A stretch of 64,000 nucleotides of DNA, taken from IMG/VR virus record IMGVR_UViG_3300020037_002148, positions 14,988-78,987 of that record. One strand, given 5' to 3'. Source of the stretch: a virus (lineage: Duplodnaviria; Caudoviricetes). How positions within the stretch are numbered: position 1 is the first letter of the stretch; each line of letters starts with the position of its first letter. This document shows, in pieces, positions 1 through 64,000 of this stretch. The notes under the pieces are model-generated. The model saw only the letters and a list, made by a program, of their open reading frames with translations, was not told where the DNA came from and did not search any database. A program made the position numbers and the translations under genes.

Positions 1-1
1 T

Positions 2-811
2 AAGCAATGGTATGAATTTATTAAATATTTACCAATACTCGAAAATAAAAAGATTATATGTCTTACAGCAACTCCAGGTAAATTTGGATTTACTAAAAGA
101 ACATTAAATACTCTTATTAAAGGTAATGTATTTGAATATAACGTAGAAGAAGCTGTAGATAATGAAATGGTTAATGATTTTCGTATTCATATAATTTATA
201 ATACACTTGATAATGTAAATAAAAATTCTAAAGCAGGGTCTAAAGAAAAACCTTTTTTAACTACAGAAAAATCTAATTATGAATATTTAACAAAAACTAT
301 CAATGAATTAAAAGTATTAATGCTTACTACAAGTGGTAGAACTAAAAATGCTTTAAAGAAATCAATTTTAGAAAGAAAAAGAGCAAGACTACTTTATGAT
401 TTAGAATCAAAAGTTAATTTAATTTTAAAATTCTTAAAAGAATTGGATAGTAGTAAAAAAAGACTTATTTTTGCAAGAACTATTGAAGTAGCTGAAAGAT
501 TAGAACCTCATTCTATTCATAGTAAATCTAAAATGGATTGGTTAACTAAATTCAGAAATGGAGAAATTAATAGTATTTCTTCTGTAGATATGCTTCTTGA
601 AGGTGTTAATTTACCAGGTACAGAAGTAGGTATAATTACAAGTCCTTATGCTGAAAGAAGATTTATTCAAAGTCTTGGAAGATGTCTTAGAAATAATTTA
701 GATGTAATTTCACATTATTACATATTTTGTACTAAAGATACAGTTGAAGAAGATTGGCTTTCTCAAAGTTTAGTAGATATTAACAAAGAAAAAATAATTT
801 ATGAAATATAA
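2..811 (+). CDS. SF2 (DEAD/DEAH-like) helicase, 5'-truncated by the window edge
   Basis: Frame is open from nt 2 (KQWYEF...CLTATPG, motif III), upstream of the 167 ATG. C-terminal helicase motifs LIFART, VDMLLEGVNLP and QSLGRCLR are present. Confidence 0.85.
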   Translation, partial: KQWYEFIKYLPILENKKIICLTATPGKFGFTKRTLNTLIKGNVFEYNVEEAVDNEMVNDFRIHIIYNTLDNVNKNSKAGSKEKPFLTTEKSNYEYLTKTINELKVLMLTTSGRTKNALKKSILERKRARLLYDLESKVNLILKFLKELDSSKKRLIFARTIEVAERLEPHSIHSKSKMDWLTKFRNGEINSISSVDMLLEGVNLPGTEVGIITSPYAERRFIQSLGRCLRNNLDVISHYYIFCTKDTVEEDWLSQSLVDINKEKIIYEI

Positions 812-814
812 AAA

Positions 815-1138
815 ATGATCTATAACTCAATACCAAATAATGTAATAATAGAACTACTTTATAATCAATTAAGTTTAGAAGCTGAATTTCATCTTATTAA
901 TTTACATAATTATATTAAAGGATTTCCTTTAATAAAAGAATTAAATCAGTTAATAAAATTCAAAATTTATATTTCTTTATTTGAAAGAATAGAAAATATA
1001 CCAGAAAAATATCCTAGACCTGATTATAATGTAAAAGAAATAAAAGATGTAATTAAAGCACATTTTAATATGTATGAAGTGTTGAAAAATAATAGAATTA
1101 TTGCAATAATAATTAATAAACAAGTAATAAATGTATAA
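815..1138 (+). CDS. hypothetical protein
   Basis: 107-aa ORF in tight operon spacing, TAATG-coupled to the next gene. Confidence 0.6.
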   Translation: MIYNSIPNNVIIELLYNQLSLEAEFHLINLHNYIKGFPLIKELNQLIKFKIYISLFERIENIPEKYPRPDYNVKEIKDVIKAHFNMYEVLKNNRIIAIIINKQVINV

Positions 1139-1344
1139 TGAAACAATTAGAATTATTAGAACAAGAACTATTAATGATTCAAGAAAATATTCAAAGAATT
1201 AAAAAGTTTAAAAAAGAAAATCAGAATGAAAAATATAAACCTTATAAATCAAGAGTAATTGGTGAATTTAAACATAGAATTATTATATTAAAACAAAGAT
1301 TAACTTTAGTTTCAAGTATTACTACAAGTTCACTTTTTGAATAA
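1138..1344 (+). CDS. hypothetical coiled-coil protein
   Basis: 68-aa ORF coupled to the upstream stop. Confidence 0.6.
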   Translation: MKQLELLEQELLMIQENIQRIKKFKKENQNEKYKPYKSRVIGEFKHRIIILKQRLTLVSSITTSSLFE

Positions 1345-1467
1345 AATAATGAAAAAAATATACAATAGTAAATATTTTTCCAAGAATATTTTATAAAAAC
1401 CTGATGGTTGGCTGCCATTTTCAAGATAAAACTTCTGGGCGGAGTTATAAAACCCACAACAAATAAA

Positions 1468-1821
1468 ATGAGACACGTAGAAAATGCTTACAACAAGTTA
1501 GAAAAAAAGATGGATGCAGATGGTAGTATTATGGGAATACTAAACTTCATCAAAATTGAAAACAAAGAAGATGTAAAAGGAGTAGCACCTATTGTATCTT
1601 TTACTATTCAAAGTGACCCAATTGGAGAGGTTGGAATAAACGGATGTCAAGCATTAGATATGCTTAAATATGTTGCCTGTTTATTTGAATCATTAAATGA
1701 TGCTTTTCCAAGTAGCTACAACGAAACAAGTTTAGGTCACATTGAAAATGCAATTCAAGCACAGAATTTAAGAACTGCTGATAGAATTGCTAGAAATGTA
1801 GAAGGGCAAAACAAGGTTTAA
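1468..1821 (+). CDS. tad1: Tad1-like (Thoeris anti-defence 1) nucleotide-signal sponge protein
   Basis: ATG at 1468 in an A-rich context is preferred over TTG 1408, giving 117 aa. The C-terminal half IQSDPIGEVGINGCQALDML...FPSSYNETSLGHIENAIQAQNLRTADRIARNVEGQNKV matches the Tad1 pattern as recalled (G...DLL...F.S..N..AL.H+E.A...N.R..DRI.RNV.G.N). Confidence 0.75.
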   Translation: MRHVENAYNKLEKKMDADGSIMGILNFIKIENKEDVKGVAPIVSFTIQSDPIGEVGINGCQALDMLKYVACLFESLNDAFPSSYNETSLGHIENAIQAQNLRTADRIARNVEGQNKV

Positions 1822-1869
1822 AATGTTAGTGGTACTTTCTACTGACATTAAAATATTTTAATAAATTAG

Positions 1870-2502
1870 ATGTTAATAAATGAAGAATTAATTAAAACAT
1901 TAGAAAATAATGACTTAGATGTTGGAATTAATCTCACTCTTTTATTTGCAATAGAACAGAAACTTCCTATGAGTTTTTTTCTTACTTATAAAGATGAGGT
2001 AAAACAATTACAACAACTAAATATCATTGAATTTGATCCTATTAATCAAGGATTATTTAAATTAAAAGCTCCTTATAATTTTTGGACTAACACTTTAAAT
2101 ACAATGAGAGTTATATTACAAGGTAAATCTAAAAGTAATGTATCTAAAGTAGAAACAAGTGAATGGATAGATGATTGGTTATTATTATTCCCCAAAGGAA
2201 TGAATAAAACTATTGGTTATGATATACATGGTAATAAAACTGAATGTTTAAATAGAATGTCTAAATTTAGAAAAGAACATTTTAATAAATATAATAGTGA
2301 AATTATTATTAAAGCTACTAAATTATATTTGAAGGAACAAGAAAAGAATAAGTGGGCTTTTACTAAAAAGAATGTAAAATTTATCTATGATGAAAATGGT
2401 AGTATGTTAGAAAACTATTGCGAAAGAATTATAGATGAAGATTATGAAGAAGGAGATTTAGAATTAAATGGATCTTCAGGAAGTACAATTAAACATTGGT
2501 AA
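1870..2502 (+). CDS. conserved phage protein upstream of the replicative helicase (possible replication initiator or loader)
   Basis: 210-aa ORF overlapping the dnaB start; function inferred from position only. Confidence 0.45.
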   Translation: MLINEELIKTLENNDLDVGINLTLLFAIEQKLPMSFFLTYKDEVKQLQQLNIIEFDPINQGLFKLKAPYNFWTNTLNTMRVILQGKSKSNVSKVETSEWIDDWLLLFPKGMNKTIGYDIHGNKTECLNRMSKFRKEHFNKYNSEIIIKATKLYLKEQEKNKWAFTKKNVKFIYDENGSMLENYCERIIDEDYEEGDLELNGSSGSTIKHW

Positions 2503-3491
2503 TGAATCAACATTTTAATGATTTTTTAATAGACTTTGATGTTGGTCAAAGTGGTAATGCAATTAATATACCATTTATAAGACATCCATGTACAGATGAA
2601 CTATCTAAAATAGGTAAAGCTGTTAATATCTCTAAAGGTATTTATACACTTTGCGGTGGTTTACCAGGAAGTGGTAAGACAGGATTTATAGACAGTTTAT
2701 ATGTACTTAGTTTATTTATGTGGTTTTGGAGAAATAAAGATAAAACTGATATTAAACCATATTGGATTTATAGAAGTATGGAAAGATCTATTAAACATAA
2801 AGTAGCTAAATGGACTTGCTGGATGTTATATGTAGAATATGGAATTATAATGGATGTTCCTACAATTCTTCAGTGGTCTAATAAAAAAAGAGATTTAACA
2901 AGTGAAGAACAAGTAATTATAAAAAATTATGATAAATTCTTTGATAAATTATTTCAATATTTAGATATTAAACAAGGTGCTGAAAATCCAACTGGAGTAT
3001 ATAAATATAATAGGAGAATTGCTTATGATAAAGGAAGTTGGATAACATCTGGAGATAAAGGATTATTTATTAATGGTGTTAAAAAAGCAGATTTTAATAA
3101 AGATATATTTGAAGAAGTTTCAGGAGGACTTAAAAGATTATATATTGATATAGATTTATATGGTAAAACTTATAGAATATTTGAATATGATACTAAATAT
3201 GTAGCTAGAGATCCTAATGAAATAGTATTTCCTATTACAGATCATGTTGGTAAATTATTAGCTGAAGGTAGAGATGGAGTTATGTTTAATGATAAACAAA
3301 TTCTTGATAAACATTATGAATATAATGGTAGTTTAAGAGATATTTGTGCTTGGAATCCTATAGATATAGTACAATTAAATAGAGCTATTGAAAATCAAAG
3401 TAGAGGTAGAAGTCTCGTTAAAGGAGCTAAAGAAAATGATTTAAGAATTACAAATCAAGATTTTAAAGGATCTGGAAATGGCTACGAGAAT
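2496..3491 (+). CDS. dnaB: DnaB-like replicative helicase, exon 1
   Basis: Walker A GGLPGSGKT, Walker B PITDHVG, VQLNR and DFKGSGNGYEN. The conserved motif breaks after ...GAG AAT (3491). Confidence 0.85.
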
Positions 3492-4697
3492 AAAATAAAA
3501 AATTATATAACAAATTGACAAAAGTAAAAAGAGAAACAAGAATAATAAGAGATAAATTTTTAGAATATTATAATCAAGGATTAAATGATTCAGAAATAGG
3601 GAGAATTTTAAATTGTAATAATGCTACAGTATGTTTTTGGAGAAAAGATAATAATCTTCCTTCAAATTTCACTCAAGGTAACATACAAAAAGAAATTTTA
3701 AATTTATATTATTCTGGTTTTACCAGAAAAGAAATAGAATTAAAAGGTTATAATAAAAAATATTTAGATAGTTTATTAGTAAATAAAAAATCTAATAAAA
3801 AATATCCTATAATTACAAAAGATATTATTTCAAGAATACTTGGAACAATGTTAGGGGATGCAAGTATTTCTAAAAAAGGTTCATTTACATTTACACATAA
3901 AATAAAAAATGAACAATATGCTTTAACTAAAGCTAATAGAATAGGGTTAGAAAATAAAGTTTATTATAGAAATATGGAATTATTAGGTAAAGATTTTCCA
4001 GTATTGAGTGTAGTATTTATAGTTCATCCTTATTTCCATAGTTTAAGAAAAATACTTTATCCGAATAATAAAAAACAATTTCCAATAAATTATTGTAAGA
4101 AATATTTTAATTGGGAATCAATGGCTTATTGGTTTATGGATGATGGTAGTAATATTAGAGGTGCTGGGCAATTAGCAATACATTCTATGAAAAATAATGC
4201 TGAAGATATTAAAATATTATTTAAAGAAAAATTAAATCTTAATTGTAATATTCAAAGTAACGGTAAGGTTATTTATTTCCCTAAAAAAGATTTTATTTAT
4301 TTTGTTGAAAATATAAAACCTTTTGTCACAAAAGATATGTTATATAAAATAGTGTGTTCTCAATAAATTGGATGAATTGACGGGAAGTTCCTTAGAGCTT
4401 ATTCTACTAAACTAAAATGGTAACATATTTAGTGGATTTTGAGAAAGACAAAATGTATAGTAAAAAAGAATAAGATTGGATAATCCGCAGCCAAGTATCT
4501 TTTTAAATGAAAGATAAAGGTTCAACGACTAAAAGAATGAAACTTAGAAATAAGAATATAATTTCTTTCAAGAGTGTCCAACAATTAACAGAGGTTAATT
4601 GATGATATAGTCTAAACTGAGTTAGAATTAACTAACTAATGAAAATGAAGGAAACTTCCAGAGAGTAGGATAAAGAACCTACTGATAATAATTAATG
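3492..4697 (+). mobile_element. group I self-splicing intron (1206 nt) in dnaB
   Basis: Exon ends in U (3491) and intron ends in G (4697). P AATTGACGGGAA 4375-4386, Q AATCCGCAGC 4482-4491, R GTTCAACGACTA 4520-4531, S GATATAGTCT 4604-4613, P3 TTGGATG 4368-4374 with TGTCCAA 4575-4581, IGS GTTCTC 4356-4361 pairing GAGAAT. Splicing restores GYEN|ADLVLG in frame. Confidence 0.93.
3515..4366 (+). CDS. intron-encoded LAGLIDADG homing endonuclease (two motifs) with N-terminal HTH
   Basis: Motifs ILGTMLGDASI and MAYWFMDDGS; N-terminal GLNDSEIGRILNCNNATVCFWRK HTH; TTG start; lies inside the intron. Confidence 0.88.
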   Translation: MTKVKRETRIIRDKFLEYYNQGLNDSEIGRILNCNNATVCFWRKDNNLPSNFTQGNIQKEILNLYYSGFTRKEIELKGYNKKYLDSLLVNKKSNKKYPIITKDIISRILGTMLGDASISKKGSFTFTHKIKNEQYALTKANRIGLENKVYYRNMELLGKDFPVLSVVFIVHPYFHSLRKILYPNNKKQFPINYCKKYFNWESMAYWFMDDGSNIRGAGQLAIHSMKNNAEDIKILFKEKLNLNCNIQSNGKVIYFPKKDFIYFVENIKPFVTKDMLYKIVCSQ

Positions 4698-4973
4698 GCA
4701 GATTTAGTACTTGGTTTATTAAATCCTTATAAATTAGATGAACATAGTTATGGTGGTTATAAAATACCTAATTTTATATCTGAAGGAGGAGAAAATAGAT
4801 TTAGAAGTATTACAATAGTTAAAAATTCTTATGGTGTAGATGATATATCATTAGGATATTTATTTTTAGGTGAAAATTCATTTGTAACAGAATTACCCAC
4901 ATCAACAGAAATGAATAGAGATAATTCTTATGAAGTTTATAGAAATGCTTCAAGAGAATTGTTATTGAATTAA
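4698..4973 (+). CDS. dnaB: DnaB-like helicase, exon 2 (spliced product about 423 aa)
   Basis: ADLVLGLLNPYK...ITIVKNSYG continues the DnaB C-terminal motifs; the 4695 ATG is the intron 3' end. Confidence 0.85.
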   Translation, partial: ADLVLGLLNPYKLDEHSYGGYKIPNFISEGGENRFRSITIVKNSYGVDDISLGYLFLGENSFVTELPTSTEMNRDNSYEVYRNASRELLLN

Positions 4974-4985
4974 ACAAATTAATTA

Positions 4986-5663
4986 ATGTCAGAGACAAAA
5001 ATTAGAACAATTTGTGTAGATACCTTAACTGGTATTCAACAAGAGGAATATATGACTTCAAAAAAAAAACCTGGTCATGATGATTGGGCAGATTTTGGAA
5101 AAGATATATATACTTTTATGACAGACTTACAAAATTTAGGTTTTGAAGTTGTGTTAATTTTAGGTGAACCTGGAACTGGAAAATCATCAGGTATGAGAAC
5201 ATTAAAACCAAAAACAAATATTTGGTATAATGCTGATAATAAGAATCCAGTTTGGGAAGGTGGTAAAGAAGAATATGGTAAAAAAACAAACCCTATATTA
5301 CCTTATCATGTAATACCTAAATCTTATAAAGAAGTTATAGAACATATTAAAGTTGGAATTTCCAAAGGAATGTTTGAAAGTGAAAGATATGCTTTTATAA
5401 CTGGACATACAGAAACTTATAAAGTAGGTGCTGAAACTAAAGAGAGATTAAAAACTCTTGGTAGATTAGCTACAAAAATGCAATTAGAAGGTAAAATGGA
5501 AACTGTATTGTATTCAAGAGTAGAAATGGAAGCTGGGAAACCAACTTTCCTATTAGAAACTCAGAATAATGGTAATAATACAGCTAGAAGTCATCAAAAT
5601 ATGTTTGAGGGTAAAATTCCAAATGATTATAATATGATCTTGGAAAAACTACTTGAATATTAA
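4986..5663 (+). CDS. Sak4/AAA_24-like P-loop ATPase with rearranged motif order
   Basis: Walker A GEPGTGKS, Walker-B-like TICVD segment placed at the N-terminus, FITGHTE, and C-terminal TQNNGNNTARS...IPND. Confidence 0.75.
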   Translation: MSETKIRTICVDTLTGIQQEEYMTSKKKPGHDDWADFGKDIYTFMTDLQNLGFEVVLILGEPGTGKSSGMRTLKPKTNIWYNADNKNPVWEGGKEEYGKKTNPILPYHVIPKSYKEVIEHIKVGISKGMFESERYAFITGHTETYKVGAETKERLKTLGRLATKMQLEGKMETVLYSRVEMEAGKPTFLLETQNNGNNTARSHQNMFEGKIPNDYNMILEKLLEY

Positions 5664-5682
5664 AATAAAAAAAAATTAATAA

Positions 5683-6135
5683 ATGAATTTTAATTTCGGA
5701 GTGCCTTTAGTTAGGCAAAAAAAAACAGAGAAATATGATTTTCCTGTTTTAGTGATGCAAAAAGAAAATAATCAAAAACACAGTGCTAAAAGATTTACAT
5801 TAAATAAATCTGCAATTGAGTTATTAGGAATAACACATGAAGCAGATGAAGCTGTTTCTATTGGTTTTCCTCAGCAAAATGAAGGGAAATTCATTATTGC
5901 TAGAACAACAAATAATGAAAATGTACCTGATAAACATAAATATTTAGTAGGTAAAACAGAACATAGCTTTTCTAATAGTCAAGTATATAATGCTATTAAA
6001 AAAGAATTGGATTTAAATTTAACAGAGGATGTAGAATTCAGAATTAATGAAGATAATACATTACATCTTTTAACAGAAATAAGTCAAATAGAATTAGAAG
6101 AAAATCAAAATCAATTAAAATTAGAAATATGTTAA
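5683..6135 (+). CDS. hypothetical protein
   Basis: 150-aa ORF in the replication operon. Confidence 0.6.
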   Translation: MNFNFGVPLVRQKKTEKYDFPVLVMQKENNQKHSAKRFTLNKSAIELLGITHEADEAVSIGFPQQNEGKFIIARTTNNENVPDKHKYLVGKTEHSFSNSQVYNAIKKELDLNLTEDVEFRINEDNTLHLLTEISQIELEENQNQLKLEIC

Positions 6136-7022
6136 CAGGAGCAGGTCAAAAGACGAGTAAATTTAAAACACCAATTACAGGATTAGCTGTAGTAAAACCA
6201 TTATTTGTAAATCCTACAAATGATGATTATAAAAGAATAACAGGTAAAGATTTACCATACACATTAGAATATACTATTAGAGAGAACTCTAATATAAATA
6301 ATAGAGAGGAGTTTCCAATTAGAATATTAGTACATCAAGTTGAAAAAGATGTTTATGAATTTGTAAATTTCAATGTATCAAATATTGATGATGTAGCACA
6401 AACAGGTTCTGTAAGATGGTTAGATTCTAAAGGTAACATGACTTGGTCTAAATCTTTAGAGACAATTCAAGAGAATCCTAATATGGCTTGGTTTGATAGT
6501 TCAAATGCAAGATCAATGAAAGTTGGTGAATATGAATTATATTCTTGGATTCAAAAATTAGTATCTTATGACACAAGAGCAGATGGAGCTAATTTTAAAG
6601 ATGAAATGATTAAAAATGGAGTTACATCAGCTAATTTATTTAATGGAACTACAAATGGTTTACAAGGGTTAATTGACTGGTCTAATAAACAAGGATATGC
6701 TGTAGGTATGTTATTCTATGTAGTTGAAACTACAAAAGATGGAAACACTAATTATAATCAAAAATTAGCTTCTTATCCAGTAGAGATGTTCTTTTATACA
6801 GATGAAAAAGATGGTGTTAGAACTATTAGTAACTATGCTTACAAAACTATGGAGAAATTGATTAAAGGTGATGAATCTAAAAATCAAAAACCAGTAAATA
6901 TTAAAGGTTTATACACCTATAAATTACAGGATTTCGATAAAGAAACATCACTTGGTGGTGAACCAAATGTTGCTATAAGTGGTGTTTCAACAGGTGTTGT
7001 AGCAAGTTCTAAATGGGTTTAA
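6129..7022 (+). CDS. putative ssDNA-binding protein (crAss-like)
   Basis: VKPLFVNPT...Y pattern recalled from crAss-like SSB candidates; lies between the Sak4-like ATPase and the primase. Confidence 0.5.
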   Translation: MLTGAGQKTSKFKTPITGLAVVKPLFVNPTNDDYKRITGKDLPYTLEYTIRENSNINNREEFPIRILVHQVEKDVYEFVNFNVSNIDDVAQTGSVRWLDSKGNMTWSKSLETIQENPNMAWFDSSNARSMKVGEYELYSWIQKLVSYDTRADGANFKDEMIKNGVTSANLFNGTTNGLQGLIDWSNKQGYAVGMLFYVVETTKDGNTNYNQKLASYPVEMFFYTDEKDGVRTISNYAYKTMEKLIKGDESKNQKPVNIKGLYTYKLQDFDKETSLGGEPNVAISGVSTGVVASSKWV

Positions 7023-7033
7023 AATAAAATATT

Positions 7034-7318
7034 ATGACAAAAGAAGAAATATTTAGTGAAAATTTAGAAATTTTTAAGTTTTACAGAGATATAAAAATTA
7101 TTGATTCTTTTGATATTTATAATATTAAACTTGAATATCATAATAGTTGGGATTGGTTAATGCCAGTAGTTCAAAAATGTTTAAAAATTAATGAAGAAAA
7201 TTTAGATGAATGGGAAAAATATTATGAAAATATAGATGATAGTTTTTATCATATTAATATTACTCAAACATATAAAGAAGTATTGAACTTTATTAAATGG
7301 TATAATAAACAAAAATAA
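7034..7318 (+). CDS. conserved phage hypothetical protein (YHxSWDWLMPVV family)
   Basis: YHNSWDWLMPVVQKC motif. Confidence 0.6.
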   Translation: MTKEEIFSENLEIFKFYRDIKIIDSFDIYNIKLEYHNSWDWLMPVVQKCLKINEENLDEWEKYYENIDDSFYHINITQTYKEVLNFIKWYNKQK

Positions 7319-7327
7319 AAAAGGTAA

Positions 7328-8413
7328 ATGGAATTTAATTTACCAAAAAAGAGAAATCCACTTACTGTAGAAAATGTATTTAGTTTAGTTACAGAATTAG
7401 AAATATTCAGACATTTTATAGGACATGAATTTATAGTTGGAAAAGTATTTATTTCTCCATTAAGACAAGAAAAAAGAGCTTCATTTGGTATTTATCCTAC
7501 ACAGGATGCAAAATATAAATATCATTGTAAAGACTTTAAAGGTTTTAATGGAAATGTAATGAGCTTTGTTTGTGAGATGTATAAGAGACCATTTGATTTA
7601 TTATTTGCTTTATATACAATTAATAAAGAAATGAATCTTGGACTTGATGATATTACTGTAAGCAAGTCTTTAAAAATGAAAGGTGTTTCTAAATCTGGAA
7701 CTATAGTTAAATATGAAAATTATCAAAAAGAAATAACAAAATCTGAAGTAGAGTTTAGAATAGTGAAAAGAGATTTTCAGAAATATGATAAAGATTTCTG
7801 GTCTAAAGGATGTATTCAAAAATCTACTTTAGATTTATTTCATGTATATGCAACAGAAGAAGTATGGATGAATAAAGGTTTGGGTTGGGTTAAGATTTGG
7901 ATTAATTCTAAATCTAATCCAATTTACTCTTATTACTTTAAACATACCAATCATTTTAAACATTATAGACCTTATGAAGTTGCAAATTCTAAAGGTGATA
8001 TATGGAAGTGGTTGAGTAATTGCAATATAGATGATATTCAGGGTTATCACCAACTGCCATTGAAAGGAAATACCTTAATCCTCACCAAATCATTAAAAGA
8101 TGTAATGACACTTTATGAACTTGGATTTAATGCTATTTCCTTTCACGCAGAAGGTGTAACTGTACCTAAAGAAAGAATGGAAGAATTACTTAGTAGATTT
8201 ACTAATGTAATTTGTTATTATGATAATGATGAAGCAGGTAAGTTGAATTCTCATAAGATAACCAAAGGTTATAATATAAGACATTTTAATAATCCAGATG
8301 GATTAAAAGAGAAAGATGCTTTTGATTATGTTAGTAGTTTTGGACAAAAAGCTATGTTAGATTTATTTAAAAGTAAAAATATATTTCCTGATTTTAAAAA
8401 GATAATAATATGA
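7328..8413 (+). CDS. dnaG: DnaG-type DNA primase (crAss-like)
   Basis: N-terminal SPLRQEKRASF region; TOPRIM motifs LTKSLKDVM and YYDNDEAG; KDAFD. Confidence 0.85.
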   Translation: MEFNLPKKRNPLTVENVFSLVTELEIFRHFIGHEFIVGKVFISPLRQEKRASFGIYPTQDAKYKYHCKDFKGFNGNVMSFVCEMYKRPFDLLFALYTINKEMNLGLDDITVSKSLKMKGVSKSGTIVKYENYQKEITKSEVEFRIVKRDFQKYDKDFWSKGCIQKSTLDLFHVYATEEVWMNKGLGWVKIWINSKSNPIYSYYFKHTNHFKHYRPYEVANSKGDIWKWLSNCNIDDIQGYHQLPLKGNTLILTKSLKDVMTLYELGFNAISFHAEGVTVPKERMEELLSRFTNVICYYDNDEAGKLNSHKITKGYNIRHFNNPDGLKEKDAFDYVSSFGQKAMLDLFKSKNIFPDFKKIII

Positions 8414-8550
8414 AAAAATACAAATATAAAATAGTACCTAAAATAATTGATACTAATGGTGAAGCATTTTTAAATTTAATGGGTCAAGATGGTTGGGAAT
8501 TAGTTTCTGTTACTGAATTTTATTTTTATCTTAAAAGAGAAATAATATGA
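8410..8550 (+). CDS. small DUF4177-like protein (46 aa, not in the ORF track)
   Basis: MKKYKYKIV...FLNLMGQDGWELVSV...YFYLKR; ATGA overlaps on both sides. Confidence 0.65.
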   Translation: MKKYKYKIVPKIIDTNGEAFLNLMGQDGWELVSVTEFYFYLKREII

Positions 8551-8774
8551 AAGGTATAATAAATAAAGATGGTTCTGTAACAGGAGAAGATAGTAAAATC
8601 TACTGGCTTCCTTTTAGAGGGCAAGATAATGAAAATTATCCTGAAGTGTTAATGGATGCTAAATCTGTTGGTGGTAGTGGGGATTTTCATAGACAATCAA
8701 TTAAACCTTTTATAGGAATGACTGTAGAATTTGTTAATCAGGGCAAAGGATATAACTATAAGATTTTGAGCTAA
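8547..8774 (+). CDS. hypothetical protein
   Basis: 75-aa ORF coupled to the upstream gene. Confidence 0.55.
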   Translation: MKGIINKDGSVTGEDSKIYWLPFRGQDNENYPEVLMDAKSVGGSGDFHRQSIKPFIGMTVEFVNQGKGYNYKILS

Positions 8775-8835
8775 ACACGGGTGTTAATTAACAATTAACT
8801 GTAAGATCTAACAGCTCAATAAAATTATTTAAATA

Positions 8836-9207
8836 ATGTCTAAAAAAATAGAAAAAACTAGAAATAATGGTTCTATGACAGAATCAGCATTTTGGAGTTT
8901 TATTAGAAGTGCTTTAAGACAGAAAAGTAGATGGTGGAAACCAATACAAGAATGTAAGAAAAAAGTTAAAAGAGTTTATAAAGGAAATAATAAAAGACAG
9001 AAATTTGAATATAAATGTAATGTTTGTAAAGAATATTTTCCTGAAAAAGAAATACAAGTGGATCATATAAAACCTGTAGGAACTTTAAAATCTGGTAAAG
9101 ATTTAGAATTATTTGTAGAGAATTTATTTTGTGAAATAAACAATTTACAATGTATTTGTACTATTTGTCACAATAAAAAAACTCAAAGTGAAAAAATAAA
9201 AGAATAA
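8836..9207 (+). CDS. free-standing HNH endonuclease with Zn-binding CxxC pairs
   Basis: CNVC...VDHI...NLQCICTICH. Confidence 0.8.
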   Translation: MSKKIEKTRNNGSMTESAFWSFIRSALRQKSRWWKPIQECKKKVKRVYKGNNKRQKFEYKCNVCKEYFPEKEIQVDHIKPVGTLKSGKDLELFVENLFCEINNLQCICTICHNKKTQSEKIKE

Positions 9208-9209
9208 TC

Positions 9210-9371
9210 ATGGAAGAAATAATAGAAGAGTTTTTAAAACAAGAAGATGTTTCTGATAGTCATAATATAAATGTATGGTCAGAAAGTAAAAAGAAATGGT
9301 TATCTATAAATGTGAAAGAATTTATTGATAAATATAACATATTTCTTAGAAAGAAGAGTTATTTGAAATAA
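9210..9371 (+). CDS. hypothetical protein (53 aa, not in the ORF track)
   Basis: Fills the gap exactly; TAATG overlap with the next gene. Confidence 0.55.
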   Translation: MEEIIEEFLKQEDVSDSHNINVWSESKKKWLSINVKEFIDKYNIFLRKKSYLK

Positions 9372-10048
9372 TGAATAAAACAACAAAATATTTATTTGTT
9401 CCTTTTACTGATGAGAATTCTTATTTTATAAATAATTATAACTTATGTCACACTACAGGAGGATTACAAATATATTTGAATGATGATGGATTTAAACATA
9501 CTTATGAAGATTGTTTATTTGTCCACTTTGATAAAACTAAAATACATAAATTTGATGAAAGATTAGCTTTTTTTAAATTTGGTGATAATTATTTAGAGGA
9601 TTATGAAATATCACCTAGTGAACACATGATTATATTTAAAATAGATAAATCATATAGAACAAGTATTGAAAGTTTTAAAAAGGGTAAATATTCAGAAATG
9701 TATAGTACTAAAGTAATAGATTTATTTTTTAGTAAAGAAAGTATGGATTTTTATTTAAAATACAAAGGAACACCAATAACAACATCTATTAAAAAAACAG
9801 TGATAGGTTCTGGAGATAAACAAGAAGAAATTAAACAATTAGTTATTAATAATCCTAAAGTATTAGATTATATTCCATCATTAGAAGCTGAGTTTAAAAA
9901 TATTGTATTATCTAAATATCATGTATTGAAGAAATCAGAAGAATTACAATTGATTCTTTCTTATTTATATATGGTAAATAAAAAGTATATTGATGAATTA
10001 GAATCTAAACCTTTGATGAAAGATGAAATTTTTAATTATAAAGAATAA
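9371..10048 (+). CDS. hypothetical protein
   Basis: 225-aa ORF with tight spacing. Confidence 0.6.
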   Translation: MNKTTKYLFVPFTDENSYFINNYNLCHTTGGLQIYLNDDGFKHTYEDCLFVHFDKTKIHKFDERLAFFKFGDNYLEDYEISPSEHMIIFKIDKSYRTSIESFKKGKYSEMYSTKVIDLFFSKESMDFYLKYKGTPITTSIKKTVIGSGDKQEEIKQLVINNPKVLDYIPSLEAEFKNIVLSKYHVLKKSEELQLILSYLYMVNKKYIDELESKPLMKDEIFNYKE

Positions 10049-10051
10049 AAT

Positions 10052-10507
10052 ATGGAAATAAATTATAAAAATTGGAAAGTTCAATACAAACCGATATTTA
10101 ATCCTCTAAAAGAGAAGACTGATAAACCTACAGATGAAGATTATCAAATACATTGGCATACTATTGAAGAAAATGATTTAATTAAAGATCATATAGGAAG
10201 TGGTCAAGTATGGACTGTAGTAGGAAGTAAAAGAGATTCTATAATTTTAAAATCAGGTTTTCACAGAGAAAATAGAATGTATCATTATATTTCTCAAATT
10301 CCTTATACAGAAAATATAGAAATAGTTTTATTTGAAGGTTATCCTGAGATTACTAAAGAAGATTTACAGAACTTAAAATATCAAAGAGGAAAATGTTTAG
10401 ATGAAGCTTTATTAGAAAAACATCCAGAAGCTTCTGAATATATAATGAAACAGAAATTATCCTTAGATAAAATAATAGAATACATAGAAAGAACAGGTCT
10501 TAATTGA
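10052..10507 (+). CDS. hypothetical protein
   Basis: 151-aa ORF with tight spacing. Confidence 0.6.
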   Translation: MEINYKNWKVQYKPIFNPLKEKTDKPTDEDYQIHWHTIEENDLIKDHIGSGQVWTVVGSKRDSIILKSGFHRENRMYHYISQIPYTENIEIVLFEGYPEITKEDLQNLKYQRGKCLDEALLEKHPEASEYIMKQKLSLDKIIEYIERTGLN

Positions 10508-10535
10508 TTTGTTTATTAATTTTATAAAAATATAA

Positions 10536-13500
10536 ATGATAGAAGAATCTTTAGAAAAAGAAATGTTTAATGGAGATCAATTAGCAATTTCTGTATGGAA
10601 GTCAAAATATGCAGCAGAAGGAGAAACTCATTATAATCAAATGCATAAAAGACTTGCTAAAGAATTTGCAAGAATAGAAGATAGATATGTAAAAGAAGAA
10701 AGATTTAATCATGAATTAAATTTATCTAAATATGGTCAAGATAGAGAAAGATTAACTTATGAATCTATCTATGAATTATTTAAAGATTTTAAATACATAA
10801 TTCCACAAGGAAGTATAATGTCTAATTTAGGTAATAAAGCAATTACTTCATTAAGTAATTGTTTTGTTATAGGACAACCTAGTGACAGTTATGGTGGTAT
10901 ATGTAAGAAAGATGAAGAAATGGTTCAACTTATGAAAAGAAGAGGTGGTGTAGGATTAGATTTATCTACTCTTAGACCTGCTAAAACTTTAGTAAGTAAT
11001 GCAGCTAAGACTTCAACAGGTGTTGTGTCTTTTATGCATAGATATTCAAATTCTACAAGAGAAGTTGCTCAGGATGGAAGACGAGGAGCTTTAATGCTTT
11101 CAATACACATTAATCATCCAGATTCATTAGATTTTATCAAAATCAAAAGAGATTTATCTCAAGTAACTGGTGCTAATATATCTATTAAGATTTCAGAAGA
11201 ATTCATGAAAGCTGTGGAAGATGATGATGATTATTGGTTAAGATTTCCATGTGATAATAAAAAAGTTATTATGTGGGATACTTCTTGGGAATATAATAAA
11301 AATTATGAATGTTTAGATGAAGAAAGCCAGGTTGTAATTGCTAAAAGAATAAAAGCTAAAGAATATTGGAATGAAATCATTAAATCAGCTCATGGTTCAG
11401 CAGAACCAGGAATTATATTTGAAGATAATCATCACAATTACAGTCCTGATGGAGTATATCCACAATTCAAAGGAATTACAACAAATCCTTGTTTTCATCC
11501 AGATACATTAATAGAAACTGTAAACGGAAGAATTAAAATAAAAGATTTAGATTATCATAGTTTTGTTTATTCTAAAGATGAAGATGGTAGTTTATGTATT
11601 AAAAGAGCAAGTCCTTCTTTTATTTCTAAAACAAATGCTGAAACAATTAAAATTACTTTAAAATCAGGAAATTTTATTCAAATTACTCCAGAACATAAAT
11701 TATATGTTCAAAATAAAAATTGGATGGGTTGGAAAGAAGCAAAAGATTTGAAAATTGGTGATTCTATCGCACATTTATGTAGAAGTAGACGAGGAGCTAA
11801 ATATTCAGGAGTACATTTAACAACTTCTCCAAGTAGACAATTAGATCAAGTCATGGAACATAGGTTAGTATATGAAAGTTGTAACAAATTTACTACTAAT
11901 GATATTCATCATATTGATGGAAATACATTTAATAATAAAATATCTAATCTTGAAGAATTAACTCATGAAGAACATGCAAAACATACAGCAATAAATCAAA
12001 ATCCTCAAACACATCAGGTAAAAGATAAATTAGGAAGATTTATATCTGGTGAAAATTCTAAAAAAGGAGCTAAAACAATTATTAATATTCCTGATGAACT
12101 CAAAACTAATATGTTGAGTCAACATCATAATAGAATTATTTCTATTGAAAAAGGAGAAACTACAGATGTATATGATATTCAAGTAGAAGATACTCATTGT
12201 TTAATTGCAAATAATATGGTAGCTCATAATTGTGGAGAAATCTTTATGCAAGAATATGATGCTTGTAGATTAATTGCTGTAAATTACTTTAGTTTTGTAG
12301 ATAAACCATTTACAAAAGAAGCTAAATTTGATTTTGAGAAATTCTACAAAATTAATTATGAAGCAATGAGATTATCTGATGATTTAATTGATTTAGAACT
12401 TGAACATATTGATAGAATTCTTAGAAAAATATTAGAAGACCCTGAACCTTTTGAAGATAGAAGAACAGAGTTTGAACTTTGGACTAAAATTAAAGAAACT
12501 GCTACTGCAAGTAGAAGAACAGGTTTAGGATTTACTGCATTAGGAGATACTTTAGCTGCTTTAGGATTAAAATATGATAGTGATGAATCTTTAAAAATTA
12601 TTGATAAAATAATGCATACTAAGATGGGATCTGAATTAGATTGTACTATTGATTTAGCAATTTTAAGAGGTACATTTCAAGGTTGGGATTCAAACCAAGA
12701 ATATAATATTAATAGTCAATATGATGAATACGATATTGAACATTTAAATATTAAAGGTAAAAATGATTTTTATACTTTTATAGCTAATAAATATCCCAAT
12801 CAAGCTGAAAAAATGATTAAATATGGTAGAAGAAATATAAGTTTTTCAACTGTAGCTCCAACAGGTACAGTCTCAATAATGTCAGCTTCAACATCAGGGA
12901 TTGAACCACTTTTCTCACCTTATTACTTTAGAAGAAAGAAAATTAATCCAAATGATGAAGGAGTAAGAGTAGATTTTACAGACCAAAATGGAGATAAATG
13001 GCAAGAATTTCCTGTATTACATCCTAAATTTAAAGATTGGTATATAATAAAAGCTCAATGTGAACATTGTACTCATGTAGCTTTAGAAGCTTTAGAAAGA
13101 GCAAGTAAAGAACAATTAAAGGAAATATTTGAAATGTCTCCATATTATCAATCTACAGCTAATGATATAGATTGGGTAAAAAGAGTTGAAATTCAAAGTG
13201 TAATACAAAAATATATTACTCATAGTATTTCATCTACTATTAATTTACCAAATACCGTAACTGAAGCTGAGGTAAGTGAAATTTACATGGAGTCTTGGAA
13301 GAAAGGTTTAAAAGGTATTACTGTTTATAGAGATGGGAGTAGAAGTGGTGTGTTAATTACTGAATCTACTAAAGATAAACAAACATTTGAATATAAAGAT
13401 GCAGTTAAAAGACCAAGAGAATTAGATGCTGATGTTCATAATATTACATTAAAAGGAGTTCATTATAAAGTGATAATTGGTTTATTAGATGATAAACCTT

Positions 13501-13883
13501 ATGAAGTATTTTTTGATGAAACAGAAAATAAAATAAGTGGTAAAGGTATAATATTTAAAAAAGCTAGAGGAAATTATTTTTTTAAAAAAGATGATATTAC
13601 TACTGATATTACTTCTAATATGACTGATGAACAAGTAGCCATATCAAGATTAGTTAGTACTAGTCTTAGACATGGAGCTTCTATACATTTTATTACAGAA
13701 CAACTTTCTAAATGTGATGGAGATATATTTTCATTTACTAAATCATTAGCAAGAGTGTTGAAGAAATATATTCCTGAAGGAACTAAGTCTACAATAACTT
13801 GTAATGATTGTGGTTCTGATGATGTAATATTTGAAGAAGGATGCTCCAAATGCAGATCATGTGGCAGCTCTAAATGCGGCTAA
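10536..13883 (+). CDS. nrdJ: class II (adenosylcobalamin-dependent) ribonucleotide reductase, intein-containing
   Basis: SLSNCFV, RRGGVG, RRGALM, EPG, TTNP|CGE, RRTGLG, VAPTGT, TSGIEP, SSTINLP, KGITVYRDGSR; C-terminal TSCPD-like domain and Zn ribbon; no ATP cone; no small subunit nearby. Confidence 0.9.
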   Translation: MIEESLEKEMFNGDQLAISVWKSKYAAEGETHYNQMHKRLAKEFARIEDRYVKEERFNHELNLSKYGQDRERLTYESIYELFKDFKYIIPQGSIMSNLGNKAITSLSNCFVIGQPSDSYGGICKKDEEMVQLMKRRGGVGLDLSTLRPAKTLVSNAAKTSTGVVSFMHRYSNSTREVAQDGRRGALMLSIHINHPDSLDFIKIKRDLSQVTGANISIKISEEFMKAVEDDDDYWLRFPCDNKKVIMWDTSWEYNKNYECLDEESQVVIAKRIKAKEYWNEIIKSAHGSAEPGIIFEDNHHNYSPDGVYPQFKGITTNPCFHPDTLIETVNGRIKIKDLDYHSFVYSKDEDGSLCIKRASPSFISKTNAETIKITLKSGNFIQITPEHKLYVQNKNWMGWKEAKDLKIGDSIAHLCRSRRGAKYSGVHLTTSPSRQLDQVMEHRLVYESCNKFTTNDIHHIDGNTFNNKISNLEELTHEEHAKHTAINQNPQTHQVKDKLGRFISGENSKKGAKTIINIPDELKTNMLSQHHNRIISIEKGETTDVYDIQVEDTHCLIANNMVAHNCGEIFMQEYDACRLIAVNYFSFVDKPFTKEAKFDFEKFYKINYEAMRLSDDLIDLELEHIDRILRKILEDPEPFEDRRTEFELWTKIKETATASRRTGLGFTALGDTLAALGLKYDSDESLKIIDKIMHTKMGSELDCTIDLAILRGTFQGWDSNQEYNINSQYDEYDIEHLNIKGKNDFYTFIANKYPNQAEKMIKYGRRNISFSTVAPTGTVSIMSASTSGIEPLFSPYYFRRKKINPNDEGVRVDFTDQNGDKWQEFPVLHPKFKDWYIIKAQCEHCTHVALEALERASKEQLKEIFEMSPYYQSTANDIDWVKRVEIQSVIQKYITHSISSTINLPNTVTEAEVSEIYMESWKKGLKGITVYRDGSRSGVLITESTKDKQTFEYKDAVKRPRELDADVHNITLKGVHYKVIIGLLDDKPYEVFFDETENKISGKGIIFKKARGNYFFKKDDITTDITSNMTDEQVAISRLVSTSLRHGASIHFITEQLSKCDGDIFSFTKSLARVLKKYIPEGTKSTITCNDCGSDDVIFEEGCSKCRSCGSSKCG
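11490..12230 (+). mobile_element. intein (247 aa) with HNH endonuclease domain in nrdJ
   Basis: Block A CFHPDTLIET, block B ITPEH, block F/G VYDIQVEDTH...VAHN followed by Cys. Internal EHRLVY...IHHIDGNTFNNKISNLE. Removal restores TNPCGE. Confidence 0.93.
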
Positions 13884-14052
13884 AAATATAGTACCAATTT
13901 AATCCTCTTGTTCACCTAATAAAATTTGAAATAAAATATGAAGGTTTAAGTAATAATGAAAGTTGAGTGCCTTAGACAGGAAGTACTACTGATTCTAAGT
14001 AACTATACAAGATTATTTCATCAGTTAGATTTTATCTAATAATAGTGCTTGT

Positions 14053-14093
14053 ATTAACCCACATAGTTAAAGTCGTGTGGTATTAATTTTTTT
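14053..14093 (+). terminator. putative intrinsic terminator after nrdJ
   Basis: ATTAA-C-CCACAT / GTGTGG-TA-TTAAT hairpin followed by a T run. Confidence 0.4.
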
Positions 14094-14103
14094 AAATAAA
14101 ATT

Positions 14104-14328
14104 ATGATAATATATTTAAATAAACAGTATGGATTAAATGGTGAAACAATAAAATTCTTTCCATATTGTAAAGATAAAGTTGAAGAAGGTCATTATATAG
14201 TATATGGTGATTATACTTTAGCTTGTATAAAAGAAAATGAATTTACTTTGGTAACTGATAATCCAAATGATTCTATACTTGGTTCTGATTTATTAAACAA
14301 TGAATGGAAATTATGGAAAAAGCTGTAA
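14104..14328 (+). CDS. hypothetical protein
   Basis: ATG 14104 preferred over GTG 14077. Confidence 0.5.
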   Translation: MIIYLNKQYGLNGETIKFFPYCKDKVEEGHYIVYGDYTLACIKENEFTLVTDNPNDSILGSDLLNNEWKLWKKL

Positions 14329-15557
14329 ACATAGTAACAATAAAAGCAAAAATACCTTTATTTAAAGGTGATGATAAAGCTGAAAGAATAGAACTTATTC
14401 AATTAGAAGAAAATGGTTTTGAATTAGTTTCTCAAAAAGATTTATACCAAGTAGGAGATAAAGCAATTTACTGTCAACCTGACTATTGTCTTAGTGATAT
14501 ACCTTTATTTGAAAGTTTTATAAGACCTAATAATAAGGATGGTAATCCTGATGAAAGTAAATCAATGCTCGGAAAAGTACGTGGATTACCAAGAAGAATC
14601 AGAGCTAAGAAATTTAACTTTCACAAAGGAGATGGAATTTCTGTTTATAGTAATGGTATTCTACTTCCTATAAAAGAAGTAATGAATTATTTAAATATTC
14701 CTTTTAATAAAGAAGATAAAATATTTGATGTTGATTCTAATTTAACACAATTATTAAATATTACTAAATATGAAGAACCTGAAAGTAATTCAGGTCCTGG
14801 AGTAAAAGGTGGTAGTTCAATGGCTTTTCCACAAGGTATTATCAGAACAGATGAAGAGAATTTTAATAATTTAATTCATCATGTAGAGAAATTATTACCT
14901 TGTAGATTAATTGGAAGACAAAAGATTGATGGAAGTTCTATTACTCTTTGGTATAAAGATGGTAAATATGGAATTGCTTCAAGAAATTTAGGTAAACCAT
15001 TAACTATTACAAAAGTTACAGGAAGAAGAAAACCTACTTTATGGGAACAATTTTTATCTATAAAAATAAATTCTATTATATTTTCTATGATTGGTTTTAA
15101 TACTAAAATAGATTTAAATATTTATAGTGAAGTAGAATCTGATAGTGATTTTGTTAAATATGGTAAACCTTATTTAAATAAATTAATTGAACATTGCGAT
15201 GAATATAAAGTTAATTTAGTACTACAGGGTGAACTTTGTGGTCAAGGTATGAAAGGAAGTGGGAATAAAAATAATCCTACTGCTAAAGAACCAACTGATA
15301 TAATTTTCTTTAATGTTTGTAAATATGAAAATCAATCTGTTAAATTATCTGAAGAAGATTTTGATTTATATTCTAATTCTTTAGAATTTAAAACACCAAA
15401 ACTATATTTTGATAGAGTATTTAATACTATAGAAGAAGTAAAACAAGAATGTGAATCTATCTTTAAATCTGAATTAATTGAAGGTATAGTTATTAGAGAT
15501 GAAAATCACTCTTTCTCATGTAAAATGATGTCAAATGAATATGATTCAAAAAAATAA
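14304..15557 (+). CDS. RNA ligase, Rnl2/DRB0094-like
   Basis: N-terminal AERIE...YQVGD..IY..PD module; nucleotidyltransferase motifs QKIDGSS, QGELCG, EGIVIR, KMMSNEY. Confidence 0.85.
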   Translation: MEIMEKAVNIVTIKAKIPLFKGDDKAERIELIQLEENGFELVSQKDLYQVGDKAIYCQPDYCLSDIPLFESFIRPNNKDGNPDESKSMLGKVRGLPRRIRAKKFNFHKGDGISVYSNGILLPIKEVMNYLNIPFNKEDKIFDVDSNLTQLLNITKYEEPESNSGPGVKGGSSMAFPQGIIRTDEENFNNLIHHVEKLLPCRLIGRQKIDGSSITLWYKDGKYGIASRNLGKPLTITKVTGRRKPTLWEQFLSIKINSIIFSMIGFNTKIDLNIYSEVESDSDFVKYGKPYLNKLIEHCDEYKVNLVLQGELCGQGMKGSGNKNNPTAKEPTDIIFFNVCKYENQSVKLSEEDFDLYSNSLEFKTPKLYFDRVFNTIEEVKQECESIFKSELIEGIVIRDENHSFSCKMMSNEYDSKK

Positions 15558-16575
15558 AATAATTATATTAATCTTATTGCTATTTTCAATAAATAGTTTT
15601 AGTTGTCCTAAAATAAAAGGAATATTAATTGATGCTTGTGGTACAAAAGAAGAATTAAATGAATGGATGGTATTAACAACAGATACAGCTATTATAGTTA
15701 ATAATCTTAGAATAGATTATGATGCTAATAACAATAGTGGTGGAACTGTAAATGCTGATATTACAAGTGGAGGATGTTCTTGGAGAGTTCCAAGAACTTC
15801 TTCTATTGATTCTCTTAAAATAAATAGTTTATATAATTCTAATATAATATCTATAAGTCCTGGAGGAACTATTCCTGCAAATTCTACTATTTTAGTATTA
15901 ACTTCTGATAGTATGAATTTTGCATATAATATTACTAATCTTACTCAATATGGAAATGTTTATGTTATTCAAAGTTCATGTAAAAGAAATACAGGAGCAT
16001 TTACTAATTTAGGAAATGGAGCTAATTATAGATTAACTAAAATTATTTATAATACTTGTAGAGATAGTGTATGGCATTACATAGGAAACAGTGCTGTAAA
16101 TGGACACTATGGTGTTAGAAATAGAGATACTATGAGAATTAGTTATGGTAATATTTTTACTTCTTCTTGTAATGAGTATATGATTCTTCCAATAGAATTA
16201 GTTTCTTTTATTGTAAATTGTGATCTAATAGAATTTATAACAGCTAGTGAGAATAATGTCAGAATGTTTTATATTGAAACATCTTTTAATACTATAGACT
16301 GGATAGTGATAGATTCTTTACCACCAAGAAATTATAATAATACTCTAACTAATTATAGTGTTACAAATCCACATTTAGGACAATATTTTAGAATTAGAGA
16401 AGAAAATTTTGATAATATTTTTTATTCTACAATGTATTATACTAAATGTGAACAGGATATAAAAGAGTATAAATTATATAATTTCTTAGGACAACAAGTA
16501 AATGAAAAAGACAATCTTCCAAAAGGTGTATATATAAAGAGATTTAAAAATGAAAGTATAAAAGTAATTAAATGA
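15535..16575 (+). CDS. secreted protein with T9SS type A C-terminal sorting domain (lamin-tail-like N-domain plus Ig-like LPxEL domain)
   Basis: Signal peptide KNKIIILILLLFSINSFS; DACGTKEELNEWMVL; LPIELVSF...TASENN..FYIETS...YFRIRE..FD...YS; C-terminal YNFLGQQV...LPKGVYI...KVIK. Confidence 0.7.
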   Translation: MNMIQKNKIIILILLLFSINSFSCPKIKGILIDACGTKEELNEWMVLTTDTAIIVNNLRIDYDANNNSGGTVNADITSGGCSWRVPRTSSIDSLKINSLYNSNIISISPGGTIPANSTILVLTSDSMNFAYNITNLTQYGNVYVIQSSCKRNTGAFTNLGNGANYRLTKIIYNTCRDSVWHYIGNSAVNGHYGVRNRDTMRISYGNIFTSSCNEYMILPIELVSFIVNCDLIEFITASENNVRMFYIETSFNTIDWIVIDSLPPRNYNNTLTNYSVTNPHLGQYFRIREENFDNIFYSTMYYTKCEQDIKEYKLYNFLGQQVNEKDNLPKGVYIKRFKNESIKVIK

Positions 16576-16898
16576 CATCAGAAGAACAAATAAAACATGT
16601 AGTAAAATTAGATAGTGATTTATTAGATATTATAGAATCTAAGTCAAATGATTATGCAGACGCAGATGTATTATCAAACTTTAAAATAGTTTCTGAAATA
16701 GTTAAATTAGCTAAAATAGATGCTACATTACCTGAAGGTTATGCTATGTTAATGGTTATACTTAAAATAGTTAGAATTTGGAATTTAAAATCAAGTGGTA
16801 AAACACCAGAGAATGAATCATTATTAGATAGTTATAAAGATTTAATAAATTATTGTAAATTATCTTACTTATGTGAGATGGAAAGTAAATGTAATTAA
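16572..16898 (+). CDS. nucleotide-modification-associated domain protein (DUF1599/Nmad1-like)
   Basis: KSNDYA...LSNF...LKIVRI...NESLLDSYKDLINY. Confidence 0.7.
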   Translation: MTSEEQIKHVVKLDSDLLDIIESKSNDYADADVLSNFKIVSEIVKLAKIDATLPEGYAMLMVILKIVRIWNLKSSGKTPENESLLDSYKDLINYCKLSYLCEMESKCN

Positions 16899-16900
16899 TT

Positions 16901-17956
16901 ATGATATTGTATAAAAAAGATAGTAAAGAAAAAATTAGATTTCTTGAAATTAAAACAGAAGGTTCTGATTTAATTCAAATTTCTGGTATAATTGGGACTG
17001 ATAATCCTGTAGAACATAGAAAAACTTGTAAATCTAAAAATATCGGTAAATCTAATGAAACTAAATCAAGAGAACAAGCTATATTTGAAATGGAATCTAA
17101 AATAAAAGAAAAACTTACAAAAAATTATTTTTATACTATTAAAGAATGTGAAACTGAAGAAGTAATACTCCCTATGTTAACTAAATCTTATGATGATGAA
17201 AAACATAAAATAGATTGGAATAATTGTTTTATACAACCTAAATTAGATGGAATGCGTTGTTTAGCTCATATTAAATCTAATGGTGATGTTACATTAATTA
17301 GTAGAGATGGTAAAATTATTAGTAATATGGAACATATTATGGATGATTTATCAACTATTAAACAAGATGTTATTTTAGATGGGGAATTATATGCTCACGG
17401 ATTAACTTTTCAAGAAAATATGAAGTTAATTAAAAAATGGAGGAAAGAAACTCCTGATTTAATTAAATTCCATGTTTATGATTTAATTAATGATAAACCT
17501 TTTAAAGATAGAAAAGTTAGAGAATTTATTAAAAATTTATCTACATGTAAAGAAGTTTCTACTTATGAAATTATTAATAAAGAAAAATTAGATTATTTTC
17601 ATGCTATTAATATATCAGAAGGATTTGAAGGTAGTATAATAAGATGGGGGAATGAAGGATATAAAATGAATGGTAGAAGTTCTAATCTTTTAAAATTTAA
17701 AGATTTTAAAGATATGGATTTAGAAATATTTCAAATAACTTCAAATGATGCAAATCCTTTACATGGTACTCCTCATTTTAATTTAAAAGGTAAAGCATTT
17801 AAAGCTGGTGTTAAAATGTCTCATGAAGATAGAGAAGATTTATTAACTAATAAAGATAAATATATTGGTAAAATAGCTAACATAAGATATTTTGAATTAA
17901 CAGATGAAGGTATTCCGAGATTCCCAGTAATGATTGGAATTCATTCAGATAGATAA
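16901..17956 (+). CDS. lig: ATP-dependent DNA ligase
   Basis: QPKLDGMRC, LDGELY, FHVYD, EGSIIR, LLKFK, IRYFELT..GIPRFP. Confidence 0.92.
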   Translation: MILYKKDSKEKIRFLEIKTEGSDLIQISGIIGTDNPVEHRKTCKSKNIGKSNETKSREQAIFEMESKIKEKLTKNYFYTIKECETEEVILPMLTKSYDDEKHKIDWNNCFIQPKLDGMRCLAHIKSNGDVTLISRDGKIISNMEHIMDDLSTIKQDVILDGELYAHGLTFQENMKLIKKWRKETPDLIKFHVYDLINDKPFKDRKVREFIKNLSTCKEVSTYEIINKEKLDYFHAINISEGFEGSIIRWGNEGYKMNGRSSNLLKFKDFKDMDLEIFQITSNDANPLHGTPHFNLKGKAFKAGVKMSHEDREDLLTNKDKYIGKIANIRYFELTDEGIPRFPVMIGIHSDR

Positions 17957-17972
17957 AAAATAAATAAATAAA

Positions 17973-18749
17973 ATGAATAAAGAAAGGATATATAAAGTGG
18001 TATCAATAACTATTATAGTAATATTAGTATTATTGAATTTAAAATCTTGTAAAAATACACAGGACACTAAAAAAGATTATGTAAATACGATTAATGCTTT
18101 ACAAGATACAATGACTACTTATTATAATAAAGATGGAATGCAAGTAGCTAAAATATCTGCAATTGAAACAGAAAAAGCAAGTATGTTTTTAGATATAAAA
18201 TCTAAAGATGCTGTTATAATCAAACTTCAGGAAGAAGTAAAGAAGAATAAAAATAGGATAGGTAAGTCTGGTTCAGTTACAGTTATAACAAATACTACAG
18301 AATTAAATACTGTAGATACTACTTATGTTACATCAAAAGATACTATAGTTAGAAATGATACTGTCTTTGTATATCCTGAATATTCATCTTTTATTAGAAA
18401 AGGTTTAAGAATAGATTCTTCTTATTGGATAGAAGCTAATGTAAAAGCAAATAGAGATAGTACAAGTTTTGAGCTTGGAATTCAAAATAGTTATACTATT
18501 GTATTAGGCAGAGAAAAAGCTAAGAGTTTTAAGGGTTTATTTAAACCTAAGATAGCTTTTGCAGAAGTTACAAATGAAAACCCTTATACTACCACTAAAA
18601 CTATAAGAGCTTATCAAGTAAAAGTTCCTAGACCTAAAAGATTAGGAATAGGAGTGAATGTAGGATATGGAATCATCCTTGATAAAAAGCCTGTATTTAG
18701 ACCTTACATTGGAATTGGATTACAATATAATATAATAGAGATATTTTAA
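17973..18749 (+). CDS. membrane-anchored protein, putative spanin-like lysis factor of Bacteroidota phages
   Basis: N-terminal TM helix, coiled coil, C-terminal beta hairpin RLGIGVNVGYG...PYIGIGLQYNI. Confidence 0.5.
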   Translation: MNKERIYKVVSITIIVILVLLNLKSCKNTQDTKKDYVNTINALQDTMTTYYNKDGMQVAKISAIETEKASMFLDIKSKDAVIIKLQEEVKKNKNRIGKSGSVTVITNTTELNTVDTTYVTSKDTIVRNDTVFVYPEYSSFIRKGLRIDSSYWIEANVKANRDSTSFELGIQNSYTIVLGREKAKSFKGLFKPKIAFAEVTNENPYTTTKTIRAYQVKVPRPKRLGIGVNVGYGIILDKKPVFRPYIGIGLQYNIIEIF

Positions 18750-19849
18750 TGGAAAATTTATTATCTAAAGAAGAATTTATTGTAGATTGTATTAATAAGT
18801 CAAATGGAGAAAGACAAGAAGTATATAAATGGTTAGTTGAAGAAAGAAATTACAGTAGTGCATATTATCTAAGAAATACTTATCCTGTTATAGTTTGTAA
18901 TTTATCAAGTGGTGATAGTAATTTTACTAGTTTATTAGATGCTCTTAATAATTATCCAAACTATCCAGTATATACATTTGAACAATTTAAAAATAAAATA
19001 AATCAAAAACAAGAATTTAAAGGAATGAAAAAAACAATGTTAGATGTCTTAGAAAAGACATATGAAAATCCAATACTTAGAAAAAGTACAGTGCCCTTAT
19101 TCATGTCAAATCCTGGAATTGGTAAAACAACTATCATTAGAGAATTTGCAGAAAGTAAGGGTGTAAAAATGCTTAAAATGACTCTTAGTCAAAGAATGCC
19201 TAATGAAGTAGTAGGTATGATGATGCCTAATATGAAATCAGGTAAACTTGAAGTATTTGATAGTTATGAACTATCATCTTTAAAAGATGGAGATATTTTA
19301 TTTATTGATGAAGTATTTAATGGTACTTTAAAACAAACTTTAGATGCTTTTTTAAATCTTTTAGAAGATAGAACTTTACCAAGTGGTAAAAAAATGGCTG
19401 ATATAATGATTGTAGGAGCTTCTAATCCACAAGGATTAATTAATCTCACACCTCAAATTAAAGAAAGATTTATTAGATATGATCCAAAATTCTCAAGAGA
19501 AGAGTATCAAGAATATCTTGGTTTAAAATATGGAATGCCTGAAAGTATATCACTTAATTTGTGTACATTAATTCGAAAAGAAAAATTTGAAGATGGTTGG
19601 AATTTTCATACACCAAGATCTATTGAAAAAGCAATTAATCAAATTGGTTGTGAATTAGAAAGTGCTCTTGATGAAGTTTTACTTCCATATTTAAAACAAG
19701 AAATACAACTTGAAAAAGACTATAAAGATTTAAATTATAAAAAAGGAGAAAATATAGAATATTTAACTATATTAAAACATTTTTGTAAAATATTTAATAA
19801 AAAATCTATAAGTACTTTAATTAAAACAGAGTTAGAAAATGCTCAATAA
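18749..19849 (+). CDS. MoxR-like AAA+ ATPase with an N-terminal extension
   Basis: Walker A SNPGIGKT, Walker B LFIDE, sensor GASN, RF finger, TPRS. Confidence 0.85.
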   Translation: MENLLSKEEFIVDCINKSNGERQEVYKWLVEERNYSSAYYLRNTYPVIVCNLSSGDSNFTSLLDALNNYPNYPVYTFEQFKNKINQKQEFKGMKKTMLDVLEKTYENPILRKSTVPLFMSNPGIGKTTIIREFAESKGVKMLKMTLSQRMPNEVVGMMMPNMKSGKLEVFDSYELSSLKDGDILFIDEVFNGTLKQTLDAFLNLLEDRTLPSGKKMADIMIVGASNPQGLINLTPQIKERFIRYDPKFSREEYQEYLGLKYGMPESISLNLCTLIRKEKFEDGWNFHTPRSIEKAINQIGCELESALDEVLLPYLKQEIQLEKDYKDLNYKKGENIEYLTILKHFCKIFNKKSISTLIKTELENAQ

Positions 19850-19859
19850 AAAATAAAAA

Positions 19860-20801
19860 ATGTTACAAAAAATAATATCAAAAAAAGTAGAATTACCTCC
19901 TATCTGGTTAGTTGAAAATGAAGCTGACTTTAATGAGTTACCTAAAGGATTACCTTATATAATAGGTAGTAAAAAAGAATTATCATTTATTACAATCTTT
20001 TTAGAGTTTCAACTTTTAATGAGATCTTGTAAAAAAACAAAATTATCAATTGATTGGTTATCTTGTTTAGAAAAATTAGGGTATAAAAGAATTAGAACTT
20101 ATAGTTTAAATTCAGGTGGTACTTTTGAAGGAGGTAATCCTGTAGATAATAGTCCTATACCATTAGATTCTTTTATAGAAGATCAATATTTAGTAGATTT
20201 TGATAAATTAACTGAATTGAAAATTTTACCTTCTTGGTTAGAAGATTTAAGAACTTCTATTGAAACTAATATAATTGATGAAGTGACTTTTAATCCAAGT
20301 AGTTTTAACAAACAATTAGGAATGAATATTGGAGGTGCTGATTTAAAGCACAACAAGAAAAATTTATTAATACTAGATGTATCAGGTAGTATTCCTGATG
20401 GAATTGTAAAAACAATTACAAATTTAGCAAAATTAATGTCTAAAAAGTTTTTTGCAGATGTAATTATTACAGGTGGTCAATCATATATTGTAAATTATGA
20501 AGATGTACAAAATTCAGATTTCGTTGCACTAGCTGCAAAAGCAGGTAGAAATAATGAAGGTGAAATGTTTAAAAAAATCTTAAATGAAATTAAAGATTAT
20601 AATAGTGTAATTTGTTTTGGTGATGATGATAATCCTGGTAGATTTGACAAATCAAGTCAAAATATTAAATGTAATTTCACTTGTGAAACTCTTTATTCAT
20701 TACATACAAGTAGCTCATCATCATTAGCAGGTTATTGTAGAGAATTAAAACCTACAAAATCAACAATCCATGTAAAAGATTGGGTTACTACTATTAAATA
20801 G
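19860..20801 (+). CDS. vWA-domain protein, partner of the MoxR ATPase
   Basis: MIDAS LILDVSGSI, later FGDDD; adjacent to MoxR. Confidence 0.7.
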   Translation: MLQKIISKKVELPPIWLVENEADFNELPKGLPYIIGSKKELSFITIFLEFQLLMRSCKKTKLSIDWLSCLEKLGYKRIRTYSLNSGGTFEGGNPVDNSPIPLDSFIEDQYLVDFDKLTELKILPSWLEDLRTSIETNIIDEVTFNPSSFNKQLGMNIGGADLKHNKKNLLILDVSGSIPDGIVKTITNLAKLMSKKFFADVIITGGQSYIVNYEDVQNSDFVALAAKAGRNNEGEMFKKILNEIKDYNSVICFGDDDNPGRFDKSSQNIKCNFTCETLYSLHTSSSSSLAGYCRELKPTKSTIHVKDWVTTIK

Positions 20802-20843
20802 AAACACAAAAACCCTATTAATTAATTAAAATAAATAAATAAA

Positions 20844-21335
20844 ATGAACGAATTTTTGAAATCAAGTGAGCTGTCACTTAATCCAGCAAATTACTTAGTA
20901 AGTACAAAAACAGACAAACCAGTAACACATGTAGCTTTTGTAGAACAACAAAAACGTGCTCATTATGTTGTAAAATTATCAGCAGCATTAGAAGGTAAAA
21001 ACTTTAAAGCATGTAAAGTAGATGATTTAGATGCTATTGTAAAAGCAGTACAAGCAGAAATTGATGCTACAGATGTGAAAAATTATGTTACAGCACCAAG
21101 TAAACCTACAAGTGCTGTACAAGAAGAATTAGTAAAATTTGCTCTTGACTTTGCTTCTTATGGAGAAGATAAAGCAAAAGCTGATAGAATTAATACTTTT
21201 ATGCAATCATTTAATGCAATTAGTGGTGTCGAAGAAGTAGGTGATTATTTTTCTGAAGGTTTAGTTAAATTGAATAAAATTTATACTATTTCTGAAGTAT
21301 TGGAAGCAGTGAAAATTAACATCGACAAATTGTAA
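20844..21335 (+). CDS. hypothetical protein
   Basis: 163-aa ORF with strong A-rich start context. Confidence 0.65.
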   Translation: MNEFLKSSELSLNPANYLVSTKTDKPVTHVAFVEQQKRAHYVVKLSAALEGKNFKACKVDDLDAIVKAVQAEIDATDVKNYVTAPSKPTSAVQEELVKFALDFASYGEDKAKADRINTFMQSFNAISGVEEVGDYFSEGLVKLNKIYTISEVLEAVKINIDKL

Positions 21336-21339
21336 GAAT

Positions 21340-21659
21340 AAATTAGACTCTAACTAAGAATAACCGAGATAACTTAGTGAATGGATAGACAAGCTCTGTT
21401 GCTGGTAAAACCGTTAAACAATCTTCTCAGATTTTGCAACACTCTCCAAGAGTCTAATTTTTAATAACAGGTGTCTAATTTCGGCAGTAGATTAAATGTT
21501 GTGTCAACAACAGCCTGTTTAATTTTTAAATTAAATAAAAATACCTGCCAACAGGTTTATAAAAAAGGATCTTCGCAACCGAGAATATCTATAATTGATG
21601 AAAAGCATGTATATAAGCGAGGTTAGAAACTCTCATGCATAAAATAGAGTGATATAGAT
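21340..21659 (+). ncRNA. candidate cluster of structured RNAs
   Basis: 350-nt ORF-free gap with nested inverted repeats (AAATTAGACTCT 21340-21351 / AGAGTCTAATTT 21449-21460; AACAGG/CCTGTT; ATCTATA/TATAGAT). Strand assumed from flanking genes. Confidence 0.45.
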
Positions 21660-21685
21660 TAAATTTTTTATTTTAAAATTAAACA

Positions 21686-22423
21686 ATGAAAGAACAAATA
21701 GATAATGCAATAGAACTATTAAAAAAACAAGATGTAAATGGATGTATAACAGGTTCAGTGTTATTAGATTACTTTGAAGGAGCAGATATAGATTTATTTA
21801 TGTATGATAAAAGTAGTTTTAATAAATTACTATTTTTCATGCATTATAATCCAATGTTTACAATACTTGATCCATTAGAATTACATAAATTCAATGAATA
21901 TATAAATGATGATAAATCTTCATTAGAATCTATAGGACTTATAACTATAAAATTTAAATACAATCTCTGCATTGATGTAAATGTTGTATTTAAGAAATTT
22001 CATAAAAATATATTTGATGTACTTTCTAACTTCGATTTAGATATTATTGCAAATGGTTATGATATTAAAAGTAAACAATATTTAATATTAAGAGAATCAA
22101 AAGGTTTAATTGGTACATGGAATAAATGGAACACATCTTACTATAAATCAGATTTATGGTCTTGTAAAAGACTTTTAAGACAATTTTCAAGAGTAGTTAA
22201 ATATACAGAGAGAGGATATAATCTTGATGAAGTTACAGATAAATATATTTCTTTAATTGAAGATATTCTAGCTAAAGATAATGTTTATAAATCAGAGAAA
22301 GGAACTTTATTTTATGATAAAACTCAGAAAGAATTTGAGATAGTATTAAAAATACTTCAACTTTGGAAGAAAGATAAAGTGATGAGTAAAGAAAATTTAT
22401 TGGTAATGCAAACACTTATATAA
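21686..22423 (+). CDS. Pol-beta-superfamily nucleotidyltransferase (CCA/poly(A)-head-like)
   Basis: ITGS...ADIDLF (G-S...DxD) and FDLDII. Confidence 0.65.
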   Translation: MKEQIDNAIELLKKQDVNGCITGSVLLDYFEGADIDLFMYDKSSFNKLLFFMHYNPMFTILDPLELHKFNEYINDDKSSLESIGLITIKFKYNLCIDVNVVFKKFHKNIFDVLSNFDLDIIANGYDIKSKQYLILRESKGLIGTWNKWNTSYYKSDLWSCKRLLRQFSRVVKYTERGYNLDEVTDKYISLIEDILAKDNVYKSEKGTLFYDKTQKEFEIVLKILQLWKKDKVMSKENLLVMQTLI

Positions 22424-22424
22424 T

Positions 22425-22766
22425 ATGTTTAAACAAGGAGACTATATAGTTGTTTTAAAAGACTCTTCTCCTGAAAATAATTGGAAGAATTTTGTTATAA
22501 AACAAATAAAAAATTATAATGAAATTATGCCTGTAGTAACTCCATTAGGTAGAGATAATTCAGATTGTGATCAAAGTTATTCTTATTTTACTGAAAAAAA
22601 TAATGTTTGGAGATATGCAAATGAAGAAGAGATAGAATATTATAATCAGATAAATAAACCATTTGACACTTCTAAATTTGAAAAATTTAAAGAACATGTT
22701 TTAAAACAAAGTCCTGTTAAACATAAATATCTAACAGAATTATTAGAAAAGTTAAAAGTTGAATAA
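22425..22766 (+). CDS. small accessory protein with shared C-terminal tag
   Basis: Ends KYLTELLEKLKVE. Confidence 0.6.
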   Translation: MFKQGDYIVVLKDSSPENNWKNFVIKQIKNYNEIMPVVTPLGRDNSDCDQSYSYFTEKNNVWRYANEEEIEYYNQINKPFDTSKFEKFKEHVLKQSPVKHKYLTELLEKLKVE

Positions 22767-23050
22767 TGAAATTTATAATAGGTAGGTGGTATAAAATAAG
22801 TAGTAGTATTACATATATTAAATTTGAAAAAATTGAAAATGGGATATTTGTAGCTTCTGATGATATATTATTGGGTAAATATGATGGTACAGGTGGTAAT
22901 TATGGAATTATAACTCGGAATACTTATGAATTATTAGAAGATTTGTCAGAAATTCAAAAATATTTACCTAAAGATCATCCTGATATTCTCCCTATAAAAG
23001 AAGATATAGATTATCTTACACAAACTTTAAAAAGATATGGAATTAGATGA
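22766..23050 (+). CDS. small accessory protein with shared C-terminal tag
   Basis: Ends DYLTQTLKRYGIR. Confidence 0.6.
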   Translation: MKFIIGRWYKISSSITYIKFEKIENGIFVASDDILLGKYDGTGGNYGIITRNTYELLEDLSEIQKYLPKDHPDILPIKEDIDYLTQTLKRYGIR

Positions 23051-23336
23051 GTTATTGAGAAAAGCTAGAATACGTTATCCTGTAGGTACTAAGTTTAAAA
23101 TAGTACATATGCCTAAACATATAGTGGAAGTTAAAAATCATGATCCATATCCTGTCCATGATGAAAATTATATTAATTTCTATATTAATAAACCTCTACT
23201 TGATTGTGAAGGTGCTTGTGTGTATCAATATGGTAAATGGGCTGAAATAATTTCATTACCTGAGACAAAGACTGTAAAAGTAAATAAAAAAGATAATTAT
23301 ATAATTAATCTTTTTAAAAAATTAAAAATAAAATAA
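23037..23336 (+). CDS. small accessory protein (RYPxGT...GKWAEII family) with shared C-terminal tag
   Basis: Paralogous to 24826-25116; ends NYIINLFKKLKIK. Confidence 0.65.
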   Translation: MELDELLRKARIRYPVGTKFKIVHMPKHIVEVKNHDPYPVHDENYINFYINKPLLDCEGACVYQYGKWAEIISLPETKTVKVNKKDNYIINLFKKLKIK

Positions 23337-23340
23337 ATAA

Positions 23341-23526
23341 ATGGGAACAGAAATGGAGGCATTATTAGCCGAACTTCGTGGATTAAAAAATAATGCTAGT
23401 ACAATACAAAATACTAGAGATATTTGGGAAAAAATAGGTAATAAAGATTGGGCTGGTGCAGGTTTCAAGGATGAAGCAGAAGCATTAGAATGGTTAGAAA
23501 AAAATGCTTACGAAAATCTTGCTTAA
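23341..23526 (+). CDS. hypothetical protein
   Basis: 61-aa ORF. Confidence 0.55.
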   Translation: MGTEMEALLAELRGLKNNASTIQNTRDIWEKIGNKDWAGAGFKDEAEALEWLEKNAYENLA

Positions 23527-23544
23527 TAAATTAAAATAAATAAA

Positions 23545-23808
23545 ATGGAAAATAAAATAAGACAATTTATTCAAGATAATGATTTATCTTTTGAACCTGG
23601 AAACAGAAATTTTACAATGATCACACTCATTGGTTATTCACAATTCTTAGAACTTTCTAAAGAAGATTTAGAAAAAGAACTTCAAGAAGAAATTGATGAA
23701 GATAGTGTAATTCAAGAGGAAATTGACAGACTTTGGAGTTATGCAAGTTCTAATAATTATGCTAAATATTGGAAAACAACACAAGCTAAAAAAGATTGGG
23801 AATTTTAA
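23545..23808 (+). CDS. PriCT-like (primase C-terminal) helical domain protein
   Basis: FEPGNRNFTMITLIGY resembles the G.RN motif of PriCT-1. Confidence 0.4.
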   Translation: MENKIRQFIQDNDLSFEPGNRNFTMITLIGYSQFLELSKEDLEKELQEEIDEDSVIQEEIDRLWSYASSNNYAKYWKTTQAKKDWEF

Positions 23809-23818
23809 TTTAAAACAA

Positions 23819-24106
23819 ATGAATAGTACAATTTATATCATCAGTAAATATTCTGAAAATCAATGGTTAGAAAAAGATGGTAAATGGTATAAATATTTTG
23901 TAATAGATATTGATGATATAAATCTAGCTGTAAAGGAATATTGTAAAGATTTAGAATATATTTTAAAAGAAAATTCTATTAATTGGGATAAAAATAAAAT
24001 GGAAATTACTTGGAATTATTTTCAAACTTGGGATGTTAAAAAAGAATATGAAGAAAATGATTATTTTAATATACAAGAAATTAAACACATTAAAAAATTA
24101 ATATGA
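23819..24106 (+). CDS. hypothetical protein
   Basis: ATG 23819 removes the overlap implied by the 23723 start. Confidence 0.5.
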   Translation: MNSTIYIISKYSENQWLEKDGKWYKYFVIDIDDINLAVKEYCKDLEYILKENSINWDKNKMEITWNYFQTWDVKKEYEENDYFNIQEIKHIKKLI

Positions 24107-24573
24107 AATCATTTTTATTATATAAAAATTCTCCAACTGTTAAATGGGGATTAATACCAGATGGATTATTCTATGAAGGTGTTGTACCAGAAGGATATGA
24201 CTTAGCAGTATGTCCTTCAGAAAATATTGTCATATTAGATGTAGATGAAAAAAATGGTAAATCAGGTCATAGTCATATTCCAATACATATTTTAAATCAA
24301 TTAAAAACCACTTATAATTATAAAACTAAATCAGGAGGATCTCATTATTGGTTACATTACACAGGTAATAAAGTATTACTTAATAGAGCAACAAAATTTG
24401 GCTTAGATTTAAGAGTAGGTAAAAATAAATTAACTGGTAATAATGGTGGATATGTTAAATATCCACCAACTAATAAAGATATACGAGAATGTGTCCATCT
24501 TATAAAAGAAAGCGATACATTATTAAATCATTTTTTAGAAAATCTTTTTAGTAATGATAGAGAAATTACCTAA
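24103..24573 (+). CDS. stand-alone bifunctional primase-polymerase (Prim-Pol) catalytic domain
   Basis: AEP motifs ILDVD, KTKSGGSHYW, LDLR, GGYVKYPP. Confidence 0.75.
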   Translation: MKSFLLYKNSPTVKWGLIPDGLFYEGVVPEGYDLAVCPSENIVILDVDEKNGKSGHSHIPIHILNQLKTTYNYKTKSGGSHYWLHYTGNKVLLNRATKFGLDLRVGKNKLTGNNGGYVKYPPTNKDIRECVHLIKESDTLLNHFLENLFSNDREIT

Positions 24574-24829
24574 ACAATGGTGTATTAAAGTAGAGGAAGA
24601 TAATACACCAATTGAAGTATTAAAATGGAGAATATATGATAAAGATAGACGTGGTTCTGGAATATGGAATTGTAATGGATGGATAGATAATACTGGGTAT
24701 TGTAGTAGTTATTTACCTTTAGATTGTGATGAAATCTCATTAAATGATTTCAAAAGATTAGTATTAAATCAACCACCTGATAACTATAATTATTTAATAA
24801 CCCTATTAAAAAATTTAAATATAAAATGA
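24554..24829 (+). CDS. small accessory protein (LPxxW family) with shared C-terminal tag
   Basis: Starts KLPKQWCI; ends NYLITLLKNLNIK. Confidence 0.65.
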   Translation: MIEKLPKQWCIKVEEDNTPIEVLKWRIYDKDRRGSGIWNCNGWIDNTGYCSSYLPLDCDEISLNDFKRLVLNQPPDNYNYLITLLKNLNIK

Positions 24830-25116
24830 ATTTAGAATTATTAGAAGAAGCTAAAAAACGTTATCCTATAGGTACTATATTTATTTCTCCTCAAAATAGA
24901 CGACAATATACTGTTACTTTATATAAAAATGTAGATGAAAGTTATTATTTAACTGATCATGATACAGAAGCATTAGCTACAATTAATTCATCAGGTACAG
25001 GTGATTTTTTATATTATAATGGTAAATGGGCTGAAATTATTTTATTACCTATTATAAATACGAATGAAAACTACAACTATTTAATTAAACTTCTTAAAAG
25101 ATTGAATATAAAATGA
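24826..25116 (+). CDS. small accessory protein (RYPxGT...GKWAEII family) with shared C-terminal tag
   Basis: Ends NYLIKLLKRLNIK. Confidence 0.65.
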   Translation: MNLELLEEAKKRYPIGTIFISPQNRRQYTVTLYKNVDESYYLTDHDTEALATINSSGTGDFLYYNGKWAEIILLPIINTNENYNYLIKLLKRLNIK

Positions 25117-25385
25117 AAGAACTTCCAGAAGTATGGTATTTAGAATTTAAAACAATAGAACAATTTAATGAATTATGTTTACTATATAAACCTAATTATA
25201 GTTTTTATGAAAGTATTGGTATAACTAATAAGAACACGGGTACAAAATTAGGAAATTATTATTATAAAGAACTTAATGTAAAATATGGAGAAGAAATAAC
25301 ATATGAACAATTTAAACAATTTACAACTAAGAAAATTGATATTAGTTATTTAAAGAATTTGTTTAAGAAATTAAATATAAGATAA
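25113..25385 (+). CDS. small accessory protein (LPxxW family) with shared C-terminal tag
   Basis: Starts ELPEVWYL; ends SYLKNLFKKLNIR. Confidence 0.65.
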   Translation: MKELPEVWYLEFKTIEQFNELCLLYKPNYSFYESIGITNKNTGTKLGNYYYKELNVKYGEEITYEQFKQFTTKKIDISYLKNLFKKLNIR

Positions 25386-25426
25386 AAGCGGGAATAGTTA
25401 ATAAAAACTACCCCGCTTTCTCTTTT
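25385..25426. terminator. putative bidirectional terminator between the convergent arms
   Basis: AAAGCGGG 25385-25392 / CCCGCTTT 25412-25419, GC-rich stem with A and T flanks at the strand switch. Confidence 0.65.
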
Positions 25427-25464
25427 AATTTTATAACACTCTTATAATGTCTGTTAAGACTTTA

Positions 25465-28400
25465 TTATTTATTCTGTTGCATTTGAAGAGATTTAATACT
25501 TTCTCCTAAATCCATTTTAGAAGGTGAAGCACCAAATAACTTTAAGAATTTAGCCATTATTTTACTATCACCTTTTTCATAGTAACCTGTAGCTTTCTCA
25601 TATCTTTCTACATCTCCAGTAAGTGCTAAATTGAAAAAATCTTGTGGAACTTGTTCAAGAAAAGATACAGTTTTAGTTACATAACCATACATTACTGAAG
25701 GAGTTGATAAATTTCTTTTAATATCTCCTATATCCGGTAATCCTTTTCTATTAATATCTCCTAATTGACCAAAAGCAGATAACTCTGCATTTAATCTCAT
25801 CATAGGTGCTAATAACATAGCTATTCTAGCTTTTTCATCATCATCTCCAGCAGCTTTCATCATACCTGTTAATCCTGCAATTAAAATACTTGTCATTAAT
25901 ATAAAAGCCATATCCATAGCATTTCTTCTAAGATTTGCTAATTCTTTAGGTGTAAGAGTAGAAGTATCTGTTTTTAAAACACTATTTAATATCCCGTCTT
26001 TTGAAGTATGGAAGCCAAATCCTACTTTAACCATCTCTTTAAATTCTTCTCTCATTAATCTGTAGAAAGTTCTATTATAACCTTCAGTAATATCCATTAC
26101 TCTGAAATTCTTTCTTTCTCCTCTCCATCTTTTAGCAATTGAATTAGCCATAAAATTTCTCATAAATTTAATTACTCTGCTATACCAAAATTTATTAGCC
26201 ATTGGTGCAGTCATTTTAGAATAGTTACCGTGAGTACTTTGCAGTACATAATTTAATTTATTTTTAAATGTATTTGAAAGTAACCCATTTGAAGTTGTAG
26301 AACCTAATTGAGATAAAATATTATTTTTAATTTCTATTTTTTTAGTTTCAGGATTCCAAGCATTTTTATATACTTCATATAAATTAGTATCACTACCATG
26401 CTCATCTTTTAATTTAGTTGTCTTCATTAATGCTAACATCATAGTTAATTGTACATTATGTTCTCCTAAACTTTGTAAAAACATTAAAGGTGAAGAATTC
26501 ATTAAAATTCTAGCTTTAGATTTAGAAATCTTTCTACCAAATTTATCTTTAAATTCACCCATAAAAGGATCTACAATTTCTATTAATTGACCTATAAAAG
26601 TTTCAGGTATAGGATCTACAACATCTTTAATAAAATCATTAGAGAAAGAAGCATATTCTTTATTAGCCCATGCAAGTGTAGCTTTATCAACAAATTGTTG
26701 AGCATGAGATTCAATCATATTTTGAGCACCTCCTTGTAAATAATTGGCTACATTTGAAAATAATCCAAAAGGTAATCCCATACTTGTATTTGCAATTACT
26801 CCTGAAAGAGTATCTACAAGAGAATGTAAATCAGTTTCTCCTAAAACAGGTATGTTAACCATTGATTTTTCTCTACTAATTCCATAAATAGCATGATCTA
26901 TATAATATTTAAAAAATGCTTCAACATTACTTTCAGATGAATCTACATAAGCATCTAATCCTGGAAGATTTAATTCTTCTGCAAATTTCTTTAATACTAA
27001 TTTACCTTTAGAATCTGTTTTCTTAGGTTTGTTTGTAGCAATAGCAATTTGAAGAGCTGACATTAAAGGTTCTAATTTAACTCTTGATTCATATTGTAGA
27101 GCTTCTTTAGCAAATAATAATGTAGATTGAGCTAAATCTAAAGAAACATCTTCCAATGCTATTTTAGATGTGTACATAGTAGGTATAACTTTTAAACCAC
27201 TTTCAGTAGTTTCACCATACTGCATTTTTGTATCACTTCCTACTTCATTAAATGCTCTATCCCATTTATCTTTAACAAATTTACCAATTCCATCCTGTGA
27301 TTTTTCTAATCCTACTTTATTATTATAAGGTAAAATATACTTTTCTTCTTGAGATAATTGTTGAGGAAGCAATTGTCTGGATTTATGTGCTTGAGATATA
27401 AGCATATTATAGAAATTTAATTTTGGTATATCACCTCCATTTTGAATAGCAGTCCATTTATCATTAATGAATTTATCATTAGGTTCTCTTAATTCTTTAC
27501 CTTCTTTAGTATCATTTCTAACTTCAATTATATTACCATATTTATCCATTTTAAAAGAAGCAATTTTCCAATCATTAAATTGTTTTTCAGAAATCAATTT
27601 ATTTTCAACATCTTTCATTTTATCTTTTATAACAGATAAATAACCTTGTTTGATTACAACACCATTAATTACTTCATCTTTAGCTGCAATAGGTTTTGTA
27701 TTTTGAGAATACCAATCATTTAATTTCTTCCAATATTCATTTCTATCTTCAATGTTTTTAATTGATTCTTGAAATTCTTTTTTCTCTTTATTGAATTTAG
27801 TAATATCTGTTTTTTGAACATAAGCTACTTCTTGTCTTTCAATAAATTCTTTTGAAACTGGATCAAAATAACCAAGTGTAATAATTTCAAATAATCCATC
27901 ATTAAATTCTTTAGGATTATTTCTAATACCTTCTCTTGTTCTTGCATATTCTTTATATACAGGTAAAAATTCTTCCTGCAACTCCATTAAATGCTGACGT
28001 AACTCATTGTCATTATTATCAATAATTTGACTTGCTCCTGCTACAAATACATTAGGAGCATCTTGAGGAGCCATTAACCACATTTGAGCAAAAGAAATAT
28101 CTTCATCCATACCATCTTTTAATTGACGAGTAATATCTTCTTCAGTAGTAGTTAATGTTCTTGTTTTAATCTTGATTTTATCTTTTAGATTTCCAATTTT
28201 CTTTTCTAGTTTTTTACTCTTATTATTACCAACCCCACCTGTCTTTTTATTTATCTCCAATAACTCTATTTGAGCTTCATTTATTTCATTCTGAATTTTA
28301 TCTATTTTCTTTTGGAAGTCTTTAGTAAATTCTTCATTATCTGTAAATTGTTTAAAATTCTCAACCATAAAAGGAGTAATAGTTCTTTTATATTGATTAT

Positions 28401-30408
28401 CAATATGATCTAACACTTTCTTTATATCACCTAATTTAGAAACTAAACTTTCAGGATCATTATTATCTTTACCTACTTCATCATAAAATTCTATTAACTC
28501 GTTCATTAAAGGTCTAAAGTGATTTACTTTCTTCTTATAACTCAATAAATTCTGAATAATTTCTCTATTATCAGTTATTTTTTTATTTTTAATTTCATTT
28601 ACTAAACCATTAATTTTAGATTGTAAATTAAAATCTCCAGTAATAAATGTTTTATGTAATTCAGTTACATATAAAGCTAATCTACTTGCAGCTACAAAAT
28701 CTTTATTTTCAATAACTCTTAACATTCTCTTTAAATCCTTAATACTATAAGTAGTATTTTCAGTTGAAATATGTTCTAATAAAGCAATTTCATTTTTAAT
28801 TGCTAATACAACATTACTTACATTTTGTTCAAATTGAGTTTCATAAGTGTTAGCAATTCTAAAATTATGTTTTGAATCTATATTAGTTTTATTTAAATAA
28901 GTAGTATTTAATTGTAGAGGAAAATGTTTTTCAACATTAATTTTACTAACTTCATTTCCAGTGGTTTCTACAATATGAATAGGTAATATTTGTATAGGTT
29001 TAGAATCTTTAAGTGGAATACCTCTGGATTCTAATATACCTGCATACATAGATAATTGAGCTTCATGTTTTTCTTTTTTAGAACCTCTATCATTTTGAAA
29101 TGCTTTATCATATCTATTAGTATATTCTTCTCCACTTTCACCTACTTTAGTATAATCTTCAAAATATCTACCATTAAATTTAGTTGGATTAACACTTGAT
29201 TTTAAATCTATAATTTCACTATTACCAAATTCATCTACTAATATTAAATCAGCAGTACCTCCAATTTTCTCTCCTTCATTATAAAGAAATACTTGTGGAA
29301 TTGCTACTTTAGTAGGATTTTGTTTTAAAAAGTTATTAAATTCATAAATAAGTTTATTAGTGATTTCTTCATTTATCTGACTTTCTTCACCTCTTTTATT
29401 TCTAAGTTTTTCTATAGTGGATAAAACATTTTCTAATTGATTTTCATCAAATCTAAATTGAATTACACTTCTAAGAATGTCATCAATTTGATTCCCCCAA
29501 ATTCTATTATTTTCATATTTAGATTCATCAAATTTATCATCAAATTTAAATCTTTCATCTTTACCTATAATAGTAGAAGCTCTATCTAATACAGTATTAT
29601 TTTTAAGTATATAATTCTTTTCTGTAGTACCACTTAAATCACTTGACATAGACATTAACTTCTCTGCATTTCTCTTTTGTTCAAATGTAGTATTAATATG
29701 TTCAAATTGTTGAGTGACAAGTGTATTTACTTCTTCACTCCAATCATTTTCTTTAAAAGTATCATCTTTAATTCCATTTTGTTTTCCAAGATTATTGAAG
29801 AAATTAAGACTATCTGTAATATCATTTGATTGAATTTTTTGAAAAAGTAAATCATCTGGAAATAAATCTTGATCTTGTACATATCCCCCAAATGAATTAG
29901 TTTGTCTTTTAACCTCACTTCTAATTAAACTTCTTGGATATTTTTTAGCTACTTCTTTTAAAGCTGCTATTTTAGTGTTAATTAAAGCTTGTTCTGTGTA
30001 TTCTTTTTGAGGAGTGTTAGGAGTTAAACTTGGGTAAGTTCCATTTTTAATATTTAATTCTGCTTGAATATTCTTAATACTTTCTTTTAAATTATCTTTA
30101 GTTTGAGTTGGTTGAATACCATTAGTTTCTATTTTAAATAAATTGATAGCTTCTTCTAAAGTAATTTCTTTTATTTTATCAGTTAAATTCTTTAAATAAA
30201 ACTTACCGTTTTCTTTAAAAACTTCTCCTTGTACAAATCTTTTTTCTCTACCAGAATACGCTGTAAATTTATCAGGTAAATTTTTATTTAAATTAATTTC
30301 AGGTTTAACTAACTTACCATATTTATCTATTCCCTTTTCTTTGTATAGAATAGACTGTAACTCTTCTTTAGAGTACCAATTATTATTATATTTATATTTA
30401 CAAGCCAT
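25465..30408 (-). CDS. large virion ejection protein (RNAP-associated) containing a PD-(D/E)XK nuclease domain
   Basis: 1647 aa, downstream of the RNAP gene; GGTADLILVD...IIDLKS and QLSMYA; hydrophobic C-terminal helices. Confidence 0.65.
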   Translation of the reverse strand: MACKYKYNNNWYSKEELQSILYKEKGIDKYGKLVKPEINLNKNLPDKFTAYSGREKRFVQGEVFKENGKFYLKNLTDKIKEITLEEAINLFKIETNGIQPTQTKDNLKESIKNIQAELNIKNGTYPSLTPNTPQKEYTEQALINTKIAALKEVAKKYPRSLIRSEVKRQTNSFGGYVQDQDLFPDDLLFQKIQSNDITDSLNFFNNLGKQNGIKDDTFKENDWSEEVNTLVTQQFEHINTTFEQKRNAEKLMSMSSDLSGTTEKNYILKNNTVLDRASTIIGKDERFKFDDKFDESKYENNRIWGNQIDDILRSVIQFRFDENQLENVLSTIEKLRNKRGEESQINEEITNKLIYEFNNFLKQNPTKVAIPQVFLYNEGEKIGGTADLILVDEFGNSEIIDLKSSVNPTKFNGRYFEDYTKVGESGEEYTNRYDKAFQNDRGSKKEKHEAQLSMYAGILESRGIPLKDSKPIQILPIHIVETTGNEVSKINVEKHFPLQLNTTYLNKTNIDSKHNFRIANTYETQFEQNVSNVVLAIKNEIALLEHISTENTTYSIKDLKRMLRVIENKDFVAASRLALYVTELHKTFITGDFNLQSKINGLVNEIKNKKITDNREIIQNLLSYKKKVNHFRPLMNELIEFYDEVGKDNNDPESLVSKLGDIKKVLDHIDNQYKRTITPFMVENFKQFTDNEEFTKDFQKKIDKIQNEINEAQIELLEINKKTGGVGNNKSKKLEKKIGNLKDKIKIKTRTLTTTEEDITRQLKDGMDEDISFAQMWLMAPQDAPNVFVAGASQIIDNNDNELRQHLMELQEEFLPVYKEYARTREGIRNNPKEFNDGLFEIITLGYFDPVSKEFIERQEVAYVQKTDITKFNKEKKEFQESIKNIEDRNEYWKKLNDWYSQNTKPIAAKDEVINGVVIKQGYLSVIKDKMKDVENKLISEKQFNDWKIASFKMDKYGNIIEVRNDTKEGKELREPNDKFINDKWTAIQNGGDIPKLNFYNMLISQAHKSRQLLPQQLSQEEKYILPYNNKVGLEKSQDGIGKFVKDKWDRAFNEVGSDTKMQYGETTESGLKVIPTMYTSKIALEDVSLDLAQSTLLFAKEALQYESRVKLEPLMSALQIAIATNKPKKTDSKGKLVLKKFAEELNLPGLDAYVDSSESNVEAFFKYYIDHAIYGISREKSMVNIPVLGETDLHSLVDTLSGVIANTSMGLPFGLFSNVANYLQGGAQNMIESHAQQFVDKATLAWANKEYASFSNDFIKDVVDPIPETFIGQLIEIVDPFMGEFKDKFGRKISKSKARILMNSSPLMFLQSLGEHNVQLTMMLALMKTTKLKDEHGSDTNLYEVYKNAWNPETKKIEIKNNILSQLGSTTSNGLLSNTFKNKLNYVLQSTHGNYSKMTAPMANKFWYSRVIKFMRNFMANSIAKRWRGERKNFRVMDITEGYNRTFYRLMREEFKEMVKVGFGFHTSKDGILNSVLKTDTSTLTPKELANLRRNAMDMAFILMTSILIAGLTGMMKAAGDDDEKARIAMLLAPMMRLNAELSAFGQLGDINRKGLPDIGDIKRNLSTPSVMYGYVTKTVSFLEQVPQDFFNLALTGDVERYEKATGYYEKGDSKIMAKFLKLFGASPSKMDLGESIKSLQMQQNK

Positions 30409-30409
30409 A

Positions 30410-31150
30410 TTAATTATTATTTATTTTGTCCCAAAGATAAACTCTTGATTTTTTATACAATATATTTTCTATTTGCTTACCTAACTTATATTTTTCTCTT
30501 ATCTCTTTAACAGATAAACCATTAATTCTATCTTTTATAGCTTCTATTAATAATTCATCAGAATATTTAGTTAAATGTCTTGACTGTATTTTTGTATTAT
30601 TAATTAAATGCTTCTCTTCATCAGGAATAATATAATCAGAAACATCCACCCAAGTTCTATGAGATTTTATACTTTGTATTGTGTTTTGCGCTACATTAAA
30701 CATTTTAGATATTTCTAAAGCAGTTTTATTGTAAGCAATTAATTTTTTAATTTCAGTTACCTGGTCTTTATTTAGTATATATCTTCCATTTTCAACTCTA
30801 TTTTCCTTATCTTCTTTATGTTTTTTAGAAATAGATTTACTTAAATTTTCAAATCCTTTTGTTTTTATATATTTACCTGCTTTTTTACATATATTAAAAG
30901 GAGGGTTTAAATTGTCTAAAAACCATTGTTCTAATTTTACTAAATATATATCTGGGCAAATTGCTATTATTTCAAATTTAAAATTATTAATTCCATGCTT
31001 ATTATAACTATTTTGTAATTTAATTGAAGAATGTTTGTTTCTTTTTAATTGATTAAAATGTTGCCATTCTCTGTTTTTTAAATTACAAGAACTACCAATA
31101 TAAAATTTATTATTTACAAGATTAGTTATTTTATATATACCGCTTAACAT
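30410..31150 (-). CDS. free-standing GIY-YIG homing endonuclease
   Basis: GIYKITNLVNNKFYIGSS...RE..H...EQ..LD...FN; C-terminal HTH-like repeats. Confidence 0.88.
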   Translation of the reverse strand: MLSGIYKITNLVNNKFYIGSSCNLKNREWQHFNQLKRNKHSSIKLQNSYNKHGINNFKFEIIAICPDIYLVKLEQWFLDNLNPPFNICKKAGKYIKTKGFENLSKSISKKHKEDKENRVENGRYILNKDQVTEIKKLIAYNKTALEISKMFNVAQNTIQSIKSHRTWVDVSDYIIPDEEKHLINNTKIQSRHLTKYSDELLIEAIKDRINGLSVKEIREKYKLGKQIENILYKKSRVYLWDKINNN

Positions 31151-33177
31151 TCTTTTTCTAATTTATTTATAAAATTGTTAACTTCTTCTAATCTTTTTTG
31201 TTGTAAAATTTTATTTACATTTTCAATAATTTTCTTAGTTTGGTATGGAACATCATCATCTGCTTCAAGTTCAAAGTTACTAAAATTTAATGATATAGCT
31301 AACTCGTTGTGGTGGTGTGATAAATCATCTACAATAGAAGCAAGATTTGGTTGAACAGTAGTTACATTACTTAAAGAAGGATATTTAGTATAACTAACTC
31401 CAAGTAATTCAGACTTTTTATCCTTATTTACTTTTTCGGAAGCATCCCAAACACTGCCACTATATACATCTGTGTTAGCAGCCCATAATATATCATTAGA
31501 TTGTGGATATAGTTTAAACTTAATCTTACCACCACCACCTTCTAAATGTCCTATTTGTTTATCAATAGGTTTAGTATATGCAGATATTGCAAATTTACCA
31601 CCAGCTTTTTCATTATCTTCTATATGAGATAATAAATTTTGCATCATAAGATTTACATCAAAATTAGAATAAGCTCCTACAACAGAACTAAACTCTTGAC
31701 CTCTTGAATATATTTCTTCAGGATTATATTGAATGTTATTTACTCTTTTCCATTCTTCTATAATTTCTTTAGATTGTTCATATTCTTTGTTTTTTTCTAT
31801 GAAGCCTTCTACACCTGCTTTATTTATATAATTATCAGATAAATTAGAATTCCATAAAGTAAGAATATCATCATCCAACATTATTCTATTAGTATCTTCA
31901 ATATACCATTTTCCAGCTTTTTTATTATAAGTAGTATTGTCAAACTCATCAACAAATTTATTTACAGGTATTTCACTTGCTTTTTCTACTTTTTTTCTTA
32001 TATTTAAACTAACATTATCTAAATCAACATCTTCAACACTTTTAGTTAATTGACCAATGTGTTTACTTGCTTCTTGATAAGTTTTAAATGTTTGATTATC
32101 AGGAGTGGTATATTCTACTTCATATCCAGGTAATATAAGTTTACTATTAGAATAGGCTAATAAATCAGCTAAATCATTAATAGTCATATTATCAGGTAAT
32201 TTATCTATTTCTACTTCTTTTTGAAATAAAATATCTTTCATAAAAGATTTTATTTCTTTTAATAATCTTTTAAGTAAAGATATTAGTTTACCATCTTTAA
32301 CAGCATCAAGTTTTTCAGCAGTCATCATTCCTAGGAGTTCTACAATGGCTTCTTCTTGTTGTTCTTCTAAAGTATATTCTGTTTTATTAGGATTTTCTTT
32401 TTGATATTTTTTAGCCTTTTGTTCATCATTAAATGTTTTACCATCTATTTTATACACATATTCTTGTACCCCAAAAACATCATCTTCTAAAGTAATTTCT
32501 TTTAGATTTTCTTTATATTGATAATCCCTCTTAACCCTATCTAATACTTCTTTACCTTTACCATATTCAAGTTCTTTGAGTAGGTTTTGGTATAATTCAG
32601 CTTTAGGGTTAGTTTGAATAGTTTTATCATATCTGTATATAATAGTTCCATCAGGAGCATCATAAGCTGCTAAATATCTTATTCCATTTTTTTCTATAAC
32701 TTGATTTTTCTCAATAATTTTATCAGCATCTTTTTCAGTAAGATTTTCTTCTATTTGAAACTTACTACCATTTTTAATAGCTCTAATAATAGGATGTCCT
32801 AATATTTCATGTATTGGAGTGTCTAATGTTGCATAAGCTAAATTAATATAAGCTACATTATTTTCAATTTTACCTTTATAATCTTTACTTCTATCAGATT
32901 CTATTTTATAAGGAATACCTATTCTATCAGACATTCTAGCTGCTAAATCTCTAATAGTTTTTTCTGAAGCTATTTGTCCTTCATTGGATTGAGTTTGTTT
33001 TTGAAAAGAAGTATTTCTACCTATTTGATTTTCCATCCATAATTTAGAAGGAAATTCATCCAATCTATTATTACTTTCTTGCCATAGAGATACTATACCA
33101 CCTATATATTCAGGTGTTTTACTAAACTCTTTAGCCCAATCTTGTATTTGTTGATTACTTATATTTGTACAATGCAT
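31144..33177 (-). CDS. virion ejection protein with a zincin-like metallopeptidase motif
   Basis: HEILGH at 32794-32811 and downstream EEAIVELLG; directly follows the RNAP gene. Confidence 0.55.
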   Translation of the reverse strand: MHCTNISNQQIQDWAKEFSKTPEYIGGIVSLWQESNNRLDEFPSKLWMENQIGRNTSFQKQTQSNEGQIASEKTIRDLAARMSDRIGIPYKIESDRSKDYKGKIENNVAYINLAYATLDTPIHEILGHPIIRAIKNGSKFQIEENLTEKDADKIIEKNQVIEKNGIRYLAAYDAPDGTIIYRYDKTIQTNPKAELYQNLLKELEYGKGKEVLDRVKRDYQYKENLKEITLEDDVFGVQEYVYKIDGKTFNDEQKAKKYQKENPNKTEYTLEEQQEEAIVELLGMMTAEKLDAVKDGKLISLLKRLLKEIKSFMKDILFQKEVEIDKLPDNMTINDLADLLAYSNSKLILPGYEVEYTTPDNQTFKTYQEASKHIGQLTKSVEDVDLDNVSLNIRKKVEKASEIPVNKFVDEFDNTTYNKKAGKWYIEDTNRIMLDDDILTLWNSNLSDNYINKAGVEGFIEKNKEYEQSKEIIEEWKRVNNIQYNPEEIYSRGQEFSSVVGAYSNFDVNLMMQNLLSHIEDNEKAGGKFAISAYTKPIDKQIGHLEGGGGKIKFKLYPQSNDILWAANTDVYSGSVWDASEKVNKDKKSELLGVSYTKYPSLSNVTTVQPNLASIVDDLSHHHNELAISLNFSNFELEADDDVPYQTKKIIENVNKILQQKRLEEVNNFINKLEKEC

Positions 33178-33178
33178 A

Positions 33179-36100
33179 TTATGATTTTAATGAATAACAT
33201 TTTTTGGTTTTATCTTCTATTTCTTGTTTACTTTTCCCTGCTTTAACCATAAAGTTATTAGCAACTCTTTCTAATTCCTCAATAGTTCTATTTTTAGTGC
33301 CTTCTAAAGTTACTTTAGTTATTGCTGAATATTGATTAATTAAATTAATAAAATTTAATCTTACTTCAGTTTCATCTTTAGCTTTTTCCTTAGTTTTATT
33401 AAACATATTCATTTTCACTTTCTCTGTTTGTTCAGGTGAAAGTACCATGTCTAATTGATCTTTAATACTATTAGTTAAAGAAGATATTTCACCACTACCT
33501 AATATAATATGTTGATTATATAATGCTTTAGTTCCTTCAATATAACCATTTTCAAATTGATTAGCAATAGCTTTAGCTATATTTACTAATCTTTCTCTAC
33601 CATTTTTATATGTTTTTAATTTAGCATCATTATTAATAATCTCATAAATAGTATTATTAAATAAATCACCATAATAAATATCACCTTTTAAAGATTCTTT
33701 ACTTGAGTTACTAAGTTCTAGCACTTTACCTTCAGGTGATATTTGAAAATTAATCCAACTACCATCAACTTGAATACTATCTTGTACAGCAGTTAATTTT
33801 AAAGGTATTCTAGCACTATTTTTACCAGATAAATAAGTTATTATAGGAAATCCTATTTTACTATAAGGAATAATTTTATCACCTGATTTATATGTTTTAG
33901 CTATTTTTTTAAATATAACTATTTCATCTCTTAAAATAAATTTTTTATTTTCTTTTTTAATTTGAGATTTTTGTTCAGGTTTCATTCCTTTAGTAATTCT
34001 TGCAAATTGATTTACTACTAAAGTGTTATTTTTACTATCAAAGAATATAGGGTAATTATCTTCCAATACTAACTCCTCTTTTTCATTAGTATCACTTTCA
34101 TTATCATTTACAAAATCCTCACTTTCAATTTTATTATCTTTAATCCATTTTTCATCAATTACTTTTCTTAGAACATCAATCTTTTGAGATTTTAAATCAA
34201 AGTAATTATTTTGATTTAATCCAAATTTAATTATAAAGTCTAAATTCAATTCTTCTTTAGACATTCCAAAAGTTTCTATATATTCTTTACTGGAACTCAT
34301 TTTACTGAATAATTCTTGAACTTTATCTAAAGCATTTGAAGTTTCAGTAAATAATATAGGATCAATAGCTTTTATAAAAGATTGATTTTGAAACATTAAA
34401 CCATCTTTAACTACAAGATATTTAAACATATCCTTAGCAAATTTAGTTTTAAGAGTATTAATTCTTCTAATTTCAGGATCTCTTTCTAAGATATTATTAT
34501 TTTCTGCAAAATATAAATCATTAAAACTCGAAATTATACTTGAAATAATATCTGGATTTTTTAAAGCTCTTGAATTAGCTCCAAAACCATGAAATCTATA
34601 ACCAAATAAAGTATTTTTATTTGCTTGTTTTTTAAGATAATCAATATTTTTTATTTCAAGAAATTCTAAGAAATCATTTTTAATTCCATTTTTATAATTA
34701 TATTCAATTATTTGTAAGAAATTAGTTTGTAATTCATTATTCTCTTTAGTGTTATCTTTAGCAATTTCTTCTAAAGGAGTTAATAAAAATTCTTCAATTT
34801 TAGGAAGTTTATCATCAGTATTTTTAACACTTTCAGCATAAGCCATCACTGTTAAATATGATAAATAATGTTTTCTTAAATTACTTTGAAAATCAACATT
34901 ACCTGCTTTATAATCTTTAAATAAAGTAAGTATATCTTCTCTTGTTTTTTTAGCTGTTGGAGTTTGAGATATAAAATACTTTTCACTTAACTTAGTTAAA
35001 GCTAAAGCTGTTTTAATAGATTGTTTTAAGAATTTATCTTTTTCAAAAATATCACCAACACCATTTCCAATTATCTTAGTAGTATCTTTATAATTTTTAT
35101 AAAATTTATCAGTAGGTTTATCATTTTTTACAATATCTAAACCATTTTCACTAACACTCCATCCTAAATTATTTAAAGCTGTAATAAACTTTTCAGATTC
35201 TGCAAATGTGCTTTTAAAACCTTTAATTAATTGTAATAAATTTTGCAGATTACTAAATACAGTAGATGCTTTTTTATAATGGAAATATTCATTAGAGATT
35301 CTTTTTAAAATAGCTTTTTGATTACTTACAGGTTTTTCTTCTTGAGAAAATAAATCTTTTTGTTCTTGATAGTCACCAAATCTTTCTTTAAATTGTTGTT
35401 CATTAGAAATATCTTGACCACTTTCATTTCTAAAAGTCCATCCTTTAGGAGCTAATATTAGTGTAGGTAAATTTAATTTAAATCCTGCTTTAGCTCCTGC
35501 TTCATCTAAACCTGTTTGTCCTCCAGTTCTAATTCTTTCTATTGGATTTTCTAAATCAGGTGAACTTAAAACAGCTTGTAATAATTCATATACATAATCA
35601 TCTAATTGCTCTTGAGTATATTTACCTTTCATAGTATATATACCATTACCAGCAATGTTTAAAGTCTTAGCTTTAGTTTCATTTAATTGTTCTACAATAT
35701 TATCAACTATTTCTGGAGTTACTTCTAAAGAGTCTTTAATATCAATAGGAATATATTTTTTACTTTGTCCTTCAACAGAAGATTTAGTTAATCTTTCACC
35801 AGCACTTGTAAAATCTACTGCAATAGCTATTGTAGCATCAGCAGAAGCGTTTTTAATAGTTCTTTGTTTATAACCTGTAGATTGTTCTTCTAAAAAAGTA
35901 ATTCCTTTAGAAAATTCTTCTTTAATTACTTCTTTATTTTTCAAAGAATCCAATAAAGTTTGATAATTTAAATCTCCTTCAAATTCAGATTCACCTTCTA
36001 ATTGAAATATACTTTCTACTTTCTTCTGTAATTCTCTATTTCCTTTACTATCATCATAATCTTGTTTAGATTGAATAGTTTTATTATATGATTGAGATAA

Positions 36101-39100
36101 TTCAGAAATCTTTTTAACAATTGGAGATTTCATTAATAACATTACATTATTAAAATTATGACCTACACCAATCATAGCTAAAGCTACAGGAAGTGTTTCA
36201 GTAGTTAAATTAAACAGATTAGCCATTTGCTCTTTAGCATTATCAGTCATTGCTGCTAATAATGTAGCTATACTATCTTGAACTCTTTGAGCATCTTTTT
36301 CATCTACTAATTTATTATTTTCATCTCTTGAATAATTAACAAAAGGTTCTAAATTAATCTTTTCACCTACTTTTCTTTCAATAGTTACTTTATTTTTAAA
36401 TAATATTCCAAAGAGATTATTAAACAAAGCTACTGGTCCAATATTAGCAGCTCCTGTTGAAATAGATATGTCAGCAAGAGTTTTAGAAAGCATATCATGT
36501 ACTCCATATCCTAAATCTTTATTAATTAATCCTTCTCCTTCAAGAGTTTCAATTAAATCTTTAAATAATTTAAGACTTGTAGGTGTATTAGTTATTTTAT
36601 TATTACCATCATTATTAATTAGCTTTCTTTCTAATTCTAATAACATATTATTAGTTTCTCCTTTTGTTAAAGGTTCTATACTATCTATATTACCAGATTG
36701 ATAAGCAATATAATTACTTTCAATTACATCTTTATTTTTATAAGTCCATTCTCCTTTATTGAATATAATTTTATTAATAATGAAAGATTGTTCTAATAAA
36801 GTTAATTCTAAAGATTTAATTTCATCAATGATACCTAATAATTCAGAAGTAGCTGGTTTTACTAATTGTTCTCTAGTAAATACATTTGGTATTTCTTTAA
36901 CTTTTCTTAAACTATTTTCAGCAATAGTTTTTTCTCTGGTTAATTCAATTAATTCTTTACTATTAGTTTTTAAATCATTAAATGTAGAAGATATTTTTTT
37001 ATTATCATAAGCATCAGATAAATATTCATTATATGCTTGTTCTTTAGCTTCTTCCAAAGTTGATTGAAATAAATAACTACCATATATTCCTGTTTTTTTA
37101 TTTAAAACATTTGTATAAGTTTGATTTACTCTTACATATAAAGCATCAATATCAAAGTCAGCTCCAGATAATTCAACAATTTCATTTGGTAACATAATTG
37201 CATTACCATAACTATCAGGTAGTATATCTACTATTTTACAATTAATCATAGAGTGTTTATCTTCTGTTGGAATTCTGACTCCAGATATATATAAAAATTC
37301 TTGAGGTATTTCACCTTTGTGAAATTGATCTGCTGTAAATCCAAATTTCTTTAAGAATCTTTCACTTACTACAATTTCAGAATAATATTCATGTTTTTCT
37401 TTATCATAAACATCATGTCTTAATCTTTGAGAAACAATATTAGCTCCTCTTGGTCTATTATCTCCTTTAGATTGTCTAGTAGTGAATGTTTTAATTACAT
37501 TACCTTCATTATCAATTTCTCTCTCTAATTCACTACCAACACTTGACATTAAAGATAATTTAGAACCAGCAACTTTTTGTTTAAGTGTACCACCACTAAC
37601 AAAAGAAAGGAACATTGATTGAAATTTAGTTTCAATTGCAGGATTATTTAAATTGTATTTAGGTTTGCTACTATTTCCTTGTTGAAATAATTCTAGTTGT
37701 TGAGGATCAGCAGATGATTTTTCAATTGAATCTATAAAACTTTTTAAAAGTAAATCCCATTCAGCATCTCCATTTTCATCTAACATCTCTTTTTTAAGAG
37801 CTTTAAATCCTTTATCAGTTCTTTCAGCTAATTGTTTTTCATAAACATTTAATGCAGTACCAATATTTATTTCTTTATTTTTAAAATAAATTAAAGTTTC
37901 ATTTATTTGTTCAGTAGAAATTAATCTTAAAAATTGAGTAGGATGTGTTATTTGTTTTTTAACTCCATCAGTTTTTTGTTGATCAATTAAACTTGCATTT
38001 GGTACAGAAATTGATGAAATAACTTTTTTACCATTTTCATTTTTATATAAAAAAGGTTGCCCATTACTAATTTCATGTATATTGTATTTACTTCTTTTCC
38101 AAGCACTATCATATACTGCAATAGCATTATTTAATTCCAGTTCATTTAATAAATTATGTTTATATTCTTTACCAGGGATAGCTTCAAATAAATTCTGATA
38201 TTTTTTAGTTAAATAAGTAATATAAGCATTATCAGAAGGTGATGCTTGTAATTTCAAATCAAATAGTTCTTTATGTATTAGAAGAGCTTCTTTAAGATTT
38301 TCTTTTGAATAATTTTTTAATCTTGAAGTTGTTTCTCTTAAAATTGGAGAAATTGAAGTTTTTAAATACCAATCTAAACCAAAACCTTGTGTTTTATTAG
38401 GTTGGTGTTGTGCATTATTATCATAGAGGTAATCATAATCTTCTTTAGTTATTTTTTGTAATTCACCTTCACTATTTATATAATAATTTAAGCCACTATC
38501 AATTCCTTGATATATTTCTTTAATTCTATTATCAATTGATTTAGAATTTAGAATAACTGATAAATGATGAAAAGGAGTATTGAATGTTTGAGCATCTGTA
38601 GTATCAATTTTATTTACTACTTCAGATCTAATAGGGATTATATTTGTAACTCCACTACCATAATTAGAACCACTACCAATCATACCTTTAGCTCTTTTTA
38701 CAAAGTCATTAGCGTTTTTACTAGATGTAGCATTGTCTCCATACATTAAAGAATTAATACCATAAGACATTAAATAGTCATTTAAAAAAGCATTTTTTAA
38801 AGCATTTTTATCTAATTGATTTCCAGAAATAAAAGATTTTGGTAATAAGTTAACTTCACCCTCTTTAAGAAGACCTTTATCTTCTAATAATTTAATATAT
38901 TCGTCAACTTGAAAATCAATAAAATTAGATAATCTTTGTTTAATTTCTTCTTCAGAAAGATCTTTTTCATTTAATTTAGTATTTTTATTAGCAAAGTTAA
39001 ATAACTTTAATCCTTTTGGTATTAAACTATTTAAATTAATTTCTTTTTTTATTGTAGAACCATCCTCTTGTTTTTCATTATAATATAATTCTTCTTTAGA

Positions 39101-42100
39101 TAGGTTTACAACATTATTATTATTATCAATGTCTAAATAGAAATAAGTTCCATCACTATGTGTAAATATTTTAACTGATTTATTACCATTAGTGCCTTCT
39201 ACACCAATATTTTGTAACATATAATGAAATCCTTCATTATATCCATCTTTCTTAAAACCTAAATAATATTCATCTATTTCACTTTGAACAATTTTAATTC
39301 TCTCTACTTCTTGATTATATATAGAATATAAGGAATTCAATCCTTTTTCATTAATTTTACCTTTTTCAATAAAATTATTAAAAGGTAATAATACCATTGG
39401 TATAGTAGATGCACTTTCATATTGAGAAGCTATATAATAAGCATATTTTTGTTTACCTACAACTTTTAAATTATATTTATTATAAGCACTATCAGCTAAA
39501 AGACTTAATCTATATAATATTTTAGCAGTAGTATCAGCATTATTATAACTTTTACCATCACTATCAGAAAATAATCCATAATTTTTAGAAGATACATCTA
39601 CATCTTCACTATCTTCATACTCAGTTACATTAGTTTCTTCTTGTCTAATACCTCCAGCATAAGCCATAGTTAAAGTGGTAAATAAAGTATCAATATCTAC
39701 ATTATTAAATAGAGGATTATGATCTAACACTTGTAAAAAATTATCTACTTGATATTCTTCTGTAAAGAAACTATATAAATAATATGTACCATTTTCTTCA
39801 TTATTTAATACTTTATCTTTAAATGTTTTAACATCTTTTGTTTCAAGATATTCTTTAATTAATTGAACATTATCTTTATCTTTTAATATATTTAATCTTC
39901 TTGAAATATCAGAAGGTGGTGTAATATCAAATATTCTTTTACCTTCTTGATTATTAAATGAAGATGGAATTATACTTGTATCAAATAAAGCTGTACTTTC
40001 AGCTACATCCATTAATTTACCAACAGCTCCTAATAAAGGTTCTGCTTTTTGAGTGGCAGGGTCTATATCATTATATATAGTGTTAGTTCCAAAACTAATA
40101 CCTGTAGTTAATGTTTTTTCAATACCATCTAAAAATTCTAAATTAATAGGTTTTATATCACTTGCTGAAAAATTATTATACCAATTTATTTCTTCATTTG
40201 TAAGTAAATTAGTATTTCCTGTTTCAAATACAAAGTTTATTAGATTGTATTTAATAAATTGTTCAGGTAATTCAATACCTAAATCAGAAAATGAACTTTT
40301 GAAAGTATTCACTAAAGCAATTACAGCTTCACTTTTTTCTTGTGATTTAAGTGATTTTGTATTTTCTAATAAATCTACATATTTTTGTAAAATATTATCT
40401 ATATTACTTTTATATAAATTTGCTTTAAAATCAATTTTAGCTTGTTCTAAATTGTCAATTCTTTTAGAATTCCAATTTCTTTCCCATCTACTAAATACTT
40501 GTTTACCAACATTTCTATTATTAGCATTTAACATTCTGGTTACACCTTCTTTAGAAAATAATACATCTTGTAAATAAGTTCTATTTTTTTCAAAATCAGA
40601 AGATATAAAACTAAATGTAGGTGATTTAGTTAATATTTTATAATATAAAGGACTTAATATTTCATATAATTTAGCAAAATCTTCAACATTAATTTCAGGT
40701 AATTCAAAACTATTATTTTTCTTTAATTCACTATAAATATCTTTATACCATTGATGTGTAAATGCTTTAATTTCAGGAGAAGTATTAGAAACAGAATATA
40801 ATAATCCTAAATGTTTATAAGCTGGAGCACCAACTAACATTTTTGTTAAATTAGAATATAAATGATTTCCGTTAATAGCAAAACTATAATTTTTACTTTT
40901 ATCATTAACTATATAATCATCAAATGGTTTTCCAATGCCAAATAAATCAATATTTGTACTCACTGAGGAAATATATTGCTTTACTTTTTTAGATGCTTTA
41001 TCCCAAGCATGATTAATTTCATTTTTACTTTTTTGAACAATTCCTGTATCATTTAATTCATCATCTTCTAAATCATCACTATCATCTAATTGTTCTTGTA
41101 AAATAGAAGATTCATTTACAAGATTATATAAAGGAAGTCTTTCAAAAACTTCTTGAACTACTATTTCTTGATTTTTTAAATTTCCTAAACTTTTATATAC
41201 ATTTAAATATTTTGAAGCTGTCTTATTTGCTAAATCATCATCTTTAATAGAATCAATTAAATCAGCAATAACTTCATTATTAGGGTTAAATCTCTCTCTA
41301 AATAAATCATAAATATCACTAATTTCATCATCAGTAATAATTTTTGATCCTTTATTTTTTAATATTTTAGCAGCTTCATTTGTAATTGTGTTAATGATAG
41401 CTTCAGATATTGAATAACTTAAATATCCTTTTTTATCTATATATTTACCATTAGTTAATTTAAGTTTATATTCTTGTACTAAAAGTTTATTTACATCAAT
41501 AGAATTATTGACATTTCTAATTACAGGAAATTTCTCTTTAGCATTTTTAAATTTACCTTGATAAATATCTGAGAATAATTGTGTTACAGCTCTTTCATTA
41601 GATGTATTATTTTTATCAAATATCCCTTTTAATAAATTCTTTATTCTTTCAAAGATTCTTCTTAACCATGATTGTGTTACAGATTTTTCAGCTTTCATAT
41701 ACTCCATAAAAGCATCTGCCATTTTTTCTTCTAGCCAAAGATTTTTTAATTCTTGTTGAGATAAATTAATTAAATCAGAAGATGATTCTTTTAAGGTTTG
41801 TAATTGTTCTTTAGTTGGTGTGCCATATAAAGATTCAGCACCATTAAGAGTTTTAATAATTCTACCTCTATCAAGCATTAATCTAAATACAGCATGAAAA
41901 GCTTCATGATATTCAAAACCTTTTACAGATTTACCATTTTTAGTAGCAAGATATATAGTTTTTAATTTACCTATAAATCTACCACCTACTTCACCTTTAG
42001 TTTTAAGGTTTCCGAGTATATCAATTAAATCAGTAACTTCAATAGTTCCATTAGGATTATCTTGAGTTTTAATAGGGAGTATTTGAGATAGATTTTTGAT

Positions 42101-45100
42101 TGCAGTATTATACTCAATTAAATCTTGGGTAGATAATTCTAATAATTTATTAGCACCTTCTGTTTCAGCTTCATTTTGAGCATTTGTAACAATTTGTACA
42201 AATTCTTCTAAACTCAATCCTTTTTCACTAATTTTAGATCTACGATAAACTCTTGAAAGTAAATCTTCTTCTTTTGGTAATTGTTCAAAATTAACACCTA
42301 ATTCTTCTAATTTATCTATATTTGGAGTTTGTTTAACTTCTATTTTAGGTTCTAAAGCAGCTAATTCTGCATCATATTTAGCGTTGATTTTATCTATTTC
42401 AGGTTTTAAAAGTTTTGATAACTCTTCTTTAGAATAACCACCTCTTTCTATAATCCTATTAAGTGTTTGACCTCCTCCCCCAATTTCAGGATTGTTTCCA
42501 CTGTCATTAGAGTAAGCTAATTCCATTAACTCTCTTGAAACATATTCATCTACCCCTAAAACTTTTACACTATTTTTAGATGTCTGTTTTTCACTTGTTC
42601 CAAACTTTTTTAAAGCTTCTTGTCTTCTTCTTTTTATATCAGCTTCAATAAGTTGCTTATGAGTTTTGTTTTCAGGATTATCTAATTTTTTACCTTCAAA
42701 ATAAACATTATCACCCTTAACTTCATAATTTGTATTACCTACTTTTCCTTGTGGTAAATCTGCATTTAAGTTTAATTCTATTTCAGATTGAGTAGTAGAT
42801 GTAGGTTGTTCTTCTAATGCTTTTAGTTCTGCAGAAGGAGTAGGAGAACTTTCAACTACTTGTATTATTGTTTTAGCTTCTTCTTGAGCTTCTAATTTAA
42901 CAGTATTTTCATTAAATAAATCTTCCTGTTCTTTATTTTGTATTTGTTCTTTAGCTTTTTGCTGTTGATTTATTTCTTCTTGTTGTTTTTCATTTCTAAG
43001 TCTTATATTTTCTCTAGTAGAAGTAATTTCTTTTACTTGTGTTCTATCAGGTCTTAAATATAAATTATATCCTAACTTCTTTTTAGTTACAAGATTTTCT
43101 AAAGATTGTTGATTATTTTTATTTAATAATACATTAGTATAGAATCCGTTTATTGTAGCATTTACGTTAGTTGCTTTTCTAAGTTTACCTAATACTGAAT
43201 ATTGGCTATCTTTTAAAATTAAAGAAGCAATTTCTTCATTTAATTTATTTTCATTTAAGACTTCATGTCTAAATTTTTTAATTTCTTCAATTTTTTGACC
43301 TAAAGTAATTTCTCCTTTTTCAAATCTTTTATTAATTGGGTCTAATTCTTCTTTACCTTTAGCAAAAGATTTAAAGAAGTTTTGACCATCAAAATAAATT
43401 GAAGAAGCTATAGTAGTTTTCTTCCCATTAATCTCTAATTCAAATGATAATTGCCCTATTTTATCAGAATAAGTAGATATGAAAGGAGTTACTTTAACTT
43501 TTTCTGTTTTATTTAATCCTGTTACAGATAAGAATAAATCAAAATTTTTAATATCTTCTTTAGGGTCTAATTCTTTTTTAGTTTTATCTTTATATTCTTC
43601 ATAATAAGAACTCAAACCTTCACTCATAATTTGAAGTGCTGGTAATAATGCTTTTTCATTATTTAAAAAGTTAACTATAAATTCTTCATTATTATCTAAT
43701 CCTTTTAATTTAGAAATAGTTTCATTTGAAGTGAAAATAGGTTGAATATATCCATTAGAATTAAATACTAATAAAGAAAATAAACTCCCTTTAGTGCTTA
43801 TAGCGTTTTCTTTTTTATATGATACTAAATTTTGGATAGCTTTTCTTTCTTCACTATTTTCTTTATCATCTCTATCTCTCCATAATACAGTACCATCTTC
43901 ATTTCTTTCTAATTTACCATTAATAATATTTACAAAATATAATTTTGAAAATCCCTGACCATCTCCAGTAGATTTACCAAAAATAACTATATTTTTATCT
44001 TCACCATTTACTTTAATAGTTTTAGTAGCAGCTTTAGTTAATACATTATCTGGATCATCAAGAGTGTCTTCTATTCTAGTTTCTATTATATTTCCATCTT
44101 TATCTTTATTATCAGTAAAATTCATCTCTATTTGAGATGAAAAAGAATTAAGATTAATCTGACCATTTGTTAAATTATTAAAATCTTCAAATGATATATC
44201 ACCTCTTTGAGTGATAGTATTCAATTTATTAGAAAAACTATTTAATTCTGTTAAATATTGACCTAACACTTTTCTATCTTCAATAGTAGAAATTAAATCT
44301 GAAGGAAATAACATTCCTAATACAATCTCTAAATAACCATCTTCTTTTAATTTACTAAAATCAATTGGACTCCATTTATCATTTATTTTAAGATAAATTT
44401 GATTTGGCATTTGGAATCCACCAATAAGTTCTCCATCTACTTTCATTTGAAAGTTAAATGGTTTATTATTACCTCTTACACCACTTAATGAAATTACATT
44501 TTGATTATCTTTTTCTTTTAAATCTGCTACAGCTTGTTCAATAGATTTAGGATTTTCTAAATCTGTTAAAGTAAAAGTAATTCTTTTTCTAAGATCTTTT
44601 TCATTTGGATTATTAGCAATTGAAGCTAGTTTATTTTCTTGTTGTTCATTATTAAATAAACTAAATAATTCATTTATATTAGAGAAATATGGTTTTTTAC
44701 CATCTTCTTTCTTTTGTTTTTCAGCTTCTTTTTTAGTTTGTTGTAATTCTATAATTCTTTCTTTTGCTTTAGCAATTAAAGTATTCACATTAACTTTCAA
44801 TGTATCATTAACAGTTTCTTTATATTGTTTTAAATGAGCTACTAAAGCATCAAGTGTATCTAAATCATCTTCTTGATTGATTATTGTACTTACTTTTGAA
44901 ATATATTCTTTCTGAGCTTTTACTTGCTCACTATCATCTTCTTTAACTTGTAAATCAACATTATTTTCAATTTCTTTTTCTGTATCTTTATCTATTTCAA
45001 GTCCTTGATTATGTAAAAATGTTTTAGCTTTTTCTTTTAAAAATTTTATTGTAGCAGCTCTTTCATTTCTTTTAACTTCTTTATCGAATTTCTCTCTACC

Positions 45101-47554
45101 ATTTTTAGTATTGAGATGATTATAAACAGCAATTAAATCTTTTCTTTTTCTTTGAATATTAGCTAAATCATCAATAGATTGTTTAATTGTATCTTTATCA
45201 AAGATATTTTCACTCAAATGATTTTCAATATCTTTCTGTAATTGATTTAATTCTTTATGAGCTTGTAAAAAATTATCTACATTTTCAAAATTATTGTCTA
45301 TTTTAAATCCTAATTTTGATAATTTATTTTTTGAGTTATTTATTTCATCTAATTTAGATTGAATTGAAGATTTTAATTCTTTAAGTTTATTTTTAGATTT
45401 ATCTCTTAAATCTATTAGGCTTTCTTGATCTGATATAGAAATACCATCTATATCTTCAAGCATTTTTAATTCTTTATTATAATTTTTAATTTCTTTAGCT
45501 AATTCTTTAGTAATTAAACTATTTTGAGTACTATTAAAATTAAGTAATTCTTTTAACTTATCACTATTTACAGAATCATTTTTACTTTTAGATAATTTAT
45601 CATTAATTAAACCAACTAAACTATCTTCTCTACTATCTAAATCATTAGTAGTGTACATTAAATGATGAATAGCTTCGTTAAATAACCTAGCATCTTTATC
45701 ATTAAAATTTCTAACAGGAGCTACTTTAGATGCTAATTCTTTAGTAGATTGAAAGTTATCTACTTTTTTATTAAATTGTTCAATAACTTTATTTTTTCTT
45801 TCAGTGAGTTCATCATTACTTAATGCTTTTTCATTTGCATCTAATTTATCATAACCAAATTGTTTAGCAAAATCAGCATTATCCATGTCTTTAATCATTG
45901 CTGCATATTGCTCTTTAGATTCATTTAATAACCCTACATTATCTCTACTTTTAACAAATGAAAACATAGCATCACTTTCATGATTCTTAGCTTCAAAAAA
46001 ATCTCCATTTTCAAGAGCTTCATCTCTTAATCTATTAGATGTAAGTATTGTAGAATTACTTTGTATTTGATTTTGTACATTATTAATATTAACTTTACTT
46101 GCTTGTTTAATAGCTGATTTAATAGCTTGTTTTTCAGCACTTTGTTCTTCAAAAGCTTCAAATACACCACCTTCAAATGAAGCTATAACTTTATTACCAA
46201 AACCTTTTACATTTTTAGTTTTACCAGTAGCAATACCCATTCCAGGTATTCCTAAAGCACCTATAATAAATCCAATTCCTGCGTCTTCACTACCATAAGT
46301 ATCTTTGAAGTTTTTACCAAAGGATTCTATTAAATTAAAACTATCATTATAAGCTGTAGCATCAAATTTCTTTTTAATGTAATCTTGACCAATAGCTTGA
46401 AACTCTCCTTGAAGAGCTTCTTCATTCATTTCTGTTAAAGGATTCTTTAATATTTTTGCTGTTGTATAAAGAGCTTTTCTTGTTTTAGAAGCAGTTTCAT
46501 AAGCAGCTTCTAAACCTCCTCTTAAAGCATAATCTTTAGCTAAATCTTTAGCTTCTGTATCTACAGCACCTTTACCAAATAATTTTAAATCAGTAGAAAG
46601 ACCTTTACCGAATATATTTTTAAATTGAATAAAGTTGCCAACTGATAATAATGCCATATTAGCACCAAATATTAAATTAGCAGTTTTTTTAATTTCTCCA
46701 TCAGCCATTGCTAAAGCATTAGCATCAGGTTCTACACCATATTGTTGTTTATATTGTTCTGCATAATTTTTTCTAGCAGTATCAAGAAAGTTTCTTGCTT
46801 CTACACCAGCTTCATAACCAGCACCTACAGCAGCAGATTTTACTATATCTTTACCAAGTGCTTTTAATTCAGCAGAACTTGCTTCTTTGCCAAAAAGAGA
46901 AAATATTTTTTTAGCTCTACTCATTAAAGAAGCAGTTTCAGCAGCTTGTACAACTCCTCCAGCTCCAAAAGTAGCACCAGTTAAAGCAGATAAAGCCATT
47001 TCAGATAATACAGCACCTACAGAGAAAGACATTCCTCCAAGTACACCATCTCCCCAGAATTGAGCATTATTTAATTTAGAGAAAAATCCTTCTTGTTCTT
47101 GAGCTTTTGTAGCATAAATAGGTAGTGCACTATCTAAATCTTTAGATTGTTTATCCATCCATCTATGAAAATCATTATCATATAATTTAGTCATATCACC
47201 ATTTATGATAGCATTTGGAATAGAAACTAATCCTCCTATAATAGTATCACCAACAGTAATTGCTGTTTTACCTGCAAATTTAATTAATGCATTTGCAGTA
47301 GCATCTAAATTAGTTTGTTGTAAAGCTCTTTGATCTTGAGAATATTGAAAATTTGTAGTACTTGGCATTAATTCTCTATTACTAAAGCTTTCAAAATCAT
47401 CTTTAGTCATAGGAATACTTGTCTGATTTGGTACTTGTACTTTATCAGAAGCATATTCTTCATTTTTAGAAGGTTTAATGATTAAACCTGTATTTGGATC
47501 AACACCTTGTACTGTTGATATTTCTTTTAGTATGTTGTCTAAAAAACCTGGCAT
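33179..47554 (-). CDS. giant virion DNA-dependent RNA polymerase (crAss/phi14:2 gp66-like), polyvalent
   Basis: Catalytic SGADFDID (37145-37159) preceded by RIPTEDKHSM; zincin HEAFH (41894-41908) plus EEKMAD; SLOG-like domain at about 35390-35890; 4791 aa. Confidence 0.9.
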   Translation of the reverse strand: MPGFLDNILKEISTVQGVDPNTGLIIKPSKNEEYASDKVQVPNQTSIPMTKDDFESFSNRELMPSTTNFQYSQDQRALQQTNLDATANALIKFAGKTAITVGDTIIGGLVSIPNAIINGDMTKLYDNDFHRWMDKQSKDLDSALPIYATKAQEQEGFFSKLNNAQFWGDGVLGGMSFSVGAVLSEMALSALTGATFGAGGVVQAAETASLMSRAKKIFSLFGKEASSAELKALGKDIVKSAAVGAGYEAGVEARNFLDTARKNYAEQYKQQYGVEPDANALAMADGEIKKTANLIFGANMALLSVGNFIQFKNIFGKGLSTDLKLFGKGAVDTEAKDLAKDYALRGGLEAAYETASKTRKALYTTAKILKNPLTEMNEEALQGEFQAIGQDYIKKKFDATAYNDSFNLIESFGKNFKDTYGSEDAGIGFIIGALGIPGMGIATGKTKNVKGFGNKVIASFEGGVFEAFEEQSAEKQAIKSAIKQASKVNINNVQNQIQSNSTILTSNRLRDEALENGDFFEAKNHESDAMFSFVKSRDNVGLLNESKEQYAAMIKDMDNADFAKQFGYDKLDANEKALSNDELTERKNKVIEQFNKKVDNFQSTKELASKVAPVRNFNDKDARLFNEAIHHLMYTTNDLDSREDSLVGLINDKLSKSKNDSVNSDKLKELLNFNSTQNSLITKELAKEIKNYNKELKMLEDIDGISISDQESLIDLRDKSKNKLKELKSSIQSKLDEINNSKNKLSKLGFKIDNNFENVDNFLQAHKELNQLQKDIENHLSENIFDKDTIKQSIDDLANIQRKRKDLIAVYNHLNTKNGREKFDKEVKRNERAATIKFLKEKAKTFLHNQGLEIDKDTEKEIENNVDLQVKEDDSEQVKAQKEYISKVSTIINQEDDLDTLDALVAHLKQYKETVNDTLKVNVNTLIAKAKERIIELQQTKKEAEKQKKEDGKKPYFSNINELFSLFNNEQQENKLASIANNPNEKDLRKRITFTLTDLENPKSIEQAVADLKEKDNQNVISLSGVRGNNKPFNFQMKVDGELIGGFQMPNQIYLKINDKWSPIDFSKLKEDGYLEIVLGMLFPSDLISTIEDRKVLGQYLTELNSFSNKLNTITQRGDISFEDFNNLTNGQINLNSFSSQIEMNFTDNKDKDGNIIETRIEDTLDDPDNVLTKAATKTIKVNGEDKNIVIFGKSTGDGQGFSKLYFVNIINGKLERNEDGTVLWRDRDDKENSEERKAIQNLVSYKKENAISTKGSLFSLLVFNSNGYIQPIFTSNETISKLKGLDNNEEFIVNFLNNEKALLPALQIMSEGLSSYYEEYKDKTKKELDPKEDIKNFDLFLSVTGLNKTEKVKVTPFISTYSDKIGQLSFELEINGKKTTIASSIYFDGQNFFKSFAKGKEELDPINKRFEKGEITLGQKIEEIKKFRHEVLNENKLNEEIASLILKDSQYSVLGKLRKATNVNATINGFYTNVLLNKNNQQSLENLVTKKKLGYNLYLRPDRTQVKEITSTRENIRLRNEKQQEEINQQQKAKEQIQNKEQEDLFNENTVKLEAQEEAKTIIQVVESSPTPSAELKALEEQPTSTTQSEIELNLNADLPQGKVGNTNYEVKGDNVYFEGKKLDNPENKTHKQLIEADIKRRRQEALKKFGTSEKQTSKNSVKVLGVDEYVSRELMELAYSNDSGNNPEIGGGGQTLNRIIERGGYSKEELSKLLKPEIDKINAKYDAELAALEPKIEVKQTPNIDKLEELGVNFEQLPKEEDLLSRVYRRSKISEKGLSLEEFVQIVTNAQNEAETEGANKLLELSTQDLIEYNTAIKNLSQILPIKTQDNPNGTIEVTDLIDILGNLKTKGEVGGRFIGKLKTIYLATKNGKSVKGFEYHEAFHAVFRLMLDRGRIIKTLNGAESLYGTPTKEQLQTLKESSSDLINLSQQELKNLWLEEKMADAFMEYMKAEKSVTQSWLRRIFERIKNLLKGIFDKNNTSNERAVTQLFSDIYQGKFKNAKEKFPVIRNVNNSIDVNKLLVQEYKLKLTNGKYIDKKGYLSYSISEAIINTITNEAAKILKNKGSKIITDDEISDIYDLFRERFNPNNEVIADLIDSIKDDDLANKTASKYLNVYKSLGNLKNQEIVVQEVFERLPLYNLVNESSILQEQLDDSDDLEDDELNDTGIVQKSKNEINHAWDKASKKVKQYISSVSTNIDLFGIGKPFDDYIVNDKSKNYSFAINGNHLYSNLTKMLVGAPAYKHLGLLYSVSNTSPEIKAFTHQWYKDIYSELKKNNSFELPEINVEDFAKLYEILSPLYYKILTKSPTFSFISSDFEKNRTYLQDVLFSKEGVTRMLNANNRNVGKQVFSRWERNWNSKRIDNLEQAKIDFKANLYKSNIDNILQKYVDLLENTKSLKSQEKSEAVIALVNTFKSSFSDLGIELPEQFIKYNLINFVFETGNTNLLTNEEINWYNNFSASDIKPINLEFLDGIEKTLTTGISFGTNTIYNDIDPATQKAEPLLGAVGKLMDVAESTALFDTSIIPSSFNNQEGKRIFDITPPSDISRRLNILKDKDNVQLIKEYLETKDVKTFKDKVLNNEENGTYYLYSFFTEEYQVDNFLQVLDHNPLFNNVDIDTLFTTLTMAYAGGIRQEETNVTEYEDSEDVDVSSKNYGLFSDSDGKSYNNADTTAKILYRLSLLADSAYNKYNLKVVGKQKYAYYIASQYESASTIPMVLLPFNNFIEKGKINEKGLNSLYSIYNQEVERIKIVQSEIDEYYLGFKKDGYNEGFHYMLQNIGVEGTNGNKSVKIFTHSDGTYFYLDIDNNNNVVNLSKEELYYNEKQEDGSTIKKEINLNSLIPKGLKLFNFANKNTKLNEKDLSEEEIKQRLSNFIDFQVDEYIKLLEDKGLLKEGEVNLLPKSFISGNQLDKNALKNAFLNDYLMSYGINSLMYGDNATSSKNANDFVKRAKGMIGSGSNYGSGVTNIIPIRSEVVNKIDTTDAQTFNTPFHHLSVILNSKSIDNRIKEIYQGIDSGLNYYINSEGELQKITKEDYDYLYDNNAQHQPNKTQGFGLDWYLKTSISPILRETTSRLKNYSKENLKEALLIHKELFDLKLQASPSDNAYITYLTKKYQNLFEAIPGKEYKHNLLNELELNNAIAVYDSAWKRSKYNIHEISNGQPFLYKNENGKKVISSISVPNASLIDQQKTDGVKKQITHPTQFLRLISTEQINETLIYFKNKEINIGTALNVYEKQLAERTDKGFKALKKEMLDENGDAEWDLLLKSFIDSIEKSSADPQQLELFQQGNSSKPKYNLNNPAIETKFQSMFLSFVSGGTLKQKVAGSKLSLMSSVGSELEREIDNEGNVIKTFTTRQSKGDNRPRGANIVSQRLRHDVYDKEKHEYYSEIVVSERFLKKFGFTADQFHKGEIPQEFLYISGVRIPTEDKHSMINCKIVDILPDSYGNAIMLPNEIVELSGADFDIDALYVRVNQTYTNVLNKKTGIYGSYLFQSTLEEAKEQAYNEYLSDAYDNKKISSTFNDLKTNSKELIELTREKTIAENSLRKVKEIPNVFTREQLVKPATSELLGIIDEIKSLELTLLEQSFIINKIIFNKGEWTYKNKDVIESNYIAYQSGNIDSIEPLTKGETNNMLLELERKLINNDGNNKITNTPTSLKLFKDLIETLEGEGLINKDLGYGVHDMLSKTLADISISTGAANIGPVALFNNLFGILFKNKVTIERKVGEKINLEPFVNYSRDENNKLVDEKDAQRVQDSIATLLAAMTDNAKEQMANLFNLTTETLPVALAMIGVGHNFNNVMLLMKSPIVKKISELSQSYNKTIQSKQDYDDSKGNRELQKKVESIFQLEGESEFEGDLNYQTLLDSLKNKEVIKEEFSKGITFLEEQSTGYKQRTIKNASADATIAIAVDFTSAGERLTKSSVEGQSKKYIPIDIKDSLEVTPEIVDNIVEQLNETKAKTLNIAGNGIYTMKGKYTQEQLDDYVYELLQAVLSSPDLENPIERIRTGGQTGLDEAGAKAGFKLNLPTLILAPKGWTFRNESGQDISNEQQFKERFGDYQEQKDLFSQEEKPVSNQKAILKRISNEYFHYKKASTVFSNLQNLLQLIKGFKSTFAESEKFITALNNLGWSVSENGLDIVKNDKPTDKFYKNYKDTTKIIGNGVGDIFEKDKFLKQSIKTALALTKLSEKYFISQTPTAKKTREDILTLFKDYKAGNVDFQSNLRKHYLSYLTVMAYAESVKNTDDKLPKIEEFLLTPLEEIAKDNTKENNELQTNFLQIIEYNYKNGIKNDFLEFLEIKNIDYLKKQANKNTLFGYRFHGFGANSRALKNPDIISSIISSFNDLYFAENNNILERDPEIRRINTLKTKFAKDMFKYLVVKDGLMFQNQSFIKAIDPILFTETSNALDKVQELFSKMSSSKEYIETFGMSKEELNLDFIIKFGLNQNNYFDLKSQKIDVLRKVIDEKWIKDNKIESEDFVNDNESDTNEKEELVLEDNYPIFFDSKNNTLVVNQFARITKGMKPEQKSQIKKENKKFILRDEIVIFKKIAKTYKSGDKIIPYSKIGFPIITYLSGKNSARIPLKLTAVQDSIQVDGSWINFQISPEGKVLELSNSSKESLKGDIYYGDLFNNTIYEIINNDAKLKTYKNGRERLVNIAKAIANQFENGYIEGTKALYNQHIILGSGEISSLTNSIKDQLDMVLSPEQTEKVKMNMFNKTKEKAKDETEVRLNFINLINQYSAITKVTLEGTKNRTIEELERVANNFMVKAGKSKQEIEDKTKKCYSLKS

Positions 47555-47586
47555 ATTTTTATTTTAAATTAAGGTATAAATATAAT

Positions 47587-47612
47587 AAAGGTATCATTTT
47601 CAGATACCTTTT
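47587..47612 (-). terminator. putative hairpin/terminator upstream of the RNAP gene
   Basis: AAAGGTATC / GATACCTTT perfect 9-bp stem in the intergenic gap. Confidence 0.4.
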
Positions 47613-47658
47613 TAATTGTTTTAAATAATGATTTTGATTACATCAAATTAATTTTTAA

Positions 47659-48150
47659 TTATTTAATATAATATTCTACAGTTGCATTTTTATTTGAAGG
47701 GTATTTTAAATCTAATTGTTGTTGAGCATAAGAAGCATTCCCATTACTTTCTTTTAATTTTTGTAAATAAAATTCTGTTTGAGGACCTCCTCTAAAATGT
47801 ACAAGTTTTTCAATCATTGATTTTTGTGAAGGATCTACTTTATATTTAGTTATAATATTTTTAGCTTCACTTTCTAATACATTTGGAGCATACCATTCAT
47901 TATAAAAACTATCTTGTAAAACATGATTTTTTAAAAATTGTTGAGGTGTTAAATTGGGATTTCCTGAAAAACTTTTTATTTTATTCCCCCATTCACTCCA
48001 GATAAATTGATATTTTCCATAAGCATTACCATTCACAGCACCATAACCATTATCAGGTTGCCCTTTACTTTCTAAATTAACAATGTCTTTATCTCTTTGT
48101 TTACCCTCAGAAGTTATTGAAATCTGATTATTGACTGCTGAGGGTTGGTA
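47659..48150 (-). CDS. lysozyme-like (muramidase/transglycosylase) domain, probably a -1 frameshift extension of 48114-50966
   Basis: Frame is open upstream of the GTG 48036 and reads IVNLESKG...YGAVN..AYGKYQF. The putative catalytic Glu lies upstream of any ATG/GTG/TTG start. Confidence 0.7.
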   Translation of the reverse strand, partial: YQPSAVNNQISITSEGKQRDKDIVNLESKGQPDNGYGAVNGNAYGKYQFIWSEWGNKIKSFSGNPNLTPQQFLKNHVLQDSFYNEWYAPNVLESEAKNIITKYKVDPSQKSMIEKLVHFRGGPQTEFYLQKLKESNGNASYAQQQLDLKYPSNKNATVEYYIK

Positions 48151-48156
48151 AAATTT
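48103..48156 (-). promoter_or_regulatory. candidate -1 programmed ribosomal frameshift signal
   Basis: In-frame slippery heptamer A AAT TTT (48156-48150); 4-nt spacer; stem ACCCTCAG (48145-48138) / CTGAGGGT (48110-48103). Confidence 0.65.
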
Positions 48157-50966
48157 CCAGTAGAAGGTATTATAGGTCTAGTTTCTTTAACTACTCTGTC
48201 AAGATACTTATCATATATTTGACTTGATACAACTTCACCAAGACTTTGAGACATATTCATAATTTGACTAATTAAAAACTCTTTAGTTCCTTGCTCACCT
48301 TTTTGTGCTTTTAAACTTGCAATAATTTGAGTATCTTTCATTAATCTCTCCATATTTAAAGTAATATTAGTTACTAAACCAATATTATTAGTATGGAAAT
48401 TAATTCTATTATCTTTAGTTGATATTCCATTTATATCTGCACTATCATATAACTCTATTAAATAGTCTCCTTTAGAGATACCGTCTACACCTCTATTACC
48501 AAAATCTCTTTTAATAACAATATCTCCTTGTTCTTTTAATCCTGGATAAGTGTATCTCATATATCCAGCATTATTAGAAAGACCATCATGTATTTTCTTA
48601 TTCTCCTGAATCATAGTTCTACTTTCAACACCTAATACATCATCTGCAATTCTTTCTAAAGAATTATCTCCTGCTATTTTTATACCTACAGTGGTTAACT
48701 CATCATTACTAAGATCAATATTTTTAGATTTATTTTTTCTACCTAAATCTAAACCACTTACAGTAAGACACGCATAAAGCTCTCCATCAATATTTTGAAA
48801 AGTAACTGTTTCTACAGATTCTACATTATCTTCTCCAAGTTTCTTTTGTTTTTTTAATCTTTGAGCTTTAAAGTTATCTAATTGTTCTGCTGTTAATTGT
48901 TCTCCTGTTCTTACATAAAATATATTACCACTACTCCCTTGCTGACTTATTCTTTCATCTAAAGAAGATTTTAATTGAGCTTTATATTTAGCTGCGTCAT
49001 CAGCAGATTTACCACTTGAAGTAGTAGCAGCATCTATATAATAAACAGTCCCTCTACCAAGTCTTTGTATCTCTTTTAATTGAGCTAATTTATCATTAAA
49101 GAGAGTTAATGATTTAGTATTATTAACTGCTAATTTTTCTTTATACTCTTTATACGCATATGCCTCAGGACTTAATTGTGAAGGATTTGTTCCTTGACCA
49201 AATCTACTTCTCTCTCCTACAGGAGTATATGGTTTTTTACCTGAATTTAAATCATCTATTTCTTTTTGTAGTTCTAATTCTGATTTGGTTATAGAAAGAT
49301 TATTTTTCTTTTTATATTCATCAAAAGTAAATGTTCCTTTTTCTTTTTCAGTATTATAAGCAGTACCTGTTAATTGAGTCCAGAAATCATTTAATTCTTG
49401 AAGAGTCCCATTATGACTATCTAAAGTAATTTGTTGAGATTTATATGCTTTTTCCATTACATCTAACAATCCAGCTATTTTAGATTGTTGTTCAGCAGGC
49501 ATTGCTTTAAATGTTTTAGTATCTCTTATTTTAGAAAAATCTGCTAAATCAACCTTAGCACCACCATAAGGTGTATTAGTTATAGTAGCTAAATTACCAT
49601 TTTTAGTATATTCATTAATAATTTCTTTTGTTTTATAAGCTATATCAGATTTAGTTCCAAGTTTATCATCTCCTTGAATATAAGATTTTAAAATATTATC
49701 TTTTGTATCTCTTATTGTCTGAGTTAATTGTAAAACATCTTTTGATGTCATTTGTTGTTTTTCTATAAACCCTGAAGCATCTTTAATATCACCTAATTCT
49801 GTAAAATCAGGATCATAAAAATCTATTTCACCAGCATTAATTAAACTTTTAATAGAAAAATCTTCTTCTGTAGGCTTCTCCATTGATTTTTTAAATGCTT
49901 CAAAAGCATAATCATTTTTTATAATACTGATTTTATGAGCTACATCATTTCTTCTTTTAAGTTTAGAAACATCTTCCACCATTCCATCTAATAAATCTTC
50001 ACCATAAGTATTTTTTAATTGATTATAGCTTTTTATAGAATTTACTTTACCGATATTATTTAATATTTCTTTTTTAGTAGAAATTAATTGTTTTTTTTCA
50101 GTATCATCTTTAGATTTAGATATTTGATCGTCAATTAATCTTAATTTTTCTTCATTAACTTTATTAAGTTGTCCTGTAAATAAACTCCAATTATCATTAT
50201 TTACTCCTTGTGAGAATAAATCTAAATGACTTTGTTCATTAATCCAACCTGTATATCTTGGATCTTTAGATATTAAAGGTTTTACTAAACTAAATATTTC
50301 ATCAGGGTCTAATTTATTTGAATGTGCTTCATCTAAATAAAAATAATTACCATCAGTATATATATGATTTCCAGGAGCTAATTCTGATAATCCTTTAACT
50401 TCACCATAACTTGTATTTTCATTTACAGCTATTTCTTTAGCAAAATCTAAGGATGCTTTTACTATATCTTGATAACCTATTAAATTAGTAGCAGGAGCAC
50501 CATTTAATTCTCCTGTAGATACAGCTCCTTTATATCTTGAAATTACTTCTTGTTTTTTAATTTGTTTATAAGTATCTGGAAGATTAGATTTTTCAATATC
50601 ATCCATAGATTTAGCTATATCAGTTTTATTTTGCATTAATTGATACTCTACTCCACCAGGTTGTTTTTCTCTTCCTATTTGTTGTAAATAACTTTGAAGG
50701 GCTTTATTTCCTTTATTAGTTCCTACTGTAGCATAAGTCTTAGCTAAATCAGCTTCAGCTTGTTGTCTATTTAATCTAAGTTGCTTTTTAGTCATAGGAT
50801 CTGTTGCTAGATTAGAAGAATCTATAGGAGCATTTAAAGCAGCTTGAGCTAATTGATAACCTTGTTCTTGATTAGTTAATAAATTATCTACTTGTTTCCA
50901 GTCTGGAGACCAAATAGGAATATCCCAATTTACAGGAGCATAATTTGTATATCTTGTAGTACCCAT
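48114..50966 (-). CDS. virion cargo/ejection protein
   Basis: 950 aa, helical, located between the cargo-1-like gene and the RNAP as in crAss-like gene order. Confidence 0.6.
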   Translation of the reverse strand: MGTTRYTNYAPVNWDIPIWSPDWKQVDNLLTNQEQGYQLAQAALNAPIDSSNLATDPMTKKQLRLNRQQAEADLAKTYATVGTNKGNKALQSYLQQIGREKQPGGVEYQLMQNKTDIAKSMDDIEKSNLPDTYKQIKKQEVISRYKGAVSTGELNGAPATNLIGYQDIVKASLDFAKEIAVNENTSYGEVKGLSELAPGNHIYTDGNYFYLDEAHSNKLDPDEIFSLVKPLISKDPRYTGWINEQSHLDLFSQGVNNDNWSLFTGQLNKVNEEKLRLIDDQISKSKDDTEKKQLISTKKEILNNIGKVNSIKSYNQLKNTYGEDLLDGMVEDVSKLKRRNDVAHKISIIKNDYAFEAFKKSMEKPTEEDFSIKSLINAGEIDFYDPDFTELGDIKDASGFIEKQQMTSKDVLQLTQTIRDTKDNILKSYIQGDDKLGTKSDIAYKTKEIINEYTKNGNLATITNTPYGGAKVDLADFSKIRDTKTFKAMPAEQQSKIAGLLDVMEKAYKSQQITLDSHNGTLQELNDFWTQLTGTAYNTEKEKGTFTFDEYKKKNNLSITKSELELQKEIDDLNSGKKPYTPVGERSRFGQGTNPSQLSPEAYAYKEYKEKLAVNNTKSLTLFNDKLAQLKEIQRLGRGTVYYIDAATTSSGKSADDAAKYKAQLKSSLDERISQQGSSGNIFYVRTGEQLTAEQLDNFKAQRLKKQKKLGEDNVESVETVTFQNIDGELYACLTVSGLDLGRKNKSKNIDLSNDELTTVGIKIAGDNSLERIADDVLGVESRTMIQENKKIHDGLSNNAGYMRYTYPGLKEQGDIVIKRDFGNRGVDGISKGDYLIELYDSADINGISTKDNRINFHTNNIGLVTNITLNMERLMKDTQIIASLKAQKGEQGTKEFLISQIMNMSQSLGEVVSSQIYDKYLDRVVKETRPIIPSTGNFTNPQQSIIRFQ

Positions 50967-53900
50967 TATTTAGTTAAATATTTATTTTCAAGTTCATGTA
51001 TTTCTGCATTCCAAGATGCTTCTGTGCCACCTGCTGCTAAGTATTTCTTTTTATTTTCAGCTTTTAAAGTTTCTCTTTTAGCTTTATCAGATTCAGATTC
51101 TAATTCTCCTGCAAATTCAACAATATTAATTCCAGCTTTATTCCAAGTTTTGTAACTTGTAGGACCAAAATTAATTCCTTTAGCTTTAAGTATGTTTTCC
51201 TGAAATTGATTTTCTTTATTTACATAATCTTTCTTCAATAAGAAATCTCCTAAACCACCAATGCTTTCTTTCAAGAATTTATCTCTTTGATTTTGTACAT
51301 TACCTTTAGCTCTTGCATTTAAGTCTTCAGCATAATTTTGAGCTACAACTTTTTGTTGTCCTAAATTATTTAATACTTGAGCTTCATCAGCTCTATATTG
51401 ATTATTCTGCAAAGATTCATCAAATTTAGTTTTAGCAATAGCATTTACATTATTAGCATTTAATTTTTGTAAATTAGCTTGCATTACACCTACAGATGTA
51501 GAATTATTTGCAATATTTTGTTTAGCACCTGCTTCTTGTAAATCTAATTCATTTAATATAGATTGTACATCTACACTTCTATTTTTCATTATACCCTTAA
51601 TAGCATTTTCTTCTGGATTATATACAGGATTAACTAAATCAGGTTTTTTAAATGCTTGTATAGCATGTCCTAATAATTCAGCACCTTTAATTCCATAACC
51701 AGCAATTTCTAAAGCTGAAGGTTTGTTTTTACCATCAACTCCTTTTACAATAGGAGTGCCTACTTGACCTGGTTTATAAAATTCATAATCTGATTTAGCT
51801 TCTGAATTATCATTAGTAGTAGTATTAAATTTTGATTTATTTAAAGGTCCTAAATTACTTCTATCTTCAACTGGTCCAATATTACCATAATTTAAAATAT
51901 TATTTTGTTGCATTAATTTAGTAAAATAATCTGGATCTGAAGGATCTAATTTTCCACCTGTTTCATATTTTTTAATTTTTCCTCCCATTTTCATTTTATC
52001 ATTCATTTCAAAAAAAGGATATGAAAATTTATCAATAAGTCCTGATTGACTTCTTGGTAAAAAGATTCCTTTTTTAATATAATCTTCTCTTAATTTCTCA
52101 CCTGTTTTGTAATTATCTAAAGTACCAATATCTTTATTTGTTGGTACAATTTTATTATCTAATAAATCTCCAGTATAATAATTTTGTTCATTTCTATATT
52201 CTTCAGGTACTTTTTTAAGCCATTCTTGATATTCAATACTTTTTATATTTCTTGGATTTGGAGTTTTAATACTTCCACCTTTATCAAACTGCTCTATCCA
52301 AGTAGAATTAGTATCTTTTCTTTTATAAATTTTCATTCCATTAGGAGTTTTTACTGTTTGTGTTAGATAATCAGGTAAAGGGTTTCCTCTATTGATAGGT
52401 ACATAATTATCACCCTCCCATTTACCTGCTGGCATTCCTTCTTTATAATATTTACTTTCTACACTAAATGTAGGATGATTTGGTAATTTATATTTATCAG
52501 TTAAATGTTGATTTTTATCTTCAGCTTTAAAATTAGGATTGTCTTTATAAAATCCTTTTAAATCATAATCACCTTCATATTGAAGATTTTTAGGTAAAGT
52601 TTTTCTCCATGCTTGATAAGATTCTTCATTTCCTTCTTGCTCATCAGGAAAAGCAAATTTCTTTTTAGGAATAGGTACTTTTACTTCTTCTTTCTTTTTA
52701 TAAATAATAGGTTGAACTGGTTTTTTATACATTTGCATATCTCCAGTATAACCATTTCCAAAATTTCTTTCATTAGATATTTTTTCTGGTATTACAGGTT
52801 TGCCATTTAATTTAGTTAATCTTGTTCCTGCTTGATTATATTTATTATTTTTATTTATAGTACCATCTGTATTGTAAAATTGATTAACATATTTTTTCCA
52901 AATATCTTCTGTTGTAGAAGGATTATTAAGTAATTTATTACCTTCAATTCCTAATTTATATAAACTTAAACTATCATTATAAGCTTGAAGTCTTTTATCT
53001 TTAGGATTGTCTGTGTATATAGGGTCTACTTTACCTCCATTTTTAAATTGAAAATTATTTTTTTTAAATTTTATCTTACCATAATTATTTATAATAGGGT
53101 TTAAATTAGAAATATTTTCCTGTGGGTAATTTAAATCTTGAAATTTTTGATATTGCTCTTGACTAGTAAAAAATTTACCATCAGGACTATAAAAAGAATT
53201 ATCCATCATATCGTTAAATGAATTTACATTTCTTCTTTTATTTAACATTCCTCCTAGAGCAAATTCTTGAACTTGAGCTAATAAATTTTGATTTTGTTCT
53301 TCAGCTAATTGTCTTTGTTTCTCATTTTTCTTCATAAGTTCTGTAAGTTCTATATCTAATGAATTTTTAGATATTACATCTTCTCTATCTTTATATTTTC
53401 TATTTATTTTATCAGCTTGTTTAGCAAATGTCCAATCATTTTTATATAAAAGAGTATCAGAAAATATATAATCTTTATAAGAGTTTTCTTTTTTCTCAAT
53501 TTCAGCTACAGCTTTACTTTGGTCATTTGTAGGATTTTTATTTTTGTCAATAAATTGACCACCTTCTTCATGAGATTCAGTGTTAAATTGTTTAAAGTCT
53601 TTAGAACTTGAGTTAGTTACAAGTCCACCTAAAGCCATTTCTACTACATTACCAAAATTTAAATTAGATCCTTTATTTTTAGTTTCAAATTGTTTATCAA
53701 ATCTTTTATCCATTTCTGGAAGAGCAAAATTACCAAAAGGAAGAAATTGTAATGCTTTTTGACCTGCTGTAAGATTTTTATTATGTATAGAACCTAAACC
53801 ATTTTGAAAAGGATCTGTAATACTTCTCATAGTTTCTTCACCTTTTTTACCACCTATAGCTCCACCAATACCATTAGCCATTTTTTCTATACCTCTAAAC

Positions 53901-54202
53901 ATTCCTATAAAAGGATTAGATTGAGCTAATTGATCTTTACCTTTTTCTAGTCCTTGCTGTTCAGCAGTTAATTCTACTTTAGAAGGCGTTGCACTTCCTA
54001 TGCCACCCATAATTCCTCCAGCCATACCTACTTTAGCATCTGTACTCATTCCTGTTTGTTGTTGACTGTAATCAGGTATAGAACTTAATCCTGAGTCATA
54101 TCCTTGTAACATATTACTATCAGCTAATTGTACAGTGTCACCTGTAGTCATATAACCACCAGGAGCATATTTAGGTATTTTAAATTTCTTTTTTAGTTTC
54201 AT
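50966..54202 (-). CDS. virion cargo protein (crAss cargo-1-like) with repeated aromatic/Met-x-x-GG motifs
   Basis: YAPGG, MALGG, FALGG, FKNGG, FDKGG, MKMGG, YETGG; SHEEGG; Gly-rich hydrophobic stretch; follows the muzzle gene. Confidence 0.6.
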   Translation of the reverse strand: MKLKKKFKIPKYAPGGYMTTGDTVQLADSNMLQGYDSGLSSIPDYSQQQTGMSTDAKVGMAGGIMGGIGSATPSKVELTAEQQGLEKGKDQLAQSNPFIGMFRGIEKMANGIGGAIGGKKGEETMRSITDPFQNGLGSIHNKNLTAGQKALQFLPFGNFALPEMDKRFDKQFETKNKGSNLNFGNVVEMALGGLVTNSSSKDFKQFNTESHEEGGQFIDKNKNPTNDQSKAVAEIEKKENSYKDYIFSDTLLYKNDWTFAKQADKINRKYKDREDVISKNSLDIELTELMKKNEKQRQLAEEQNQNLLAQVQEFALGGMLNKRRNVNSFNDMMDNSFYSPDGKFFTSQEQYQKFQDLNYPQENISNLNPIINNYGKIKFKKNNFQFKNGGKVDPIYTDNPKDKRLQAYNDSLSLYKLGIEGNKLLNNPSTTEDIWKKYVNQFYNTDGTINKNNKYNQAGTRLTKLNGKPVIPEKISNERNFGNGYTGDMQMYKKPVQPIIYKKKEEVKVPIPKKKFAFPDEQEGNEESYQAWRKTLPKNLQYEGDYDLKGFYKDNPNFKAEDKNQHLTDKYKLPNHPTFSVESKYYKEGMPAGKWEGDNYVPINRGNPLPDYLTQTVKTPNGMKIYKRKDTNSTWIEQFDKGGSIKTPNPRNIKSIEYQEWLKKVPEEYRNEQNYYTGDLLDNKIVPTNKDIGTLDNYKTGEKLREDYIKKGIFLPRSQSGLIDKFSYPFFEMNDKMKMGGKIKKYETGGKLDPSDPDYFTKLMQQNNILNYGNIGPVEDRSNLGPLNKSKFNTTTNDNSEAKSDYEFYKPGQVGTPIVKGVDGKNKPSALEIAGYGIKGAELLGHAIQAFKKPDLVNPVYNPEENAIKGIMKNRSVDVQSILNELDLQEAGAKQNIANNSTSVGVMQANLQKLNANNVNAIAKTKFDESLQNNQYRADEAQVLNNLGQQKVVAQNYAEDLNARAKGNVQNQRDKFLKESIGGLGDFLLKKDYVNKENQFQENILKAKGINFGPTSYKTWNKAGINIVEFAGELESESDKAKRETLKAENKKKYLAAGGTEASWNAEIHELENKYLTK

Positions 54203-54267
54203 TATACTAAGTTAATACATTTATTATTTCTAAGCACTAAATTAATTATTTTTAATTACAAATTTAA

Positions 54268-57200
54268 TTATCTGAAAGATGTGCTATTGTTATTATTAGT
54301 GATAAACACTTTAAATTTATAATTTTTAACTTTATCATTAGTAAAGAATAATCTTATAAATTTGATTTTATCTTTAATATCAGCTAATTCATATAAACTT
54401 TTATTTATATTAATTAAATTCTGATTTTGTACTTTATCAATATATCCTTTGTTGTTGAAATCTAATTTAATATCATTCCATTTACTTGAAACAGAAGGAG
54501 TACCACTTCTCACACTTAAATCTCTAATTCCAGAAAGCTTCCAGTTTTTATCTGTGGAGTCTACAATTTTATCTGTATTACTCCAGCTTATATTTTCATA
54601 AGGATTATCTTTCACTTTAATATTAAATATTCCTGAAGATTGTGTATTAGTATATACAAGTCCTTTTTGAAAAGTTATATTTTCTATTTCAGTGTATTGC
54701 TTCAATAATAAATCTAAAACTTCTGTAGTAGATAACCAGTAAATACTATTCAATGAAGTTGTCATTACATCTTTATCTACATATTCAATTATAAAGTCTT
54801 GTTTATTTCCATAATAGCTTTGATAATCACCTTTATCATGTTGCCATATTGTGCTCAATTTATTATCTAAATTATCATATTGATTATTTACAGAATTCAA
54901 TGATGAATAAAAAGTGTTTGCATCATTAAAATAAAAGTTAGGTAGATAACTATGAAAAGATAACCAAGCTTCATTCATTAATGAATAACTAATTGTCCAA
55001 GATAGATTTTCAAATCTAGTGGAATCTGTAAGATTATATACTTGATTAGGATTAAATGTAGATTCTTCAATTATCTTATAATCTTTTTTAGTGATTATAA
55101 TTCTTTTATGTCTAGGATCATATGTAGTAATAAAACCTATTCCATTAATTAAACTAGGTTGATTATTTTGAGGATATTCTTCACTAAATAATCTTTGCCA
55201 TTGTTTATTTAATTGTATTTCAATATTTTCTTCAAAATAGTTTCTCATACCTGTAGCAGAGATTTCCTTTAATCCTTGACTAAGTAATAATACTTTACCT
55301 GTAAGATCATCTACATAAACAGTTCCAAATTCTGTTGTAATTGTAGCCCATTTACAAGAACTTCCACCATAACCATATTTAGTAGAGATCAATTCTCTTG
55401 GAGGTACACTAAAGAATTCTCCAGTACCTACAAATAATGTAGTTTGATCTGTATTTATTTGATATGGTTTTGTTACTATCTTATAAATAGATTGTTTTGT
55501 ATGAGCATAGAGTTCATCAAAATTAATAAATAGATTTGTTATTGGTCCTGTATTAGCTGGTAAATCTCTATAATTGTTAGCGTAGAATATTCTATAATTA
55601 TCAGAAGTTTGTTCTTGATTACCTTGTTCAGAATAAGTTATTCTTACAGGAAAGTTTTCTCTGCATTCACTGCAATAATCATAATTTAATTGCAGAGAAT
55701 AATATGGTTTAATAGTATCATTTTTAGAATAATCTCTATTGTATAAATATTTATTTTTAATGTAAGTATTATTAAACCATGCTGAAGTTCCTCCATCACC
55801 TAAGTTATCAAAATTAATATCTTTACCATTCCAATCTAAATCTAAAAATTTATTCCATTCACCATTATAATAATCCCAAAAAGTATTATCTTTACTTAAT
55901 ACATCTAATAAATCAATACTTCTTAATTCAGTATTTATTTCACTTTCAACAAAATAAGTGATGAGTGTTTTATTTACATCAAAATTTTCAGATACTTCTG
56001 TACATAAAATTCCAGGACAATTTTGTTCTACACATAATTTATTAAATGCTGACGAAAAAAAACTAAATTTATTTATAAAACAATCTCCTCCAAATAAAAT
56101 AATTCTATTTATGTTTGTTGGTAATATTTCATTATGTAGTTTATAATATTTTCTAAGATTTATTTGCCCATACATTGTTCTATTATATAATTTCATAGAA
56201 GTATAAAAAGCATTTACATTTCCTGTTACAAAAGCATCAGAATCAGATATTCTATCTATTTCATCATTAAGTTCAAATGCAGTAGTTTCTTGAGAGTTAT
56301 TATTTAAAAACCCATATTTAAAATAACCTTCTGCAATTTCAGTATCAGCATCTATGTATGTAGCATCTTTTTCAAGAGTTAAATTAGTTTGTTGATTAGT
56401 TTTTATTGAATTTTGATTATAATCAGCTTTCTTGTAATATCTTGTAATTTCTGTACCTCCTTGAGAATCAGTCCATGATTCTATATTTCCTTCTAAAACT
56501 CTTTCTACTTTCATATAAGTAGAACTTAAAGAAGATTTATAGAACTTAGATACTGGTCCATGAAATGAAATTGATTTATGATTATAAATAGCTCCATCTA
56601 CACATGCTATTGTAGGACCTCCAAAATCAACACATCCTTGTCCTTCAGGGCAATCCTCACATGTAGTTTCCATAGTACCTACATAATCTGTACCATCTCC
56701 ACAATCAGTATCTATTGAAGAATAATTAGGGATAAAAGGGAAAGGACCACTTTGTTCTATTTGATGTCTTCCTGCAATTGTAGTCTGCACATAATATTTT
56801 TTCTTATCTCCTCCATTAACTGCTATTGCAGGTAATATAAAATTTTCATAAATTAAACCTTTATCAATAATAGTTTTATTTTGTTGAGTTCTTTGTTCTC
56901 TAACAATATATACACCAATTACTTCATCAGCATATTCTGCTGGTATTTGAATATTTGAAAATTCTAACCCTAAAGGAAGTATATAATTTATATCATCTAC
57001 AATAGTAAAATGTTCTTCAAGTGTAGTATCAGGCATCTTATGATGTCTTATTTTCTGACCTACAATTTTACCATTAATTTCTTCTATTGGATAAATGTAA
57101 TTATCATTACAATCTTTTAGAATAGGATAATGTTGTTCACTTTCATAAAAAGCTAACTCACCTTTAGAATAATATTCATCATCTATAGTATTTAATTCTC

Positions 57201-58671
57201 TTCTATAAGCTGTATTATATGCTTTCCATCTTTCACAATATCTTTTACCACTAATAATAATAAAATCACTTGGGATTAAAAATTTAAAATCTGGTAATAA
57301 ATTACCTCCTAAATCTTCTGCAAGTATTAAAGCAGAGTCCCAACCTGTATCTGTTACTCCAGTATTATTATTTGGTCTTGAATGTGTATTAGGATCTGAA
57401 GCAGGAAATAAAGTTCCTACATTAGGATTATTTTTAGCTCTACCTACTATATGAAAAGCAGGAGATTCTGTACCATCAGTAAATACAGCAACTGCTGCAA
57501 ATGAATATATTTCATCTCTCATTTCAGTTCTATAGTCTGAATATGCTGTACCTGATTTAGATAACCCACTTGTAGAAGATGAATTATCAGAAGTATGTTT
57601 TATAGCTTTAGTTACATAATTAACACTTATGTTTGCAAATAATCTCTGAAATTCAGAATAGTTTCTAACTTTACCTTTAAGGTTTCCTTTAATAAGTCTA
57701 TTATCAGTTTGTGTAATAGTTTCTGAAATATTATAAGGGTTCGTGGAAATAGTTAATTCATCTAAAGTAATAGTAGTAGTTCCATCAATTTTAATATCTG
57801 AAAGAGTGTAAGGCATTTCTTCAGCAGTTATACCTATTTTCTCAACTCTATAATATGTTGTAACACCATTCTTACTATATCCTACAATAATATTCAGATA
57901 TAAATAACTCATATCTAAATTATCTATTGTAAAAGAAATAGATTTATTTGTTGAAGGAATATTAGTTCCTGGAATCCCACCAATTATATTTTTGTAATCT
58001 CCATTATAATTTCCATATACAATAGGTATTGGAAGTGTAAATCCAAATTTATCAGAAGTGTTTCCAAATTTATCTTCGTATTCTAATACTAATTGATAAA
58101 CACCTAATTCAAGATTACCTCCTGAATTATTAATTACAATATCTTTTACAGATGCAATATTAAAATTTCTTTTATTTTTTATAAGTTCACAATCAAAGTT
58201 ACCAAATCTATCTAAATAAGAATGAGAAGATGGATTTTTTAATATTTCATCAATGTTCATCACTCTATCAGGATTCATTCCATCTACAAAATAAATAACT
58301 CTCTCACAACCACCTAACACTCTATAAACACCTTGTATTTGGTTTTGGAAATTTAAACATGTAGAGTCTACTAATGTAATAATTGAACAACTATTTAAAT
58401 TAGCTAATATAATTTGATTTAAAGTATTATTCTTATCTTTAATAAAAAGTATTACTTCATCATTATCTAAAGTGATATATCCTATAGGAAAAGAATTAGT
58501 AGGTAAATCTAAACATTCTATATTTCCAAGTTCAGCTATTAGAGTTGTAAAATCACCTTCCATGCTTTCATTAATAGCATTTAAAGCGAAAGTATATGTA
58601 CTATCCCCTTGATTAAGTTGATACATGTCTTTATTAAGACCTTTAATAAATGTATTTAACTTTTGTTCCAT
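54268..58671 (-). CDS. tail stabilisation/muzzle protein
   Basis: N-terminus NTFIKGLNKD...YTFALNA; beta-rich; C-terminal SFHSYLP and YYG; position next to ring genes. Confidence 0.7.
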   Translation of the reverse strand: MEQKLNTFIKGLNKDMYQLNQGDSTYTFALNAINESMEGDFTTLIAELGNIECLDLPTNSFPIGYITLDNDEVILFIKDKNNTLNQIILANLNSCSIITLVDSTCLNFQNQIQGVYRVLGGCERVIYFVDGMNPDRVMNIDEILKNPSSHSYLDRFGNFDCELIKNKRNFNIASVKDIVINNSGGNLELGVYQLVLEYEDKFGNTSDKFGFTLPIPIVYGNYNGDYKNIIGGIPGTNIPSTNKSISFTIDNLDMSYLYLNIIVGYSKNGVTTYYRVEKIGITAEEMPYTLSDIKIDGTTTITLDELTISTNPYNISETITQTDNRLIKGNLKGKVRNYSEFQRLFANISVNYVTKAIKHTSDNSSSTSGLSKSGTAYSDYRTEMRDEIYSFAAVAVFTDGTESPAFHIVGRAKNNPNVGTLFPASDPNTHSRPNNNTGVTDTGWDSALILAEDLGGNLLPDFKFLIPSDFIIISGKRYCERWKAYNTAYRRELNTIDDEYYSKGELAFYESEQHYPILKDCNDNYIYPIEEINGKIVGQKIRHHKMPDTTLEEHFTIVDDINYILPLGLEFSNIQIPAEYADEVIGVYIVREQRTQQNKTIIDKGLIYENFILPAIAVNGGDKKKYYVQTTIAGRHQIEQSGPFPFIPNYSSIDTDCGDGTDYVGTMETTCEDCPEGQGCVDFGGPTIACVDGAIYNHKSISFHGPVSKFYKSSLSSTYMKVERVLEGNIESWTDSQGGTEITRYYKKADYNQNSIKTNQQTNLTLEKDATYIDADTEIAEGYFKYGFLNNNSQETTAFELNDEIDRISDSDAFVTGNVNAFYTSMKLYNRTMYGQINLRKYYKLHNEILPTNINRIILFGGDCFINKFSFFSSAFNKLCVEQNCPGILCTEVSENFDVNKTLITYFVESEINTELRSIDLLDVLSKDNTFWDYYNGEWNKFLDLDWNGKDINFDNLGDGGTSAWFNNTYIKNKYLYNRDYSKNDTIKPYYSLQLNYDYCSECRENFPVRITYSEQGNQEQTSDNYRIFYANNYRDLPANTGPITNLFINFDELYAHTKQSIYKIVTKPYQINTDQTTLFVGTGEFFSVPPRELISTKYGYGGSSCKWATITTEFGTVYVDDLTGKVLLLSQGLKEISATGMRNYFEENIEIQLNKQWQRLFSEEYPQNNQPSLINGIGFITTYDPRHKRIIITKKDYKIIEESTFNPNQVYNLTDSTRFENLSWTISYSLMNEAWLSFHSYLPNFYFNDANTFYSSLNSVNNQYDNLDNKLSTIWQHDKGDYQSYYGNKQDFIIEYVDKDVMTTSLNSIYWLSTTEVLDLLLKQYTEIENITFQKGLVYTNTQSSGIFNIKVKDNPYENISWSNTDKIVDSTDKNWKLSGIRDLSVRSGTPSVSSKWNDIKLDFNNKGYIDKVQNQNLININKSLYELADIKDKIKFIRLFFTNDKVKNYKFKVFITNNNNSTSFR

Positions 58672-59540
58672 TAAATATTCACTTTAAGTTGACTTCCAAA
58701 TCTTCTATTATAAACTGTATCATAAACACCTTTATTAAATATAGTGTAAGAACTAGCCCATTTTATATTTTTAAATACAATGTTTTTCCATTCATTAAAA
58801 TCAAAAGTTTTAGTGATGAATATACCTCTAACTTTTTGAAATAAGTTCTGAGCTTTATTGATGTATAAATTATACATATTAAAAGCCCCTTCTTCTTTCA
58901 TATTCATTCTCACTTCCCAATGTTTAGCCATACACCAATTAGCAAGAGCTTGTATTAGATCTTCATTATCTGGTATAATATATTCACCATCTTCATCTAC
59001 AGCATATCTTAAATATGCTAAACAAATATATCCACTCTCAAAAGGAGTGGTGATATAACCATTAGGAGATAAGCTATAAGATAGTTCACAATTACTTCCT
59101 ATATTAGGACATGTATCACAATGGAATTTACTTGCAAAAGGTAGATTAGTTAATTTTAATATTTGAAAATTATTTCTAAAATAATTTGTATTATAAAATC
59201 TTGAATAATTAGCAACCACTTTAATGTTATCATGGCTTGCTATTTTATTCACATAGTCTTTATTATATCCACAATCACAATCTTCTAATTCTTGAGCATC
59301 ACTTACACATGGTATATAATGATTTATAGGTGAAGTGACTAATTCTATTTGAATTAAATCACATGGTAAAATAGCTTTATGATTTTTTACTTCAATAAAA
59401 ACAGCTTCTTGTTGATATGCTTTTTTTATATTTAAAATATCAAGACCATTTATAATCCATTCTATAATATCATCTTCTTCATATTGAGTTTTATCAATTG
59501 CTAATCTATTGATTACTGCTCTTACATTTGTAAATTGCAT
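58671..59540 (-). CDS. tail ring (tubular) protein
   Basis: EAVFIEV....AILPCDL, Y......I.T.F..G...LAY, DEDG..IIPD. Confidence 0.6.
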   Translation of the reverse strand: MQFTNVRAVINRLAIDKTQYEEDDIIEWIINGLDILNIKKAYQQEAVFIEVKNHKAILPCDLIQIELVTSPINHYIPCVSDAQELEDCDCGYNKDYVNKIASHDNIKVVANYSRFYNTNYFRNNFQILKLTNLPFASKFHCDTCPNIGSNCELSYSLSPNGYITTPFESGYICLAYLRYAVDEDGEYIIPDNEDLIQALANWCMAKHWEVRMNMKEEGAFNMYNLYINKAQNLFQKVRGIFITKTFDFNEWKNIVFKNIKWASSYTIFNKGVYDTVYNRRFGSQLKVNI

Positions 59541-60086
59541 TTAACTTTCATTTAAATAATTTATAATAGTTGTATTTTCTTTTAATATTTTTGCTAATTT
59601 TAATTGTTGTTGTCTCCCTAGAATAAAAATAGTGATATATCTATTTGTAAATTTCACATCTCCACTTTTATCCCACTTTAAATATACACCATAACCTTGA
59701 CTATGGTAATTTTTATGGAAGAACACTTTTTTATTATCAGGATTAGCTTTATTATATTCTTTATATTGTCTTGTAAGTCCCCAATCTATATTTCTTCTTT
59801 TAGTTTTAATATCTGAATTTTTACATTTACGAAATACTAAGTGTCCAAATTTATGAGGCATTTTATAATTATACCCCCAAATAAGATATTCAAATAGAAG
59901 TACATCAAAAAATACTTTTACTATCTCAATATACTCTGATCCTGTAATACTGAATTTATGATTATCAACTATTTCCTGTTTAGGAATATAATGTATTCCT
60001 CCACTGCTTTCTGTACTTTTTTTCTTATATGGATAGGATTTAAAAAAATCTCTAAGGGTTGTTTTTTGTTTTGGGTTATTCATCAT
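59541..60086 (-). CDS. crAss-like IHF/HU-related protein of the tail module
   Basis: YKMPHKFGHLVFRK, IDWGLT, HSQGY..YLKW. Confidence 0.5.
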   Translation of the reverse strand: MMNNPKQKTTLRDFFKSYPYKKKSTESSGGIHYIPKQEIVDNHKFSITGSEYIEIVKVFFDVLLFEYLIWGYNYKMPHKFGHLVFRKCKNSDIKTKRRNIDWGLTRQYKEYNKANPDNKKVFFHKNYHSQGYGVYLKWDKSGDVKFTNRYITIFILGRQQQLKLAKILKENTTIINYLNES

Positions 60087-60760
60087 TATACAGATGGATT
60101 TGCATTATTAGTATCATCTTCTCTTATTTGAAGTGGTATTTTAAGCATATCTAAAGATAATTGATACATTGGATAACTAAGACTTCCTTTGATAGGGAAA
60201 TCAGTGGTATTTAAATCATAGCATTGTGTAGTGTTTCCTTCTTCATCACAAAAACTAATTTTAGCTAATTCTAAAGGATCTTCAAATATTCCTTCAATTA
60301 ATATTCCTTTTAATTGGAGAGTATTGAATACTACTAAATAACTATTTGTTATTCCATATTTAATTCCTTTTTTCTTTGTTTTAGTATATTTCAGATTTTT
60401 TAAATCAGTGGATAATACAAAAGGTATTTGAGAACTTCCATCAAAAGTTAGAATTCTTAAAAGTTCTTTATTTCTTCCTGTAAGAACTTTTGGTAACTTA
60501 TATTTAGACTTTAACACTTTACACTTTACTTCAAATGGCAAACACTCACAATCATTGTAAGTGTCTATAATTAGAGGCATACATATAGTTTGCTTATGAA
60601 ATTCAGAATTTTTAGTGAATTTTTTATTTTCTCTTTCTAAAAGAGTATTCCTGCTATCTCTTAAAAGAGAATACAGGAATTCATCACTATAAATAGTATC
60701 ATCACTATGTTGTTTAATAAATGTTCTTAGCTTATATATATGTTCAGGAATTGTTGGCAT
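60086..60760 (-). CDS. tail ring/adaptor protein
   Basis: HSDD..YSD, KSKYKLP, GIFEDP, FPI pattern of crAss-like ring proteins as recalled. Confidence 0.55.
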   Translation of the reverse strand: MPTIPEHIYKLRTFIKQHSDDTIYSDEFLYSLLRDSRNTLLERENKKFTKNSEFHKQTICMPLIIDTYNDCECLPFEVKCKVLKSKYKLPKVLTGRNKELLRILTFDGSSQIPFVLSTDLKNLKYTKTKKKGIKYGITNSYLVVFNTLQLKGILIEGIFEDPLELAKISFCDEEGNTTQCYDLNTTDFPIKGSLSYPMYQLSLDMLKIPLQIREDDTNNANPSV

Positions 60761-61490
60761 AATAGTCTTTTAATATTGGTTTTAAATCTTCAACTTCAAA
60801 TAGTTGATAATTTTTATTTGTCACTCCATCTTTAGATAACCAAATGATTATTCTTTTAGATATATCAAATCCTTTTTCTTCCATACACATATCATATAAA
60901 TTCAATTGTATTTTGTAAAGATTTAAAGGAGTTTGAAGATAGTGTTCAAATGGTTTTAAAAGTTTTTGTTTTTTAAAGTTTTTATGTAAATCTGCATTTG
61001 ATTTAAAATCTAAAAGAATAAAATCTTCAGTATCTAAATCAAACATTAATAAATCTGCTGTTCCAGCATAATTATATTCTTTATTATATAATATGATTTC
61101 CTGAGCTATCATTATATAATTAGGATGATCTTGATAAAATTCTATAACTCCTCTTTCAGCATCACATGAAGGTTGCAGAGAATTATCAATATAATAATCC
61201 TCTGCAAATTTATGTATTCTGGTTCCTCTTTCAGCACTTATCCTACCTTTCTCTTTCCACTCAAAGAGTATCTCTTCTTCAGTTACACCTTTTGCTCTTG
61301 CAGACCATTTAGCTATTGATAAGTCAAAAGGAGTTTCAAATGCTTTATATTTCTTTGAAACTGAAGTTAGAAATTTAGTTGTTGGTTTATGTAAATAAGT
61401 GTGACCATATTCAATAAATTCTATATCCTGAAATGCAGTTTTAATATCATTTTTTATATTTTGTAATAATTCTTCTTTATCGTTTATCAT
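60744..61490 (-). CDS. PD-(D/E)XK exonuclease (Cas4/RecB-like)
   Basis: SVS, GTRIH, AGTADLL, LLDFKS, QLNLY. Confidence 0.8.
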   Translation of the reverse strand: MINDKEELLQNIKNDIKTAFQDIEFIEYGHTYLHKPTTKFLTSVSKKYKAFETPFDLSIAKWSARAKGVTEEEILFEWKEKGRISAERGTRIHKFAEDYYIDNSLQPSCDAERGVIEFYQDHPNYIMIAQEIILYNKEYNYAGTADLLMFDLDTEDFILLDFKSNADLHKNFKKQKLLKPFEHYLQTPLNLYKIQLNLYDMCMEEKGFDISKRIIIWLSKDGVTNKNYQLFEVEDLKPILKDYYANNS

Positions 61491-62412
61491 TTAAATATTT
61501 TAAATAGGTTGAATTATTGATTTTGTATTTTATTTCATCTTTTCCACATTGCATAATATGTTGAATAGTTCCTGCTGGTGTAACTGTAGTTTTATAAAGT
61601 GAAACATCACTAGAACCGCAAGTAGGACAACAATATTTTTGAGTGTTATTTAATACTCCAACATGCATTACTGTTTTAATATATTTTCTAAAATATAAAT
61701 ATATCTGCTCAGTTGTTAAAACATCCTGGTCATTATACTTAACCATTTCTTTAAGAGCTTTTTCAGATTTTTCTTTATTTCCATATTGAATATCTTCCCA
61801 CATAGAAGCTCCTGCATGATTATATTTTCCTTCAAAACCTAAATACTTAGAAATATAAGCCATTGAATAAGAAGGTAATCTAAATAATCTCTTAGCTTCT
61901 CTTTGTAAATCTAAAGATCTCACATGAGTGTTAATGTCAAGATTATATTTTAAAGCTCTTACATTTATTAATCTATTATCAAAATTATCATTATTAATAC
62001 CAATTACAAAATCAGCTTCATTATAAATTTTTGAAAATTGTTTAATAAGTTCTTTATCACATTTCTTTTTATTATCCCAGATTAAACATTCTATTTTTTC
62101 ACTTCCTAACCATTTATAAGATATTGAAATTATTTTAGTTTCACTTCTAAGTGAAGTATGAGAAACAAATTGTTTACCAGTCCACCAAACATCAGCTAAA
62201 AGTTTTGTAGTTTCAATATCATAAATTAATATTTTATTTTCAACTTTGATTTTATTTTCAAGGGCTTCATTAACCCATTTTGAAATTTTCTTTCTTTCAT
62301 TTTCTGTATAAGGTATTCCATCTACTTCACACATTAATTTTGCAATGTCTATTATTCTTTTACCTGATTTATAGAGTATAAGGCAATTCTCTAAGTTTTC
62401 TTTCTTATTCAT
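61477..62412 (-). CDS. RNase H-fold 3'-5' exonuclease with C-terminal Zn finger
   Basis: YDIET, GINNDNFD, YNDQDV, CPTCGS. Confidence 0.8.
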   Translation of the reverse strand: MNKKENLENCLILYKSGKRIIDIAKLMCEVDGIPYTENERKKISKWVNEALENKIKVENKILIYDIETTKLLADVWWTGKQFVSHTSLRSETKIISISYKWLGSEKIECLIWDNKKKCDKELIKQFSKIYNEADFVIGINNDNFDNRLINVRALKYNLDINTHVRSLDLQREAKRLFRLPSYSMAYISKYLGFEGKYNHAGASMWEDIQYGNKEKSEKALKEMVKYNDQDVLTTEQIYLYFRKYIKTVMHVGVLNNTQKYCCPTCGSSDVSLYKTTVTPAGTIQHIMQCGKDEIKYKINNSTYLKYLNDKR

Positions 62413-62483
62413 ATTTTAATTTTGTAGTGTAAAATTACAACATTTTATTAAAATACTTTAAGTTTTAATGTTTTTCATTAATT

Positions 62484-62518
62484 AAAAATAAAAAGGCAGG
62501 TAAATAAATTACCTACCT
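62484..62518 (-). terminator. intrinsic terminator after the endolysin
   Basis: Minus strand AGGTAGGTAA-TTTAT-TTACCTGCCT followed by TTTTATTTTT. Confidence 0.65.
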
Positions 62519-62548
62519 CAAAACAAAACAATAATAAGAAAAAAAATA

Positions 62549-63049
62549 TTATAAATTCACATAGGTTGTACCTGCTATGAAGTCTTTTTTATTATATTTG
62601 GCTAAAAGTTGTTGCCAAGTATATCCAAATCTTTTTTCTACATGAGGGTTATCTTTGAATGTTTTCCATTCAGCACCTGCACTCCAACCATATTTCTTAA
62701 ATACTTCTATTACTTCAAACCAATCAGCTTTTTTATCTTTATCTAAATCATTAGTTAAACTCCAAGATATTTCTTTATTATCAATTAATAAACAAAAATC
62801 TAAACATATACCATAATTGTGAAATGAACTTCCACCTTTAGCATTAGTTACTTTTGGACCTGGTTTAGTTCTTCCTTGAGCATATAAAGCATTTTGTTCA
62901 TCAATAGTTCTTAAACCTTGAACAACTCTAATTTCTACATTATCAGCTAATAATGCATTAGCTTCTTTAATTATCTTTTTTACTTCTTCTCTAACTTTAG
63001 GATGAAGTTTTTGAATTCTTTCTTGTGTTATTTTATCTTCTTTTATCAT
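62549..63049 (-). CDS. endolysin, M15 family (L-Ala-D-Glu) peptidase
   Basis: GLRTIDEQNALYAQGR, SFHNYG..LDF, DNPHVE; ATG 63049 preferred because it sits just after the HEG stop. Confidence 0.88.
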   Translation of the reverse strand: MIKEDKITQERIQKLHPKVREEVKKIIKEANALLADNVEIRVVQGLRTIDEQNALYAQGRTKPGPKVTNAKGGSSFHNYGICLDFCLLIDNKEISWSLTNDLDKDKKADWFEVIEVFKKYGWSAGAEWKTFKDNPHVEKRFGYTWQQLLAKYNKKDFIAGTTYVNL

Positions 63050-63050
63050 T

Positions 63051-63671
63051 TTATTTATATTTCCATTTAAAACCTCCACAGGTTTTTCTTTTATTTTTAC
63101 AAACATCACAAATATGTTTATAAGATATATTTAATTCATTATAAACTTCTCTTGCAGAGATCCATTCTTTAATAAAATTACTTTCTAAATCTAATTGAAT
63201 AACTGGTTTACATCTTGGATTTGAATTCATTGATATTTTATACCAATATGCTTTTTCTCCTTTTTGTGATTCAGATATTTTCTTTTTAGTTTCTTCACTT
63301 CTATGCTTTCCTTTTAAATATCCTATTTTTCCTTTATTAGAATTTCCAATTTTATCTTTAGTTTCTTGTGAATGTTTACCTTTTGAACCAGGATTTTTTA
63401 TATTTAATAGTTTAAAATTTAAATTTTTATATTTTTTCCAATAATAAATTTCTTTTTTGTCAAGTAATTCTTGAGTAGCTATTGAATAATCTAAAATATC
63501 TATTACTTCAAATTTATGATTTAACCAACCGTATTTTAATAAAGAATTATATAATTTAATTTGAGTTTTACAAGATAAATATTTATACTTCTTAAATCTA
63601 TTTTCTATATTCCATGATTGTCCAATATATATTTTGCTAAAAGGAGAAGTTATTTTATAAATTCCTATCAT
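63051..63671 (-). CDS. free-standing GIY-YIG homing endonuclease with NUMOD3/NUMOD1 repeats
   Basis: GIYKITSP..KIYIGQS; HSQETKDKI and RSEETKKKIS; KPVIQLD...EW.SA...I..VC..K..T.GGFKW. Confidence 0.9.
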   Translation of the reverse strand: MIGIYKITSPFSKIYIGQSWNIENRFKKYKYLSCKTQIKLYNSLLKYGWLNHKFEVIDILDYSIATQELLDKKEIYYWKKYKNLNFKLLNIKNPGSKGKHSQETKDKIGNSNKGKIGYLKGKHRSEETKKKISESQKGEKAYWYKISMNSNPRCKPVIQLDLESNFIKEWISAREVYNELNISYKHICDVCKNKRKTCGGFKWKYK

Positions 63672-63721
63672 ATAATATTTTTAGATTTACAATTATGTCC
63701 TGCTGATATATATATACTCAT
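63668..63721 (-). pseudogene. 17-codon remnant of an Amidase_3 N-terminus
   Basis: MSIYISAGHNCKSKNII-stop, overlapping the HEG start by ATGA. Confidence 0.5.
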
Positions 63722-63722
63722 T

Positions 63723-63998
63723 TTAAACTGTTTTTAATTTATGCAATGTTTTTTTCATTGCTGTTTTTTCTACATTACCAATAGCAGAAATAATTTTTCC
63801 ATTATGTTTATTAATAATTGCTCTATATTTTACAGGAACTTCTTCATTTGTTATTTGATTTATTATTGTATAATAACTAGCTATTTCTGTACCTGTTTCA
63901 ATTACATTTACCCATTCTTCTTTAATTCTTTCTTTATCTTCTTCAATTATATAATTTAACCAACCAAGTCCTAAAAGTTGTTCTTGAGATACTCCATA
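63723..63998 (-). CDS. PAS-domain protein, C-terminal part (start lies outside the window)
   Basis: YGVSQEQLLGLGWLNYIIEEDKERIKEEW...YTII...VKYRA; open from the window edge to TAA at 63723. Confidence 0.65.
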   Translation of the reverse strand, partial: YGVSQEQLLGLGWLNYIIEEDKERIKEEWVNVIETGTEIASYYTIINQITNEEVPVKYRAIINKHNGKIISAIGNVEKTAMKKTLHKLKTV

Positions 63999-64000
63999 TA

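Follow-up and report, generated by a model that had tools for sequence, protein, structure and literature searches.

An accessory gene lying within the co-directional replication and nucleotide-metabolism arm of a phage was found to encode a protein that appears to be built for export, and whose sequence relationships support capture or descent of the gene from a type A cargo protein of the Bacteroidota type IX secretion system (T9SS). Judged from family and profile comparisons, its 41-residue tail is a true but minimised type A C-terminal domain (CTD) from which the first strands have been lost, and what makes it of interest is the question of whether a tag of this length remains functional. 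The best explanation overall, given an even chance of being correct, is that of a phage accessory gene captured from T9SS cargo, the tail of which still works and the product of which has a role in surface remodelling. The window (the 64,000-nucleotide stretch of phage DNA that was analysed) and the features of the gene are referred to by the coordinates in Table 1.

Table 1. Features of the phage gene and its product (window coordinates; residue numbers refer to the encoded protein).
Feature	Residues	Coordinates	Strand	Basis
Whole ORF, 346 amino acids plus stop		15535..16575	+	Exact match to the coordinates of the preliminary description
Upstream overlap, 23 nt, with the end of the RNA-ligase ORF (14304..15557)		15535..15557	+	
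Downstream overlap, 4 nt (ATGA), stop codon and start of the DUF1599-like ORF (16572..)		16572..16575	+	
Sec-type signal peptide	1-23	15535..15603	+	AF2 helix, family comparison
N-terminal cargo domain, 190-amino-acid beta-sandwich with three probable disulfides	24-212	15604..16170	+	Model, family, fold matches
FN3/Ig-like seven-strand module, from LPIEL to Cys305	218-311	16186..16467	+	Fold search
Predicted minimised type A CTD remnant, 41 amino acids	306-346	16450..16572	+	Family, hhalign, model

The contig of 79 kb encodes a virion protein (phrog_15100, E 1e-126). In every context seen the neighbours of the gene were ligases, RNR, RecA and MazG, and the virion genes lay elsewhere. The preliminary description had placed the ORF in a phage operon with overlaps on both sides and had concluded that it is not a host contig fragment; both statements held. 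The overlaps are those listed in Table 1, and the gene is phage-borne: the neighbourhoods of the relatives P0025, P0022, P0009 and P0039 were phage-like in all four cases retrieved, two relatives of the protein are carried by IMG/VR contigs, and a pattern scan of GTDB species-representative genomes with the family alignment found none. A scan of viral contigs with the single protein yielded no further relatives, and tblastn against 50,697 phage records gave no match among cultured phages. A search for tRNAs, as a possible hint to the host, found none. The nearest cultured relatives of the phage are Fipvunavirus and the Cellulophaga phages, with Flavobacterium psychrophilum and Cellulophaga baltica as hosts; from the hosts of these related phages and the taxa of the homologues (Flavobacteriales, Saprospiraceae) we infer a host that would possess a T9SS.

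Homologues of the protein form ~40 clusters (50-97% identity) in which the ORF is intact and which occur on varied phage backbones of 40-130 kb; among 31 family sequences, 88 columns are invariant. These observations, together with the lack of members found in species-representative cellular genomes, argue against decaying, functionless host DNA acquired by the phage, an explanation that the truncated look of the tail relative to the cellular homologues would favour but that is almost certainly wrong. Conservation is highest in the N-terminal domain, whose mean top-residue frequency in the family is 0.85 compared with 0.63 for the tail. The mature protein contains 12.4% Asn, 8.4% Ser and 8.0% Thr, so that the Asn/Ser/Thr richness noted earlier for the beta domain is correct as to the numbers, although it is partly compositional because the G+C content of the genome is 25%. 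Searches of Pfam, NCBIfam and PHROGs with the single sequence gave no relevant match. Matches to PE-PGRS_C/PecA and GerPB were weak and far under cut-off and were dismissed.

The Sec signal peptide recognised in the preliminary description was confirmed. It combines K6 and K8 with a hydrophobic run at residues 9-19 and a small-residue c-region (S-F-S), the AF2 model places a helix at residues 3-19, and a Sec-type N-terminus is kept in 31 of 31 family members while its sequence drifts. Cleavage by signal peptidase I probably occurs just before Cys24. A Gln rule is known for signal peptidase I in Bacteroidota; the S-Q that precedes the Cys in seven family members fits this rule, and Gln at -1 is unlike a lipobox. 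The protein contains eight conserved cysteines that form four covarying pairs in the family, from which the disulfides C24-C175, C35-C212 and C81-C149 in the N-terminal domain and C229-C305 in the FN3/Ig module are considered probable. Because the pairs covary as disulfides would, they indicate folding outside the cytoplasm, and in combination with the signal peptide they support a protein built for export. An anchored lipoprotein, in which Cys24 would be lipidated after cleavage by signal peptidase II and the T9SS would not be needed, could account for the invariance of Cys24 in the phage family, for its position directly after the signal peptide and for the Ser or Gly at -1 in most members. 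It is nevertheless very unlikely, since Gln occupies -1 not only in those seven members but also in several cellular homologues, positions -3/-2 (S-F) make a poor lipobox, the equivalent Cys lies ~90-100 residues into the giant relatives, and Cys24 and Cys175 are either both present or both absent across homologues, like disulfide partners.

The N-terminal domain (model pLDDT 89.6) is shared with the N-terminal, distal regions of giant Bacteroidota T9SS proteins (~40-46% identity), which terminate in CHU_C, a type B CTD. The D.C...NEW stretch that had been noticed at its start is present at residues 32-44, with D33, C35, N42 and E43 invariant in the family. The comparison with a lamin tail that had been drawn from this stretch fared less evenly. 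The top-ranked structural match to the domain was indeed lamin B2 (2LLL; Z 7.1, rmsd 3.1 A, 109 of 121 residues aligned), 11 lamin entries matched with Z 5.6-7.1, the first Pfam-named Atlas cluster was LTD (score 0.88), and the start of the domain, I-D-x-C...N-E-W, resembles that of LTD. This match is weak, however, with Z < 8, a Foldseek E of 0.1-0.3 and archaellins tying at Z 6.2-6.7; PF00932 (LTD) did not match the protein at E<=1 and is absent from the family-wide tally too, and the phage domain is ~75 residues larger than LTD and disulfide-rich. A BFVD search with the domain returned nothing convincing (best E 2e-3, Gp352 of Bacillus phage G, TM 0.38). The protein may carry an adhesin-tip-like passenger, the conserved N-terminal domain, which would bind a surface or environmental ligand.

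The Ig-like LPIEL module of the preliminary description was likewise upheld: L218, P219, I220 and E221 are invariant in the family, and residues 218-311 match many domains of the FN3/Ig type (Z 7.4-8.9, rmsd 2.3-3 A), the best of them with Z 8-8.9 and an rmsd of ~2.5 A over 79-94 aligned residues. The predicted seven-strand FN3/Ig sandwich is a generic fold and says nothing about function. Results of a wide fold search with the whole model were filled by this module, and a whole-model Foldseek search against the PDB gave only generic multi-Ig matches. F5/8 type C matches in 17 relatives (best E 2.6e-4, under cut-off) fell within the module and were set aside as generic sandwich similarity. Phage particles often bear Ig-like domains, and the module resembles tail-tip domains of T1 and T5 (Z 7.7-8.4), though the fold is generic; the product might on these grounds be a virion decoration or adhesion protein, in which case its hydrophobic N-terminus would not be a secretion signal. 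This is extremely improbable in view of the position of the gene in the replication arm, away from the virion genes, in every context seen, the conserved signal peptide, the eight conserved cysteines in covarying pairs and the fact that the homologues are cellular secreted proteins.

The origin of the gene is indicated by a cellular Bacteroidota family of ~390-400 amino acids (P0144, P0044, P0099, P0168 and P0179) with an identical order of parts, namely signal peptide, N-terminal domain, LPxEL FN3/Ig module and tail, and with 24-28% identity to the phage protein over the first two domains. P0044 is homologous over residues 8-257 (E 3e-21) and terminates in PF18962 (E 5e-12). The four further homologues, of 392-401 amino acids, also carry PF18962, which covers the whole profile above threshold in P0144, P0168 and P0179 and positions 10-73 in P0099 (26.3 bits, marginally short of the 27-bit cut-off). 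The Por_Secre_tail match in this family spans 66-76 amino acids and exceeds the 27-bit cut-off in four of the five proteins. P0144 corresponds to MCB9260795.1, which is annotated at NCBI as 'T9SS type A sorting domain-containing protein [Flavobacteriales bacterium]' and is encoded on a 1.47-Mb contig. The cellular proteins are without the cysteine pairs C81-C149 and C229-C305 of the phage protein, and the phage N-terminal domain is nearer to that of the giant CHU_C-ended proteins than to theirs.

The phage tail keeps Y-N-x-L-G-Q, L-P-x-G-x-Y-I-K and a near-terminal Lys343, and CTD motif D (G-x-Y), motif E (Lys near the C-terminus) and the preceding (Y/F)-(D/N)-x-x-G-(Q/R) strand are all present. 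Conservation of these motifs among 31 sequences was 0.94 for L318, 1.00 for G319, 0.94 for Q320, 0.94 for G331, 0.90 for Y333 and 0.90 for K343. In alignment to full CTDs, the phage tail was without strands 1 and 2 and the greater part of strands 4-5; AF2 predicts three short strands (313-315, 332-336 and 341-345) as opposed to seven in a full CTD, and a seven-stranded beta-sandwich of ~70-100 residues is absent from the extreme C-terminus. The preliminary description had looked to the Por_Secre_tail/TIGR04183 and LTD profiles, and no match to the protein was obtained with either PF18962 (E<=1, Pfam) or TIGR04183 (E<=10, NCBIfam), nor was there a PHROG match. PF18962 matched at E<=1 in 12 of 54 aligned relatives, and among the matches examined individually its threshold was reached or approached only by cellular homologues. 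A profile-profile comparison by hhalign of the tail with six true CTDs gave a score of 26.8 (P 2.5e-5), compared with 8.7 +/- 1.9 for shuffles and 7.5 for the reversed tail; all 200 column shuffles scored 16.3 or less. A plain HMM built from six true CTDs gave only 3 bits for the protein, which was not singled out when all 100 ORFs of the contig were searched with it, and no other CTD-bearing ORF appeared. With phmmer, residues 206-346 had only chance matches among PDB sequences. The family members P0039 and P0040 have kept a near-complete tail of ~62 amino acids (hhalign 89.7%). The assignment as a minimised CTD thus follows from the full-CTD homologues of like architecture, the hhalign alignment and the ~62-residue tails of P0039 and P0040; the shortened type A CTD proposed earlier stands on family context and the profile-profile test, but not on any curated profile match to the sequence itself.

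T9SS export of the phage protein is plausible, the chances for and against being about equal. Longer CTD regions are reportedly required in F. johnsoniae, a result attributed to Kulkarni and co-workers in 2017. In P. gingivalis, a tail of 22-32 amino acids from HBP35 was enough for porT-dependent surface localization of GFP, the fusions GFP-HBP35 G313-P344 or P323-P344 being found at the surface/outer membrane in a porT-dependent manner (Shoji 2011; PMC3120885), whereas the translocon has been described as recognizing a whole folded sandwich of matching size, with seven strands, which becomes buried within the SprA/PorV pocket (Lauber 2024; PMC10994853). It is because these two results conflict that export is rated as plausible only. 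The family profile matches the CTD of the HBP35 structure 5Y1A, which like the phage tail has a short G-Q to G-x-Y spacing and a Lys near the C-terminus; this match does not come from the phage tail alone, since the profile included cellular homologues with full CTDs. The phage segment G319-K346 corresponds to HBP35 G313-P344, the fragment sufficient for porT-dependent localization of GFP (PMC3120885), but native HBP35 retains the first two CTD strands, unlike the phage tail, and comes from another Bacteroidota order.

The protein might instead be exported by Sec and no longer be a T9SS passenger, having either a periplasmic role or that of a PorV/SprA decoy, binding unproductively, that slows host secretion and gliding, T9SS-dependent receptors being lost as a result. 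Such a loss of passenger status would agree with a tail that is without four of seven strands and fails all curated profiles, given a translocon that recognizes a folded, size-matched sandwich (PMC10994853), and the selection evident on the remnant motifs fits a retained binding role as a decoy. We regard it as possible but rather unlikely: equally short HBP35 tails suffice for porT-dependent surface localization (PMC3120885), family members with near-full tails exist, and a pure decoy would have no need of an N-terminal domain that is conserved more strongly than the tail.

Under the preferred explanation, a captured cargo gene with a working tail, the protein would be exported by Sec and fold in the periplasm, its minimal tail (motifs C, D and E plus the near-terminal Lys) would engage PorV/SprA, and it would be delivered to the surface of, or the medium around, the infected Flavobacteria-like cell, where the N-terminal domain would bind a surface or environmental ligand. 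By analogy with the T5 Llp and Cor proteins, the most likely purpose would be remodelling of the surface of the infected cell, in which phage receptors that depend on the T9SS might, for instance, be masked. During infection T5 and T1/phi80 export envelope proteins of their own by the Sec route, Llp and Cor respectively, which block the receptor of their own phage and stop further adsorption; both are lipoproteins of small size from phages of enterobacteria, no T9SS is involved, and they serve as an analogy for the proposed role only, as they have no sequence or fold relation to the phage protein. Superinfection exclusion, receptor masking and jamming, as put forward in the preliminary description, are conjectural roles. 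In Flavobacterium, phage resistance is reported to map to gliding/T9SS genes, and superinfection exclusion might therefore also be affected by a phage product that exploits or obstructs this pathway.

The idea of phage-encoded T9SS cargo is not new. A 'Cryophage' has been reported to encode a T9SS type A cargo (Bellas et al. 2020; PMC7468147), and crAss-like contigs have been described with ORFs that contain T9SS sorting domains (de Jonge et al. 2019; PMC6949934). As here, those cases concern uncultured Bacteroidota phages with host-cargo-like genes, all of them bioinformatic only, and the presumed role is hijacking of host secretion and alteration of the cell surface; at least two publications have put the idea forward. 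The published proteins have sorting domains that are found by standard profiles and carry enzyme, PA14 or BACON passengers, whereas the protein described here combines an adhesin-tip-like passenger with a tail of ~41 amino acids that no curated profile detects. This passenger shares homology with the distal, N-terminal domain of giant surface proteins, which suggests that a binding module, and not an enzyme, is displayed or released by the phage.

The minimal signal that is accepted by the T9SS translocon is the point at which published results disagree. The tag has been naturally pared down and is conserved in many phages, and relatives with longer tails provide controls, which amounts to a natural experiment on this signal. 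We put forward speculatively, as a quite unlikely outcome, that selection has reduced the tag in this family to a naturally minimal T9SS signal of ~28-41 residues, with the G-Q strand, G-x-Y and the terminal Lys as its three strands, which would be either sufficient for export or a non-translocatable blocker of the SprA/PorV pocket. In the first case, the conflict between the 22-residue HBP35 result and the folded-sandwich model would be settled; in the second, the phage would be making an inhibitor of type IX secretion and of gliding in its host, and hence of T9SS-dependent receptors. Two other short-tailed proteins, P0164 and P0205, were also seen.

P0001, the ORF under study, overlaps both flanking ORFs in the ORF listing, as the preliminary description had stated: its start lies inside the 3' end of the RNA-ligase ORF (23 nt shared), and an ATGA overlap joins its stop to the start of the DUF1599-like ORF, after which an ATP-dependent DNA ligase and then a MoxR-type AAA ATPase are encoded. 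The G+C content is 23-29% across the entire window, which contains a strand switch as is typical for a two-armed phage genome, and the source assembly is one contig of 78,987 bp. A 1466-aa protein on this contig matched PHROG 15100 ('virion structural protein') with E 1e-126; its nearest cultured relatives come from Flavobacterium psychrophilum phages (Fpv1 and kin; Caudoviricetes, Fipvunavirus in the NCBI taxonomy) and Cellulophaga baltica phages.

Features of the window discussed in the text
Feature	Position	Strand	Length (aa)	Match
Ribonucleotide reductase ORF	10536-13883	+	1115	
RNA-ligase ORF, upstream of P0001	14304-15557			Pfam RNA_ligase, E 9e-10
P0001	15535-16575	+	346	
ORF downstream of P0001	16572-16898			DUF1599 (weak)
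Lipoprotein-like ORF	17973-18749	+	258	DUF6808 (C-terminal), E 2e-7
ATPase and, directly after it, 313-aa ORF	18749-20801	+	313 (second ORF)	MoxR/AAA_5 type, E 1e-11 (ATPase)
Giant ORF	33179-47554	-	4791	

About 40 close homologue clusters of P0001 (50-97% identity) were obtained, none with a functional name. All four neighbourhoods that were read are phage-like, with tight co-directional runs of small genes; they lie on contigs of 128 kb, 101 kb (RNR, metallophosphatase and NAMPT, plus a giant of 4136 aa encoded on the opposite strand), 43 kb (RecA, MazG) and 39 kb (RNA ligase). IMG/VR contigs carry two relatives, and none was found among ~185,000 species-representative genomes scanned or in cultured phage records. 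The direct neighbours of the gene vary between phages, and its behaviour is that of a mobile accessory gene in the replication arm. Constraint is strong (88 invariant columns across 31 sequences). The homologue P0030 (61% identity) is an NCBI hypothetical protein of a 'Methanobacteriaceae archaeon' MAG (locus K1X33_08680), which is probably a mis-binned phage contig because the relatives sit in phage contexts.

Searches of P0001 against Pfam, NCBIfam and PHROGs gave no match to Por_Secre_tail, TIGR04183 or LTD, so that at the level of the single sequence the CTD profile search by which the preliminary description had proposed to judge its shortened type A CTD was negative and formally counts against it. 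Compared with cellular CTDs, the phage tail lacks the first ~25-30 residues (strands with a P-N-P-type motif) and the ~10-15 residues separating the G-Q strand from the G-x-Y strand; (Y/F)-x-L-(Y/F)-N-x-L-G-Q, L-P-x-G-x-Y-I-K and K-I-I-K are kept, and these motif residues rank among the best-conserved positions in the tail. The homologues P0039 and P0040 (373 aa), of the type present on IMG/VR contigs, have a ~62-aa tail with all strands. In profile-profile comparison with six true CTDs the short tails scored 26.8 (P 2.5e-5, probability 75%), against 8.7 +/- 1.9 (maximum 16.3) for 200 column shuffles and 7.5 for the reversed tail; the long tails scored 34.1 (89.7%). A plain HMM built from the six CTDs misses the single P0001 sequence (3 bits), and the evidence for the tail is therefore that of profile, position and descent. 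We conclude from these comparisons that the tail genuinely derives from a type A CTD, in minimised form and under selection; this part of the earlier proposal is partly confirmed, with no curated profile match. In the P0045 cluster (37% identity to P0001) the length of the tail or end may vary even between near-identical genes, since proteins of 340 aa and of 367/368 aa fall together in this one cluster at 90% identity.

A profile search of PDB sequences, with a profile that included cellular homologues with full CTDs, matched the CTD of P. gingivalis HBP35 (5Y1A) with E 0.002. The G-Q to G-x-Y spacing of HBP35 is as short as that in the phage tail, and in the printed alignment HBP35 G313-P344 is the counterpart of phage G319-K346. 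Nested deletions of GFP-CTD[HBP35] were reported to show that the reporter needs the final 22 residues of the CTD (motifs D and E), motifs A-C being dispensable, and that modified forms of the G313-P344 and P323-P344 fusions arise in the outer membrane in a porT-dependent way (Shoji et al. 2011, PMC3120885). Against this short-tail result stands the finding that the bound CTD is a folded sandwich of seven strands, that ~40% of its surface is buried in a SprA/PorV pocket matched to its size, and that the conserved motifs specify the fold without making contacts, except for a near-invariant C-terminal Lys (Lauber et al. 2024, PMC10994853), which the phage tail retains as K343 (0.90). Weighing these results, we give export of P0001 through the T9SS roughly even chances. 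The main alternative, that Sec exports the protein but the T9SS does not translocate it, with possible unproductive binding to the translocon, is appreciably less probable.

An exhaustive HMMER scan returned 367 proteins at E<=1e-3. One cellular group (392-402 aa) has the architecture of P0001 with a C-terminal Por_Secre_tail in each member: P0044 (E 5e-12), P0179 (3e-12), P0168 (3e-11), P0144 (6e-9) and P0099 (9e-6; 26.3 bits, slightly under the 27-bit cut-off). P0144, encoded on a contig of 1.47 Mb, is named 'T9SS type A sorting domain-containing protein [Flavobacteriales bacterium]' by NCBI. In a second, larger group, with proteins of up to 3972 aa, the N-domain lies ~90-290 residues from the N-terminus; of eight members scanned, three carry a terminal CHU_C (type B CTD) and one a terminal Por_Secre_tail, and no sorting domain was seen in the remaining four. 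Saprospiraceae are the source of one cluster member. The CTDs on both groups indicate that the passenger domain of P0001 belongs to Bacteroidota T9SS cargo. In the giants the N-domain lies towards the end opposite the C-terminal anchor, a likely place for a binding tip. Five further homologues (P0164, P0189 and P0169-P0171) align to residues ~200-346 only; their N-terminal parts are unrelated, and they share the LPxEL FN3 module and a comparably short tail (PF18962 positions ~24-74 only, E 0.003-0.009). 'FN3 module plus short tail' may be a reusable unit.

The Sec signal peptide and Ig-like module of the preliminary description were both borne out. In all family members a positively charged start is followed by a hydrophobic stretch of 12-15 residues and a c-region of small residues, while the sequence itself drifts, and AF2 predicts a helix at residues 3-19; residues 218-311 form a clear, generic FN3/Ig sandwich (Z 8-8.9). 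The junction reads S-Q-C in seven members, which fits cleavage by signal peptidase I rather than a lipobox; its Cys24 sits deep within the giant relatives. Six cysteines are invariant and two more are present in 28 of the 31 sequences. In comparisons of distant homologues, C24 and C175 are either both found or both missing, C35 and C212 are nearly always found as a pair, C229 accompanies C305, and in most cases C81 accompanies C149. The pattern fits four putative disulfides and hence folding in an oxidising compartment. Modelled alone, the N-domain (residues 24-212; pLDDT 89.6, pTM 0.89) best matched the lamin tail Ig fold of lamin B2 (2LLL; Z 7.1, rmsd 3.1 A, 109/121 residues); 11 lamin entries matched at Z 5.6-7.1, and LTD was the first Pfam-named ESM Atlas cluster (0.88). 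The earlier 'lamin-tail-like' is a reasonable description of the predicted fold, but LTD membership is not demonstrated, because Foldseek E values are 0.1-0.3, archaellins tie and Z is below 8, with no profile match.

Conservation is highest in the N-domain (mean top-residue frequency 0.85; FN3 module 0.65, tail 0.63), which is a relative of the distal domain in giant surface proteins, and the gene sits among early/replication genes; these observations suggest that P0001 acts by binding, at the infected cell's envelope. Masking or removal of T9SS-dependent receptors, for which Llp of phage T5 and the Cor proteins of T1/phi80 are analogues, would be a sensible guess of low probability, since resistance to phages in Flavobacterium columnare and F. 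psychrophilum is reported to map to genes for gliding and the T9SS.

The principle of phage-encoded T9SS cargo is already known: a type A cargo was described in 'Cryophage' (Bellas et al. 2020, PMC7468147) and sorting-domain ORFs were noted in crAss-like contigs (de Jonge et al. 2019, PMC6949934). New here are a tag that is both conserved and naturally minimised, for which relatives with longer tails serve as controls, and an adhesin-tip-type passenger.

Besides P0001, only the 258-aa ORF in the window starts in an export-signal-like manner (hydrophobic run, then L-K-S-C). The ribonucleotide reductase seemingly contains an intein-like insert (start C-F-H-P-D-T-L-I-E, H-N-H-like block, end ...H-N-C); a 1074-aa ORF on a relative's contig gave faint Hom_end/LAGLIDADG matches. 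The 313-aa ORF, for which no family match was found, could form with the preceding ATPase a MoxR plus VWA-like pair in the phage replication arm. The 4136-aa ORF on a relative's contig is in a position matching that of the 4791-aa ORF, on the strand opposite to the P0001 homologue.

What the first reader, a model, noticed from the sequence alone, without database searches (positions are those of the whole stretch)
47659..48156. Candidate -1 ribosomal frameshift adds a lysozyme domain to a virion cargo protein
Seen: the lysozyme-like frame contains its putative catalytic motif (IVNLES...YGAVN...AYGKYQF) upstream of the first usable start codon, so it cannot be made intact by ordinary initiation. 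Eleven codons before the stop of the 950-aa ORF is an in-frame X XXY YYZ heptamer (A AAU UUU, codons N938-F939). It is followed after 4 nt by a GC-rich 8-bp stem (ACCCUCAG/CUGAGGGU, extendable by AGU/ACU) that encloses the 0-frame stop. The -1 frame is stop-free from the slip site to 47659. Predicted products are 950 aa and about 1102 aa. Established: -1 frameshifts set stoichiometry in phage tail-chaperone and capsid genes. Inference: only a fraction of ejected cargo subunits carry a peptidoglycan hydrolase. I am not aware of this being described for crAss-like ejection proteins.
Basis: partly seen in the sequence, partly recalled or inferred. Interest (0 to 1): 0.86.

Follow-up and report, generated by a model that had tools for sequence, protein, structure and literature searches.

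The report
Conserved frameshift adds wall-cutting enzyme
In a small group of uncultured crAss-like phages, a conserved ribosome-slipping signal at the end of a probable injected virion protein appears to attach a cell-wall-cutting enzyme domain to a fraction of the copies, a recoding event I could not find described for this phage order.

Summary

- **Signal in the window.** The 950-aa ORF (48114-50966, - strand) carries an in-frame A_AAT_TTT heptamer 11 codons before its stop. A 4-nt spacer follows, then an 8+3 bp hairpin that holds the stop.
- **Extension frame.** The -1 frame is open for 163 codons to 47659. It encodes a phiKZ-gp144-like lytic transglycosylase domain whose invariant Glu lies 12 codons upstream of the first canonical start.
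- **Not an assembly error.** Three other assemblies are identical across the junction.
- **Conservation.** All 12 further DNA-distinct lineages fetched (body proteins 26-91% identical) keep the heptamer in frame. The preceding codon varies (G/I/V/E/S) but always ends in A.
- **Structure.** All keep a hairpin 3-6 nt downstream. Seven of 12 pairs show compensatory changes, which no shuffle reached.
- **Open frame.** All keep an open -1 frame encoding the domain.
- **Module swapping.** Three divergent enzyme subtypes have been exchanged exactly at the cassette, and every recombinant kept the -1 arrangement.
- **Caveats.** Half the lineages, but not the window, also have an ATG or GTG in the hairpin loop, so a free enzyme may be made there as well. 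The virion-cargo role rests on gene order. No reads, RNA or peptides were examined.

Mechanistically this is a canonical -1 frameshift in a new context.

The parts
48114..50966 (-). 0-frame ORF of 950 aa (P0002). It sits at the cargo-protein-2 position between the cargo-1-like gene and the giant RNA polymerase gene.
   Evidence: Searches give the ORF. Searches give the synteny. One search gives the language-model look-alike to crAss_CARGO2 (0.92). Searches find no Pfam match.
48150..48156 (-). Slippery heptamer A_AAT_TTT in X_XXY_YYZ register (codons N938, F939).
   Evidence: Searches show it in the window. It is in frame and identical in all 13 DNA-distinct lineages, with the preceding codon GGA, ATA, GTA, GAA or TCA. 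N938 and F939 are invariant in 23 proteins.
48146..48149 (-). 4-nt spacer ACCA between the heptamer and the hairpin.
   Evidence: The spacer is 3-6 nt in the relatives.
48103..48145 (-). Stimulatory hairpin: ACCCTCAG-c-AGT, a 19-nt loop, then ACT-t-CTGAGGGT.
   Evidence: Searches give the fold. A covariance model finds it only once in the window on this strand. Seven of 12 pairs carry compensatory changes and 93.8% of cells are canonical pairs, against 34-50% when the pairing is slid.
48114..48116 (-). 0-frame TAA stop, at the 3' edge of the hairpin loop.
   Evidence: The stop lies inside the loop in all relatives.
47659..48150 (-). -1 frame extension of 163 codons plus stop (P0001). Residues 16-163 form the lytic-transglycosylase-like domain.
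   Evidence: Searches give the frame. One search finds 122 homologues whose matches begin at residue 20-24. One search matches phiKZ gp144 at E 6e-8. One search gives pLDDT 88.5. Searches give the fold matches.
48070..48072 (-). Codon of the invariant Glu (extension residue 27, residue 966 of the trans-frame product), the candidate catalytic acid.
   Evidence: It is invariant in 34 aligned sequences. It aligns with the Glu of the IES motif of gp144. It lies in the first helix of the model.
48034..48036 (-). First canonical start (GTG) in the -1 frame. A 125-aa product from here would lack the Glu and helix 1.
   Evidence: Gene callers produce this truncated ORF.

Best explanation
**What it is.** This is a programmed -1 ribosomal frameshift site.

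**Proposed mechanism (inferred from the anatomy).**
- Ribosomes translating the 950-aa gene reach A_AAU_UUU with tRNA-Asn in the P site and tRNA-Phe in the A site.
- They are held up by the G+C-rich hairpin 4 nt downstream, and a fraction slip back one base.
- Those that do not slip terminate 11 codons later inside the hairpin loop and give the 950-aa protein.
- Those that slip read on for 163 codons and give a 1102-aa protein whose C-terminus is a phiKZ-gp144-like lytic transglycosylase domain.

**Proposed role (inferred).**
- The gene lies between the muzzle and cargo-1 genes and the virion RNA polymerase gene. The protein is therefore probably packaged and ejected.
- The minor long form would then bring a peptidoglycan-cutting activity to the cell wall at infection, as the lytic transglycosylase domain of T7 gp16 does.

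**Shown here.**
- The signal, its conservation and its covariation.
- The coding status and fold of the extension.
- The absence of a canonical start before the catalytic Glu in the window.
- The swapping of enzyme modules at the cassette.

**Not shown.** That slipping occurs, its efficiency, enzyme activity, and virion location.
For: 1. **Heptamer.** It is in frame in all 13 DNA-distinct lineages. The upstream codon differs in amino acid (G, I, V, E, S) but always ends in A. N938, F939 and P942 are invariant in an otherwise hypervariable tail across 23 proteins. All 25 homologues end in ...NF.xP plus a short tail.
2. **Hairpin.** It starts 3-6 nt downstream in every lineage when each is folded independently (-13 to -27 kcal/mol, z -3.6 to -8.1). 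The CCCTC/GAGGG base is conserved and the top covaries. Seven of 12 pairs carry double changes and 93.8% of cells are paired. None of 1000 shuffles reaches either value, and slid controls give 34-50%.
3. **Open -1 frame.** It runs 159-183 codons in every lineage, against an 18% per-codon stop rate and a 39-codon maximum elsewhere.
4. **Homology upstream of the start.** Matches to 122 proteins begin at extension residue 20-24, before the first start at residue 39. The invariant Glu is residue 27.
5. **No start codon.** Six of the 12 lineages tabulated, including the window, have no ATG, GTG or TTG in the -1 frame between the upstream stop and that Glu.
6. **Recombinants keep the arrangement.**
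   - W and L010: body 90% identical, extension 30%.
   - W and L018: body 88% identical, extension 24%. L018's extension is 91% identical to that of L012, whose body is 31% identical to W.
   - Nucleotide identity between W and L018 falls from 0.83-1.00 (30-nt windows) to 0.23-0.33 downstream of the heptamer.
7. **Enzyme assignment.** The profile matches phiKZ gp144 (3bkh) at E 6e-8 over the IES...GxxQF motif. The model has pLDDT 88.5. The top fold matches are MltE, MltF, gp144 and goose-type lysozyme. VIA-align gives Z 8.6, rmsd 3.6 over 130 residues to gp144.
8. **Context.** The upstream genes are the crAss muzzle protein (E 2.7e-41) and a weak cargo-1 match. The same gene order holds in the relatives and in PhiCrAss001, gp44 to gp47 (PMC10172136).
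Against: - No direct evidence of the trans-frame product.
- A heptamer alone is common in this A+T-rich genome (22% per 21 codons).
- The 4-nt spacer is at the short end of what I recall for known sites.
- A_AAU_UUU is not among the best-characterised bacterial slip sequences (own knowledge). Translation in the presumed Bacteroidota hosts is little studied for frameshifting.
- In 7 of 13 lineages an ATG or GTG lies in the -1 frame 1-7 nt before the 0-frame stop. The enzyme could there also, or instead, be made as a free protein by coupled reinitiation.
- The heptamer's nucleotide conservation is partly what A+T-biased codon use would give once Asn-Phe is fixed.
- The covariation alignment was fitted to the model's structure, although the independent folds agree with it.
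- The domain and the body protein match no Pfam model.
Confidence: 0.85

Rival explanations
1. The enzyme domain is a separate gene, translated on its own. Initiation would be at a non-canonical start in the window (ATT or ATA in the loop), or at the loop ATG or GTG in other lineages. Alternatively, ribosomes that terminate at the 0-frame stop would reinitiate. The hairpin would then regulate that coupling rather than frameshifting.
For: In 7 of 13 lineages an ATG or GTG lies in the -1 frame 1-7 nt upstream of the 0-frame stop, which is a classic overlapping stop-start geometry. Gene callers annotate 154-172-aa ORFs from these codons.
Against: - The window and five other lineages have no ATG, GTG or TTG before the catalytic Glu. 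Callers there give truncated ORFs of 52-125 aa that lack it.
- Reinitiation does not explain the invariant in-frame heptamer, nor the constant A in the preceding codon.
- It also does not explain why the -1 frame stays open from the heptamer rather than from the stop.
- The start codons lie inside a stable hairpin.
Confidence: 0.08
2. The hairpin and the conserved Asn-Phe-x-x-Pro tail serve another purpose, such as RNA stability, a protein-level signal at the C-terminus of the body protein, or a recombination site. The downstream ORF would make only the truncated, non-catalytic product from its first canonical start.
For: - The cassette is clearly a recombination breakpoint.
- The 5' arm also encodes the conserved tail.
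- A 125-aa ORF from the GTG exists.
Against: - The region upstream of that GTG is homologous to 122 proteins and holds the invariant Glu and helix 1 of the fold.
- The compensatory changes show selection on pairing, not on peptide sequence.
- No T-run follows the stem, and the terminator scan does not call it.
Confidence: 0.04
3. A real frameshift mutation or an assembly error has broken what should be an in-frame fusion, so the gene is a pseudogene.
For: A single window cannot exclude a 1-nt error in the A3T4 run.
Against: Three further JGI assemblies are 100% identical over 621 nt. Twelve further DNA-distinct lineages keep the same -1 offset, and none of the 25 homologues is fused in frame.
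Confidence: 0.01

Closest known systems
Programmed -1 frameshifts that give C-terminally extended phage structural proteins: lambda G/GT tail chaperone, T7 capsid 10A/10B, Listeria phage capsid and tail proteins, and Ig-like domains appended by frameshift (own knowledge)
   Same: An X_XXY_YYZ heptamer near the 3' end of a late gene with a downstream structure. The result is a major short form and a minor long form that carries an extra domain.
   Different: - The gene is a crAss-like cargo-position protein.
- The appended module is an enzyme domain, not a chaperone, decoration or Ig domain.
- The cassette also marks a module-exchange boundary.
- I found no paper reporting frameshifting in Crassvirales.
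T7 gp16 internal core (ejection) protein with an N-terminal lytic transglycosylase domain (own knowledge; T7 ejection proteins are discussed in PMC10172136)
   Same: A large protein packaged in a podovirus head and ejected ahead of the DNA carries a lysozyme-fold transglycosylase to open the peptidoglycan.
   Different: In T7 the domain is N-terminal, in frame and present on every copy. Here it is C-terminal, in the -1 frame, and presumably on a minority of copies. No sequence relationship between the carrier proteins was found.
phiKZ gp144 endolysin / lytic transglycosylase (PDB 3bkh, 3bkv, 9xps)
   Same: It is the nearest solved sequence relative of the extension (profile E 6e-8, aligned over the IES...GxxQF motif). 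The fold match is Z 8.6, rmsd 3.6 over 130 residues.
   Different: gp144 is a free 260-aa enzyme with an N-terminal peptidoglycan-binding domain. Identity is only about 13% in the structural alignment.
PhiCrAss001 cargo protein 2 (gp46; Pfam PF25712 crAss_CARGO2)
   Same: Same position in the gene order muzzle, cargo 1, X, RNA polymerase. The nearest language-model clusters carry PF25712 (score 0.92, 175 of 256 features).
   Different: There is no HMM match for any of 23 family members and no tblastn match to deposited phages. This protein is 950 aa, against 60 kDa for gp46. The paper mentions no frameshift, lysozyme or peptidoglycan.

Membership tests
Programmed -1 ribosomal frameshift site | Slippery heptamer X_XXY_YYZ in the 0 frame | tested here: met
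   A_AAT_TTT lies at 48156..48150 in register. It is in register in all 13 DNA-distinct lineages.
Programmed -1 ribosomal frameshift site | Stable RNA structure a few nucleotides downstream | tested here: met
   A hairpin starts 3-6 nt downstream in all lineages, at -13 to -27 kcal/mol. Pseudoknot potential was not examined.
Programmed -1 ribosomal frameshift site | Conservation of the signal, with covariation in the structure, across relatives | tested here: met
   Seven of 12 pairs carry compensatory changes and no shuffle of 1000 reaches the observed values. The heptamer is invariant while the preceding amino acid varies.
Programmed -1 ribosomal frameshift site | A -1 ORF that is coding, overlaps the 0-frame end and cannot be made whole by its own start | tested here: met
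   Searches show this for the window and five other lineages. In seven lineages a loop ATG or GTG exists.
Programmed -1 ribosomal frameshift site | A trans-frame protein is observed, and shifting depends on the heptamer and structure | not testable with these tools
   Needs a reporter assay, mass spectrometry or ribosome profiling.
Lysozyme-like lytic transglycosylase (phiKZ gp144-like) | Catalytic Glu at the end of the first helix (E-S/G motif), followed by a G-x-x-Q motif | tested here: met
   E27, G45, Y47 and Q48 are invariant in 34 sequences. They align to IES...GWFQF of gp144.
Lysozyme-like lytic transglycosylase (phiKZ gp144-like) | Lysozyme-like alpha-helical fold | tested here: met
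   The model has pLDDT 88.5 and pTM 0.80. The top Foldseek rows are all MltE, MltF, gp144 or g-type lysozyme, with TM about 0.5 and probability up to 0.99 but E only 0.075. VIA-align gives Z 8.0-8.7 to gp144, Cj0843, Slt and T4 lysozyme. These Z values are moderate.
Lysozyme-like lytic transglycosylase (phiKZ gp144-like) | Match to a curated family model (Pfam SLT or Transglycosylas) | tested here: not met
   P0001 has no Pfam or PHROGs match. One homologue gives a sub-threshold PF06737 match. I therefore describe it as gp144-like by profile, not as a member of a Pfam family.
Lysozyme-like lytic transglycosylase (phiKZ gp144-like) | Peptidoglycan-cleaving activity | not testable with these tools
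   Needs a zymogram or muropeptide analysis.
Crassvirus cargo protein 2 (PF25712) | Match to the family model | tested here: not met
   No hit at E up to 1 for P0002 or for any of 23 homologues.
Crassvirus cargo protein 2 (PF25712) | Position between the cargo protein 1 gene and the virion RNA polymerase gene, downstream of the muzzle gene | tested here: met
   The gene order in PhiCrAss001 comes from PMC10172136.
Crassvirus cargo protein 2 (PF25712) | Presence in virions | not testable with these tools
   No isolate exists. Only a language-model look-alike is available.

The most novel reading that the evidence does not exclude
The cassette is both a recoding signal and a conserved 'socket'. 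Its roughly 25 invariant nucleotides would act as a homologous-recombination junction through which divergent wall-degrading modules are exchanged between phages whose carrier proteins differ. The frameshift would fix the dose of ejected enzyme per virion. If so, this is the first recoding event known in crAss-like phages, the first identification of how any of them could breach peptidoglycan at entry, and a case in which a frameshift site organises modular evolution.
Probability: 0.45. Interest if true: 0.78.

Novelty: new member of a known kind. Interest (0 to 1): 0.66.

Why it matters
- **Entry mechanism.** How crAss-like phages get their large protein cargo and DNA across the Bacteroidota cell wall is unknown. 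The structural atlas of PhiCrAss001 names cargo proteins but no wall-degrading activity. This finding points to a specific candidate enzyme.
- **Dosing.** It offers a testable mechanism, translational frameshifting, for setting how many copies carry the enzyme.
- **Annotation.** It explains a recurrent artefact: gene callers report truncated 52-125-aa 'hypothetical' ORFs here, or 154-172-aa ORFs from loop start codons.
- **Frameshifting resource.** The cassette comes with natural compensatory mutants, which makes it a useful subject for studying frameshifting on Bacteroidota ribosomes.
- **Evolution.** The exchange of three enzyme subtypes exactly at the signal bears on how phage genomes shuffle modules.

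Tried and rejected
- **Deposited phages.** Megablast and tblastn of the region, the extension, a subtype c extension and the body protein found nothing.
- **IMG/VR.** Peptide and DNA pattern scans found no relatives.
- **Family libraries.** Pfam and PHROGs gave no match for either protein. Rfam gave no match in 47300-48400.
- **PDB by single sequence.** The search gave only spurious protein A repeats. The profile search was needed.
- **Profile search for body homologues.** It added no new family members.
- **Large proteins carrying the enzyme domain.** These have the domain at their N- or C-terminus and share nothing else with this window's proteins. They are not in-frame versions of this gene.
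- **Cassette alignment.** MAFFT misplaced three sequences. A covariance model was used instead. Its alignment also picked up four reverse-strand hits, which I removed before counting.
- **Tools unavailable.** A structure prediction of the 950-aa body was not accepted.
- **Transcriptional slippage.** I considered and rejected it on general knowledge, because A3T4 is too short a homopolymer run.
- **Intrinsic terminator.** Rejected for the frameshift hairpin, which has no T tail and is not called by the scan.

Full report
**Setting.** The window is bases 14988-78987 of a 78,987-bp linear IMG/VR virus record, estimated 77% complete. Its G+C content is 25%.

The - strand carries these genes in order:
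- a 1467-aa protein matching the crassvirus muzzle protein (PF25731, E 2.7e-41);
- a 1078-aa protein with a sub-threshold match to the crassvirus cargo protein 1 domain (PF25725, E 5e-5);
- the 950-aa ORF of the finding (P0002, 50966..48114);
- a gap of about 560 nt;
- a 4791-aa giant ORF (47554..33179).

PhiCrAss001 has the same order: gp44 muzzle, gp45 cargo 1, gp46 cargo 2, gp47 onward RNA polymerase. There gp45 and gp46 were found in virions and are proposed to be ejected (PMC10172136).

**The observation.**
- The heptamer A_AAT_TTT lies at 48156..48150 in the X_XXY_YYZ register (N938-F939), with 11 codons to the TAA.
- The spacer is the 4 nt ACCA.
- The stem ACCCTCAG/CTGAGGGT is extended by AGT/ACT across a C/T mismatch. 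The stop sits at the 3' edge of the 19-nt loop.
- The -1 frame is open for 172 codons stop to stop (48177..47659). That is 163 codons after the slip, giving products of 950 and 1102 aa.
- The first ATG, GTG or TTG in that frame is the GTG at 48036, extension codon 39.

Taken alone this is only suggestive. In-frame heptamers of this form occur at 1.2% of codons in this genome, which gives a 22% chance in a 21-codon overlap. The hairpin is z -1.9 against dinucleotide shuffles.

**The -1 frame is coding, and its catalytic part precedes any start.**
- Stops occur at 18% per codon in the -1 frame of this genome's ORFs, and the longest open run there is 39 codons.
- An exhaustive phmmer search found 122 proteins at E < 1e-3. 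Their matches begin at extension residue 20-24, well before residue 39.
- In an alignment of 34 sequences, E27, G45, Y47, Q48, Q79 and G121 are invariant.
- A profile of that alignment matches the phage phiKZ gp144 lytic transglycosylase (3bkh, 9xps) at E 6e-8. It aligns E27 with the Glu of gp144's IES motif and GKYQF with GWFQF.
- The AlphaFold model is confident (pLDDT 88.5, pTM 0.80) and places E27 in the first helix.
- Foldseek's top rows are all lytic transglycosylases or goose-type lysozymes (MltE, MltF, gp144), with TM about 0.5 and weak E-values.
- VIA-align gives Z 8.6, rmsd 3.6 over 130 residues to gp144, and similar values to Cj0843, Slt and T4 lysozyme.
- No Pfam or PHROGs model matches. 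I therefore call the domain gp144-like by profile and fold, not a member of a curated family.

**Not an assembly error.** The truncated 125-aa ORF occurs on other JGI contigs from three samples. The 621 nt around the junction are identical in all of them.

**Relatives.**
- The 950-aa protein has 25 homologue clusters of 902-1037 aa. They run from 96% identity down to about 40% identity confined to the N-terminal third.
- None contains the enzyme domain in frame. All end with ...NF-x-x-P and a short variable tail.
- N938, F939 and P942 are invariant, although the surrounding C-terminal region is hypervariable.
- I fetched DNA for 12 further DNA-distinct lineages.
- In every one the heptamer AAATTTT is in register 31-61 nt before the stop. 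The preceding codon is GGA, ATA, GTA, GAA or TCA. That is five different amino acids, always with A in the third position.
- In every one the -1 frame is open for 159-183 codons and encodes the E...G-x-Y-Q domain.
- The same gene order holds throughout: muzzle, cargo 1, this gene, gap, giant ORF.

**The hairpin covaries.**
- Folded independently, 12 of the 13 DNA-distinct cassettes form a hairpin beginning 3-6 nt after the heptamer (-13 to -27 kcal/mol, z -3.6 to -8.1 against shuffles). L018 folds the same way.
- The base CCCTC/GAGGG is conserved and the top changes in step. Examples are AGCAG/CTGCT, TACAGGG/CCCTGTA, AAGG/CCTT, AATA/TATT, CCCCAACAG/CTGTTGGGG and ATCCTC/GAGGAT.
- I built a covariance model from nine sequences. 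It finds one hit on the coding strand per locus and only this site in the window.
- On its alignment of the 12 coding-strand rows, 93.8% of cells are canonical pairs and 7 of 12 pairs show changes on both sides.
- None of 1000 column shuffles reached either value. Sliding the 3' partner by 1-3 columns gives 34-50% pairing.
- That alignment is fitted to the structure, but the independent folds agree with it.
- No T-run follows the stem, and the terminator scan does not call it. Rfam has no match.

**Start codons.** This is the main caveat.
- The window, the four other subtype a lineages and L005 have no ATG, GTG or TTG in the -1 frame between the upstream stop and the catalytic Glu.
- All five subtype c lineages, including L018, have an ATG or GTG 4 nt before the 0-frame stop. 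L010 and L017 have an ATG 7 nt before it.
- In those lineages a free enzyme could be made by coupled reinitiation, in addition to or instead of frameshifting.
- Yet they keep the heptamer and hairpin unchanged. This is most simply explained if frameshifting operates in all of them.

**Module exchange at the cassette.**
- The extensions fall into three subtypes that share only 21-34% identity: VESKG...GKYQF, QEGNYNS...GTHGKYQF and VESNNS...AKGQYQI.
- Subtype does not follow the body protein:
  - W and L010: body 90% identical, extension 30%.
  - W and L016: body 43%, extension 68%.
  - L006 and L012: body 78%, extension 25%.
  - L009 and L012: body 41%, extension 79%.
  - L018: body 88% identical to W, but its extension is 91% identical to that of L012, whose body is 31% identical to W.
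- Between W and L018, nucleotide identity is 0.83-1.00 in the 30-nt windows up to the heptamer, 0.60 in the 30 nt that begin at it, and 0.23-0.33 beyond.
- Three different enzyme subtypes thus sit on nearly identical bodies, and each recombinant preserved the -1 arrangement. This argues for selection on the arrangement itself. It also suggests the conserved cassette serves as the crossover point.

**Mechanism and role.**
- The best reading is a canonical tandem-slippage -1 frameshift. It would yield a major 950-aa form and a minor 1102-aa form with a C-terminal lytic transglycosylase.
- By position, and by a language-model look-alike to crAss_CARGO2 clusters (0.92), the carrier is probably an ejected cargo protein. 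It has no HMM support for that family.
- The long form would then act on peptidoglycan during entry, as the in-frame transglycosylase domain of T7 gp16 does (own knowledge).
- The efficiency of shifting, the enzyme activity and the virion location are all untested.

**Novelty.**
- Frameshifting that appends a domain to a phage structural protein is a known kind of event.
- Full-text searches for frameshifting with crAss-like, Crassvirales or crAssphage, and for frameshifting with lytic transglycosylase in virions, found nothing relevant.
- The PhiCrAss001 atlas mentions neither frameshift nor lysozyme nor peptidoglycan.
- The clade has no deposited or IMG/VR relatives that the tools would show and only 25 protein clusters. 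It is a rare, uncultured group.
- I rate it a new member of a known kind, well supported and of good interest to phage biologists.

The scan had noted this same stretch once before from another window (e1-5846143), without follow-up.

Noticed in passing
window 47587-47611 (- strand), between the extension stop (47659) and the ATG of the 4791-aa ORF (47554): A 23-nt hairpin, AAGGTATCTGAAAATGATACCTT, occurs once in the window with none expected by chance. It is exactly identical, loop included, in loci whose flanking proteins are only 30-45% identical (L006, L009, L010, L012, L016, L017). The scan calls it terminator-like on both strands. Conservation of the loop suggests more than a terminator, perhaps a regulatory site ahead of the virion RNA polymerase gene.
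   Followed up: partly
window 47659-48036, and L005:6036-6308, L006:6375-6533, L008:6309-6548, L013:4057-4215: Public gene calls for the enzyme domain are truncated ORFs of 125, 90, 52, 79 and 52 aa that begin inside the fold. In other lineages 154-172-aa ORFs are called from ATG or GTG codons in the hairpin loop. This is a systematic annotation artefact of the frameshift arrangement.
   Followed up: yes
proteins P0007, P0008, P0016, P0017, P0021, P0026, P0027, P0038 and P0073, P0076, P0104, P0105, P0117: The same gp144-like domain is fused in frame to the N-terminus of unrelated 1100-1394-aa proteins, or to the C-terminus of unrelated 870-1327-aa proteins, in other metagenomic sequences. None of these shares anything else with this window's proteins. 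They may be virion-associated lysins of other phage groups.
   Followed up: partly
window 50966 (end of the 1078-aa ORF, start of the 950-aa ORF), and the same junction in L002-L017: The cargo-1-like gene and the 950-aa gene overlap by one base (stop and start share position 50966) in the window. They overlap by one base or abut in the relatives, which suggests tight translational coupling along this late operon.
   Followed up: no
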